A stretch of DNA of 32,000 bases from Acaryochloris marina MBIC11017 (lineage in GTDB: Bacteria; Cyanobacteriota; Cyanobacteriia; Thermosynechococcales; Thermosynechococcaceae), in NCBI RefSeq assembly GCF_000018105.1, contig NC_009931.1:32962-64961 (forward strand). The letters are read 5' to 3'. Within the stretch, counting starts at the first letter, position 1, and the number at the start of each line of letters is the position of its first letter. Positions 1 through 32,000 of this stretch are shown in pieces. A model generated the notes under the pieces. The model worked only from the letters and a program-made list of their open reading frames with translations. It searched no databases and had not been told where the DNA came from. Made by a program: the position numbers and the translations under genes.

Positions 1-2045
1 GAGTCGATGATATCGTTGAACTCGGAGTAACACATGTGGGTGTGGATTTGGGTTTCATCCTCCACACCGCAAGCACTGAGGTGAAATGCCTTCACTGCCC
101 AGTTGAGATAGTTATCCCACTCGCTCCTGCGTAACGGCAGACCTTCACGGAAGGCCGGTTCATCGATCTGGATGGCGGCAATCCCGGCAGCTTCGAGGTC
201 CACCACTTCATCACGAATGGCCAGGGCAATCTGATGTGTGGTGACGGAGCGCGGCTGGTCGTCACGCACGAAGCTCCACTGGAGGATCGTAACCGGGCCG
301 GTTAGCATCCCCTTCATCGGGCGATCCGTCAACGATTGAGCATACTCAGACCAGTAGACAGTCATGGGCTTGGATCGGCTGACATCGCCAAAAATGATCG
401 GTGGTTTCACGTAGCGAGTGCCAAAGCTCTGCACCCAACCCGTGCTGGTAAAGGTAAAGCCTTCGAGATTTTCTCCAAAGTATTCCACCATGTCATTGCG
501 CTCGAACTCGCCGTGAACAGGCATATCAATCCCGATCTCGTCTTGGAACGCAACGCATTTAGCAATTTCTTCCTTCATGAACTGGTCGTAGTCCGCATCG
601 CTTAGCTTCCCTTTTTTCCACTGGGCGCGTGCTAGGCGCACCTCCTTGGTCTGAGGGAATGAGCCGATGGTCGTGGTCGGGAATTCCGGCAAACGGAGTT
701 TGGCTCGCTGCTTGGTCTGGCGTTCAACGAAGGCTGAGGCGCGATCGAAATCGCTGGGCTTAACCCCAGCAAGGCGCTTTTTCACAGCATCATTGTGGAT
801 ACGCTTGCTAGACTTTCGAGAAGCAACGGCGGCACGGTTGGTTTCAAGCATTTCTTCACTTCCGACTTCATCGAGAAGCTGCCGGAGTTCGGTGACTTCC
901 GTGAGTTTCTCGTCGGCAAAGGCCAGCCAACTTTTCAGCTCATCATCCAGCTTTTGTTCGTTTTGCAGGGTGACGGGCGAATGTAGCAATGAACAGCTAG
1001 GTGCGACCCAAAGCCGATCCGCGCCAACAACAACCTTGGCCTTCTTCAAAAATTCTAGTGAGGCATCGTAATCATTTTTCCAGACATTGCGGCCTTCGAC
1101 GATTCCTACGGAGAGAATTTTGTTAGTCGGGAAGGTATCCAGAACAGAGTCAATGTCTTCTGAACCTCGCACGAAATCAAAATGCAAGGCGTCAACCGGC
1201 AACGCAAGGTAGTCATCAAGATTATCTCTCACGCCACCAAAATATGTGGTGACGAGCAACTTTGCTGAGCCTTGGACCTTAGAGAGACGATCGTATGCCA
1301 CCTTCAAAGCTTCGCGCTGTAAATTGCTCAGGTCGGTGGAAATAATCGGTTCATCGAGCTGTATCCATTCCGCCCCTTCGGCGGCAAGCTTGTCGAGGAT
1401 CTCTACATAGACGGAGACAAGATTGTCGAGGAGAGTCAACGGATCGAAGTCCGGGTTGTTAGAACCCTGTACCTTGCCTAGGGAGAGATAAGTCACGGGA
1501 CCGACGAGCACTGGCTTCGCGTTAATCCCCAGTTCCTTAGCCTCCGCGAGTTCATCAAAGACTTTGGTGCTGCTAAGGGAGAATGTTGTGTCCCCCCGAA
1601 ACTCAGGCACGATGTAGTGGTAATTCGTATCGAACCACTTTGTCATCTCGCTAGCAAAAGTGGAAACCTTGCTCGTCTGGCAGTCCTTCTCATCCTCAAC
1701 CCAAGAAGTGCCGCCTTCCGTACCACGAGCGATGGTGAAAGCGGTGTTGATGTCTGTCTGCCCGCCTTGCCACTGAAAGCGCGGTGGCACATTGCCAAGC
1801 AGGCAGCTCATGTCGAGCACTTGGTCATAAAAGGAGAAGTCATTGACCGGGATGAGATCTAGTCCGGCGGCCTGTTGCTTCTTCCAGTTGGTTTCGCGCA
1901 AAGTCTTGCCCGTGACGAGCAGCTCGGAAAGAGGAAGGTCGCCTTTCCAATAGGCTTCCGTAGCCTTTTTTAATTCACGCTTGGCTCCGATGCGCGGGTA
2001 TCCCAGCGAATGTGTTTTGATCGGGGACTTATTGCATTGACTCAT
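1..2045 (-). CDS. metE: Cobalamin-independent methionine synthase MetE (5-methyltetrahydropteroyltriglutamate-homocysteine S-methyltransferase); the C-terminal end runs off the left edge
   Basis: The minus-strand frame is open from the ATG (complement of 2043-2045) to position 1. It has no stop in the window, so it is missing from the ORF track. My translation is [79 protein letters not shown]...[17 protein letters not shown], and at the window edge ...[37 protein letters not shown]. These are canonical MetE motifs. The + strand ORFs 336-1862 are antisense shadows. Confidence 0.93.
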   Translation of the reverse strand, partial: [681 protein letters not shown]

Positions 2046-2081
2046 AAACTTGGCTCCGATGTGCGGGTATTATCCCAGCGA
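1980..2081. repeat. Direct repeat of the metE 5' coding segment, with a decayed copy in the metE leader
   Basis: CTTGGCTCCGATGCGCGGGTATCCCAGCGA lies at 1980-2009, inside metE codons [44 protein letters not shown] lies at 2049-2081, immediately upstream of the metE ATG. The copies differ by one substitution and a 3-nt insertion. Confidence 0.9.
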
Positions 2082-2144
2082 TTTTTTTTGAGGTGATTCC
2101 CTTGTTGCCCATTGGCATGGCAATGATGCTATCAGCGTTAATTG

Positions 2145-2169
2145 ATGAATACAAATGGTTATTATTCAT
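2145..2169. promoter_or_regulatory. LysR-type T-N11-A palindrome; candidate MetR operator in the divergent metE/metR intergenic region
   Basis: ATGAATA (2145-2151), an 11-nt spacer, then TATTCAT (2163-2169) form a perfect 7-bp inverted repeat. It contains the TGAA/TTCA half-sites recalled for MetR boxes. A second, weaker ATGAA-N13-TTCAT overlaps at 2168-2190. Confidence 0.5.
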
Positions 2170-2205
2170 GAAATAATGAGTAAAATTCATTGAAGGCCGA
2201 TAACA

Positions 2206-3099
2206 TTGCTCGAACGTAGCCACCTTGAGATCATCCGTGCGGTTGACCTGCATGGGACTATGACCGCCGCCGCGAATGCGCTACACCTAACGCAATCGGC
2301 GCTGAGCCACAGTATGCGCAAGCTGGAAGATCAGATTGGGGTGAAGCTTTGGTATCGGGAAGGACGCAGCCTTCGTCTCACCCAAGCTGGCACCCATTTG
2401 TTGGCCGTGGCCAACCGCCTGATTCCCCAGTTCGTCCACACAGAAGAACGATTAGAACAATTCGCCCGTGGTGAACGGGGAACATTACGAATTGGTATGG
2501 AGTGCCATCCTTGTTATCAGTGGCTCCAGAAAATCACTGGCCCTTACTTGCGTGCCTGGGAATCGGTGGATTTTGACATTAAACAAAAATTCCAATTCGG
2601 CGGCATCGGGGCTTTATTTGCTCACGAAATCGACCTGCTGGTAACTCCCGATCCACTTCTGAAGAAAAGGCTACATTTTGTGCCCGTTTTCGATTACGAA
2701 CAAGTCTTGGTGGTCGGATCTGAGCATCAACTTCGGGGGGAGGATTGGGTGATCCCTCAGCAACTTGGGGAAGAAGTTCTCTTTACATATCCGGTTTCAC
2801 AGGATCGCCTTGATATCTATACTCGCTTCCTCACTCCAGTGGGAATGACGGTCAGGCGGCAGAAAGTGGTTGAGACCACAGAAATAATGCTTCAAATGGT
2901 AGCCTGTGGCCGTGGTGTTGCTGCTTTGCCTCGCTGGTTGGTAGAAGAATTCTCTGAAAAATATACCGTGCATGCAGTGCGCTTGGGACCTGAAGGCGTG
3001 CAAAAACAAATTTTCCTGGGCGTCCGTCAAGCTGATCTCGAAGTTGACTATATCAATGCCTTTATCGATTTGGCCCGCAACTACCATGAACATCCTTGA
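2206..3099 (+). CDS. metR: LysR-family transcriptional regulator, MetR-like
   Basis: This is a 297-aa ORF with a TTG start per the track. The N-terminal LysR helix-turn-helix is LHGTMTAAANALHLTQSALSHSMRKLEDQIGVKLW. It resembles E. coli MetR (QTQSALSHQFSDLE), and the gene is divergent from metE, the classical metE-metR arrangement. Confidence 0.8.
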   Translation: MLERSHLEIIRAVDLHGTMTAAANALHLTQSALSHSMRKLEDQIGVKLWYREGRSLRLTQAGTHLLAVANRLIPQFVHTEERLEQFARGERGTLRIGMECHPCYQWLQKITGPYLRAWESVDFDIKQKFQFGGIGALFAHEIDLLVTPDPLLKKRLHFVPVFDYEQVLVVGSEHQLRGEDWVIPQQLGEEVLFTYPVSQDRLDIYTRFLTPVGMTVRRQKVVETTEIMLQMVACGRGVAALPRWLVEEFSEKYTVHAVRLGPEGVQKQIFLGVRQADLEVDYINAFIDLARNYHEHP

Positions 3100-3114
3100 A
3101 AAGGTTCATGGTAG
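3081..3114 (+). terminator. 11-bp perfect hairpin spanning the metR stop codon (possible terminator or stability element; no U-tract)
   Basis: CTACCATGAAC (3081-3091) pairs with GTTCATGGTAG (3104-3114). The 12-nt loop contains the TGA stop (3097-3099). It is followed by an A-rich rather than a T-rich sequence, so an intrinsic terminator is uncertain. Confidence 0.35.
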
Positions 3115-3274
3115 TTGACGGTGCAAAAAAATTAGACTATCTAAACATAAAATTACGCTGTCTGTGGCACCTTCTTCTTTATGGGTTCGCTAGATGCGGT
3201 GATGATAGACGAGTTAGCGCCTGAATGAGCCGAGGCTCGAAACCATATGAATGTCTCTGAGCTATGTTATAGTG

Positions 3275-3436
3275 TCGAGCAAATCGGTTCTGATGGGAAA
3301 CAGCCATCAGACGTAAGGGGGAAAGTCCGGTGTGAATCCGGCGCTGTCCCGCAGCTGTAAGGAGAGACGCAACTCTCTAAGCCAGAATGCCCACCGGTTG
3401 AAAACCCGTTACATAACTATCTGCGAGGTACAGGTA
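3275..3436 (+). promoter_or_regulatory. Cobalamin (B12) riboswitch
   Basis: The conserved aptamer core is GGGGGAAAGTCCGGTGTGAATCCGGCGCTGTCCCGCAGCTGTAAGG (3317-3362). It fits the consensus GGGAA..GGTG.AA.CC....C.G.CCCGC..CTGTAA. A B12-box-like AAGCCAGAATGCCCACC lies at 3379-3395. Flanking helices are TCTGATGG/CCATCAGA (3289-3311) and GGAGAG/CTCTCT (3361-3378). A GAGG Shine-Dalgarno at 3425-3428 and an ATG at 3437 follow. The ends are approximate. Confidence 0.85.
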
Positions 3437-3500
3437 ATGTCTGATAGCTTTTTTCGATTTCAACTGGGAAACCAAGCGTCTGGCTGTAGCCACGAACAGG

Positions 3501-3905
3501 TTGTGGAGATATAACCTACTTGCCATTGGTAGCGCCAGTAACTTCATCTATCCTCATGTCCCTTTAGTTAGCTTGGCATCGCTGGCGGGAGTCACTCTTA
3601 ATCGCAGACAAGCCATTGTCTCTGCTGGGTTGATTTGGTTGGTTAATCAATTCTTTGGTTTTACCGTTCTGCAATATCCTCTCAGTGCGATCTCACTCCT
3701 GTGGGGCCTGTCTATGGGACTGGGGACCATTGCAGTTGCCTTGGTTGCCTCAATTCGGCCCCCCTTTAGTCGTCGCAGTTGGTGGGCACAAAGTTTATGG
3801 CTAGGCATTTCATTGTTGCTTGGTTTTTGTCTCTATCAAAGCGGTACGCTGCTGGTCAATCAATGGGTGCAAATGCATGGTCTCACGGCTGATGTGTTTC
3901 TATAG
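3501..3905 (+). CDS. Small integral membrane protein (about 4 predicted TM helices) of unrecognised family; first gene downstream of the B12 riboswitch
   Basis: This is a 134-aa ORF (TTG start per the track) with hydrophobic stretches AIVSAGLIWLVNQFFGFTVL, AISLLWGLSMGLGTIAVALVASI and SLWLGISLLLGFCLYQSGTLLV. A better-placed ATG at 3437 with a GAGG SD is one frame off. It would join this frame if the T6 run at 3449-3454 were T5. Confidence 0.65.
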   Translation: MWRYNLLAIGSASNFIYPHVPLVSLASLAGVTLNRRQAIVSAGLIWLVNQFFGFTVLQYPLSAISLLWGLSMGLGTIAVALVASIRPPFSRRSWWAQSLWLGISLLLGFCLYQSGTLLVNQWVQMHGLTADVFL

Positions 3906-4004
3906 ATGCTAGGACGAGAGGTGCTGTGGGCAATCGCGCTGTTTGCGTTCTACACCGCTTTAGTTCTGAGCCATCAACGTAACCTGCAACAGACTCTGCG
4001 CTAA
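3906..4004 (+). CDS. Possible 32-aa single-TM micro-protein translationally abutting the membrane gene
   Basis: The ATG at 3906 directly follows the TAG stop at 3903-3905 (TAGATG). The translation is MLGREVLWAIALFAFYTALVLSHQRNLQQTLR, one hydrophobic helix and a basic tail. It is below the ORF-track cutoff and is speculative. Confidence 0.3.
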   Translation: MLGREVLWAIALFAFYTALVLSHQRNLQQTLR

Positions 4005-4326
4005 GTCTTTCTATTTGATTGAAGGCCAACTTCATCTTCAGCCCAGTGACATTGATGAAATTAAGCCGCTTGGAGGGCAATTTTGCCACACATCTGAGCA
4101 ACTTAGTTCCGCTGTACTCTGGTTGACTTAACTGCAAACGCTGGAAATTTCCGAAGTTCGGATCCATGACCCCATCCTCGTAATCAGCGACATAGAAGAT
4201 CCAAAAGATGGGATCACTGAAACCTGTCAAGCGCTTACTTCAGATGGGCCTTTCCAGACTAAGGCTGAAATCTACTCTAAATCTTTAGAGCAGCCTCTAA
4301 AAACTTCAATTAAGGACGCTAAAGCA

Positions 4327-7209
4327 ATGCCAGACACAAAAGAGTTAGAGTCTGCTCCCTTATCAATACTGCCTCCTATTCAGGGTGGGTCTGTGGAGGG
4401 GCTTGACGCCGAGTACAAAGTCATTCGCCGCAATGGCAGCGTTGTTGGGTTTGAGGCGGACAAAATCGCGATCGCAATGACCAAAGCGTTTCTTGCTGTC
4501 AAAGGTGTGCAGAGTGGAGTCTCTGCGCGAGTGCGTGAGCTGGTGGCAACGCTGACCACCAATGTTGTTACCGCCTTGAAGCGCCGTCAGCCCACTGGCG
4601 GCACCTTTCACATTGAAGATATTCAAGATCAGGTGGAGCTGGCTTTAATGCGCTCTGGCGAGCATGATGTCGCTCGCGCCTATGTGCTGTATCGCGAAAA
4701 GCGTTCTCAAAAACGTACCCAACAGCATGGCATAGAGGCAGCTCCAATTTACCTGATGGATGGCGGTGATCGCGTATTACTTGATTTGGAGCGCTTCAAC
4801 GATTTGGTTGATTCCGCTTGCATCAACCTCGGAGATACGGTGAGTGGCAAGGCGATCGCTGATGAAGCCCTCAAAAATATTTACGATGGAGCGTCGGTGG
4901 TAGAACTACATAAGTCAGCGATATTGGCGGCGAGATCGCACATTGAAAAAGATCCAGACTACAGCAAAGTCACGGCAAGACTTCTTCTGCACAGGATTCG
5001 CCAGGAGGTCTTGGGTGCAGAAGTAACTCAAGCAGAGATGCAAGCCCGCTACGCTGAATATTTTCCCCACTTTATTCAGCAAGGTATTGCAACCGGACTA
5101 CTAGACGAAAAGCTCGCTCAATTTAACTTGCAGAAATTAGGTTCGGTCCTTGTCGCTGAGCGTGATCTTCAGTTTGGCTATCTGGGGTTACAAACCCTCT
5201 ATGATCGCTATTTTCTGCATACAGAAGATCGACGGATTGAGCTACCCCAGGCATTTTTTATGCGTGTGGCCATGGGACTTGCCCTGAACGAAATCGATCG
5301 TGAAGAACGGGCAGCGGAGTTCTACGACATCTTATCGAAGTTTGATTTCATGAGTTCGACCCCCACGCTGTTCAACTCGGGGACGGTGCGATCTCAGCTT
5401 TCTTCTTGTTATTTGACGACGGTACCGGATGCCCTCGACGGCATTTATAGCGCAATAAAAGACAACGCGCTGCTCTCCAAATATGCCGGGGGGCTGGGGA
5501 ATGACTGGACACCAGTACGGGCGCTAGGTGCTCATATTAAAGGCACCAACGGTAAATCTCAAGGCGTAGTACCGTTTCTCAAGGTCGTTAACGATACGGC
5601 AGTTGCTGTGAATCAAGGAGGCAAAAGAAAGGGAGCCGTATGCGCTTATTTAGAAACCTGGCATTTGGATATCGAAGAGTTTTTAGAACTCCGCAAAAAT
5701 ACCGGAGACGATCGCCGCCGCACCCACGACATAAACACCGCCAACTGGATTCCCGACCTATTTATGAAGCGGGTGATGGAAGATGGCGACTGGACGCTGT
5801 TTTCGCCGGATATAGTACCGGATCTCCATGACAAAGTGGGCAAAGAATTTGAAACTGCTTACCTGGCCTACGAGCAGCAGGCTGCAAAGGGCGAACTGAA
5901 GCCTTTCAAGACCGTGCCCGCCAATACCCTCTGGCGCAAGATGCTGTCGATGCTGTTTGAAACTGGCCACCCCTGGATTACGTTTAAAGACCCCTGTAAT
6001 GTGAGGTCGCCTCAGCAGCATATTGGCATGGTGCATAGCTCAAACCTTTGCACCGAAGTTACGCTCAACACGAATGAAAATGAAATAGCCGTGTGCAATC
6101 TTGGCTCAGTCAATCTTGTTAATCACATGGTGGAGAAAAACGGTCAAATGCAGCTCGATCAAGCCAAGCTGCAACACACCATCACCATTGCCATGCGGAT
6201 GCTGGATAATGTGATCGACCTGAACTACTATGCCGTCAGCACAGCGCGGAATTCTAACCTCAAGCATCGCCCCGTGGGTTTGGGGATTATGGGCTTCCAA
6301 GACTGTCTGCACCAACTGCGCCTGCCCTACGCCTCTCAAGATGCGGTTGACTTTGCAGATCGCGCTATGGAAGCCGTCTGCTACTACGCCTACTGGGCTT
6401 CGACCGAACTGGCCCAAGAACGCGGTCGGTACTCCACCTACAAAGGGTCACTGTGGGATCGCGGTATTTTACCCCAAGATACCCTGGCACTTCTCAAAGA
6501 AGTACGCGGTGGATTTGTGGAGGTGGATGAGTCTTCTACGATGGATTGGGATCTGCTGCGAGACCGGATTGCCCAGCATGGAATGCGAAACTCGAACTGC
6601 GTTGCGATCGCCCCCACCGCAACCATTGCCAACATCATTGGTGTCTCTGCTTGCATCGAGCCAACCTACCAAAATCTGTACGTCAAATCAAATCTGTCAG
6701 GGGAGTTTACCGTCGTCAACGAGTATTTGGTGCGCGACCTCAAAGTCCGTGAACTTTGGGATGAAGTTATGATTGCCGACCTTAAATATTTCGACGGCAG
6801 TTTGGCAAAAATCGATCGGATTCCGCCAGAGCTACGCCAGCTTTACGCTACCGCCTTCGAGGTTGAACCCAATTGGATTGTGGAAGCTGCGGCCCGTCGC
6901 AGTAAGTGGATCGATCAGGCTCAATCGCTCAATATCTACATGGCCGGAGCATCGGGCAAAAAGCTCGATCAGATCTACAAGCTGGCGTGGCAGCGTGGCT
7001 TAAAAACCACCTACTATCTTCGCTCCCTCGGTGCCACCCATGTTGAAAAATCGACGGCTCCAGCCAGTAGCCTCAACGCGGTATCCAATAACGGCAGCAG
7101 CAATGGTATAGGCAATATACTCACTACCTCAAAATCTGAAAACTTGGGTCAGGTTTGTAGCTTATCCCCTGGCGATGCCAACTTTGATGACTGCGAAGCC
7201 TGCCAGTAA
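4327..7209 (+). CDS. nrdA: Ribonucleoside-diphosphate reductase alpha subunit, class Ia (long form with an N-terminal ATP-cone and a second degenerate cone)
   Basis: This is a 960-aa ORF with AAGGA 10 nt upstream of the ATG. The ATP-cone is [22 protein letters not shown]. Catalytic motifs include SSCYL, NLCTEV and PTATIANI. The C-terminal redox tail ends with the Cys pair in DDCEACQ. The overall length and architecture resemble Pseudomonas-type NrdA. Confidence 0.95.
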
Positions 7210-7250
7210 GCAACTGGTCAGTAAATTTGTTAACCCCTAAGGAGACTCTA

Positions 7251-8405
7251 ATGATGTTGGTGTGGGAAGAAGAGACGACCGCTACAGCACAGACCAAAAC
7301 TGTTCAGACCGAACCCGTTCAGGCGGTTCCATCACCGCAAGAAGCTGGCCCTCAAACAATAATGGCTCAACCGGAAACGCAACCCCCTCGTCGCATCAAC
7401 GTTGCTGACAAGCGCATCATTAACGGCCAAACCGATGTCAATCAGCTTGTGCCCTTTAAGTACCAGTGGGCCTGGGACAAATATCTGGCAGGCTGTGCTA
7501 ACCACTGGATGCCCCAAGAGATCAATATGAGCAGGGATATTGCACTGTGGAAAACCACTGACGGGTTAACCGAAGATGAGCGTCGCATCGTCAAGCGGAA
7601 TCTCGGCTTTTTTGTCACCGCAGATTCTTTAGCCGCTAACAATATTGTTCTGGGCACCTATCGACATATCACGGCACCAGAATGCCGCCAATATTTACTA
7701 CGTCAAGCCTTTGAAGAAGCCATCCATACCCATGCCTATCAATATATTGTCGAATCCTTGGGGCTAGATGAGGGCGAAATCTTTAATGCTTACCGAGAAG
7801 TGGACTGCATTCGCGAGAAAGATGAGTTTTTAATTCCCTTTGTCGAGACTTTGACCGATCCTACCTTTGAAACCGGCACCCCCGAAAACGATCAAAAACT
7901 GCTTAAGTCTCTAATTGCTTTCTCTTGTCTTATGGAAGGTCTTTTTTTCTATGTAGGCTTTGTCCAAATCTTGGCCTTGGGTCGCCAAAACAAAATGACG
8001 GGCGCAGCCGAGCAGTATCAATACATCCTGCGGGATGAGTCGATGCACTGCAATTTTGGTATCGATCTAGTCAATGCCATTAAGCAAGAAAACCCGCATC
8101 TGTGGACCCCTGAATTTTGCGAAGAGATCCGCGATCTGTTTAAGCGGGCGGTAGAGCTTGAATATCGCTACGCCGAAGACACCATGCCCCGTGGCGTGCT
8201 CGGGCTTAATGCCTCTATGTTTAAGAGCTACTTGCGCTACATTGCCAATCGGCGTTCTCAGCAGATTGGCCTCGACCCCATTTTTGCTTCTGAAGAAAAT
8301 CCCTTCCCTTGGATGAGTGAGATGGTAGACCTCAAAAAGGAACGCAACTTCTTTGAAACCCGTGTGTTGGAATATCAGACCGGTGGGGCACTCAGTTGGG
8401 ATTAA
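7251..8405 (+). CDS. nrdB: Ribonucleoside-diphosphate reductase beta subunit, class Ia (di-iron tyrosyl radical type)
   Basis: The ATG at 7251 lies 6 nt after AAGGAG (7239-7244); the track start 7227 is TTG. Metal and radical motifs are FFVTADSL (Asp ligand), [12 protein letters not shown] (E-x-x-H then Tyr at +4), LMEGLFFY and [10 protein letters not shown]. The C-terminal end is [10 protein letters not shown]. Confidence 0.93.
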
Positions 8406-8530
8406 GCCATTGATTTACCGACAACCCGCGATTCTGGTATTGCGAAAATGATGAACACAATTGACCAACTCTGGGCTAAATTCAGCCAATGTTGGTCTAG
8501 TCCCACTGAGCATAGCGGAGAAACTAAGCT

Positions 8531-9001
8531 GTGACCGATCATCCTCAACCGGACTGGCAACAAGCTTTTATCACGACTAACCTGCTGGTCCTAGGCTACA
8601 ACGCCTGGTGTGGATTTCTGACAGGGGCGCGGGGTGCAGTGGTGTGTAGCCTTAACTCACCGCAGTTGGGGATGACCGGGGAAAGCTTTCCGGCACACTA
8701 CATTTCGCGCGCTCGTCTCGCCCCATTCCTCAACGCTTGGTTAGCTATTCCCGATACGGTTATTTTGACTCATCACCACATCACTAGCCACATTCTCGAT
8801 GTGGTTGATGGCTATAATCCCGAAACCGACATAATTTTGCTGTTGGAATCGGGCGATCTCGCCTCTTTTTTTTACCTGCGAAATTTGCCCATCTCTCCCC
8901 CTCAAAGTTATGAGGTGGTTTGTAAAGGATGGGATGAATTTAAACCCATTGAGCCCGATTATCCCAAAACTCAACTATTTCAAAATAATCTCAAGTCTTA
9001 A
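8531..9001 (+). CDS. Hypothetical protein (156 aa), no recognisable domain
   Basis: The ORF has a GTG start that overlaps (GTGA) the stop of a 28-codon ORF at 8448-8534. It lies on the same strand, tightly packed between nrdB and the DUF1636-like gene (16-nt gap to 9017). I recognise no motifs. Confidence 0.55.
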   Translation: MTDHPQPDWQQAFITTNLLVLGYNAWCGFLTGARGAVVCSLNSPQLGMTGESFPAHYISRARLAPFLNAWLAIPDTVILTHHHITSHILDVVDGYNPETDIILLLESGDLASFFYLRNLPISPPQSYEVVCKGWDEFKPIEPDYPKTQLFQNNLKS

Positions 9002-9016
9002 CCCTACCTGCAATCC

Positions 9017-9409
9017 ATGACACAAACCACCTTATTTGTCTGCTCCCTCTGTCGATTTTCCAAGGATGAAGCTAGCCGGGATGGCATTTCCGGGGGGCAA
9101 CACCTGATCAACCAGTTGCATCAGTTCCTCACCGATAGCGGACTACAAGATGTCGTGCGGTTAGAGCCGTTGCGCTGTATGGCGGGATGCAGCCACCCTT
9201 GCAACGTCAGTCTGGCCGCACCCGGTAAATTGACCTTTGTCCTCAGCCAGATATCACCGACAGAGGGAGCTAAGGCGGTTTCAGCATTTTGCCAGCAATA
9301 CGCCACTTCTCCCGATGGTAAAGTCCCCTACTCGGAACGTCCGAACTCGGTTCGAGAGGCCACTGCGTTTGTCCTACCGCCACTCCCTACTGATGCCCCC
9401 ACCCGCTAA
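9017..9409 (+). CDS. DUF1636-like predicted metal-binding (thioredoxin-like ferredoxin fold) protein
   Basis: This is a 130-aa ORF with the Cys pattern CSLC ... CMAGCSHPC. It sits immediately upstream of a CobW-like gene, the usual context of DUF1636. The assignment is from memory of the family. Confidence 0.7.
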   Translation: MTQTTLFVCSLCRFSKDEASRDGISGGQHLINQLHQFLTDSGLQDVVRLEPLRCMAGCSHPCNVSLAAPGKLTFVLSQISPTEGAKAVSAFCQQYATSPDGKVPYSERPNSVREATAFVLPPLPTDAPTR

Positions 9410-9467
9410 TGATTCAGCTTCTATTGAATTCAGTAAAGTTTGTCTTTTCTTCAAAGGAGTTCCTTTT

Positions 9468-10514
9468 ATGCACAAAATTCCCGTTACTGTGGTCACTGGC
9501 TTTCTCGGTTCAGGCAAAACCACTCTGGTGCGGCATCTACTGCAAAATAACCAGGGTCGTCGAATTGCAGTGTTAGTAAATGAGTTTGGCGAAGTGGGCA
9601 TTGACGGCGAACTGCTGAGGTCATGCCAGGTGTGCAACGACGAGGAGACTCCTAACGGCTCTGGCCCCAATATTGTTGAACTGGCCAATGGCTGCCTCTG
9701 CTGCACAGTGCAGGAAGAGTTTTTTCCCACCATGCAGGAGCTATTGAAGCGACGCGATGAAATTGACTGCATTGTGATTGAAACCTCAGGGTTAGCCCTG
9801 CCCAAGCCTCTAGTGCAAGCGTTTCACTGGCCTGAAATCCGCACGGGAGCTACGGTAGATGGGGTGGTGACGGTGGTGGATGGCGATGCTCTGGCTCAGG
9901 GGTGTATCGTCAACAATCTGGACGCCTTGCACACCCAGCGACAGGCAGATGACAGTTTAGAACATGAAACCCCAATAGAGGAACTGTTTGAAGATCAATT
10001 AGCCTGTGCGGATATGGTACTACTGGCCAAAACCGATGTGATACAGGAGGAGGATACATGTAGCCGCATCCAACAGTGGCTGCAGCAACAGACTTCGACA
10101 GGTGTCAAAGTTGTTCCCTGCCACCACGGTCAAATTAGCCCAGATATTCTGCTCGGTTTTAACGCGGCTGTTGAAGACAATCTCGATAGCCGCCCCAGCC
10201 ATCATGATCAGGAAGAAGAGCATGATCACGATGACAACATCAACTCCATCTGCATAGAGCTGGAGCAGACCTTTGACCCAAACACACTGATCGAACGGTT
10301 GCAAGTCTTGGTACAGCAGCAAGAAATTTATCGGATCAAGGGCTTCGTCGCCGTTCCCAATAAAGCCATGCGGTTGGTGCTCCATGGAGTGGGGCAACGC
10401 TTTGACCAATTTTATGATCGGCTATGGCAAACTAGCGAACCCCGTCTGACTCAACTAGTGTTTATCGGCCAAGGACTGGACTCCCATCATATTACTGAAG
10501 CGATTTCTGCTTAA
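9468..10514 (+). CDS. CobW/COG0523 (G3E family) metallochaperone GTPase with a His/Asp/Glu-rich insert
   Basis: The ATG at 9468 lies 8 nt after AAGGAG (9454-9459). The track start 9237 overlaps the upstream gene and is rejected. Motifs are Walker A VVTGFLGSGKTTLV, the COG0523 metal motif GCLCCT and ETSGLA. The acidic-His stretch is SRPSHHDQEEEHDHDDN, and the CobW C-terminal domain is IYRIKGFV. Confidence 0.88.
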   Translation: MHKIPVTVVTGFLGSGKTTLVRHLLQNNQGRRIAVLVNEFGEVGIDGELLRSCQVCNDEETPNGSGPNIVELANGCLCCTVQEEFFPTMQELLKRRDEIDCIVIETSGLALPKPLVQAFHWPEIRTGATVDGVVTVVDGDALAQGCIVNNLDALHTQRQADDSLEHETPIEELFEDQLACADMVLLAKTDVIQEEDTCSRIQQWLQQQTSTGVKVVPCHHGQISPDILLGFNAAVEDNLDSRPSHHDQEEEHDHDDNINSICIELEQTFDPNTLIERLQVLVQQQEIYRIKGFVAVPNKAMRLVLHGVGQRFDQFYDRLWQTSEPRLTQLVFIGQGLDSHHITEAISA

Positions 10515-10673
10515 TGCTCCTGACATGGCATTCCTTTTGCCATATGTGTTGCTGTTGATTGCCCATCGAAGAGGATTTTCCCATGACCCTTACGACTCCT
10601 TCCCTAACAATGTGTAGGTGGGACAAGGCAAATGTTTCGAACTGTTCTAGGGGCACGTAGGTTGGAAATCATT

Positions 10674-10806
10674 CAGGGCTGTTTCAAGTTCGCCAGAGAT
10701 AATTCGAAAGTACTGGAAGTCTGTAAAAGGCAAAAGAACAACAAAGGATCTGAGAACACAAAAATATTGGTTCCAAATTTTCTCTCATGAACTTGAAACA
10801 GCCCTG
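10674..10806. mobile_element. 133-bp MITE with 18-bp perfect terminal inverted repeats and a 10-bp target-site duplication
   Basis: The TIRs are CAGGGCTGTTTCAAGTTC (10674-10691) and GAACTTGAAACAGCCCTG (10789-10806). They are flanked by the direct repeat GGAAATCATT at 10664-10673 and 10807-10816. The element has no ORF. Confidence 0.78.
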
Positions 10807-11048
10807 GGAAATCATTGATTAGATTGGGTTTGGGACATCTGCACTCCTAATAAACGTCAAACTAAAAGACTGGAGTTATTTTAATTGATGTCGATGAAAT
10901 ACTCTGCAGGGTATGGGTTTCAGAACATTTCAACCATGAAATAAAACCCGAAATCAGTTGATTGATCGGCAGTAAGTTGCAGCTTTGGTTGTTTTGGGCC
11001 TATAAGGGCTGTTCAAATCGAGAACTAATCTATAATCCTTTGCTCAGG

Positions 11049-12929
11049 ATGGAGTACAACGTGGCTAAAACAACAAATTGGGACACTAAGATCGAAGAAT
11101 CGGATCCACCGAAGGTGGAAAGTTTGGTGGATTTGCTCCGTTATCGAGCTGCTTACCAGCCGGATCGGAGGGGGATTACCTTTCTGGTTGATGGAGAGGA
11201 AGAAGCCCTCCATTTCACCTATGCAGAGTTGGATATCAAGGCCCGTGCGATCGCAGCAGCACTACAGTTAGCCTGCCACCCCGGCGATCGAGCCCTATTG
11301 GTCTATCAGCCTGGGTTAGAGTATGTGGCTGCCTTCTTTGGCTGCCTCTATGCAGGCGTTACGGCAGTTCCCATCTATCCCCCCCGCCCGAATCGCTCCT
11401 TGATGCGTTTGCAGAGCGTCATCGCGGATTCCCAAGCCATTTTTGCCCTTACCACCTCTCAAATTCTGTCGAAATTAGAGCGACGGCTGATTGATGCTCC
11501 AGAATTGAGAGCGCTTAAGTGGCTAGCAACAGATAGCCTCAGCGTTACGGAACCCCGCCAAGCCTGGCAAGAGACTCATCCTCAGGGGCAAGATTTAGCC
11601 TTTCTTCAATACACCTCTGGTTCAACCGCAACGCCCAAAGGGGTGATGATTACTCATCACAATCTTTTAAAGAATTTATCCTTGATTCATCAATGCTTTG
11701 AGCATAGTTCCCAGAGCCTAGCGGTGATTTGGCTACCGCCTTACCATGATATGGGTCTAATTGGCGGGATTTTGCAGCCTTTATACGGGGGATTTCCCAT
11801 GGTTCTGATGTCCCCATTTATGTTTTTCCAGAGCCCCATTCGCTGGCTCCAAGCCATTTCCCGCTATCAAGGAACCACCAGCGGCGGACCCAATTTCGCC
11901 TATGATTTATGCTTGCGAAAAATAAAGCCGGAACAGCTCCAAGGACTGGATCTGAGTTCCTGGCGGGTGGCCTTTAATGGAGCAGAACCCATCAGTGCCC
12001 AGACCCTTGAAGACTTTGCCACTAAATTTGCTCCTTATGGATTTCGGTCAGAAGCCTTTTTTCCTTGTTATGGTCTTGCCGAAGCCACTCTAATCGTGGC
12101 CGGGGGCCAACCGGATGCCCAACCCGCCCTCAAAACGGTCCAAGGGACTGCCTTAGAACAGCATCATGTGGTCTCGGCCCAGGCCAATGATGTCGATGCC
12201 CGCACCATAGTGGGCTGCGGCACTTCACTTCAAGACCAAGAAATCGTGATCGCTAATCCTGAAACTCTGCAGCAATGCTCGTCAGAAGAAGTCGGCGAGA
12301 TTTGGGTGTCTGGGGAAAGTATTGCTCAAGGGTATTGGGGACAATCAGATGTATCTGAGGAAACCTTTCAGGCCCATTTGGCAGATACAGGCGCAGGCCC
12401 CTTTTTAAGAACAGGGGACTATGGCTTTTTGGTCGGCTCTGAACTTTATGTCACCGGCCGCCTCAAGGACGTGATTATTGTCAATGGCCGTAATCATTAT
12501 CCTCAGGATATTGAGTGGACTGTGGTTCAAAGCTATCCCGGTATTCGCCCCAATTGTGCCGCTGCATTTTCGATTACTGAAGCGGGGGAAGAGCGGCTAA
12601 TAGTGGTGGCAGAACTGGAAAGAAACTATATCAATCGCTATCGGAAAAACGGTAAGAAGCCATCCTCTCAGCCTCCTCAGCTCAATGATTTTGTCTCGCC
12701 CACATCCTTAACTGCCGATTCAGAACCTACTACCGTCGAAAAAGATATACTCACTCAAATTCGTCGGGCGGTTGCCAAAGAGCATGATTTGCACATCCAT
12801 GCCCTTTGGCTGCTCAAGCCTGGTAGTATCCCCAAAACTTCTAGTGGAAAGATTCAGCGATTTACCTGTAGATCCAAATTTTTAGAGGGAGACCTAGACA
12901 GCGTAGCAAGAAGTATGCCCCGAGCTTAA
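11049..12929 (+). CDS. Fatty acyl-AMP ligase (FAAL, adenylate-forming enzyme superfamily), stand-alone
   Basis: Adenylation motifs are LQYTSGSTATPKGVMITHHNL, YGLAEATL, LRTGDYGF, GRLKDVIIVNGRNHYPQDIE and PKTSSGKIQR. The ATG at 11049 is preferred over the TTG at 10962. No ACP, PKS or NRPS gene is adjacent. Confidence 0.87.
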   Translation: MEYNVAKTTNWDTKIEESDPPKVESLVDLLRYRAAYQPDRRGITFLVDGEEEALHFTYAELDIKARAIAAALQLACHPGDRALLVYQPGLEYVAAFFGCLYAGVTAVPIYPPRPNRSLMRLQSVIADSQAIFALTTSQILSKLERRLIDAPELRALKWLATDSLSVTEPRQAWQETHPQGQDLAFLQYTSGSTATPKGVMITHHNLLKNLSLIHQCFEHSSQSLAVIWLPPYHDMGLIGGILQPLYGGFPMVLMSPFMFFQSPIRWLQAISRYQGTTSGGPNFAYDLCLRKIKPEQLQGLDLSSWRVAFNGAEPISAQTLEDFATKFAPYGFRSEAFFPCYGLAEATLIVAGGQPDAQPALKTVQGTALEQHHVVSAQANDVDARTIVGCGTSLQDQEIVIANPETLQQCSSEEVGEIWVSGESIAQGYWGQSDVSEETFQAHLADTGAGPFLRTGDYGFLVGSELYVTGRLKDVIIVNGRNHYPQDIEWTVVQSYPGIRPNCAAAFSITEAGEERLIVVAELERNYINRYRKNGKKPSSQPPQLNDFVSPTSLTADSEPTTVEKDILTQIRRAVAKEHDLHIHALWLLKPGSIPKTSSGKIQRFTCRSKFLEGDLDSVARSMPRA

Positions 12930-13121
12930 AAAATGGCAGTCCACGGATTTTTTACAGGCAGAAAGTCAGTCTCAACTTAGAGGCTGTTTGAGAAGTGAGT
13001 AAAGCTCTCAAGGGGCTAATCTGTCAATACACAAACATTGGACAGGACCTTAAGATGTTGTTTGGGATTCTATGACCCTTCATTTAAGCAATCCTTGTTC
13101 TACCCCAATTGTTCTCGAAGT

Positions 13122-13493
13122 TCAATAGTCCGCCTCGTCCAAATGTTCTGAGACATCTCGGTAAAGATTAAAAATATGGTGGTCTTTTAATCCGTAAATC
13201 ACTGTTCGTCCACATTTACGGCGGCGAACCATTCGTGTATTCCTGAGGACTCTCAGTTGATGGGACACGGCTGATTCTGACATCTCAACTGCTGCCGCTA
13301 ACTCTCCCACCCGCATTTCTTCAATGGCAAGAGCCGATAAGATTCTCCAACAATTAGGGTCGCTCAATACGCCTAAAAATTCAGCCATCCGCTGTGCCTT
13401 TTCAAAAGACAAAATTTGATCGACCACCGGCTTCTCTGACCGGGGTTTCTCCAACAAGGAATGAGTGCTGATATCAAGGTGAGAGTGCGACAT
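13122..13493 (-). CDS. smtB: ArsR/SmtB-family metal-sensing repressor
   Basis: This is a 123-aa ORF. The winged-helix motif is VGELAAAVEMSESAVSHQLRVLR. The alpha5 sensory-site residues are conserved in LKDHHIFNLYRDVSEHLDE. The gene is divergent from a metallothionein gene. Confidence 0.88.
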   Translation of the reverse strand: MSHSHLDISTHSLLEKPRSEKPVVDQILSFEKAQRMAEFLGVLSDPNCWRILSALAIEEMRVGELAAAVEMSESAVSHQLRVLRNTRMVRRRKCGRTVIYGLKDHHIFNLYRDVSEHLDEADY

Positions 13494-13575
13494 AACGTGA
13501 CTGAAGGTGGCTTGATCCTAAGATAATTAACTCTAGATGGCTTTCTGCATACATTACTAATGACATTTTAATACT

Positions 13576-13622
13576 TGAGCAGTTATTCATATGTTAGGCT
13601 GTGAAGCATGAATGATTGTTCA
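13576..13622. promoter_or_regulatory. Two SmtB-type operator half-palindromes in the smtB-smtA divergent promoter
   Basis: TGAGCAGTTATTCA (13576-13589) and TGAATGATTGTTCA (13609-13622; reverse complement TGAACAATCATTCA) both resemble the Synechococcus smt operator core TGAACAGTTATTCA, recalled from memory. Confidence 0.6.
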
Positions 13623-13646
13623 TATATTTAGTTATGGAGGTTTGCA

Positions 13647-13814
13647 ATGGCAACCGTTACTCAAATGAAATGTGCTTGCGAGTCTTGTCTTTGCATCGTG
13701 ACGATTAGTGATGCGATTCAAAAAGGCGGTCAGTATTTTTGTGGCCAAGCCTGTGCAGATGGACATCCCTCAGGCTCGGGTTGTGGACATACGGGTTGTC
13801 GATGCAGTTCATAA
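13647..13814 (+). CDS. smtA: Bacterial (SmtA/BmtA-type) metallothionein, 55 aa
   Basis: This gene is not in the ORF track because it is under 60 aa. GGAGG (13636-13640) lies 6 nt before the ATG. The translation is MATVTQMKCACESCLCIVTISDAIQKGGQYFCGQACADGHPSGSGCGHTGCRCSS. It aligns with Synechococcus SmtA (KCACEPCLC...YYCSEACADGH...GCGHTGC). Confidence 0.87.
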   Translation: MATVTQMKCACESCLCIVTISDAIQKGGQYFCGQACADGHPSGSGCGHTGCRCSS

Positions 13815-13856
13815 TTTGAACTAAGCCCGCTTTTGTATTGATCTGAATGGATGGAA

Positions 13857-16349
13857 TTAGAGGAGCTTCAAAGGATCGACATCAATTTGAAGACGTAAAT
13901 TTTGTGGACACCGTTGTTGGCATTCTTGTCTGGGAAACGGCCAGTGTTCAGACTGGCCCAGTTTAGCCTGGGGGCGTTTAACTAACACATGCCAATAATA
14001 TCGTCGGGCTACTCTCAAAATACTAGCGGGAGCAGGACCGAGAATACTGCCCTCATAGCGATGTAATTGGATATAAGCCTTTAGGTAATTGGCAATATCT
14101 AGGGCAGTATTCTCAACCATCGTTTCATTGAGACCACTGATGCGTAGGAGGATTAGTTGTTGGAAGGGCGGATAATTGGCTTCCCGGCGCTGCTTGAGTT
14201 CATTGATGAGAAAGGTATTCATTGAATATTGTTGAACGGCCTGAATGACGGGGTGTTCCGGAGCATAGGTTTGTAGGATTACTTGGCCAGGATGCTCCCC
14301 ACGACCTGCGCGTCCTGCCACTTGTAGCAGGGTCTGAAAGGTGCGTTCACTGGCCCGAAAATCGGGAATATTGAGTAAGCTATCTGCAGCCAAAACGCCA
14401 ATTAATTGAACTTGGGGTAAATCAATTCCTTTAGTGAGCATTTGTGTACCAACCATTAGGTCTGCCTGGCCACGGGCAAACTGATTTAGAAGCTGACGAT
14501 GGGCTCCTTTCCGACGAGTGGTGTCACTATCAAAGCGAATCACTCGCAATTCGGGAAACGTTTTGTCTAATTCCTGCATGACTCGCTGGGTCCCACTTCC
14601 AAAAAATCGGAAGTAAGAGGACTTGCAGACAGGACAAGCTTGCGGTTGGGGCTGAGTGTAGTTGCAATAATGGCATCGCAACAGAGTTTGACGGGAATCA
14701 GGGCTATGGTGGTAGGTCATAGAAATGCTGCAGTGAGGACATTCAGCGACATAACCACAACTGCGGCAAGAGACAAAAGTGCTATGGCCTCGACGAGGCA
14801 TAAATAATAGCCCTTGCTGATGCTTCTGCTGCAGTTCTTGCAAGCGTTTTTTCAATAGTCGACTGAAGATGGAATGATTGCGATTGGCCAACTCCAGGCG
14901 CATATCCACTATTTCGATGGGGGGCATGGGGCGAGCATTGACTCGCTGAGGGAGTTGAAGGTAATGAACCTTGCTCTGTGATAGATGAGGCTCACATCGC
15001 CGTGTTTGGGACCAACTCTCTAGGCAAGGCGTTGCTGAACCGAGGATAAGGGGACAGTCTTCCTGTTGGGCGCGCCACCGAGCAACGGTGCGAGCATGAT
15101 AACAAGGGGCTGGCTGATCCTGTTTGTAGCCGGTATCATGTTCTTCATCTAGAACGATCAGTCCCATATTGGCTACTGGTGCGAAGATTGCTGACCGGGT
15201 GCCAATGACGACTTGGGGAGTGCTAGTGAGGAATTGCCGCCAGGTATCATACCGTTCTCCATCTGAAAGGGCACTGTGATAGACCCGAATGCGATCGCCA
15301 AATCGAGACCGAAACCGATCCGTCAGTTGCGGCGTAAGCCCAATTTCTGGCACCAGGACAATCACCGACTGCTGGCGAGCTAAAACAGGTGTAATAGCCT
15401 GCAAATAGACTTCTGTTTTACCGGAACCCGTGACGCCATGCAGTAAGACCTCAGCGTAACCTTGCAGCCGATTAAGTTGAGACAGGACCTTGGCTTGGTC
15501 GGGGGTTAGCATTCGAGGTTGATCTGGCTGAATCGGAGAGGTTTCCAACCGTAGTCGTTCCTGTTGCTGCAGGGTGATACAGCCTTTACTAGCTAATTTC
15601 TTGAGGGTGTTGCTACTTGTATGGGCAAGTCTCAACAGATCTTGTGCCCATAACTCCCCACCTTCTTGATTGAGAAGGGTCAGAATTTCCTGCTGACGCT
15701 TCGTCAAGTCCGGTACGTTGAGGGTCGTGAAGGTAACCACTTGTTGCTGTTTAGGCTGGGTTGGCGCTTGAGTTTGGAGGTAGCTTTTAACCAGACCTCG
15801 CTGTTGGAGCTCTCTTAAGCCGACCTGGGCTTTTTTGACCTGACGACGAAGGTATTGCCAGGTATAGTCTTGGGTTGGACTTTGTTGCAGGAGCGTTAAA
15901 ATGTCTTGGGCAGCTGTTCCTAAACCGTGGACATCAACGGAATTGATGGAAGTGTGCAAACGAATGCGGCGTTGAGATCGCTGCAACAAACCCGGTGGCA
16001 AGGCTACTCGAATGACGGCCATCAACGACGTGTGATAGTAGGCGGCGACTTTTTCTAAAATCTGCCAATATCCCGGTGGAAATAAATTACGACAGACCAC
16101 ATCCACGACACTCAAAATCCTAGTAGTGGTTAGTTCTGGCGGAAGATCCGACAAGCAACGCATGGCGATTGCCCCCACTTGTCGTGCACCAAAGGGAACG
16201 TTGAGAATATCCCCAGGGCAAATATTGAGATCAGAAGGAATACGGTAAGTAAAAAGCTTATCAGTGCCAGGACAATCAACGAGGACTTCTACAAAAGAAG
16301 CCCCTTTAGATGTAGGAATTACTGTAGGAGGAGCTTTGGGTGTCGACAT
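13857..16349 (-). CDS. priA: Primosomal protein N' (replication restart helicase PriA)
   Basis: This is an 830-aa ORF. Motifs are Walker A LLHGVTGSGKTEVYL and the DEAH-type VLDEEHD. The Cys-rich zinc region is CRSCGYVAECPHCSISMTYH...LRCHYCNY...CPVC. Confidence 0.93.
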   Translation of the reverse strand: MSTPKAPPTVIPTSKGASFVEVLVDCPGTDKLFTYRIPSDLNICPGDILNVPFGARQVGAIAMRCLSDLPPELTTTRILSVVDVVCRNLFPPGYWQILEKVAAYYHTSLMAVIRVALPPGLLQRSQRRIRLHTSINSVDVHGLGTAAQDILTLLQQSPTQDYTWQYLRRQVKKAQVGLRELQQRGLVKSYLQTQAPTQPKQQQVVTFTTLNVPDLTKRQQEILTLLNQEGGELWAQDLLRLAHTSSNTLKKLASKGCITLQQQERLRLETSPIQPDQPRMLTPDQAKVLSQLNRLQGYAEVLLHGVTGSGKTEVYLQAITPVLARQQSVIVLVPEIGLTPQLTDRFRSRFGDRIRVYHSALSDGERYDTWRQFLTSTPQVVIGTRSAIFAPVANMGLIVLDEEHDTGYKQDQPAPCYHARTVARWRAQQEDCPLILGSATPCLESWSQTRRCEPHLSQSKVHYLQLPQRVNARPMPPIEIVDMRLELANRNHSIFSRLLKKRLQELQQKHQQGLLFMPRRGHSTFVSCRSCGYVAECPHCSISMTYHHSPDSRQTLLRCHYCNYTQPQPQACPVCKSSYFRFFGSGTQRVMQELDKTFPELRVIRFDSDTTRRKGAHRQLLNQFARGQADLMVGTQMLTKGIDLPQVQLIGVLAADSLLNIPDFRASERTFQTLLQVAGRAGRGEHPGQVILQTYAPEHPVIQAVQQYSMNTFLINELKQRREANYPPFQQLILLRISGLNETMVENTALDIANYLKAYIQLHRYEGSILGPAPASILRVARRYYWHVLVKRPQAKLGQSEHWPFPRQECQQRCPQNLRLQIDVDPLKLL

Positions 16350-16367
16350 ATCGGTGCACCCCGGAGA

Positions 16368-16481
16368 TTATTGTTTGTGTGCCAGGGTCCAATAAAATGT
16401 AGCACCTTGATTCAACACTGCATCAAACCAAATTTGTCCGTCATGGCAGCGGATGATGCGCTGGACCGCAAGACTATTCGA
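16368..16481 (-). pseudogene. Remnant of the extreme C-terminus of a sensor histidine kinase (HATPase_c G2-box end)
   Basis: The translation ...SNSLAVQRIIRCHDGQIWFDAVLNQGATFYWTLAHKQ* matches the usual ending GLAIvkrIvExHgGxIWveSxxGxGsTFxFTL. Nothing of the kinase lies upstream. The stop is 18 nt before the priA ATG. Confidence 0.45.
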
Positions 16482-16577
16482 ATAGACTCTAAGTTGTCTT
16501 AGATATGGAAATATATATAGGTCTGTAGGTATTGCGACCTGCAAACCTAATTCCAATTTTTCAATTTTTATTCAAAA

Positions 16578-17805
16578 TCAAGATGAGCAGCTATAGTGCG
16601 AAACGCCACCAGCATTAAAAAACGCCTTAGGTCTTAGACGATAGTATTTATCTTCTACGTCTTGCGATTGCTCATCATATGGATAGCTCAGTACTTCTTG
16701 CAGCTCTTTAACTAATGTGTAGTCACCCTGCATGGCTTGTTGGTAGGCGGGGACAATCAACCACTCTCTCCATGTGTATTTTGGATTAGTCTGTTTCATA
16801 TGTTTTGATATCTCAGCCAAATTGCCGTCCTTAATAACGAGGTCGCGCCAGCTTTTTAGCCAAGATTGCCATTGTTCGTCGAGTTGTTGTGACGTTTTGC
16901 CATAGAAGCTCTTTTTCAAAGCTGAGACATCCTCAGGTATGTGGGATAACTCCCGGAAGAAAATGGTGTAATCTACCGCTGAGTTGGTCATTAACTGCAT
17001 TAATTCCTTAAACAGCTCTGGGTTAAACTCAGTCAAGCCAAGTTTGGCTGTCCACATTTTTTGGACCTGTTTTTCCATGACTTCTGCAAAGCTGCGGCCT
17101 ACTTGGTCAAACTGTTCTAAAGCATCAGCATCTTCTGACAGTAGCGGTCTTACCGCTTTCCAAAACATATAATAATTCGCTTCTGCTGCGATGGGCTGAT
17201 AGAAGAATGAAAATTGTTCGGCGCCGCCAGTCCAAGGTTGAAACCAAGGGTCAAAAACTTCACAAAACCCAAAAGGTCCATAGTCGAGGGTAAAGCCACC
17301 AGCGGCGCAGTTGTCGCTGTTAAAATTACCCTGGCAGTAACCAACACGTAGCCAATTGGTCACCAGGGAAGTGAGACGTTGGCGAAATAGCGTAGCCAAC
17401 TCAACCAATTGATCAGCAAAACCAAGGTTTTGATTAATATCGCTTTTGTATTCTCGCTCCATTAAATGGGACACGATCATGCTCAACTCTTCTAAGGCTC
17501 TTGGATGAGCCTTGTTGCGAGCGCGGCGGGCAAATAACTCTAGTTGCCCCACGCGCAAAAAGGAGGGGGCAACGCGAGTTGAAATGGCCACAGGATCGTC
17601 CATCAAAACATCAGGGTCAGTGGAGTAGGAGTTTTGAGAATACCAAGGCCGCTTAACGGTCTCAGATTTAGAAGCATACAGGGTCAAAGAACGCGATGTT
17701 GGCACACCTAAAGCCTGCATATATTCTTGCGCAAGAAACTCACGCACACTAGAACGGAGTACTGCGCGCCCGTCGCCACCACGGCAATAAGGTGTGGGGC
17801 CACCC
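16578..17805 (-). pseudogene. selO: selO (YdiU/UPF0061 protein adenylyltransferase) pseudogene, C-terminal part
   Basis: Motifs are [52 protein letters not shown] and [22 protein letters not shown]. The frame continues from the N-terminal part at 27629-28113 once the intervening 9,823 bp and one copy of the 10-bp duplication are removed. Residues upstream of PWGGP in the track ORF are IS-derived read-through. Confidence 0.85.
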
Positions 17806-17891
17806 CAGGGCGACCGCACATAGAAGTTAACAAAGCAGTCGAATTCGGAAGAGGTGGAGGATAATGCCTCAAAAACAACGCTCAGCAAGCC

Positions 17892-18488
17892 ATGACATCC
17901 TCTCCCTTTGCCTCAATTATTGAACACTTCAGCGACTTAGACGACCCGAGAGCAGCCCACCGCATAGAGTATTCGCTAGAAGATATCATCATCATCACCC
18001 TATGCGCTGTCCTTTGTGGAGCAGATAATTGGGTGGAAGTGGCCAACTATGGTCGTTCCAAAGCCCAGTGGTTAAAGCAATGGATAGCATTGCCAAACGG
18101 TGTTCCCTCCCATGACACCTTCGAGTGGGTCTTTGCCAGATTGAAACCTCAACAATTGCAGCAGTGCTTTCTCAATTGGACTCAAGCCATCTATCAACTG
18201 AGCGCAGGAGAATTGATTGCGATTGACGGCAAGACACTCCGGGGCGCGATTGCGCCAGGTGAGCAGTGCAGCTTGATTCACATGGTCAGTGCATGGGCCA
18301 GTCACAATCGTCTAGTTTTAGGTCAACGCACCGTTGACGAGAAATCCAATGAGATTACGGCTATTCCTGAATTACTGAAAGTGTTAGAGCTTGAAGGAGC
18401 CTTGGTCAGTATTGATGCGATGGGCTGTCAAACAGCGATTGCCGAGACGATTATTGAGGGCCAAGGTGATTATGTGTTGGCCCTCAAA
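17892..18488 (+). pseudogene. ISAs1-family transposase, fragment 1 of 3 (N-terminal 199 codons)
   Basis: Motifs are FSDLDDPRAAHRIEYSLEDIIIITLCAVLCGADNW, IAIDGKTLRG, HMVSAWAS and SIDAMGCQTAIA. The fragment ends ...DYVLALK at the Tn3-family insertion point. The track ORF tail 18489-18572 is read-through into the Tn3 IR. Confidence 0.86.
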
Positions 18489-18673
18489 GGGGTAATTGAA
18501 GGGTCGCTGACACCAGCTGCAATCAAAATAGATCACCCCCCAAAACAGGGCAAATTCACCTCTAATCAATAAGTTTTACTTAAGTATTTTTTGCCGCTGT
18601 ACTACTCGATAGTCGAGCAAAGGTTGCCTTGCTGAGATGGGCCTCAACTCAGCAACCTCACTGCAGCTACTCC

Positions 18674-19492
18674 CTACGCAGCCAAGTTTTCAATCACCAG
18701 ACGCTCATTCATGTTTAGTCGGAAACGCCCATAAGGATTGATATGAAGGTAGAACAGGGGCGTTAACGCCCTCAAATCTTCTTCTTGCATACGATTCATC
18801 CACGTCGGCTCAGAAAGTACTTTTTGAATCATCAGCGTATTGATATAGACCAGGCTGATTTGTAGTAGGTGCAAACACAGCATGGATAGCTCTTGCATAG
18901 CCGTTTGATTACTGGCAAAGTCACCATTCTTGCCATAGAAGATGAAGTCATTGGCACTATTCCAATTCTCAACGACATTCAAGCCTTCGTTGATCTCTTG
19001 CCGTAAGGCCTCATCATGCAAATACTGGCAAAGGAAGATGGTCTTAATGGCTCGCCCTAATTCAGCCAAAGCAAGATAGGTGGGGTGCTTGATGTTGTTA
19101 CGGGTGAACCGACTCAGAATCGCTTCCGGTTCGGCAGTACCTTGCTTCATCGCGGTTGTGAACTGAATCATTGGCTCGTACTGCTCCCGCACCAGATCCC
19201 AACGAATGGGTCGCTTTAGAATCGTTGTCAAATGGACATACTTCTTCTTCTGCCCAGACATCGGCAGGTAGAGCTTCTGTTTGTTGATGCCTTTGAAGCG
19301 AGGCATCAACTGAAAATTCAGCAAATAGCAAAAGGCAAACCCCACCTCGCTTTGGCCATGGGTATCCACATAACTTTTATTCACTGACATTTGCGTGCAG
19401 TGTCGAAGTACGCCCTTCACCATAAAGGCCACCTCCGAAGAAGAACACTTCTTCAGTTGCGAGTAGATACATACGGATTTTTTCTCGACATG
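18674..19492 (-). CDS. tnpA: Tn3-family transposase TnpA, exon 2 (C-terminal 272 aa)
   Basis: The exon begins [31 protein letters not shown]... and carries the second catalytic Asp (YVDTHGQSE) and the Glu ([19 protein letters not shown]). It is in frame with exon 1 after intron removal: 819 nt plus 2130 nt gives 982 codons plus a stop. Confidence 0.85.
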
Positions 19493-21946
19493 GTTAACCT
19501 AAGCCGGAGGATCACTCCTCCGACTTGGCTTCAAAACCGTGCGTAAATCTTTCGATTTACACGGCTCCTCAGTGGCTTGGTGCTTGTCATACATACCATT
19601 TGGCCTGAGAGGACTTCTCCTTGGCCGTTTTAACATAATGACAATGTCTGTGTAGTAGTTGAAGATTCTTGTATACGTCCAATCCTCCCATTGATGTAGG
19701 GAGAATGTGATCCACTTCAAGTAAATCTTCTTCTCGGAAGAACATGCCGCACTGAGCGCATTTCCCCTTCTGCTTCTTCAAGAGCATAGATACTCTCTTC
19801 GGAGCTTCTGGATGCTTCCCAGTCCTTGAACTCCAGTAAACTAGATTGCCATTGTAGGGACTTGCATCCCCCTTGACTTTGACATGGCGGATAATTGGAG
19901 TCTGTCGATGTTTGAGTAATTTTTCGGTTCTAGATTTAGTTACTCTAGTCGCGAAGACCCATTTATCTCCCCCGACAGTTTGCCAATATTTATTCACCAC
20001 CCATTTCCTGGATTTGCCAGGATGGCGGTGGTTAGCCCATGTTTGAAGCTTTTGATACAGTAAATGGTCTAGACGGGAGAAGGTCTCTTTACTAGCCATG
20101 GTCGAATAATATCTCGTCCATCCTCTAATCACGGGATTGAGGTGGCGGATTAATGCCGCTTGCGGCGCTGCCTTATGGGCGTTGATGATACTAACGAGCC
20201 GATTGTAATGTACTTTTTGCTTCTTTCGACTGGGGGTAATGATGGTCTTAAATCCCAGCAATGTCCCGCATAATCTCCCCGATTGATGTTGACCGACCGG
20301 GAATTGTCTAACTGAGAATCCTAGAAAATCAAATCCAGGGTTTTCAGCTTCATACCTTTTGAGAGTATGGGATATATGCGTTTTGCTAGGTTTTAGTTCC
20401 AACCCCATGTCTTTTAGCCACTCATGAACTAAGCTCTGACATCTTTGAACTACGGATAAATCCTCGTGAAGAATCACGAAGTCATCACAGTATCGAATGA
20501 CATCAGGAGTAGCAATTCTTTTTCGCTTATTCCCGTCGGCAATCTTTCTGATAGGAAAGGCTTGCTTGATTCGATACTCTAGGCCATGGAGGGCTACATT
20601 TGCCAACAAAGGAGAGATAGTCCCCCCTTGAGGTGCTCCTTCAGATGTCTGTAAGAACTGATGACCATCAATTACCCCAGCTTTTAGCCAAGTTTTTATT
20701 TGTCGGCGTAGAGTGGGAAAGGTCTTCAGCTTTTTGAGCAGTGCTTCGTGGTTTATTCGGTCAAAACATTGGGCTATATCAGCGTCCAACACATATTTTG
20801 CTTTCTGTTTAATGGCTGCAAAAATTTGTTCTATCGCGTCATGACATGAACGGCCTGGTCTTGAACCATAGGAGTTTGGTTCGAAAACCGCTTCCCATTC
20901 AGGTTCCAGGGCTAGTTTGACTAGTGTCATTCTTGCCCTTTCATACAGGGTCGGTATACCCAAAGGACGTTGTTCGTCTTTTCCTGGTTTAGGAATCCAC
21001 ACCCGTCTGGTGGGAGGGGCCTTTGAGCCGAGTTTAAGTTGACCCACTAGGGGCAGACGAGCTTCTGGGGACAGAGATTTAACTCCATCCACACCTGCCG
21101 TCTTTTTTCCCTGGTTGTCTTGTGTGACCCGTCTAACTGAAAGGCATTTGGCTGACCAGGACCTCATCAGAGTTTTCTGGAGTCTATGTACTACTTTGAC
21201 ATCGCCACGTTGTCTGGCTCTGAATATGCGCTTTTGCAACTTAAACACTTTCCGCTCTAGTTTTGGCCAGGGGATTGCGCTCCATTCCATCATCGGTTTG
21301 ACCCGTGCTTTAGACATATTTATTGCTACTTGTTCCTATTCATTCCAAGTCACCGTGAGTCTGTCTGCTTATCCTCACCATTACAGTGGGGCTTTTGCTT
21401 TTGACCCAATCCTTCCCACCGCCTAACTTCTGGTTAGCACCTACTCTTAGCCAATCGACCTCCAAGAGAGATAGGCGGGGGTTACTTCGTTCCTAATAGC
21501 CATTGATTGAACTGTTAGAGTGATGCGCTCCACCGGGTTTATTGGAAGTGCTAACTGGTCGCTACTGGACACGCCAGCTCCGTATATCCTTGCCCTTTTG
21601 GGACTCCCAGCGTTATCAACCTAATTTCGCTGGTTAATGATTACGGTGGGTTAACCACATCTTCGCTTTCGCTACTCATAAGTTCTTGCTCGAAGGGGTT
21701 CAGAGCTAGGCTCCCTGTTACCTCCTTTTTTCCCCGCTTCAGGCGTTGATGGCTAGTCGCGAACCTGGGGGAAATGCTGTCACCGCTGCACCTGCGGGAT
21801 AGGACTAGAGCGGTCTAGGATACTGACTCTCACCTATATGGCTATTAAGTTGTCAAGGTACAGTTGGGATATTTTCCCCTTCTTTACGCTTGCGGCTAAT
21901 CCCCTCAAACCCTATTCAGGTCTAGTTTCTAGCCAACGAATCGCAC
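19493..21946 (-). mobile_element. Group II intron (2,454 nt, ORF in domain IV) interrupting tnpA in the sense orientation
   Basis: The 5' end is GTGCGATTCG (complement of 21946 downward), directly after the TGG codon. Domain V is GAGCCGTGTAAATCGAAAGATTTACGCACGGTTT (19534-19567). Domain VI is CCAAGTCGGAGGA-GTGA-TCCTCCGGCTTAGG with a bulged branch A at 19500, 7 nt before the 3' end ...GGTTAAC (19493). The EBS1 candidate CCAGTAG (complement of 21562-21568) pairs with the last 7 exon nt, CTACTGG. Confidence 0.88.
19587..21317 (-). CDS. Group II intron-encoded reverse transcriptase/maturase with a C-terminal HNH endonuclease domain
   Basis: This is a 576-aa ORF. RT motifs are RVWIPKPGKDEQRPLGIPTLYERARM, GAPQGGTISPLLANVAL and YCDDFVILH (YxDD). 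The maturase/X region is RGWTRYY. The HNH domain is CAQCG...EVDHILPTSMGG...LQLLHRHCH. Confidence 0.93.
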   Translation of the reverse strand: MSKARVKPMMEWSAIPWPKLERKVFKLQKRIFRARQRGDVKVVHRLQKTLMRSWSAKCLSVRRVTQDNQGKKTAGVDGVKSLSPEARLPLVGQLKLGSKAPPTRRVWIPKPGKDEQRPLGIPTLYERARMTLVKLALEPEWEAVFEPNSYGSRPGRSCHDAIEQIFAAIKQKAKYVLDADIAQCFDRINHEALLKKLKTFPTLRRQIKTWLKAGVIDGHQFLQTSEGAPQGGTISPLLANVALHGLEYRIKQAFPIRKIADGNKRKRIATPDVIRYCDDFVILHEDLSVVQRCQSLVHEWLKDMGLELKPSKTHISHTLKRYEAENPGFDFLGFSVRQFPVGQHQSGRLCGTLLGFKTIITPSRKKQKVHYNRLVSIINAHKAAPQAALIRHLNPVIRGWTRYYSTMASKETFSRLDHLLYQKLQTWANHRHPGKSRKWVVNKYWQTVGGDKWVFATRVTKSRTEKLLKHRQTPIIRHVKVKGDASPYNGNLVYWSSRTGKHPEAPKRVSMLLKKQKGKCAQCGMFFREEDLLEVDHILPTSMGGLDVYKNLQLLHRHCHYVKTAKEKSSQAKWYV

Positions 21947-24076
21947 CCAGTAGATCATCACCCCCCGGCCGCCATAACGAACATGCCATTCCGTCATCAA
22001 ATTCTGGTCCCAAGATTCAAAGTGCCGAGAATCAGACGCACAGGCAGTGGTGGCTTCCCCCCAGACATGAGAAAGGCGAATCTGGAAAATCGCATTGGCC
22101 ACATCCGTAATGGCACAGCTGAGGGCCATTTTGCTTAAAAATTTGCGTCGGACATAATGCAATTCAAAGTATCCTGCATCGGCTTCTGAATGAGCGATGC
22201 GCTTAATCCCTAAATTAGTGCCCAGTCCGTAAATGCACAACAGTAAGCGCTTGCGCAGGGACTGAGGTTTCAATATTTCACGACTGGCCGCACTCTTGAA
22301 ATGTTGGGTGAAATCAATCCGAAAGTCCGCTTCTTTGAGCACATCCAACAAATGCGTTAGAGACCACCGGTTGTTGATCTCTTCCTTGAGCTTCTGGATG
22401 TTCATGGGTTCAGGTTGTGCCTCCAGAGGAGATACCTTAACGCGTCCCCCTCGCTTACTCAAGATCTCAACTTTAGAATTGTGAGGCATCCCCTGATTCA
22501 AAAGGGTCAAAGCATTTTCCATATCAGCCTGGATTTGAGCGATGAAGGTTTCCACCTCTAGGGGCTGTTGTAGATCCTGGTAATATTCCTCTCGCCGCTC
22601 GTCAAAGTCTTGGGGTAAATCCAGATCGGGATTGCGATAGCGATTGGCACCGGCGACCCAAATTTCCTTACACCGTAGTTTCTCTCGCAAGGCCCTGAGG
22701 ACACACATCTCATAGGCGATGCGATCTACTTTGTCTGGCTGGTCCTCATCCTGACCTAACACCGTCTCTTGCCAGTCTGCACTGACGACCCCTTCAATGG
22801 GGACGTCATCTTCTGAGGCATAAGGTTTTCGGGGGGTGTCCACATAGGCTTTGAGTAAATCCACAGCCTGCAGGATGGGCTGGTATTGCTTGTTATTGCA
22901 CCGAAAGTCAATCACTTCCAGTACCGCAGGAAGCATTTGCCGATAATGATGACCGTAGGAAGAACGGATCCTCGAGTGTAGAAGTTGTCGGTAAGTCTGA
23001 CCGCCATCATTATAGGAATCAACAAATGTTTCCAGGGTTTGCTCACTGGCAACGGGGTAGATAACGTCTCTGACCAAGCCATCTGGTGTGGCTAGGGCTG
23101 CGGTGGCCACCTGATAAAACAGTTGGGTATGAGAGTCGGTTTTTTTGACTTTAGCGATCACCTCTGACGTCACTTTATTCTTGCTGCGTGTATCAATGCG
23201 ATGAACGATCTGAATCAATAAATCCATGATGTTGTCGATGATCTCTTGGCACCGCTGCCAGCAGAAACTCGCGAGTAAGGTGAGTCGGATGGTTTTGGGG
23301 TGATGCCTCAACTCTGATAAGGTTTCTGTCTCCACTCGGAGCCGATAACACTCCAGAACTCGTGGGCTTAGATGAGAAAACAGGGTATCAGGCAAAGCCA
23401 CTTGGCGGAGTCGTTGGAGTTTGATGACTTCTGAAAGCAGGCTATTGAGACCGACTGGTCCTGGGTCTTTTTTCAACGCACTTAGGGGAGGATCTGGGAT
23501 CTCTTTACCTGGGGTCACCTTGGGTTCTTGGATCAATTCATCGAGCTCAGTCTGAGTTTGCTTGGACAGGTGCTGAAGAGTTGAGGAAAAAAACTTGCGT
23601 TCAAACAGGCGTTGAGCGGACCGGATTAAACGCTCAATCCTAGCAGGGGCAGGTGGTTCAATCTGAAGTGAACGCAGTTGAGCATAGACTTTTAATTTCA
23701 GATGATGATAGTCCTGCTCTTGACTGAGGAAGGTATCGACTAACCAAGTGCGAAGTTGGTTTTGGTCTGCCACAGTGGCTTGTCGAAATCCGGAAAATTG
23801 GCGAATCTGGGCTCTGTGATAATAGCTATTCCTCCCATGCCAGTCATAGCTCTGGAACAGCTCGGGCAGTAGTTCTAACTGTTCTGCGACGAAGGTCAGT
23901 GCCATACGAGGAATCTCATACTTCTGTTCAGGGAAGCGTCCTTCATATTGGAAAAATTTAAGCAGCAGGACAAATCCTAAGCGGTTTGCTCCTTGACGTC
24001 TGGCCAATAGATGCTCCTCGTCAGGTTGGATAGACCAATGCTCAAGCAGCTCTTCTGGATGCCATTTCCGTTTCAT
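21947..24076 (-). CDS. tnpA: Tn3-family transposase TnpA, exon 1 (N-terminal 710 aa)
   Basis: The DUF4158-type N-terminus is MKRKWHPEELLEHWSIQPDE...LGFVLLLKFFQYEGRFP. The first catalytic Asp region is ACASDSRHFESWDQNLMTEWHVRYGGRGVMIYW. The last 5 residues of the track ORF (VRFVG) are intron read-through. Confidence 0.87.
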
Positions 24077-24249
24077 GCAATTACGCTCCTATGAAAGTGA
24101 ATTCATTAGAGCGTAAGGCAAGTTTTTGTACTATAAGCGTAGATTATGAATTAAGGGTGATGGAAGTCAATGGAGTTTACAGTTCTTAATGGCTATAAGC
24201 TTTACTAGGTAAGGGATTCAGCCTTGATTGCAGCTGGTGTCAGCAACCC

Positions 24250-26081
24250 TGACACTGTTGGCGAATTCCAAGAAGTCACGCTGGTAATGGCTGAAGTATC
24301 CTCTTGAAAAGAGATACACGAGTTTTTGCTAGTGGAACATCATTAAACCAAGCGTCTAAGCGGACAAAATTGAGAGCAATGGCACAGAAAACATTCTGTA
24401 GATGGCTCTTCGCTAACCCGATATACCTTGATTGGCGCATGCCAAATCGCCGTATTCCCTGTGAATGGGTACTCTCAACACCAGCCCGCAGGCTATATTT
24501 TTCCTTGAACTCAGTAGTTCGTTGTACCTGACGTCGTTCATTAAGGGCTTGATGTAACTCACGGGGACGGAACGTCAACTCTCTTGGCTGGGTCTTTGAT
24601 TTCGTACATTGAGATCGCACTGGACAACTTCGGCAAGTGGTCCCCTGGAACCTTGCTTGAATGACATCCTTTCCGTGAATATCCTTTCCAGGCAACCATT
24701 TCGTACTGAAGTGGCCTTGAGGACAGACAACCTTCTGTTGGTCCCAACTGATGAGGAAGAAGCTCGAATCAAATCCGTTTCCTGCCTTTGCTTGCCAACT
24801 ATGATTTTGACGCACTGGACCAATAACATCCATGTCATATTCTGCTTTGCTATTCACCAAATGCTCTGCCGAGAGGTAACCCCCATCTAACAAATGCTCT
24901 TTAGGCAACAACTGTTTTTTAGCCAGAGCCAGGTGAATGGGTTCAACAACTTGATCATCTGGAACCGTTGCACTGGTGGTGTGCACATGAGTGATGAGAC
25001 GTGGACTTTCAGGATCACACACTTCTGTTAAATGAACTTTATAGCCCACCCAATCCATACTTCTTTTATTGCTATAGCGGGCTTCGACATCGTAAGGAGA
25101 ATGAATGGATGAATCAGAAGGGGGCATATCCTTCACTTTTCGCCATTCGACTGTGCCGTCTGCATTGGGCGGGTAGAATCGCTGGAGCCAGACTTGTCGC
25201 AGAGTTTCCACTGCAGGTAGATGCTTTAACCACGGTGGTGAACTAGGGGCATATATGGCGTCAAGCAGTGTCAAACCATCTTGACCGATAGTACTGCCCA
25301 AAGCTTTGCGTTCGCTATCGGGTTTGGGCAAGCGATAATTCTCTATTCGTCGACCATAGCGATCAAACCAGTCATCGTGCATGTGTTCGCTTAACCACTG
25401 TGGATCTGCGACAACCAAACTATTGAGAGCAGCCCGAAAGGTTTCACCAAATAACTCCAACCGATTGAGGGTTCGGATCGACGCTAGGATATGGGTCGCA
25501 TCCGTTCGTTGTTGATGGTGTTCTTTAAGGAACCCTTTTGCTTGAAGGTGCTCAAGGAAGCTATCAAATAGCTGTTGTTCCTTGTCACCCGCGATCAGAC
25601 GCTTGCGAAATTCACTCAAAACAGAATAATTAAATCCAGAGTCTCTCAGCGGTAGGCTCAGGGCATATTTCCAATCTATCCGGGCTCGAACGGCATCAGC
25701 CGCTTGACGGTCTGAAAGATTCTCAAGAAATTGCATGATGCAAACTAGCACAAGCTGCCAGGGGGATAGAGCTGGTTGTCCTTTCTTCGGAAACAGATCA
25801 GCAAAATCGTGATCGTGATAGATAATGCCAAGTTCATCACGTAGTTGCATATACAGATTGCCATCAGGAAAGGCAGCCCTAGCTACTTCAATGGTTTCAC
25901 TGGGGATGTCCAACAAGTCTGTCGGGCGCATAGACATAACAATGAGCCTCCAGAGTGAGCGTGATTGAGTTTGAGTTTTAGCAGTACCATACCTCAATCC
26001 ACAAAAGGCTTACTGCATCAAGTGTTAGAAGCTATTTTCAGCCGACTTAGATCATTGCGGAATATTTCGCCAACAGTGTCA
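24250..26081 (-). mobile_element. IS1182-family (IS5-like) insertion sequence, 1,832 bp, inserted inside the right IR of the Tn3-family element
   Basis: The terminal IRs are TGACACTGTTGGCGAA (24250-24265) and TTCGCCAACAGTGTCA (26066-26081), a perfect 16 of 16 match. The 4-bp TSD ACCC lies at 24246-24249 and 26082-26085. Confidence 0.85.
24276..25937 (-). CDS. IS1182-family DDE transposase
   Basis: The ORF has an ATG (complement of 25935-25937) preceded by GGAGG. The track's TTG start at 25997 adds 20 residues. The N-terminal transposase domain is ...PALSPWQLVLVCIMQFLENLSDRQAADAVRARIDWKYALSL. The C-terminal region is ...GVESTHSQGIRRFGMRQSRYIGLAK. Confidence 0.84.
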   Translation of the reverse strand: MSMRPTDLLDIPSETIEVARAAFPDGNLYMQLRDELGIIYHDHDFADLFPKKGQPALSPWQLVLVCIMQFLENLSDRQAADAVRARIDWKYALSLPLRDSGFNYSVLSEFRKRLIAGDKEQQLFDSFLEHLQAKGFLKEHHQQRTDATHILASIRTLNRLELFGETFRAALNSLVVADPQWLSEHMHDDWFDRYGRRIENYRLPKPDSERKALGSTIGQDGLTLLDAIYAPSSPPWLKHLPAVETLRQVWLQRFYPPNADGTVEWRKVKDMPPSDSSIHSPYDVEARYSNKRSMDWVGYKVHLTEVCDPESPRLITHVHTTSATVPDDQVVEPIHLALAKKQLLPKEHLLDGGYLSAEHLVNSKAEYDMDVIGPVRQNHSWQAKAGNGFDSSFFLISWDQQKVVCPQGHFSTKWLPGKDIHGKDVIQARFQGTTCRSCPVRSQCTKSKTQPRELTFRPRELHQALNERRQVQRTTEFKEKYSLRAGVESTHSQGIRRFGMRQSRYIGLAKSHLQNVFCAIALNFVRLDAWFNDVPLAKTRVSLFKRILQPLPA

Positions 26082-26102
26082 ACCCTTCAATTACCCCTCA
26101 AA

Positions 26103-26611
26103 GGCAATCAAGGTGATTTATATAACGATGTGGTGCAACTGTTTGACCATGCTTGTCAGACTCAATTTCAGGGGATTGAGCATGATAGCTATCAAACCGT
26201 CGAGAAAGGGCATGGGCGAATTGAGCATCGCACCTATTGGACAATGGGGCAAACCGATTACTTACTGGGGGCTGAGCGTTGGGCTCAATTGAAGTCGATT
26301 GGGTGCGTTGAATCGTGTCGTCGTCAGCCAGGACACCCAGGCACACTTCAGCGGCGCTATTACCTTTTGAGCATTGAGAGTGATGCACAACGGTTTGCCG
26401 ATGCTGTGCGCTCTCATTGGGGGATTGAAAACCAGTTGCACTGGATTTTGGATGTGGGATTTCGTGAAGATAAACTGCGTGCCTGTCAGGGATGCAGTGC
26501 TCAAAACCTATCCGTCATTCGTCATCTTGCAGCTAATTTGCTGCAGCAAGAGTCAACGGCTAAATGTGGGATTAAGGCAAAACGGCTCAAGGCAGGTTGG
26601 GATGATAACTA
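26103..26611 (+). pseudogene. ISAs1-family transposase, fragment 2 of 3
   Basis: The fragment resumes GNQGDLYNDVVQLF... and carries the C-terminal signature HWGIENQLHWILDVGFREDK. It is cut at ...GWDDNY by the IS630 insertion. The track ORF portion 25965-26102 is IS1182 and Tn3-IR sequence, not coding. Confidence 0.85.
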
Positions 26612-27555
26612 TAGCACTACGGATATATGTTAGTACGCTCTTTGAAAGCAGCATCCACACAATCACGAAAGGTATCAAATTCATCCCACCGCTGCTTCAT
26701 CCAGTTTTTGAGCACAAACCACCATCGCTCGATTTTATTGAGATCTGGAGAATAGCTCGGTAGATACCAAATCTCACAGCCTGCTTCAGCTACGATTTCT
26801 TCGATCCTCTGGCCATGATGAAAACTGGCATTATCAATCACAATCACATCGCCAAGTTGTAACTGGGATATAAGACTCTGCTGTAACCACGCTTCGAATA
26901 ACAACCGATTGCAAGACCCTTCAAAGGTCATGGGAGAAAATAACTGGCCTTCTTTGAGCGCAGCAATAAAACTGACTCGCTCTGTCCGCTTGCCTGATTT
27001 GAGGTCATAAAATCGTTGACCCACAGGGCAGTATCCATAAGGATAGTCCGCTCGATTATCGATACCCGCTTCGTCTACATAGACGATCTGATGAGGGTGT
27101 TTGGTCTGTAATCGTTCTATAAATGCTTGACGTTGTGTTTCATCTCGTTCTCGATAGCCATAGGTCTTTTTTTTCGACTCAATCCCAGTTTTCTCAAGGC
27201 ATCACTGATATTTTGCTGGGTGACATTATCCCCCCATAGCTTAGCCATTTGGGCCTGGGTTTTACCCCCATGCTCTTGAGCAAATTCACGAAAGCGCTCC
27301 CAATCTGTGATCTTGTGGCGAGCCCCTTGTTGGTAGTTGGTAATCGCCTGACAGTCACCTGTAGCTTCTTCGCGGACTATCCATAGATGCAAGGTATTAC
27401 GGCTGATGTTCAACATTCGACAGATATCGACTTTCCGTTCACCATTCTTGAAGGCATCAACGGCTTTACGACGAAGGTCATAACTATAGGGTGCTGGCAT
27501 ACTAATGTAGGGATATCTTCTATATCAATAGTACTAACATAGTTTCGTAGGGCTA
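26612..27555 (-). mobile_element. IS630-family insertion sequence, 944 bp, inserted at a TA in the 3' end of the ISAs1 transposase gene
   Basis: The 25-nt IRs are TAGCACTACGGATATATGTTAGTAC (26612-26636) and the reverse complement of 27531-27555, TAGCCCTACGAAACTATGTTAGTAC. They match at 21 of 25 positions. The TA duplication lies at 26610-26611 and 27556-27557. Confidence 0.82.
26617..27500 (-). CDS. IS630-family transposase, two overlapping frames joined by a -1 frameshift on an A8 run
   Basis: OrfA has the HTH ...ICRMLNISRNTLHLWI... and ends ...LGLSRKK. The frame -1 ORF continues KTYGYRERDETQRQAFIERL...YVDEAGID...VIDNASFHH...LPSYSPDLNKIERWW (DDE_3). The slippery run AAAAAAAA is the complement of 27167-27174. 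The fused product is 294 aa. Confidence 0.8.
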
Positions 27556-27557
27556 TA

Positions 27558-27606
27558 CCTGGTCAAGATCCTCAGCGTTGCTGCCAAGGGAATACCTTCT
27601 TCATGA
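27558..27606 (+). pseudogene. ISAs1-family transposase, fragment 3 of 3 (last 16 codons plus stop)
   Basis: Joining 26611 to 27558 gives ...GWDDNY LVKILSVAAKGIPSS*. The reconstructed transposase is 597+509+49 = 1155 nt, or 384 aa, and ends 4 nt before the IRR. Confidence 0.65.
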
Positions 27607-27628
27607 AGAACTATGTGCGGTTGCCCTG

Positions 27629-28113
27629 GGGGCCACCCCCTTTCAATTGCATTTCCCAGCGTTGGCCATTGATGATTCCTTCAAACACAGATATCGCCCG
27701 ACCATCGCCATAGCCGTTACCCGTACCGAAGGGACATTGTTGGTTATATTCGGTGCCAAGAATCGACAGTGCATAACCCGTCGTCCAGCCAATCTGACGC
27801 ATAGGCTCATGGGCAGCAGTGATATCACCCGAAAATACATGGCGAAATTTTTCATTCAGCGCCAGCTCATCGCTTAACCCAAGTTCCTTAAAAAAGTGCT
27901 GCTATGAGCTACGTATTCTGGTTCTGCAAGCGGCGTGGGTGTTACAGGTACGAAATGTCCAGAAAAAACCTGGCGAGCACGGTGATCATCGCCATCGACC
28001 GTGGCATCAGGATCAGCATCTAAGGTGTCCATCAGAGAATAATCCGCCAATTGCACAAACTCATCGAAGGTCGTTACGCAGGGCTCAGCAGACGGTTTAG
28101 CTGGATATGACAT
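27629..28113 (-). pseudogene. selO: selO pseudogene, N-terminal part (also carries a 1-nt frameshift)
   Basis: The ATG is the complement of 28111-28113. The translation is MSYPAKPSAEP...[12 protein letters not shown], then one frame over [83 protein letters not shown]. It joins to [13 protein letters not shown] at 17795. Together these form the SelO Gly-rich loop region. Confidence 0.82.
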
Positions 28114-28760
28114 TGTTGCTAGCGTCGGTATGGTCGGGATAGGTTCTATGTTTAATTTTAGACCTTGCAGAGGTATTGCAACGATTAACCACATGAAGAA
28201 CCATAGAGCTGCAAGGCAATGGCAGTATATATTCTGGCTTGCAGTACTCCCAAACCCTGAATATTGCGAGGAAAATTATAAAAAAGGGGTCTTATTAAGG
28301 GAAGATCATCCTTTTTGAATGTTTAATAAAATTGGGCCATATCGCCCTAAAGGATGCCCTTGTAAAGGTTCAGATAGTCTGGAACCTTCTTGTGAAGTTC
28401 ATCTATTAAAGAAGGGACTGAAAGTCCCAATCTATAGCTGCGTCGTCAACTTATCGATCTGATGTGATATGAAAACCTCTAGCTGTTAGTGCTATAAATC
28501 TCTATTTTTAGAAGTGTGTAGCAGCTAAAGCCTTGCACTAAAGTGCATAGTTTTGGACTAGCGTGTTTAGGATAATAAAAAAATATCGAACCCCGCCTCC
28601 TCTAATGCCTGTTCCCTGTTAGAACTGAATCTATAAAATTGACTATACAACCGACCACAAGAATCAAATTCTAAGATCTGAAAATTAACCACTTGCCTTC
28701 TAATAAACAGCTGAGTACTATATCTTAGTCAATCTATCTTCACTCAGGATACGAAGAACA

Positions 28761-29156
28761 GTGGTTACACTCAAAGACGCACGCCGGATCATTGAAGCTG
28801 CTGAGAAAAAGGCAGAGGAAATCGGCCAACCGATGAATATTGCAGTCGCAGATAGTGGTGGCAATTTAGTTTCTCATGTAAGGATGGATGGAGCCTGGAT
28901 TGGTAGTATTGATATCTCAATCAAAAAGGCATATACATCGCGGGCTTTCGATATCTCCACCAAAGACTTAGCTGAATATAGCCAATCTGAGGGACAATTC
29001 TTTGGAATACATGCTTCCAATGGGGGAAAAATCATGATCTTTGCTGGAGGAATACCTCTGGTTCAAGATGGTCGAGTGGTTGGCGCTATAGGTGTCAGTG
29101 GTGGCTCAGGAGAGCAAGATCATGCTGTTGCAGAGGCTGGTGCAGAAGCCTTTTAA
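28761..29156 (+). CDS. GlcG/HbpS-like (DUF336) putative heme-binding protein
   Basis: This is a 131-aa ORF with a GTG start. The family pattern is PMNIAVADSGGNLVSHVRMDGAWIGSIDISIKKAYTSRAF...GGIPL..DGRVVGAIGVSGGSGEQDHAVAEAG. Confidence 0.8.
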   Translation: MVTLKDARRIIEAAEKKAEEIGQPMNIAVADSGGNLVSHVRMDGAWIGSIDISIKKAYTSRAFDISTKDLAEYSQSEGQFFGIHASNGGKIMIFAGGIPLVQDGRVVGAIGVSGGSGEQDHAVAEAGAEAF

Positions 29157-29421
29157 ATGAACTAGCCCACCCTATAGAAGCATGGGACTGACGCCGATTT
29201 CTTCAATTTCTCAAGAACCAGCTAGCACAGAGATAATGTCTCTAACCGTTATGAAAAGGAGACGCTTGAGGCAGTCCCTCCAACATGGGAAAGACGCTAC
29301 AATTCGCCCTGTACTGTGGGCAACTCCGCCCATACCTGGTGGAAAGCGTTCCGTTAGAAATAGCAAATGGGTCAAACTCACAGTTCATAACTTGATATAG
29401 GAGGCTGCAACTCGGGTTGGC

Positions 29422-31449
29422 TTAATGCTGATTCACAGGATGCTGCTCAGTAAATCGGGGGGTGAGGCAGTAGGGACAATCCAACCACTCTGGTAACAGC
29501 GCGGCTTTACAGACGTGGCAGTTGAGGGCTGTCTTGCGTTTGGCCTTCAATTCCGTTTTCAAGCCGCTATCCGAGAAAGTGACCCGTTCAACTTCCTCTA
29601 GAGAGGTTTCACCATTCTCAACCAGCTTTAAGCTATAGGCCAATAGGGTTTGCATTCCTTCTTCGACGGCCACTTCTTTAATGTGCTCGGTGGGGGCTCC
29701 TTCCGTGATGAGTGCCTTGAGTTTTTCGCTCACCTGCATCACCTCATAGACCCCGCACCGCCCCAAGTAACCAATGCCTGAACAGGTGGGACAGGCATCT
29801 TCAGTGTTAGCCGTCGCCAGAATATCGTCAGAGGTAGACGTGTTGGCTTTATAGAAAGTAATGTCAGTCTTCCCAGACGTCACTAATCCAAACTGCGCCA
29901 GTCTCTCCTGGGACGGTCGATAGGGAATACGGCAATCGGGACAGAGGCGTCGCACCAGTCGCTGAGCGACGACTCCTAGCAAGGAGGCGGAGACCATAAA
30001 GGGTTCTACGTCCATCTCGGCCAAGCGGACAATGGCACTAGCCGCATCATTCGTGTGCAAAGTGGTTAACACCAAGTGCCCCGTGAGCGCGGCTTCAATA
30101 GCAGTTTTGGCGGTTTCCTTGTCCCGTGTCTCACCCACGAGTAGGACATCAGGGTCTTGTCGGAGAAAGGCTCGCAGGATCGAGGCAAAGTCCATGCCTT
30201 TTTCTCGCAGCACCTGCACCTGGGTAATCCCTGGCAGTGTATATTCAATCGGATCTTCAACGGTACTGATATTAACTTCGGGGGTATTGCGTTCCGTCAA
30301 AGCCGAATACAAAGTGGTCGTTTTACCAGAACCCGTGGGACCCGTGACTAAAATTAGACCGAACGGACGATCGACCATGGACCTCACCAACTCCAGGCTC
30401 ATTGGGTCATCAATCAAATTGTCGAGACCCAGCTGCATGGAAGAGTTGTCTAAGATCCGCAACACCACTTTCTCGCCATAGCGACTCGGCAAGGTGCTGA
30501 CACGAAAGTCAACTTTACGTCCTTGAAACAGTCGAAGAATACGTCCATCCTGGGGCAGACGCCGTTCCGCAATATCTAAATTGGCAATGATTTTAAATCG
30601 AGAGACCAGGGCAGGCGTAATTCGCCGTGGAAGAGGTTGGAAGGCGTTATGGAGGAGGCCGTCTTTCCGAAAGCGAACTCGCAGGTTTTCTTCTTGCGGT
30701 TCAATATGAATATCCGAAATCTGATTCTGTAAGGCCTTCGCTAAAATCTTATTAACCAAAGAAATGATGGGTGCTGCATTTTCGTCTAGCAGTGCTTCAT
30801 CTAAGTTGATGTCGGCATCATTGGTGGCCAGATCTTCAATGCCGCCTAAGCGATCGAGATCATCTTCCAGCCCATACTCAACGGGCAAATTCTCTTGGAT
30901 CGTGGCTTGGCGTTTGGCTTGAGCGTCCAAAAACTTGGCGATCAACATTTGGTAAGTATCCAAATCCAGGACGACCCGTTGGAAGGTCATGCCATTGGAG
31001 CGCAATAAGTAGCCAATATCATCAATGGCGCTGAGGTGATCGGGATTGACCATACCGATCCGAACAACTGGCGGATCCTCTTCTTCATTGAGTGAAAGTG
31101 GTAACAACTGATAGCGACGGCAGTAGTCGAGGGGAATAACGGTGCGAATCAGCCGATCAATTTCATCGAAGTCAACTTGAGTAAGCTCAGGATCCAGACA
31201 CTCTAGGCCATAGAGGATTTTTAACTCAAAGAGTTGCTGGCGCTTGATCTGCCGTAACAAGCGGGGAGGAAGTGGCTTCCCCGTCATTTTCTGGAGAATC
31301 ACCAGCAGAGATCGACCTTTGCGCCGACTCTCATAAATCGCTTCGCGCAAGCGTGCTTGGTCTACATAACCACTTTTTATTAATTTTTCATTTGAAGGAG
31401 AAAAGTTATTTCTAACGAGTAAATCTCGCTTGGATGAGTCATTCCCCAT
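29422..31449 (-). CDS. pilB: Type IV pilus assembly / type II secretion ATPase (PilB/GspE family) with a C-terminal zinc-ribbon-like extension
   Basis: This is a 675-aa ORF with an N-terminal MshEN-type domain. Motifs are Walker A LVTGPTGSGKTTTLYS, Walker B DPDVLLVGETRD and the His box LTGHLVLTTLHTN. The tetracysteine motif is CPDC...CPTCSGIGYLGRCGVYEV, and the extra C-terminal motif is CHVCKAALLPEWLDCPYC. Confidence 0.88.
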   Translation of the reverse strand: MGNDSSKRDLLVRNNFSPSNEKLIKSGYVDQARLREAIYESRRKGRSLLVILQKMTGKPLPPRLLRQIKRQQLFELKILYGLECLDPELTQVDFDEIDRLIRTVIPLDYCRRYQLLPLSLNEEEDPPVVRIGMVNPDHLSAIDDIGYLLRSNGMTFQRVVLDLDTYQMLIAKFLDAQAKRQATIQENLPVEYGLEDDLDRLGGIEDLATNDADINLDEALLDENAAPIISLVNKILAKALQNQISDIHIEPQEENLRVRFRKDGLLHNAFQPLPRRITPALVSRFKIIANLDIAERRLPQDGRILRLFQGRKVDFRVSTLPSRYGEKVVLRILDNSSMQLGLDNLIDDPMSLELVRSMVDRPFGLILVTGPTGSGKTTTLYSALTERNTPEVNISTVEDPIEYTLPGITQVQVLREKGMDFASILRAFLRQDPDVLLVGETRDKETAKTAIEAALTGHLVLTTLHTNDAASAIVRLAEMDVEPFMVSASLLGVVAQRLVRRLCPDCRIPYRPSQERLAQFGLVTSGKTDITFYKANTSTSDDILATANTEDACPTCSGIGYLGRCGVYEVMQVSEKLKALITEGAPTEHIKEVAVEEGMQTLLAYSLKLVENGETSLEEVERVTFSDSGLKTELKAKRKTALNCHVCKAALLPEWLDCPYCLTPRFTEQHPVNQH

Positions 31450-31619
31450 GAGATAAAAACGCTATAAATTTAACTGAATTTGAAGCTAAAAAACCGTGTA
31501 TTCACGAGTACATTAGGTTGTCGAAAACCCAAGGCCAATGCAGACTTACTCAGTCGCCACCTACCAATACCACAAATATCCTTTCGGCAGCAATTGTTGA
31601 CATGTTGCTCCCATGACAA

Positions 31620-32000
31620 TCAATACCTTCCCACACTGTAAGCTCTCAATTCTGTTGACATACAATCTTGGCATATACAGTTTATTTCTAGTTGTGGGCT
31701 CGCAAGATGAAAGCCTGCATCGCTAGTGTTTTTCTTTAGCAAATCCATAATTGGTGCGCTTATCGCGACTTCCTTAACTTTTTGGCATTGACCACAGATT
31801 AAAAATTGCGTCTGAGCATGTTCTTGTTCGCACTTTATGTGTTCGCAAGCGACATACTTATTGATCAGATCAAGGCGATGCACCAAGTTCTCTGCCATTA
31901 AAAACTCTAAAATTCGATACATAGACATGGCAGGCATGGTGTCACCCAATTCAGTTTTATAAGCCTCCACTAACTCATAAGCAGAGAGTGCTTTGCTCGA
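31620..32000 (-). CDS. Fur-family metalloregulator (Zur/Fur-like); the N-terminus runs off the right edge
   Basis: The frame is open to the window edge (SSKALSAYELVEAYKTELGDTMPAMSMYRILEFLMAENLVHRL = winged helix). The Cys pairs CGQC and CQDC are typical of the Fur/Zur structural zinc site. Confidence 0.8.
   Translation of the reverse strand, partial: SSKALSAYELVEAYKTELGDTMPAMSMYRILEFLMAENLVHRLDLINKYVACEHIKCEQEHAQTQFLICGQCQKVKEVAISAPIMDLLKKNTSDAGFHLASPQLEINCICQDCMSTELRAYSVGRY

Follow-up and report, generated by a model that had tools for sequence, protein, structure and literature searches.

Upstream of a small membrane-protein reading frame in Acaryochloris marina MBIC11017 lies what a first-pass annotation read as a cobalamin riboswitch, and the protein resembled none of the transporters known to that annotation as riboswitch-linked. 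Which gene does this riboswitch control, and what does the membrane protein do? To our knowledge, corrinoid import by cyanobacteria is poorly understood. Furthermore, in many bacteria that import B12 the inner-membrane transporter is unidentified (PMC6072759). We analyzed a stretch of 32,000 nucleotides around the locus (the window), together with homologous loci from other genomes.

The riboswitch and its expression platform

The covariance model of the cobalamin riboswitch, RF00174, matched the plus strand of the window at 3268-3412 in cmscan, scoring 57.4 bits over model positions 1-189 (gathering score 31.5; E = 6.5e-12). The presence of a B12 riboswitch is thus borne out by a full-model match, and the core and the B12 box from which it had first been recognized both lie inside it. 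The aptamer sequence is identical in plasmid pREC2 of a sister strain, A. marina MBIC10699, whose DNA is 98.8% identical. Two compensating 1-nt indels in T-runs are found between the window and pREC2.

In the minimum-free-energy fold of 3268-3470, a hairpin is predicted at 3418-3436 of the plus strand, directly 5′ of an ATG, with a stem of 6 bp (UAUCUG/CAGGUA) and a loop of 7 nt (CGAGGUA). The loop holds a Shine-Dalgarno (SD) sequence, GAGG (3425-3428), 13 nt past the aptamer, and the hairpin motif, TCTGCGAGGTACAG, is invariant at nine genome loci and about 20 metagenome loci. We propose that the riboswitch acts as a translational OFF switch, in which a kissing loop would mask the SD once a corrinoid is bound. 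A scan of the plus strand of 3000-4400 for promoters and terminators gave nothing useful.

The interrupted membrane-protein gene

The first-pass annotation had described two reading frames behind the riboswitch, one for a protein of about four hydrophobic helices and one for a micro-protein of 32 codons, for which it suggested a CbtB-like role as small partner. The junction is as it was described: a TAG (3903-3905, plus strand) abuts the ATG (3906-3908) of a 32-codon ORF that runs over 3906-4004 of the same strand to a natural TAA stop at 4002-4004. However, both ORFs are joined as one protein in all 49 database homologs and in all 53 genome loci that we compared, so that the micro-ORF is a separate gene in none of them. 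The in-frame amber codon is CAG (Gln) in pREC2 and Arg in most homologs, the ATG codes for Met136 of the family protein, and the 32-aa piece corresponds to helix 130-162 of an AF2 model. AlphaFold models of two homologs have six helices rather than four; helices one to five fall in the 134-aa piece in front of the amber codon, and the 32-aa piece supplies the last, C-terminal transmembrane helix. The homolog alignments and the CAG in pREC2 rule out the micro-ORF as an independent partner. Judged from the sequences compared, one C-to-T nonsense mutation, confined to this strain, cuts helix 6 off.

Might the split nevertheless be functional? Termination at the TAG followed by re-initiation at the abutting ATG would yield a five-helix protein and a one-helix peptide that assemble in the membrane. 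The TAGATG arrangement could allow translational coupling, the re-initiation codon would be the conserved Met136, and split helical membrane proteins are sometimes able to reassemble. Yet the same split occurs in none of the 49 homologs or 53 loci, a strain of 98.8% identity has CAG, and ATG 3906 has no SD. In addition, the allele carries a second change, R57L (numbered from the TTG at 3501), at a position where each of the 25 cyanobacterial homologs in alignment A2 has Arg. We consider a functional split very improbable.

The amber codon and the substitution at a conserved Arg make it probable that this copy is defective. Between the window and pREC2, the family gene shows no synonymous and four non-synonymous changes, which suggests decay, against 38 synonymous and 12 non-synonymous changes in the neighboring genes (hypergeometric p about 0.006; counts from a global alignment, with the off-frame metE row left out). 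The window's copy is thus probably a defective or decaying allele. With these signs of decay it represents the family poorly and is unsuited as its reference, and the micro-ORF is an artefact of mutation.

An out-of-frame start codon

By homology and by analysis of frames and starts, the N-terminal 155 codons of the open family frame, encoding helices 1-5, occupy 3438-3902 of the plus strand. The 134-aa ORF noted at first sight is present and runs from a TTG over 3501-3905. This TTG (3501-3503) is the sole canonical in-frame start in the window; it is TTT in MBIC10699, in which the family frame has no canonical start. The ATG-extended form of 155 aa that the first-pass annotation had also proposed does not exist, since the ATG lies in a different frame from the ORF at 3501: a TAA at 3435-3437 closes the family frame upstream and overlaps ATG 3437-3439, which opens a short ORF of 25 codons, one base off the family frame (3437-3514, plus strand; TAA at 3512-3514). 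These two stops rule out a 155-aa protein from ATG 3437. At the start position other lineages have an in-frame TTG (ATTGTGTCT), and the window has GTAATGTCT. The out-of-frame start codon in the window is a conserved feature.

We offer +1 slippage as a hypothesis only. A candidate slip site, TTTTTTCGA (3449-3457, plus strand), reads UUU UUU CGA in the ATG frame and GCU UUU UUC GAU in the family frame, and UUU UUU CGR is kept in six of the seven lineages that have an out-of-frame start, the window's lineage among the seven. The predicted frameshift product, MSxSFF joined to G/DFNW, matches the MCLKAFFGF.W and MGLNFFD of in-frame lineages; in those lineages the letters of the slip site also spell the ancestral codons for A-F-F-G/D. 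Upstream of 3501, a codon-position test for translation in the family frame gave a weak, non-significant signal (14 of 30 variable sites in third position), as did frame-specific synonymous change (0.26 versus 0.10 and 0.17). No slow A-site codon, stop or rare, was found at the shift site: in the genes of the window, CGA and CGG each occur about 13 times per 1000 codons and each account for 18-19% of the codons for Arg, so that rare codons lend no support to +1 frameshifting. Such a frameshift, if true, would be among very few chromosomal bacterial cases beyond prfB.

Neighboring genes and the target of the riboswitch

On the upstream side, metE (minus strand, 1-2045, cut by the window edge; annotated as metE in pREC2) is divergent from a MetR-like LysR regulator (2206-3099, plus strand; Pfam HTH_1 and LysR_substrate), for which the best NCBIfam match is MetR with 207.7 bits, below that model's cutoff. 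Directly downstream of the membrane gene, and absent from the first-pass annotation, are the genes for both subunits of a class I ribonucleotide reductase: nrdA (alpha; 4327-7209, plus strand; Pfam ATP-cone, Ribonuc_red_lgN and lgC; NCBIfam NF005544, 1748 bits) and nrdB (beta; 7227-8405, plus strand; Pfam Ribonuc_red_sm; NCBIfam NF005550, 696.6 bits). Three more plus-strand genes follow. The first encodes a 156-aa protein, c1 (8531-9001), which has no relative in Pfam, NCBIfam or the PDB and adjoins the family gene in 20 of 54 clustered sources, that is, the 53 genome loci and the window. The second encodes a 130-aa DUF1636 protein (9017-9409; Pfam PF07845 on the cluster representative, annotated DUF1636 in pREC2), a type of gene that recurs in 17 loci, usually adjoining the family gene; DUF1636 matches PDB 9jn8_A at E = 3.3e-11, and its similarity to [2Fe-2S] ferredoxins is weak and non-significant (5abr, E = 0.33). 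The third is cobW, for a COG0523 metallochaperone GTPase (9468-10514, contained in the window ORF 9237-10514; annotated at the syntenic position in pREC2). From metE through the regulator, riboswitch, membrane gene, nrdA, nrdB, c1 and DUF1636 to cobW, the locus would constitute a B12-sparing island on a plasmid.

The genes nrdA and nrdB are a textbook B12-independent isozyme target. No terminator-like site was predicted on the plus strand between 4004 and 4327; from this, and by analogy with riboswitch-gene-metE operons elsewhere, nrdAB are apparently co-expressed with the membrane gene. The true target of the riboswitch could then be nrdAB, with the membrane ORF a decaying passenger, a pseudogene within a long leader and functionless in this strain. 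The amber codon, R57L, the excess of non-synonymous change and the sister strain's lack of a canonical in-frame start all fit, as does the lack of a predicted terminator ahead of nrdAB, and B12 riboswitches in front of B12-independent ribonucleotide reductase genes are a known arrangement (PMC7689651). However, the SD and the start codon at the riboswitch serve the membrane gene, and nrdA is 900 nt away. Moreover, the unit of riboswitch and membrane gene is kept in many genomes that lack nrdAB, and among the 54 sources nrdAB are next to the family gene in Acaryochloris only. We regard the passenger explanation as doubtful, while giving it appreciable weight; it concerns the state of this allele only and is compatible with an importer function of the family.

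A protein family without known relatives

The family is widespread. Its proteins are continuous chains of about 166-200 aa with six helices, and they form 573 clusters at 50% identity (E ≤ 1e-3). Intact members are encoded, for example, in Leptolyngbya sp. JSC-1 (L006, KL662192.1 region), Gloeobacter kilaueensis (WP_023172806.1) and an alphaproteobacterium (MCX7354595.1). Searches with single sequences and two profiles found no relative among Pfam, NCBIfam and PDB sequences; in Pfam, 26 close members gave no match at E ≤ 1 and ten distant members none at E ≤ 0.1. Assignment to a known family is ruled out by these searches, and the initial impression that the protein is unlike known riboswitch-linked transporters has held, with no match to BtuB, BtuCDF, CbiMNQO, CbtAB, HupE/UreJ or NiCoT, nor to BtuM by sequence. 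The family is neither described nor named in the literature that we consulted on it, on DUF7676, DUF1636 and the Anabaena Zur operon genes, or in riboswitch-based transporter surveys.

AF2 models of two homologs have six helices each, with pLDDT of 87.5 and 91.9. Against the PDB, Foldseek returned no significant match to either model (best E 1.1-1.3), so that its top matches are suggestive only. The best TM-score was to FolT, an ECF S-component (4huq_S; 0.57/0.58, rmsd 4.7 Å over 175 columns; Foldseek E 5.2), and the top-ranked Foldseek match of the second, proteobacterial model was BtuM with hydroxycobalamin (8ovv; E 1.3, TM 0.34-0.36). Conserved residues of the family are Trp, Tyr, Asn, Gln and Arg together with an alternation of Cys and His; the alignments contain no conserved Asp or Glu. 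At a kink in helix 1 this residue is Cys in most, non-cyanobacterial, lineages and His in cyanobacteria, and no Cys is invariant family-wide. The DUF7676 proteins, found beside the family gene in some lineages, are soluble and unrelated to the family; their link to it in clustering came solely from one ORF, at L036, in which a ferredoxin-like segment reads into a family protein.

Genomic contexts in cyanobacteria

If the family belongs with B12, its linkage to the riboswitch should recur. RF00174 matched the same strand in 35 of the 53 cyanobacterial loci, and in 28 of the 53 the layout is operon-consistent, with the riboswitch upstream and only same-strand ORFs between it and the family gene. 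Operon partners in cyanobacteria are metE (L006, L012, L026, L030 and L053), cbiMNQO, DUF1636 and CobW. The cbiMNQO genes, in which CbiQ is the T component and CbiO the ATPase, adjoin the family gene at L003, L028, L029, L032, L042 and L043; no ECF module is near it in the window or in most loci. These comparisons across genomes strongly tie the family to the B12 regulon.

At least eight cyanobacterial loci have no riboswitch and instead show clusters of a ThrRS paralog, DUF1636, SufE, CobW, FolE and ZnuABC, in the order ThrRS paralog, gene, DUF1636, SufE, CobW, CobW, FolE, with ZnuABC nearby. Directly upstream of these loci is a palindrome, TGAGAATGATTATCA, which we take to be Zur-box-like; it is also found upstream of the riboswitch at L005, L007-L009 and L021. 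Another context reads ZnuA, OprB porin, gene, CobW, FolE. Neighborhoods of the ThrRS-paralog/CobW/FolE/ZnuABC type are typical of Zur regulons (PMC10957091, PMC2770081).

These contexts raise the alternative that the family imports divalent metal, Co2+ for B12 synthesis under the riboswitch and Zn2+ under Zur, with His and Cys as ligands and CobW-type chaperones receiving the metal. A metal transporter is indeed the more natural fit to the riboswitch-less copies, because they lie in zinc-type clusters behind Zur-box-like palindromes, and the palindromes ahead of some riboswitches, the ZnuA/OprB context and the CobW and DUF1636 neighbors, in the window as at many loci, agree with it. Cobalt importers are, furthermore, known to be controlled by B12 riboswitches (PMC7689651). 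Against this, the Zur-box-like character of the palindromes is tentative, the family has no conserved Asp or Glu, and neither the signatures nor the Pfam models of NiCoT, HupE (HPxxGxDH), CbiM, ZIP and CbtA are matched. Where a complete cbiMNQO set for cobalt import is part of the gene's operon, as is often so, a role in metal import would also be redundant.

Genomic contexts outside the main cyanobacterial group

In loci from beyond the main group of cyanobacteria the partners are corrinoid-related, which also speaks against metal import: BtuB-like receptors and TonB, together with CbiZ, which is specific to corrinoids. The general layout is riboswitch, BtuB-like receptor, optionally TonB or DUF7676, the family gene and, optionally, CbiZ. 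It occurs in at least four lineages: Gloeobacter, an alphaproteobacterial MAG and two unassigned metagenome contigs. In Gloeobacter the order is riboswitch, TBDT, gene; in the MAG, riboswitch (111.6 bits), TBDT, gene, CbiZ, TonB; at L063/L064, riboswitch (122-125 bits), TBDT, TonB, gene; and at L095, riboswitch (132.7 bits), TBDT, DUF7676, gene, TonB. Operons of riboswitch, TBDT and gene thus comprise L058, L059, L063/L064 and L095, and at L093 a TBDT adjoins the family gene; co-localization with btuB was not seen in the window. The three TBDTs tested (L058, L059 and L063) all had the vitamin-B12 receptor model TIGR01779 as best match, below its cutoff. No B12 link was seen in the Rokubacteria and Gemmatales contexts. 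On balance, we think it fairly unlikely that the family imports metal.

A proposed corrinoid importer

We think it probable that the family is a new importer of B12 at the inner membrane. We propose that its members are solitary importers of corrinoid (B12 or pseudo-B12), which would bind their substrate at the periplasmic face, by analogy with BtuM or ECF S-components. Conservation of Trp, Tyr, Asn, Gln and Arg along with Cys or His, and of no acidic residue, favors an organic ligand over a bare cation; however, metals too can be bound by Cys and His. The Cys or His in the helix-1 kink may be the axial ligand of cobalt, and the corrinoid might be passed to cytoplasmic [2Fe-2S] ferredoxin-like partners, DUF7676 and DUF1636. 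When B12 is scarce, the importer would be expressed together with B12-independent enzymes, nrdAB here and metE elsewhere. Most cyanobacteria synthesize pseudo-B12 themselves, which makes it less clear why they would need an importer.

Taken as a whole, the reading that we favor, with modest confidence, is of a B12-sparing island with a translational OFF switch and a BtuM-like solitary corrinoid importer, present here as a defective copy. A far-reaching version, in which a broad unrecognized class of corrinoid transporters combines a Cys/His axial ligand, [2Fe-2S] ferredoxin-like partners and both B12 and Zur wiring in cyanobacteria with +1 frameshifting at UUU UUU CGR in at least seven lineages, seems to us unlikely. 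If the importer function is true, small B12 permeases would comprise a third type in addition to BtuM and ECF-CbrT. B12 scavengers in microbial communities could then be predicted better from genomes, and the apparent connection of zinc starvation with B12 use in cyanobacteria would become easier to approach.

Comparison with known systems

The likeness to CbtA/CbtB, a predicted cobalt transporter with a one-helix partner, lies on the surface: a multi-helix protein is followed by a one-helix peptide behind a riboswitch, whereas the peptide in the window is the protein's own last helix and neither piece is homologous to CbtA or CbtB. HupE/UreJ, NiCoT, CbiM and CbtA likewise gave no Pfam or NCBIfam match, and HPxxGxDH and the four NiCoT motifs (PMC7689651) are absent from the family alignments. 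With riboswitch-controlled B12-independent isozymes the window shares a riboswitch upstream of nrdA and nrdB, and elsewhere metE stands in one operon with the family gene. It differs in that the SD and the start codon belong to the membrane gene rather than to the isozyme, and any control of nrdAB would need to be exerted through co-transcription or polarity.

ECF S-components (FolT, 4HUQ_S; CbrT for cobalamin; CbiM for Co2+) are, like the family in its models, small six-helix bundles. FolT is the best geometric match, albeit not a significant one in Foldseek, and at six loci the family gene is in an operon or neighborhood with CbiQ and CbiO. However, the S-component families of Pfam (ECF_trnsprt, BioY, CbiM and others) are unmatched, and the N-terminal metal-binding Met-His motif of CbiM is missing.

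The BtuM of Thiobacillus denitrificans (PDB 6FFV, 8OVV), a solitary S-component-like B12 transporter, resembles the family in having about 20 kDa and six helices. The family's operons can stand behind a cobalamin riboswitch with a BtuB-like TonB-dependent receptor, its conserved Cys in most lineages could ligate cobalt, and BtuM ranked first, though non-significantly, for the proteobacterial model. No sequence homology was found when profiles A2 and A3 were searched against all PDB sequences, 6FFV and 8OVV included, at E ≤ 10. In BtuM the axial cobalt ligand is an invariant Cys80 in loop 3 (PMC6072759), whereas the family's Cys or His is in the helix-1 kink and is His in cyanobacterial members; against BtuM the TM-score reaches only 0.34-0.36. 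The family further differs from BtuM in its company, often being encoded near cbiQO, [2Fe-2S] ferredoxin-like partners and Zur-type clusters.

A cobalamin riboswitch precedes the membrane-protein gene

A cmscan search of the entire window bore out the cobalamin riboswitch claimed by the first-pass annotation: a full-length RF00174 aptamer lies at 3268-3412 (+) with 57.4 bits (E 6.5e-12), against a gathering score of 31.5. A part of it (3278-3360, 83 nt) is 91.6% identical to unannotated stretches of the Trichormus variabilis plasmids NC_007410.1 and NZ_CP047243.1. A hairpin with a 6-bp stem (3418-3436, +) follows; its loop presents GAGG 13 nt past the aptamer, and an ATG lies directly 3′. The motif TCTGCGAGGTACAG of this expression platform is unchanged over many loci, and we infer that aptamer, GAGG-loop hairpin and ATG form the usual arrangement of a translational OFF switch. 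Elsewhere in the window, distant from the riboswitch, Rfam matched just one more element, the catalytic domain of a group II intron (RF00029, 19493-19569, -, 48.2 bits); the 576-aa ORF adjoining it in the ORF list (19587-21317, -) may be the reverse transcriptase/maturase of this intron.

The window's allele is interrupted

The ORF list places a 134-aa membrane-protein ORF with a TTG start at 3501-3905 (+), and a 32-aa ORF at 3906-4004 (+) whose ATG abuts its TAG. An ATG-extended 155-aa form, also proposed at first, is not encoded: the ATG at 3437-3439 lies in another frame, stopping at 3512-3514, and the 134-aa frame is closed by a TAA at 3435-3437. A search of 5.8 billion proteins found 49 relatives of the window protein, nearly all of 160-200 aa, from Acaryochloris, Coleofasciculus, Okeania, Dapis, Thermosynechococcaceae and metagenomes. 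These run continuously across the TAG/ATG junction, as in A. marina P0001 (...ADVFLQMLGREVLW...). On pREC2, a plasmid of the sister strain A. marina MBIC10699 that is 98.8% identical to the window over 10 kb, the TAG is CAG, and the ATG of the micro-ORF is Met136 of the family protein. These comparisons remove the micro-ORF as a separate small partner; by sequence, it and the 134-aa ORF are one gene, of which it forms the 3′ end.

The family gene differs between window and pREC2 by no synonymous and four non-synonymous changes: F to L, creating the TTG at 3501; R57L, at a site that is Arg in 25/25 cyanobacterial homologs of our alignment A2; Q to stop (the amber codon); and S to A. The LysR, nrdA, nrdB and c1 genes pooled show 38 synonymous and 12 non-synonymous differences. 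Because the chance of 4/4 non-synonymous changes is then ~0.006 (hypergeometric), the window allele is probably under relaxed constraint. The window's copy is probably a defective allele.

Start codons of the family gene

Some lineages start at an in-frame TTG (A TTG TGT CTA AAA GCT TTT TTC GGT, giving MCLKAFFGF). A stop codon, TAA or TAG, stands in place of this ancestral TTG in the window and at least six more lineages (window 3435-3457; L001, L003, L006, L054, L067, L074/L081/L091 and L077). There the SD is conserved, and TTTTTTCGR follows the lone start, an ATG or GTG that is off the family frame by one base; even so, the family frame is kept further downstream. Across the TTG-less genes the synonymous fraction in the TM1 region is 0.59, compared with 0.08 and 0.13 for the two alternative frames, a clear sign of purifying selection in the aligned sequences. 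No canonical in-frame start was found before TM1 in L006 or pREC2. A +1 shift at UUU UUU CGR may join the out-of-frame start to the family frame; the site occurs in 6/7 TTG-less lineages and the predicted product, MSxSFF-G/DFNW, agrees with the in-frame lineages. However, against the classical model, the T-run is merely ancestral coding sequence, CGA and CGG are not rare codons here, and the frame-specific signal 5′ of 3501 is weak. Alternatively, the out-of-frame start may open a riboswitch-controlled leader ORF, with downstream or near-cognate initiation thereafter.

Neighbourhoods of the family gene in cyanobacteria

Scanning one genome per species gave 53 cyanobacterial loci, 35 of which have a same-strand cobalamin riboswitch (Rfam). 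In 28/53 the riboswitch is 5′ of the family gene and any ORFs between are on the same strand; in about ten of those 28 it is directly before the gene, as in the window. Recurrent neighbours, named by clustering with Pfam and NCBIfam, were CbiM/N/Q/O, MetE, DUF1636, CobW, ZnuABC, an SLH-OprB porin, a SAM methyltransferase and a DUF7676 protein with a thioredoxin-like [2Fe-2S] ferredoxin as its C-terminal domain. The methyltransferase, which we take to resemble Sll0418/MPBQ methyltransferase, lies directly 3′ of the family gene in riboswitch operons (L002, L003, L005, L007-L009, L012, L023, L031, L032, L038 and others), sometimes joined by a UbiH-like FAD monooxygenase or a fatty-acid-desaturase-like protein. 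DUF7676 is immediately 5′ of the family gene in L011, L014, L016-L018, L022, L025, L027, L041-L043, L052, L060 and L095. This order spans cyanobacteria, Gemmatales and one unassigned metagenome contig (L095), the ferredoxin-domain fusion being found in the cyanobacterial proteins, and DUF7676 looks like a conserved partner. In Lyngbya sp. CCY1209 (L036, 6908-7861) a 317-aa ORF runs from a [2Fe-2S] ferredoxin-like segment straight into the family protein; this may be a natural partner-transporter fusion or an ORF-calling artefact.

An unnamed soluble protein of ~153 aa, c1 (window 8531-9001), shares the same riboswitch operons in 20/54 sources clustered; it is without relatives in Pfam, NCBIfam or the PDB. 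The pREC2 copy has one T more in a T8 run (window 8866), which shifts its frame. The order riboswitch-(DUF1636)-gene-metE is repeated in L012, L026, L030 and L053, and in Acaryochloris this design takes the form seen in the window, riboswitch-gene-nrdAB. No terminator was predicted between the family gene and nrdA in the window, where co-transcription of nrdAB with the family gene is a candidate arrangement. At window 1-3099, metE (-, truncated at the window edge) points away from the gene of a MetR-like LysR regulator and lacks its own riboswitch. Together, metE, nrdAB, DUF1636 and cobW are a plasmid-borne 'life without B12' island. In L003, back-to-back cobalamin riboswitches (4427-4571, -; 4676-4832, +) head divergent operons, one with cbiMNQO and a second family paralog, the other with family gene, methyltransferase and c1. 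Strong matches to IsrR, the antisense RNA of isiA (116-138 bits), lie <7 kb from the family gene in L010 (239-425, -) and L045 (869-1046 and 2116-2293, +), probably a coincidental iron-stress neighbourhood.

Sequence and predicted fold of the family

Searching 1.84 billion representatives with a family profile gave 573 clusters (E<=1e-3), of which 241 reached E<=1e-10; most are 170-200 aa long, and Gloeobacter, Alphaproteobacteria, Rokubacteria and Gemmatales are among the sources. Neither close nor distant members matched any Pfam or NCBIfam model; two family profiles found nothing among all PDB sequences, BtuM included; and no description of the family was found in the literature searched. 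P21, W46, Q50, G53, Y59, P60 and W68 are invariant across the broad family and N49 nearly so; the cyanobacterial YP-H-x-P motif becomes A-C-A-x-P in almost all other members. AlphaFold predicts six helices, the first kinked, for a cyanobacterial (pLDDT 87.5, pTM 0.81) and a proteobacterial member (91.9, 0.86). Foldseek found no significant PDB match for either model. The best TM-score for the cyanobacterial model was to the ECF S-component FolT (4huq_S, 0.57/0.58, match not significant), and BtuM with hydroxycobalamin (8ovv) ranked top for the proteobacterial model, but at E 1.3 and TM 0.34-0.36; as pointers to fold kinship of the predicted structures these are suggestive only.

Zinc-type loci and the substrate

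At least eight cyanobacterial loci without a riboswitch place the family gene with a ThrRS paralog, DUF1636, SufE, CobW and FolE, with ZnuABC nearby. Immediately 5′ of the ThrRS-paralog-family-gene operons is a 7-1-7 palindrome, TGAGAATGATTATCA (L039, L040, L044, L045, L047, L048, L051, L056), which also occurs 5′ of the riboswitch in L005, L007-L009 and L021 and between family gene and metE in L026 and L030. It looks similar to the cyanobacterial Zur box. Neighbourhoods of the ThrRS-paralog/CobW/FolE/ZnuABC type are typical of Zur regulons (PMC10957091, PMC2770081). The placement of the palindrome suggests dual zinc and B12 control of family operons. These riboswitch-less clusters and palindromes keep alive a model in which the family transports metal ions (Co2+/Zn2+). 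We rank it second, however, because a complete CbiMNQO is often in the same operon, CbiZ, BtuB-like receptors and TonB are partners specific to corrinoids, conservation falls on aromatic and amide-type residues (no conserved acidic residue was found in the family alignments), and the family has no cobalt or zinc transporter signature. Speculatively, Zur control of a corrinoid importer might serve to spare zinc, with MetH used instead of zinc-costly MetE.

Comparison with BtuM

Outside the main cyanobacterial group, a riboswitch, a TonB-dependent receptor and the family gene follow one another in Gloeobacter; an alphaproteobacterial MAG adds CbiZ and TonB after them (riboswitch 111.6 bits). The order is riboswitch, receptor, TonB, family gene in L063/L064 (122-125 bits) and riboswitch, receptor, DUF7676, family gene, TonB in L095 (132.7 bits); in L093 a riboswitch-controlled receptor is divergent from the family gene, and in L094 TonB precedes it with cbiJ adjoining. 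No B12 link was seen in the Gemmatales (DUF7676 then family gene) or Rokubacteria contexts. For all three receptors tested (L058, L059, L063) the best model was the vitamin-B12 receptor TIGR01779, below its strict cutoff. A riboswitch/BtuB-type receptor context is the signature by which BtuM, a solitary B12 transporter, was first predicted (PMC6072759). The initial claim of a new corrinoid/cobalt membrane module is supported at the level of the family, by its B12-regulon contexts, the micro-ORF interpretation is rejected, and the window's copy is probably defective. The family is new, without sequence kinship to BtuM, and most likely works like BtuM.

What the first reader, a model, noticed from the sequence alone, without database searches (positions are those of the whole stretch)
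16578..28113. Five mobile elements nested within one another inside selO, resolvable to the base
(1) The SelO codons ...EMQLKGGGP | [13 protein letters not shown]... are separated by 9,823 bp. That insert is bounded by 18-bp IRs starting CAGGGC and a 10-bp duplication GGGGCCACCC, which marks an ISAs1-family IS. (2) Its transposase is cut between ...DYVLALK and GNQGDLY... by an element with 38-bp GGGG-initiated IRs and a 5-bp duplication TCAAA, which marks the Tn3 family. (3) The Tn3 tnpA is interrupted by a group II intron. (4) The Tn3 right IR is split by an IS1182-family IS with 16-bp perfect IRs and a 4-bp duplication ACCC. (5) The ISAs1 3' end carries an IS630-family IS with 25-nt IRs and a TA duplication. 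Removing each insert together with one duplication copy restores uninterrupted ORFs. These are an ISAs1 transposase of 384 aa, a Tn3 TnpA of 982 aa, and a SelO of 567 codons apart from one frameshift. The stripped element sizes are 1263, 3319, 2454, 1832 and 944 bp. Every family shows its hallmark duplication length, which supports genuine sequential transposition over assembly artefact. It also gives a relative chronology: ISAs1 inserted first, then Tn3 and IS630, then IS1182 and the intron.
Basis: seen in the sequence. Interest (0 to 1): 0.75.

Follow-up and report, generated by a model that had tools for sequence, protein, structure and literature searches.

The report
Five nested mobile elements in selO

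Summary
The five family assignments all pass curated HMM cut-offs.

For each of the five inserts I found an uninterrupted "empty site" in other Acaryochloris DNA:
- An intact 567-aa selO in A. marina MBIC10699 plasmid pREC2.
- An intact 1263-bp ISAs1 copy with its own 10-bp duplication.
- An intact, intron-less 3319-bp Tn3-like IS with both 38-bp inverted repeats (IRs).

The window matches A. marina MBIC11017, a published genome very rich in insertion sequences. The IS1182-type element is the catalogued ISAcma45. The nest is therefore real but ordinary.

Three corrections:
- The chronology is only partly forced.
- A 4-bp duplication is typical of this IS clade, not a hallmark of the whole IS1182 family.
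- IS630 is not broken. Its two ORFs are joined by a conserved A8G −1 frameshift site.

Two additions:
- ISAcma45 is not in the Tn3 IR by chance. Every flank I could read abuts the same position (16/17) of this IR type. These flanks come from different Tn3 copies, both orientations and a 64%-identical relative.
- The identical intron sits at the same codon of a Tn3 transposase gene whose exons are only 50–70% identical.

The parts
16578..17805 (-). selO 3' portion, from codon ~159 to the stop. It includes the left copy of the 10-bp duplication GGGGCCACCC (17796-17805).
   Evidence: Matches Pfam SelO PF02696 at 217 bits. It is 99.5% identical to and colinear with A. marina MBIC10699 pREC2.
17806..18488 (+). 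ISAs1-family IS, left part. It holds the left IR CAGGGCGACCGCACATAG and transposase codons 1-199 (...DYVLALK). TCAAA at 18484-18488 is the left copy of the Tn3 duplication.
   Evidence: The restored 384-aa transposase scores 433 bits on NF033564 against a cut-off of 70. It matches a chromosomal MBIC11017 copy, P0377, at 382 of 384 residues.
18489..19492 (-). Tn3-family IS, part 1. It holds the intact 38-bp IR (18489-18526, GGGGTAATTGAAGGGTCGCTGACACC...) and tnpA exon 2 (stop at 18674, exon ends at 19492).
   Evidence: The restored TnpA of 982 aa scores 882 bits on NF033527 against a cut-off of 500.
19493..21946 (-). Group II intron, 2454 nt. The 5' GUGCG is at 21946. The intron-encoded protein (IEP, 576 aa, with RT, maturase and HNH domains) is at 19587-21317. 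Domains V/VI are at 19493-19569. A candidate EBS1, CCAGTAG, lies at intron position 379.
   Evidence: Rfam RF00029 scores 48.2 bits against a gathering threshold of 40. TIGR04416 scores 302.8 against a cut-off of 300. The identical intron sits at the same site in pREC1, and the exact empty site is seen in L012.
21947..24249 (-). Tn3-family IS, part 2. It holds tnpA exon 1 (ATG at 24076) and the inner 26 nt of the second IR, ending ...GCTGGTGTCAGCAACCC.
   Evidence: L144 has the same 3319-bp element uninterrupted.
24250..26081 (-). IS1182-family IS, known as ISAcma45, 1832 bp. It has 16/16 IRs (TGACACTGTTGGCGAA) and a 553-aa transposase at 24276-25937. ACCC is duplicated at 24246-24249 and 26082-26085.
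   Evidence: NF033551 scores 364 bits against a cut-off of 270. The transposase is identical to P0241, named 'ISAcma45'. Logan contig L019 equals the IS from end to end.
26082..26097 (-). The outer 16 nt (tip) of the split Tn3 IR, ACCCTTCAATTACCCC. It is followed by the right TCAAA duplication at 26098-26102.
26103..26611 (+). ISAs1, middle part, covering transposase codons 200-369 (GNQGDLY...DDNY). TA at 26610-26611 is the left copy of the IS630 duplication.
   Evidence: The chimeric GenBank protein ABW33119.1 is encoded exactly at 26076-26633.
26612..27555 (-). IS630-family IS, 944 bp. OrfA is at 27117-27500. An A8G slippery run lies at 27167-27174. A -1 frameshift there gives a 294-aa transposase.
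   Evidence: NF033545 scores 155.9 bits against a cut-off of 100. An 87.6%-identical copy with the same termini and TA flanks is in an A. marina S15 plasmid.
27558..27628 (+). ISAs1, right end, holding the last 15 codons and the right IR ...CTATGTGCGGTTGCCCTG.
   Evidence: The same termini are seen in L146.
27629..28113 (-). selO 5' portion, with the ATG at 28113. It holds the right copy of GGGGCCACCC (27629-27638) and a 1-nt deletion in the A-run at 27890-27895.

Best explanation
The region is a plasmid copy of the selO gene (protein adenylyltransferase SelO family) of Acaryochloris marina. Successive transposition events destroyed it.

Shown steps:
- A 1263-bp ISAs1-family IS inserted at codon ~159 and duplicated 10 bp.
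- A 3319-bp Tn3-family IS that carries only a transposase gene and no resolvase inserted into the ISAs1 transposase gene and duplicated 5 bp.
- A 944-bp IS630-family IS inserted at a TA near the 3' end of the same gene.
- A 2454-nt group II intron sits in the sense strand of the Tn3 tnpA gene, at a conserved ...MIYW|HVEKK... site.
- The 1832-bp IS1182-family element ISAcma45 inserted between positions 16 and 17 of one Tn3 38-bp IR and duplicated 4 bp.

Inferred steps:
- The intron arrived by retrohoming. Its ~15-nt 5'-exon recognition sequence is conserved even in distant Tn3 transposases, and it probably still splices.
- ISAcma45 is targeted to this position of this type of Tn3 IR. Its insertion separates the IR tip from the inner IR and so immobilises the Tn3 element.
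- IS630, ISAcma45 and the intron look intact. ISAs1 could now move only with a transposase supplied from another copy.
- selO is dead, and it also carries a 1-nt deletion.
For: Anatomy and restored ORFs.

Family HMMs above curated cut-offs.

Empty sites:
- pREC2 of MBIC10699 has an intact 567-aa selO with a single GGGGCCACCC. The two window flanks overlap on it by exactly 10 bp. The restored SelO is 98.4% identical to it.
- L146 (A. marina NIES-2412) has an intact 1263-bp ISAs1 with the same termini, its own 10-bp duplication CCTCTGCTAC, a single TCAAA and a single TA.
- L144 has a gap-free 3319-bp Tn3-like IS with both 38-bp IRs intact and no intron.
- L012 shows ...TACTGG|CATGTC... uninterrupted.

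Intron:
- It is about 100% identical in pREC1, where the surrounding tnpA is only 50-70% identical. Identity drops exactly at both intron ends.
- Short-read contigs break 15 nt upstream of the intron.
- A 7-nt EBS1 complement to the exon end is present.

IS630: the A8G run is conserved in the S15 copy, whose gene is annotated as a single 884-nt CDS.

ISAcma45 targeting:
- L018 carries a 100%-identical IS in a different Tn3 copy (91% identical flank). It sits in the opposite orientation, at the same position, with the same ACCC duplication and a different outer flank.
- L014, L020, L021, L022 and the L143 remnant all abut the same IR tip.
- L127, whose transposase is 64% identical, sits at the homologous position of a homologous IR. 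It has the duplication TCGA and lies next to a tnpA C-terminus.
- Seven more metagenome contigs show 4+12 nt ending in CCCC, followed by unrelated flanks.

Source: ABW33119.1 and the ISAcma45 transposase of MBIC11017 are encoded exactly in the window.
Against: - No read-level data were available, so the 10 junctions rest on one assembly. Independent short-read contigs cover only the intron junctions.
- The intact Tn3-like copy in L144 lacks a perfect 5-bp duplication (AATTT versus AAATA).
- L021 and L022 show the IS flanked by two IR tips in inverted orientation, with no 4-bp direct repeat. Simple insertion does not explain this.
- More distant IS relatives (L088, L150, L081, L033) are not obviously in Tn3 IRs. 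In one soil lineage the sequence beyond the 'CCCC' is itself conserved. The targeting may therefore be confined to a subclade.
- Splicing and transposition activity were not tested.
Confidence: 0.93

Rival explanations
1. The nest is an assembly artefact. Repeated elements were wrongly joined, so the junctions do not exist in the cell.
For: All five elements are multi-copy repeats in Acaryochloris. Short-read assemblies collapse them into contigs that end at the element boundaries.
Against: Each of the five inserts is flanked by a perfect duplication of the length that its type of element makes, and removing each one restores an ORF. A mis-join would not produce this. The chimeric ORF across the Tn3 tip, ISAs1 and IS630 junctions is an existing GenBank protein of MBIC11017. 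Logan contigs from other runs reproduce the intron-exon junctions at 100% identity.
Confidence: 0.02
2. The nest was partly or wholly built elsewhere and then moved as a unit. One version: the ISAs1-bounded segment, already carrying Tn3 and/or IS630, was mobilised into selO by a transposase from another ISAs1 copy. Another version: the Tn3 IS arrived with the intron already inside. The first reader's chronology would then be wrong even though the anatomy is right.
For: The ISAs1 IRs are intact. A nearly identical ISAs1 transposase (382 of 384 residues) is encoded on the chromosome and could act on them. MBIC11017 has at least two more Tn3 copies cut at the same codon by the intron (P0361 and P0366, both ending ...MIYWVRFVG). 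The intron is in the sense orientation, so tnpA may still be expressed.
Against: The intron is about 100% identical between hosts whose tnpA genes differ by 4-50%. This points to recent independent homing events, not co-transposition. IS1182 splits a Tn3 IR, so it must have arrived after Tn3. No second copy of any nested combination apart from Tn3 with the intron was found.
Confidence: 0.15
3. ISAcma45 is in the Tn3 IR by chance or by recombination, not by target choice. The 16-nt 'tip' seen next to many copies would then be part of the IS itself, as an extended IR starting GGGG.
For: L021 and L022 (88% relatives) and L067 carry inverted extensions on both sides with no 4-bp direct repeat. In one soil lineage the sequence beyond the CCCC is also conserved.
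Against: The window, L018 and L127 each have a tip on one side, the inner IR on the other, and a 4-bp direct repeat. Joining the two flanks rebuilds a complete 38-bp IR. The same 16-nt tip is native to the other, unbroken IR of the Tn3 element (18489-18504) and to the intact copies in L144. Contig L019 ends exactly at TGACAC...GTGTCA.
Confidence: 0.12

Closest known systems
Nested insertion-sequence clusters in IS-rich bacterial genomes, including Acaryochloris marina (PMC8763236; A. marina is the worked example in the ISsaga paper, PMC3129680)
   Same: Several IS families are inserted into one another, each with its own duplication, and they disrupt a dispensable gene on a plasmid.
   Different: It is five levels deep and fully resolvable. 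I found no paper describing this particular nest, although the literature search was limited.
IS4321 and IS5075 (IS1111/IS110 family), which target the 38-bp terminal IRs of Tn21-family transposons (Partridge & Hall 2003, cited in PMC11187229)
   Same: An IS is found again and again at one fixed position inside the 38-bp IR of a Tn3-family element, splitting that IR.
   Different: ISAcma45 has a DDE transposase of the IS1182/IS5 type, not a DEDD recombinase guided by an RNA. It makes a 4-bp duplication and is found in both orientations. The targets are cyanobacterial Tn3-like ISs.
IS1272 and ISPse1 (IS1182 family)
   Same: They have 16-bp terminal IRs. ISPse1 has 16/16 IRs and a 4-bp duplication (PMC3281130, Table 2). 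IS1272 prefers inverted-repeat structures as targets (PMC5678879).
   Different: IS1272 replaces the target IR and leaves no duplication. ISAcma45 here leaves the target intact apart from a 4-bp duplication, and it picks a specific sequence, not just any hairpin.
IS1071-type Tn3-family elements that carry only the transposase gene (from memory, not checked here)
   Same: A ~3.3-kb element with a ~980-aa TnpA, GGGG-initiated IRs and a 5-bp duplication, with no resolvase or passenger genes.
   Different: The IRs are 38 bp, not the ~110 bp of IS1071. This is a cyanobacterial lineage.
Bacterial group II introns located in other mobile elements
   Same: It has an RT-maturase-HNH protein encoded in domain IV, a 5' GUGCG, and a homing site inside a transposase gene in the sense orientation.
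   Different: The same intron occupies the homologous codon in two tnpA genes that are only 50-70% identical at the DNA level. Its homing site is therefore a conserved transposase motif.

Membership tests
ISAs1 family IS | Transposase matches the family profile | tested here: met
   NF033564 scores 433 bits against a cut-off of 70. Pfam DDE_Tnp_1_assoc and DDE_Tnp_1 also match.
ISAs1 family IS | Size ~1.2-1.5 kb, IRs starting CAGGG, duplication of 8-10 bp (ISfinder description, from memory) | tested here: met
   The element is 1263 bp with CAGGGC... IRs matching at 17 of 18 positions and a 10-bp duplication. An independent copy, L146, has the same termini and its own 10-bp duplication.
Tn3 family | Large DDE transposase of the Tn3 type | tested here: met
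   NF033527 scores 882 bits against a cut-off of 500. Pfam DDE_Tnp_Tn3 and DUF4158 also match.
Tn3 family | ~38-bp terminal IRs starting GGGG and a 5-bp duplication | tested here: met
   The IRs match at 37 of 38 positions after IS1182 is removed, and the duplication is TCAAA. L144 has both IRs intact.
Tn3 family | Resolvase and res site for cointegrate resolution | tested here: not met
   The stripped 3319-bp element has only one ORF of 100 aa or more, which is tnpA. It is therefore an IS-like member with a transposase only. The relative in pREC1 has a tyrosine recombinase next to tnpA.
Group II intron | Catalytic domains V/VI | tested here: met
   RF00029 scores 48.2 bits against a gathering threshold of 40, and the hit ends exactly at the inferred 3' end.
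Group II intron | Intron-encoded reverse transcriptase/maturase | tested here: met
   TIGR04416 scores 302.8 against a cut-off of 300. Pfam RVT_N, RVT_1, GIIM and HNH match.
Group II intron | 5' GUGYG, 3' AY, EBS1-IBS1 pairing, and precise exon junctions | tested here: met
   The 5' end is GTGCG and the 3' end is ...AC. CCAGTAG at intron position 379 is complementary to the last 7 nt of exon 1. Intron-less homologues carry the exact exon join.
Group II intron | Splicing and retrohoming activity | not testable with these tools
   This needs RT-PCR across the exon junction or a homing assay.
IS1182 family | Transposase matches the family profile | tested here: met
   NF033551 scores 364 bits against a cut-off of 270, while the IS5 profiles fall below their cut-offs. 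Relatives on plasmids are annotated as IS1182 family. One source's name for the identical protein is 'IS5-like element ISAcma45'.
IS1182 family | Short terminal IRs (~16 bp); duplication length varies within the family | tested here: met
   The IRs match at 16 of 16 positions. A 4-bp duplication is seen here and in L018, L127, L150, L088 and L109. ISPse1 has 16/16 IRs and a 4-bp duplication (PMC3281130). IS1272 makes none (PMC5678879).
IS630 family | DDE_3-type transposase with an N-terminal HTH domain | tested here: met
   NF033545 scores 155.9 bits against a cut-off of 100 on the C-terminal ORF. Pfam HTH_Tnp_IS630 and DDE_3 match. The joined product is 294 aa.
IS630 family | Insertion at TA with a TA duplication | tested here: met
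   TA lies on both sides of the element, and intact ISAs1 copies have a single TA at that site. The S15 copy is also flanked by TA.
ISs that target the terminal IRs of transposons (IS4321/IS5075-like behaviour) | Independent insertions recur at one position of the IR | tested here: met
   The window, L018, L014, L127 and further tip-flanked ends all show this.
ISs that target the terminal IRs of transposons (IS4321/IS5075-like behaviour) | DEDD recombinase, subterminal IRs, single orientation, no duplication | tested here: not met
   ISAcma45 has a DDE-type transposase, terminal IRs and a 4-bp duplication, and it occurs in both orientations. It behaves like these elements but is not a member of their family.

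The most novel reading that the evidence does not exclude
ISAcma45 and its cyanobacterial relatives are DDE-type 'IR hunters'. They recognise a conserved motif of the 38-bp IR of a family of Tn3-like ISs (N4 then TGCTGWCACCAG) and insert between IR positions 16 and 17. This disables the host transposon. It would be a second, mechanistically unrelated case of one transposon specialising on the ends of another, after the RNA-guided IS1111 elements. The forms in which the IS is flanked by two IR tips (L021, L022) would be products of two such insertions in one Tn3 copy, followed by recombination between them.
Probability: 0.6. Interest if true: 0.5.

Novelty: new member of a known kind. Interest (0 to 1): 0.33.

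Why it matters
The nest itself matters little. It is a neat textbook example of layered transposition in a published, IS-saturated genome, and it kills a plasmid copy of selO.

It is useful as a fully resolved case for testing IS-annotation software. It also gives a relative dating of element activity in Acaryochloris.

The two side results are of modest interest to people who study mobile DNA:
- A DDE-type IS that appears to choose one fixed position in the IR of a Tn3-family element. This is conflict between transposons and a possible new target-recognition mode in the IS1182 family.
- A group II intron whose homing site is a conserved Tn3 transposase motif, which lets it spread across very divergent transposons.

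Tried and rejected
- Exact-protein look-ups for PriA, the 573-aa IS1182 ORF (wrong start codon) and P0377 found nothing.
- The MBIC11017 plasmids are not in the plasmid collection. I could therefore not census all ISAcma45 or Tn3 copies in the source genome.
- The IS reviews by Siguier et al. are not held. The ISfinder family hallmarks are therefore cited from memory.
- I checked whether the high identity around the intron in pREC1 reflected co-conversion of the exons. It does not: identity falls from about 100% to 50-70% exactly at the intron ends.
- L151, an IS1182-family gene next to a Tn3 tnpA in an S15 plasmid, has different ends and was uninformative.
- I considered whether the IS chooses the site because TGACAC in the Tn3 IR resembles its own end, and whether an imperfect palindrome TTGC...GCAA starting at the insertion point acts as an IS1272-like hairpin target. 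The spacing differs between cases (L109 versus the window) and the stem is weak in L127, so I leave both as speculation.
- The 74-bp extra segment at 28361-28434 has no terminal IRs, no duplication and no other copy, so I do not call it a MITE.

Full report
**Observation**

The ORF map, direct reading of the junctions, the inverted-repeat scan and a scripted stripping of the inserts reproduce every number in the finding.

selO lies on the minus strand, from its stop at 16578 to its ATG at 28113. It is interrupted after codon ~158 by 9823 bp (17806-27628). This insert is bounded by CAGGGC... inverted repeats (IRs) matching at 17 of 18 positions and by a perfect 10-bp duplication, GGGGCCACCC.

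Inside that insert:
- A 7609-bp segment (18489-26097) is bounded by the duplication TCAAA. Once the IS1182-type insert and one ACCC are removed, it has 38-bp IRs starting GGGG that match at 37 of 38 positions.
- A 2454-nt group II intron (19493-21946, minus strand) lies within that segment.
- An 1832-bp element (24250-26081) has perfect 16-bp IRs and the duplication ACCC.
- A 944-bp element (26612-27555) has IRs matching at 21 of 25 positions and the duplication TA.

The stripped sizes are 1263, 3319, 2454, 1832 and 944 bp. Stripping restores an ISAs1 transposase of 384 aa and a Tn3 TnpA of 982 aa. It also restores a SelO of 567 codons, apart from one frameshift.

**What the elements are**

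All five assignments pass curated thresholds:

| Element | Model | Score | Cut-off |
|---|---|---|---|
| ISAs1 | NF033564 | 433 | 70 |
| Tn3 | NF033527 | 882 | 500 |
| Group II intron RT/maturase | TIGR04416 | 302.8 | 300 |
| Group II intron domains V/VI | Rfam RF00029 | 48.2 | 40 |
| IS1182 | NF033551 | 364 | 270 |
| IS630 | NF033545 | 155.9 | 100 |

The Rfam hit ends exactly at the inferred 3' end of the intron. SelO matches Pfam PF02696 at 217 bits.

The Tn3-family element has no resolvase and no other ORF of 100 aa or more. It is therefore an IS-like member that carries only a transposase.

The two IS630 ORFs are not a defect. They overlap at an A8G run (27167-27174), and a -1 shift there gives a 294-aa transposase. 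The run is conserved in an 87.6%-identical copy in an A. marina S15 plasmid, where the gene is annotated as one 884-nt CDS.

**Source**

The flanks are 97-99.5% identical to and colinear with A. marina MBIC10699 plasmid pREC2, in the order priA, selO, a heme-binding protein gene, gspE.

The window encodes two GenBank proteins of A. marina MBIC11017 exactly:
- The ISAcma45 transposase (ABW33121.1, plus three identical copies).
- The 185-aa chimeric 'hypothetical protein' ABW33119.1. It starts in the IS1182 IR next to the Tn3 IR tip, runs through the ISAs1 fragment and ends inside IS630. It lies on a 172,728-bp replicon.

The window is therefore from that published, IS-rich strain or one identical to it at this locus.

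**Empty sites for all five inserts**

1. ISAs1 in selO. pREC2 carries an intact 567-aa selO with a single GGGGCCACCC. The two window flanks align to it with a 10-bp overlap. The restored SelO is 98.4% identical to it. The window additionally lacks one A of an A7 run (27890-27895).
2. and 3. Tn3 and IS630 in ISAs1. L146 (A. marina NIES-2412) holds an intact 1263-bp ISAs1 copy, 92% identical, with the same CAGGGC...GCCCTG termini. It has its own 10-bp duplication CCTCTGCTAC, a single TCAAA and a single TA at the two sites. A chromosomal MBIC11017 transposase matches the restored protein at 382 of 384 residues.
4. The intron in tnpA. L012, L144 and L145 are intron-less relatives, 91-93% identical, carrying the exact exon join ...ATCTACTGG|CATGTCGAG....
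5. IS1182 in the Tn3 IR. L144 aligns without gaps over exactly 3319 bp and has both 38-bp IRs intact, including ...GTCAGCAACCCTTCAATTACCCC.

Intact copies elsewhere have the termini inferred here.

**The intron**

In pREC1 of MBIC10699 the same 2454-nt intron is about 100% identical. It sits at the same codon of a Tn3-family tnpA whose exons are only 50-70% identical at the DNA level. Identity collapses exactly at both intron ends.

The last 15 nt of exon 1 (GTGATGATCTACTGG) are identical in both hosts. Short-read contigs of several samples break 15 nt upstream of the intron. CCAGTAG at intron position 379 is complementary to the last 7 exon nucleotides.

Together this fits retrohoming into a conserved transposase motif. 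MBIC11017 has at least two more Tn3 copies cut at the same codon (P0361 and P0366).

**ISAcma45 is not in the IR by chance**

Every other copy whose flank I could read abuts the same IR at the same position.
- L018 has a 100%-identical IS in a different Tn3 copy, with a flank 91% identical. The IS is in the opposite orientation, has the same ACCC duplication and has a different outer flank.
- L014 and L020 show the IS next to ACCCTTCAATT(ACCCC).
- A degenerate remnant in an S15 plasmid has a degenerate tip next to it.
- L127, whose transposase is 64% identical, sits in the homologous IR GGGGTAGACATA-TCGA-TGCTGTCACCAGGGGCAAG. It has the duplication TCGA and lies next to a tnpA C-terminus.
- Seven further metagenome contigs show the IS end followed by 4+12 nt ending in CCCC, then unrelated AT-rich flanks.

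The closest known behaviour is that of IS4321 and IS5075, which target Tn21 IRs (Partridge & Hall 2003, cited in PMC11187229). Those are DEDD, RNA-guided elements. ISAcma45 is a DDE element that makes a 4-bp duplication and inserts in both orientations.

Within the IS1182 family:
- ISPse1 has 16/16 IRs and a 4-bp duplication (PMC3281130).
- IS1272 targets IR structures without making a duplication (PMC5678879).

Unexplained points:
- L021 and L022 have the IS flanked by two inverted tips with no direct repeat. Recombination between two IS copies sitting in the two IRs of one Tn3 element would produce this, but the outer flanks show no 5-bp Tn3 duplication.
- More distant relatives are not obviously in Tn3 IRs.

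**Chronology**

- IS1182 must have come after Tn3, because it splits the IR.
- The order of Tn3 relative to IS630 is open.
- 'Tn3 before the intron' is not forced by nesting, but it is favoured by divergence. The intron is about 100% identical between copies, while Tn3 copies are 91-96% identical.
- Whether the ISAs1-bounded unit entered selO empty cannot be decided. Its IRs are intact, and a transposase that could act on them from elsewhere exists.

**Verdict**

The object is ordinary for this genome, and all the elements belong to known families, one of them already named. The targeting of the IR by ISAcma45 and the conserved homing site of the intron are the only parts that go beyond the expected.

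Noticed in passing
window 3268-3412 (+): A cobalamin riboswitch (RF00174, 57.4 bits against a gathering threshold of 31.5) lies upstream of an ORF that starts at 3501.
   Followed up: no
window 28361-28434: A 74-bp segment upstream of selO is absent from MBIC10699 pREC2. It has no terminal IRs, no duplication and no second copy, and it can fold into two small hairpins. Its origin is unknown.
   Followed up: partly
window 27890-27895: selO has an A6 run where pREC2 has A7. This causes the frameshift. It is either decay after the gene was inactivated or a homopolymer sequencing error.
   Followed up: partly
L139 985-1215: A ~230-bp miniature element is bounded by Tn3-type 38-bp IRs (GGGGTAAATATAGCGAAAGTGTCATGAGGGGCAAG...). 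It truncates the 3' end of a relative of the IS1182-type element. It looks like a Tn3-derived MITE in the same metagenome lineage.
   Followed up: no
L109 2314-4219: A soil IS1182 relative lies 373 nt downstream of a Tn3-family tnpA. It is followed, after the 4 nt ACAG, by a ~118-nt mini-copy made of just the two IS ends. This is either a tandem arrangement or an insertion next to an IS end.
   Followed up: no
L021 28-1893; L022 ~440-2291: 88%-identical relatives of ISAcma45 are flanked on both sides by the 16-nt Tn3 IR tip in inverted orientation. There is no Tn3 body and no direct repeat.
   Followed up: partly
L010 (MBIC10699 pREC1) 2937-9928: A different Tn3-family transposon, with a tyrosine recombinase next to tnpA, carries the identical group II intron. 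A second copy is on another MBIC10699 plasmid, NZ_AP026079.1 (hit H2).
   Followed up: partly
window 11700-16349 and 28435-32000: The flanking genes (a second priA, metallothionein/ArsR, a heme-binding protein, GspE/PulE) are plasmid-borne and syntenic with pREC2. selO sits among duplicated housekeeping-type genes on a plasmid.
   Followed up: no
window 26076-26633: GenBank protein ABW33119.1 ('conserved hypothetical protein') is an artefactual chimeric ORF. It starts in the IS1182 IR next to the Tn3 IR tip, spans the ISAs1 fragment and ends inside IS630.
   Followed up: yes

Follow-up and report, generated by a model that had tools for sequence, protein, structure and literature searches.

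Group II introns are known from the mobility genes of the elements that carry them. Ll.LtrB, an IIA/ML intron, interrupts the relaxase gene ltrB, and the intron of Tn5397 (Clostridioides difficile) interrupts orf14; in both, the host element cannot be transferred unless the intron splices, and the element in return spreads the intron. These two introns interrupt genes for conjugation, on plasmids or conjugative transposons, whereas the host described here is the gene of a DDE transposase. For mobile introns and inteins in general, a homing site placed where the target gene varies least provides the most sites across divergent hosts; here, the "conserved gene" is the transposase of a selfish element.

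RmInt1 of Sinorhizobium meliloti has its homing site in the transposase gene of ISRm2011-2, in sense orientation; its stop codons mean that transposase can be made only after splicing, and the suggestion that this intron limits the spread of its host element has been partly tested (PMC4238363). A further source likewise places the natural homing site of RmInt1 within the transposase coding region (PMC1802570). Like RmInt1, the present intron is a mobile group II intron that lies in sense orientation in a transposase coding region, with intron stop codons that make splicing necessary. It differs from RmInt1 in that its intron-encoded protein (IEP) includes an HNH domain and has its nearest relatives among CL/IIB1 introns, in that the host is a Tn3-family DDE transposase and not that of an insertion sequence (IS), and in that the site is common to transposases less than 50% identical to each other. 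The introns of Thermosynechococcus elongatus, described as IIB1, with the CL lineage as IIB, have proliferated within one genome (PMC2882425). One of them, TeI4h (T.el4h), shares with the present intron a cyanobacterial host, the RT-maturase-En architecture and recognition of the EBS1/EBS2/EBS3 type. T. elongatus introns have settled in a variety of places, among them a tRNA gene and other introns, whereas the clade studied here is found at one tnpA site, and the RT motif, YAGD in TeI4h and YADD in the usual consensus, is YCDD in this clade.

The 32,000-nucleotide stretch of DNA analysed (the window) very probably holds an intact, recently mobile group II intron, composed of a ribozyme and an RT-maturase-HNH protein, which entered a Tn3-family tnpA gene by retrohoming, on the sense strand and at W710/H711, in the RNase-H-like catalytic domain (Table 1). 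Two independent intron-less alleles (L001, approximately 93% identical at the nucleotide level, and L002, approximately 90%) are colinear with the window across positions 21947 and 19492 and thereby fix the intron boundaries; the junction DNA of both is ATGATCTACTGG followed by CATGTCGAGAAAAAATC, the same as that of the window. A preliminary description of this DNA had placed the intron at 19493-21946, starting with GTGCG after a TGG codon and ending in AAC, had predicted an in-frame ligation and had proposed a search for intron-less tnpA alleles; the alleles now found carry the proposed junction and confirm these boundaries to the nucleotide. Exon 1 closes on the whole codon TGG (W710), exon 2 opens with CAT GTC GAG (H V E), and the joined exons are in frame. 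The further statement that the intron sits in frame holds for this exon junction, which is in phase 0, but not for the intron itself, since read-through from exon 1 reaches a stop after five intron codons (VRFVG), for a predicted 715-aa product. The predicted ligated junction is ATCTACTGG followed by CATGTCGAG in the window element and ATCTACTGG followed by CACGTTGAA in the copies on pREC1 and pREC4 (see below).

Table 1. Features of the intron, its host gene and the surrounding elements (window positions)
Feature	Position	Strand	Details
Host Tn3-family tnpA-only element	18489..26097	minus	38-bp inverted repeats starting GGGG; 5-bp target duplication
Target duplication TCAAA	18484-18488 and 26098-26102		On both sides of host element
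Right inverted repeat of host element	18489-18526		
Left inverted repeat of host element, split	24224-24249 + 26082-26097		
IS1182-family insertion sequence	24250..26081	minus	Within left inverted repeat of host element; transposase 24276..25997
tnpA exon 1	21947..24076	minus	ATG at 24076; codons 1-710; catalytic D682 at 22033..22031; DUF4158 and first part of DDE_Tnp_Tn3
tnpA exon 2	18674..19492	minus	Codons 711-982 and stop; D753 at 19366..19364; E885 at 18970..18968
Group II intron	21946..19493	minus	2454 nt; 5' GUGCG (GTGCG at 21946), 3' AAC (...GGTTAAC to 19493); sense relative to tnpA; boundaries set by two intron-less alleles; RF00029 match
IBS2	21954..21960	minus	TGATGAT; exon -14..-8; 6 Watson-Crick pairs and 1 G.U with EBS2
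IBS1	21947..21953	minus	CTACTGG; exon -7..-1; 7 Watson-Crick pairs with EBS1
EBS2	21635..21641	minus	AUCAUUA; intron nt 306-312; not paired in the MFE fold, where it lies within an internal loop of domain I
EBS1	21562..21568	minus	CCAGUAG; intron nt 379-385; terminal loop of covariation-supported hairpin (columns 608-615/659-667)
EBS3	21528	minus	G; intron nt 419; pairs with first 3'-exon nucleotide, C
IBS3	19492	minus	C; 3'-exon position +1
IEP	19587..21317	minus	576 aa; RVT_N, RT (RVT_1), maturase (GIIM) and HNH endonuclease
Domain V	19567..19534	minus	34 nt; AGC triad, GAAA tetraloop; RF00029 alignment
Domain VI	19496..19530	minus	Branch-point A bulged at 19500

The spliced TnpA of 982 aa matched NF033527 (transpos_Tn3) with 882 bits (cut-off, 500) in one stretch over residues 6-969, and Pfam DDE_Tnp_Tn3 was likewise matched as one stretch (residues 578-967). 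These matches of the joined exons, unbroken by the junction, agree with the Tn3-family transposase host proposed earlier. In an alignment to Tn4430 TnpA, for which the catalytic triad was taken from PMC9579193, D682 (ASDS), D753 (YVDTHG) and E885 (NVVENW) aligned to D679, D751 and E881, respectively. The position of the intron splits this triad, with D682 in exon 1 and D753 and E885 in exon 2, as the preliminary description had assigned the first Asp and the second Asp and Glu.

The host element has no resolvase gene, tnpA being its only gene, and its base length is 3319 bp without the intron and the IS inserted in its left repeat. This IS1182-family IS (Pfam DUF772 and DDE_Tnp_1_6) has 16-bp perfect terminal repeats, and when it is removed, the rebuilt left repeat equals the right repeat at 37 of 38 positions. 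Deletion of positions 18489..26102 restores the reading frame of an ISAs1-family transposase. A candidate left repeat at 24261, in which the outer 11 nt did not match and for which there was no target duplication, was replaced after the IS1182-family insertion and the TCAAA repeats had been found. Neither a search for proteins identical to the IS1182-family transposase nor a megablast search against plasmids yielded a match, and blastn with the IS returned distant IS1182-family relatives only; the ends given for this IS are therefore a matter of internal consistency. Because the left inverted repeat is split by the IS, the element in the window is probably no longer mobile, and for this copy the question of control over its own transposition probably does not arise. 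Other IS elements are piled up around it, and selection on this copy of tnpA is doubtful.

Rfam model RF00029 (domains V/VI) matched 19569..19493(-) with 48.2 bits (gathering score, 40), and at a permissive threshold the intron matched domain V/VI models only, with no match to a D1-D4 family. Domain V (GAGCCGUG...GAAA...CACGGUUU), which contains the catalytic AGC triad, a 2-nt bulge and a GNRA loop, is near-invariant among clade members; a strict regular expression caught just 10 copies of this domain in related introns, and an nhmmer profile was used instead. Domain VI has an 11-bp stem, the bulged A (19500), 4 bp more and a 3' tail AAC, and its stem shows compensatory changes between the window and three related loci (L004, L012, and L013). 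Seven nucleotides (GGUUAAC) follow the bulged A, as had been read from the letters together with a canonical domain V, and the intron ends conform to the 5' GUGYG and 3' AY boundaries (GUGCG and AC). For domains I to III, an RNAalifold consensus of 29 relatives had 76 pairs, 70 of which had compensatory changes. By these measures the intron looks structurally intact and appears to have kept the features needed for splicing and for EBS-IBS recognition. Of the 76 covariation-supported pairs, all but one (75) can form in the window, the IEP is complete, the boundaries are exact, and a copy that differs by 1 nt is present at other loci, all of which effectively refutes the reading of this locus as a dead remnant, or as an open reading frame with fortuitous motifs and no ribozyme function, to which we give next to no credence.

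The IEP, encoded in domain IV, matched TIGR04416 (NCBIfam) with 302.8 bits (cut-off, 300), and its Pfam RT, maturase and HNH domains are complete. Its best match in the PDB was the T.el4h maturase-RT (6me0_C; E = 2.5e-101), over the full length, and its cyanobacterial relatives at approximately 65% identity number in the thousands. Recognition of the 3' exon from domain I through EBS3-IBS3 is expected of IIB introns, and intron nt 419 indeed covaries with position +1. The intron would therefore be of the chloroplast-like/IIB type, an assignment drawn from the nearest neighbours of the IEP and from the EBS3 pair, and not from a phylogeny with reference introns. In the alignment, the RT motif was YCDD across the whole clade and YADD in relatives; this motif was counted against our preferred explanation, but the clade has nonetheless clearly been mobile.

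Recognition of the target involves 15 intron-exon pairs in total, between EBS2 and exon positions -14 to -8, EBS1 and positions -7 to -1, and EBS3 and position +1. EBS1, already proposed as CCAGTAG opposite the last 7 exon nucleotides, forms seven Watson-Crick pairs, lies in a terminal loop and covaries with its target across the family. EBS2 and EBS3, located here in addition, are each supported by covariation as well. In a family test of own versus other exons, the values observed for EBS1 and EBS2 were each reached in 0 of 10000 permutations. The EBS3 column was Watson-Crick complementary to +1 in 87% of 45 related introns, and the best column in 500 shuffles reached at most 58%. At 7 of 7 clade loci, exon position -13 pairs and covaries with EBS2 (as G.U, A-U or C-G), and L004 has a compensatory change from C-G to U-A at -4 in EBS1/IBS1. 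The target varies at third codon positions only, and there the intron keeps its match either through a wobble pair or through a compensatory change in the EBS.

The clade was defined as introns with an IEP at least 78% identical and comprises nine independent loci. At all nine, the intron is located at the same codon boundary, between IYW and HV, in transposases that are 44-50% identical to that of the window in exon 1. The same 2454-nt intron, 99.96% identical (1 nt different), is present on pREC1 and pREC4 of Acaryochloris marina, in a different tnpA, the identity of which to the one in the window is 45.6% for exon 1 and 61% for exon 2. Copies that differ by 1 nt in different tnpA genes point, indirectly, to an intron that has recently been mobile. 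Co-conversion, by which the window and the A. marina copies would share their flanking exons too, was rejected because the exons are 46-61% identical at the protein level, versus 99.96% for the intron. No Tn3 tnpA was found within the fetched flanking DNA of 80 more distant relatives (IEP identity, 52-64%), and a scan of genome contigs with the IEP revealed no relative above 64% and none in a Tn3 tnpA.

The motif GVMIYWHV was present in 101 of 119 full-length TnpA homologues, and the target DNA from -14 to +1 encodes V-M-I-Y-W and the start of the following H, with M and W specified by single codons; the empty-site pattern is ATGATYTAYTGG followed by CAYGT. Because this motif is near-invariant and M and W have single codons, the DNA site is conserved even between transposases less than 50% identical. 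The occurrence at nine of nine loci and the near-identical intron in a different A. marina tnpA strongly support a conserved homing site in Tn3-family tnpA genes, which the preliminary description had raised as a possibility, and the comparison with other intron copies that it had suggested places all clade loci at one boundary with covarying EBS and IBS. As judged from these loci, the clade is shown to be confined to one site and to move between different Tn3-family elements.

In our preferred reading, the intron would have retrohomed into the sense strand of tnpA at a target picked by the 15 intron-exon pairs. Upon transcription of tnpA, the maturase would help the ribozyme to leave as a lariat with A 19500 as the branch point, and the exons would be rejoined to give an mRNA for the 982-aa transposase. 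Unspliced mRNA would give a 715-aa fragment with the first catalytic Asp only, so transposase output would depend on splicing efficiency. The layered control on transposition envisaged in the preliminary description is plausible; it would follow only if the intron splices and has already been published for RmInt1/ISRm2011-2.

It is possible, though we doubt it, that the intron acts purely as a retroelement, mobile but splicing too poorly to be of use to its host, so that the interrupted tnpA is knocked out and yields no transposase, and the site is a harmless, conserved and widespread landing pad that offers a ride on the transposon and plasmid. Splicing of bacterial group II introns from transposase genes can be very inefficient, and RmInt1 provides a precedent: in vivo, less than 1% of the exons of its IS transposase host are ligated (PMC4238363). 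At two clade loci exon 2 is damaged, by a frameshift at L003 and by an IS256-family insertion at L004/5/7, and the further damage at L003 and L004 would fit such a loss of function, as would the location of the window copy in a dead-looking nest of ISs with the left repeat split; but the window, both A. marina copies and L012 have kept open exon reading frames, as has L013 in exon 2. Transposase could instead come from alleles of this element that lack the intron. The intact splicing features argue against poor splicing; forward and reverse splicing share the same pairings.

The split of the triad, with D682 in exon 1 and D753 and E885 in exon 2, would also suit a regulatory switch, in which unspliced mRNA yields 715 aa from the N terminus of TnpA, including the DNA-binding domains but only the first catalytic Asp. 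By binding to the transposon ends this fragment would block transposition or provide target immunity, and the spliced product would be active. The stop after five intron codons indeed defines a single read-through product, and RefSeq annotates such a product, of 721 aa, in A. marina. Production, stability and activity of the fragment are hypothetical, any insertion at the same site would truncate TnpA alike, and conservation of the homing site alone accounts for the distribution of the intron; we consider this switch improbable. We likewise give little credence to its extension, in which the clade lives on Tn3-family transposons as an obligate hyperparasite with a splicing-gated switch that works through the catalytically dead 715-aa fragment as repressor or immunity factor. 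If that were true, the intron would set the transposition rate of a whole cyanobacterial Tn3-like family.

Under the preferred reading, of an intact and mobile intron in tnpA, the locus is a case of one selfish element nested inside another, the parasite itself being parasitised, which is an arrangement of known type and involves no new mechanism. The retroelement has specialised on the most conserved and least degenerate stretch (V-M-I-Y-W and the adjoining H) of the catalytic domain of another element and, as a consequence, can jump between transposases less than 50% identical. Tn3-family elements and the plasmids that carry them are presumably used by the clade as vehicles. For annotation, such a tnpA, now called a truncated "Tn3 family transposase" next to a separate ltrA, is properly a split gene with an intron. 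The clade provides a natural series of EBS/IBS variants, and the Acaryochloris plasmids would be a tractable system in which to ask whether splicing limits transposition, as has been proposed for RmInt1.

The intron and both exons of the Tn3-family transposase gene (tnpA) lie on the minus strand of the window, and their coordinates, listed in the table together with those of the neighboring elements, agreed with the preliminary description of an intron inside tnpA. The Rfam model of group II intron domains V and VI (RF00029; gathering score, 40) matched with 48.2 bits at 19569..19493, ending exactly at the proposed 3' boundary. When the spliced protein was used as the query, two independent intron-less alleles were obtained, L001 (a Logan contig; protein identity, 96%) and L002 (an ENA contig), with the junction as proposed. 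These alleles are the strongest evidence for the intron boundaries: both are colinear with the window exactly over 21947|19492, and the junction DNA ATGATCTACTGG|CATGTCGAGAAAAAATC is common to all three. Predicted in-frame ligation of the two exons gives a 982-aa protein matched in a single stretch by NCBIfam transpos_Tn3 (882 bits against a cut-off of 500; residues 6-969) and by Pfam DDE_Tnp_Tn3 (578-967); unspliced, exon 1 runs into a stop five codons inside the intron (VRFVG*), for a predicted product of 715 aa. Residues D682 (ASDS), D753 (YVDTHG), and E885 (NVVENW) align with D679, D751, and E881 of Tn4430 TnpA (PDB 7qd8/7qd4), the catalytic triad of that enzyme (PMC9579193), and are divided as anticipated, with the first Asp in exon 1 and the second Asp and Glu in exon 2. 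The intron falls between the equivalents of Tn4430 R708 and F709, within the RNase-H-like domain, and the predicted phase-0 junction rebuilds the DDE domain.

Coordinates of the intron, its host gene, and the surrounding mobile elements
Feature	Position	Strand	Description
Group II intron	21946..19493	minus	2454 nt; 5' GTGCG, 3' GGTTAAC
tnpA exon 1	24076..21947	minus	last codon a complete TGG
tnpA exon 2	19492..18674	minus	first codons CAT GTC GAG
Intron-encoded protein (IEP) ORF	21317..19587	minus	576 aa; RVT_N, RT, maturase (GIIM), and HNH domains
Domain V	19567..19534	minus	AGC triad, GAAA loop
Domain VI	19530..19496	minus	11-bp stem, bulged A at 19500, four further pairs, 3' tail AAC
EBS1	21568..21562	minus	CCAGUAG; terminal loop of covariation-supported hairpin
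EBS2	21641..21635	minus	AUCAUUA; internal loop; pairs with exon positions -14..-8
EBS3-IBS3	G 21528 opposite C 19492	minus	from column scan, intron nt 419
Host Tn3-family element, tnpA-only	18489..26097	minus	5-bp duplication TCAAA on flanks
IS1182-family element	24250..26081	minus	1832 bp, within left inverted repeat of host element
ISAs1-family transposase gene	17892..18488 and about 26103..26633	plus	split by Tn3-family element
IS630-family transposase, two ORFs	27117..27500 (HTH) and 26617..27024 (DDE_3)	minus	next to the nest

The sequence supports identification as a group II intron with ribozyme and IEP both intact. The IEP matched TIGR04416 with 302.8 bits, and the canonical domain V and bulged A of domain VI noted earlier were both confirmed; the domain VI stem carries compensatory changes between members of the clade of close relatives. 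When the 5' 580 to 690 nt of 29 related introns were aligned, RNAalifold gave 76 consensus pairs in domains I to III, 70 of which stay paired through changes on both sides, and the window intron forms 75 of the 76. The reverse transcriptase active-site motif is YCDD (window 20490-20501; IEP residues 276-279), as in every close clade IEP (P0121, P0122, P0126, and P0127), and the aligned cyanobacterial relatives at greater distance have YADD; the YCDD-bearing clade has evidently been mobile.

All three exon pairings were found. The complementarity of EBS1 to the end of exon 1, proposed earlier, extends over the last seven exon nucleotides, all in Watson-Crick pairs, and in the related locus L004 (IBS1, TTATTGG; EBS1, CCAATAG) a C-G pair is replaced by U-A at -4. 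At IBS2 position -13, G or A stands opposite U of EBS2 and C (three loci) opposite G, so that 7/7 clade loci are paired. Among 47 related introns at unrelated sites, mean loop pairing was higher with the own exon than with the exons of other introns for both EBS1 (4.77 versus 3.09) and EBS2 (5.36 versus 4.24), each value being reached in 0 of 10,000 permutations. An EBS3-IBS3 pairing is expected of IIB introns. When each domain I column was compared with position +1 of the 3' exon, a single column, intron nt 419, stood out as complementary (a Watson-Crick match in 87% of 45 introns, against ≤58% for the best column in any of 500 shuffles). The 3' exon also contains ATCTACT at +25..+31 (window 19462-19468; codons C-I-Y-S), repeating seven nucleotides that run from the end of IBS2 through the first six positions of IBS1. 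It may be a cryptic IBS1-like site such as those behind RmInt1 mis-splicing. Only 5 contiguous pairs with EBS1 could form there, and we attribute the repeat to protein conservation.

Within a very large cyanobacterial IEP family (~65% identity), the window IEP belongs to a small clade (78 to 97% identity) that, in the loci covered (L003, L004-L011, L012, L013, L096, L097, and L098; L004-L011 are a single element from several samples), is confined to one conserved tnpA site. All members with readable flanks occupy the codon boundary ...(M)IYW|HV(E/D)K..., in transposases 44 to 50% (exon 1) and 61 to 73% (exon 2) identical to that of the window; within the flanking DNA fetched, Tn3 tnpA adjoined 0 of 80 loci of more distant relatives (52 to 64% IEP identity). 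Of the 119 closest full-length TnpA homologues, 101 have the segment GVMIYWHV. Since Met and Trp have one codon each, only the third codon positions (-13, -7, and -4) of the 14-nt IBS2-IBS1 stretch are free to vary, and it is exactly there that wobble pairs or compensation were found. In L004 (5836-7239; also L005 and L007), exon 2 breaks off at 40 codons, with an IS256-family (Transposase_mut) gene coming next, a further instance of IS-on-transposon nesting; in the related contig L006, exon 2 is uninterrupted up to the contig end.

Plasmids pREC1 and pREC4 of A. marina MBIC10699, from the plasmid collection, carry a 2454-nt intron one nucleotide different from that of the window, in a tnpA (exon 1, 45.6%, and exon 2, 61% identical to the window tnpA) that has an intact spliced ORF of 988 aa. 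The element to which this tnpA belongs is larger and also carries a gene for a tyrosine recombinase. A near-identical intron in a divergent tnpA indicates that one intron recently moved between different transposase genes, and with the clade distribution it supports the suggested retrohoming site conserved among tnpA copies. At L094:2955-5120 (NZ_AP026076.1) and L095 (NZ_AP026079.1), RefSeq treats exon 1, extended by five residues encoded in the intron, as a complete 721-aa "Tn3 family transposase" (WP_012167199.1). There, ltrA is annotated as its own gene, and nothing is listed for exon 2 in the gene table of PLSDB, from which pseudogenes are left out; the annotation misses the split, intron-containing tnpA. 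Full-text searches of open-access papers turned up no account of a lineage of introns that targets Tn3-family tnpA, or of the Acaryochloris case.

Window 17892-26633 is a four-level nest: ISAs1-family gene, Tn3-family element, and group II intron plus IS1182-family IS. Deleting 18489..26102 restores the ISAs1-family reading frame. The left 38-bp inverted repeat of the host element is interrupted after 16 nt by the IS1182-family element and, rebuilt by removal of that insert, equals the right repeat at 37/38 positions; because this repeat is split, the host element can probably no longer move in cis, regardless of what the intron does. At both L002 ends (2555-2592 and 5880-5917), CCAACAGTGTCA immediately adjoins GGGTTGCTGACACC; 12 nt there equal the terminus of the window IS1182-family insert (24250-24265), at the same inverted-repeat position, but no IS is present there. 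Possible explanations are a different type of repeat, a footprint left by excision, or an IS that targets sequence like its own end. Many close TnpA homologues (P0001, P0002, P0007, P0017, P0022, and others) lie on 3.2- to 3.4-kb contigs, a length in agreement with the base size (3319 bp) of the tnpA-only element. Such elements thus appear to assemble as stand-alone repeat contigs and to be multicopy in cyanobacterial samples. Adjoining the ISAs1-family gene at 17892 is the start of a SelO-family ORF (16578-17888, minus strand). Its Pfam match begins at position 112 of the 466-position profile, and the ORF may have been 5' truncated by that IS. Elsewhere, a cobalamin riboswitch (RF00174, 57.4 bits; 3268-3412, plus strand) sits upstream of a small ORF without a Pfam match (3501-3905), followed by class I ribonucleotide reductase (large subunit, 4327-7209; small subunit, 7227-8405).

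The closest solved relative of the window IEP is that of TeI4h (E, 2.5e-101; class assignment from PMC2882425), and retrohoming would combine reverse splicing with HNH cleavage and reverse transcription, on the model of characterized IIB introns such as TeI4h. RmInt1 is located in the ISRm2011-2 transposase gene, where transposase production needs splicing; its exon ligation in vivo is <1%, and this poor splicing has been proposed as a brake on IS spread (PMC4238363). The splicing-dependent transposase output proposed here is thus a concept already published for RmInt1. Layered control of transposition is plausible: IEP-assisted lariat splicing would restore the tnpA mRNA, and splicing efficiency would then set transposase output.
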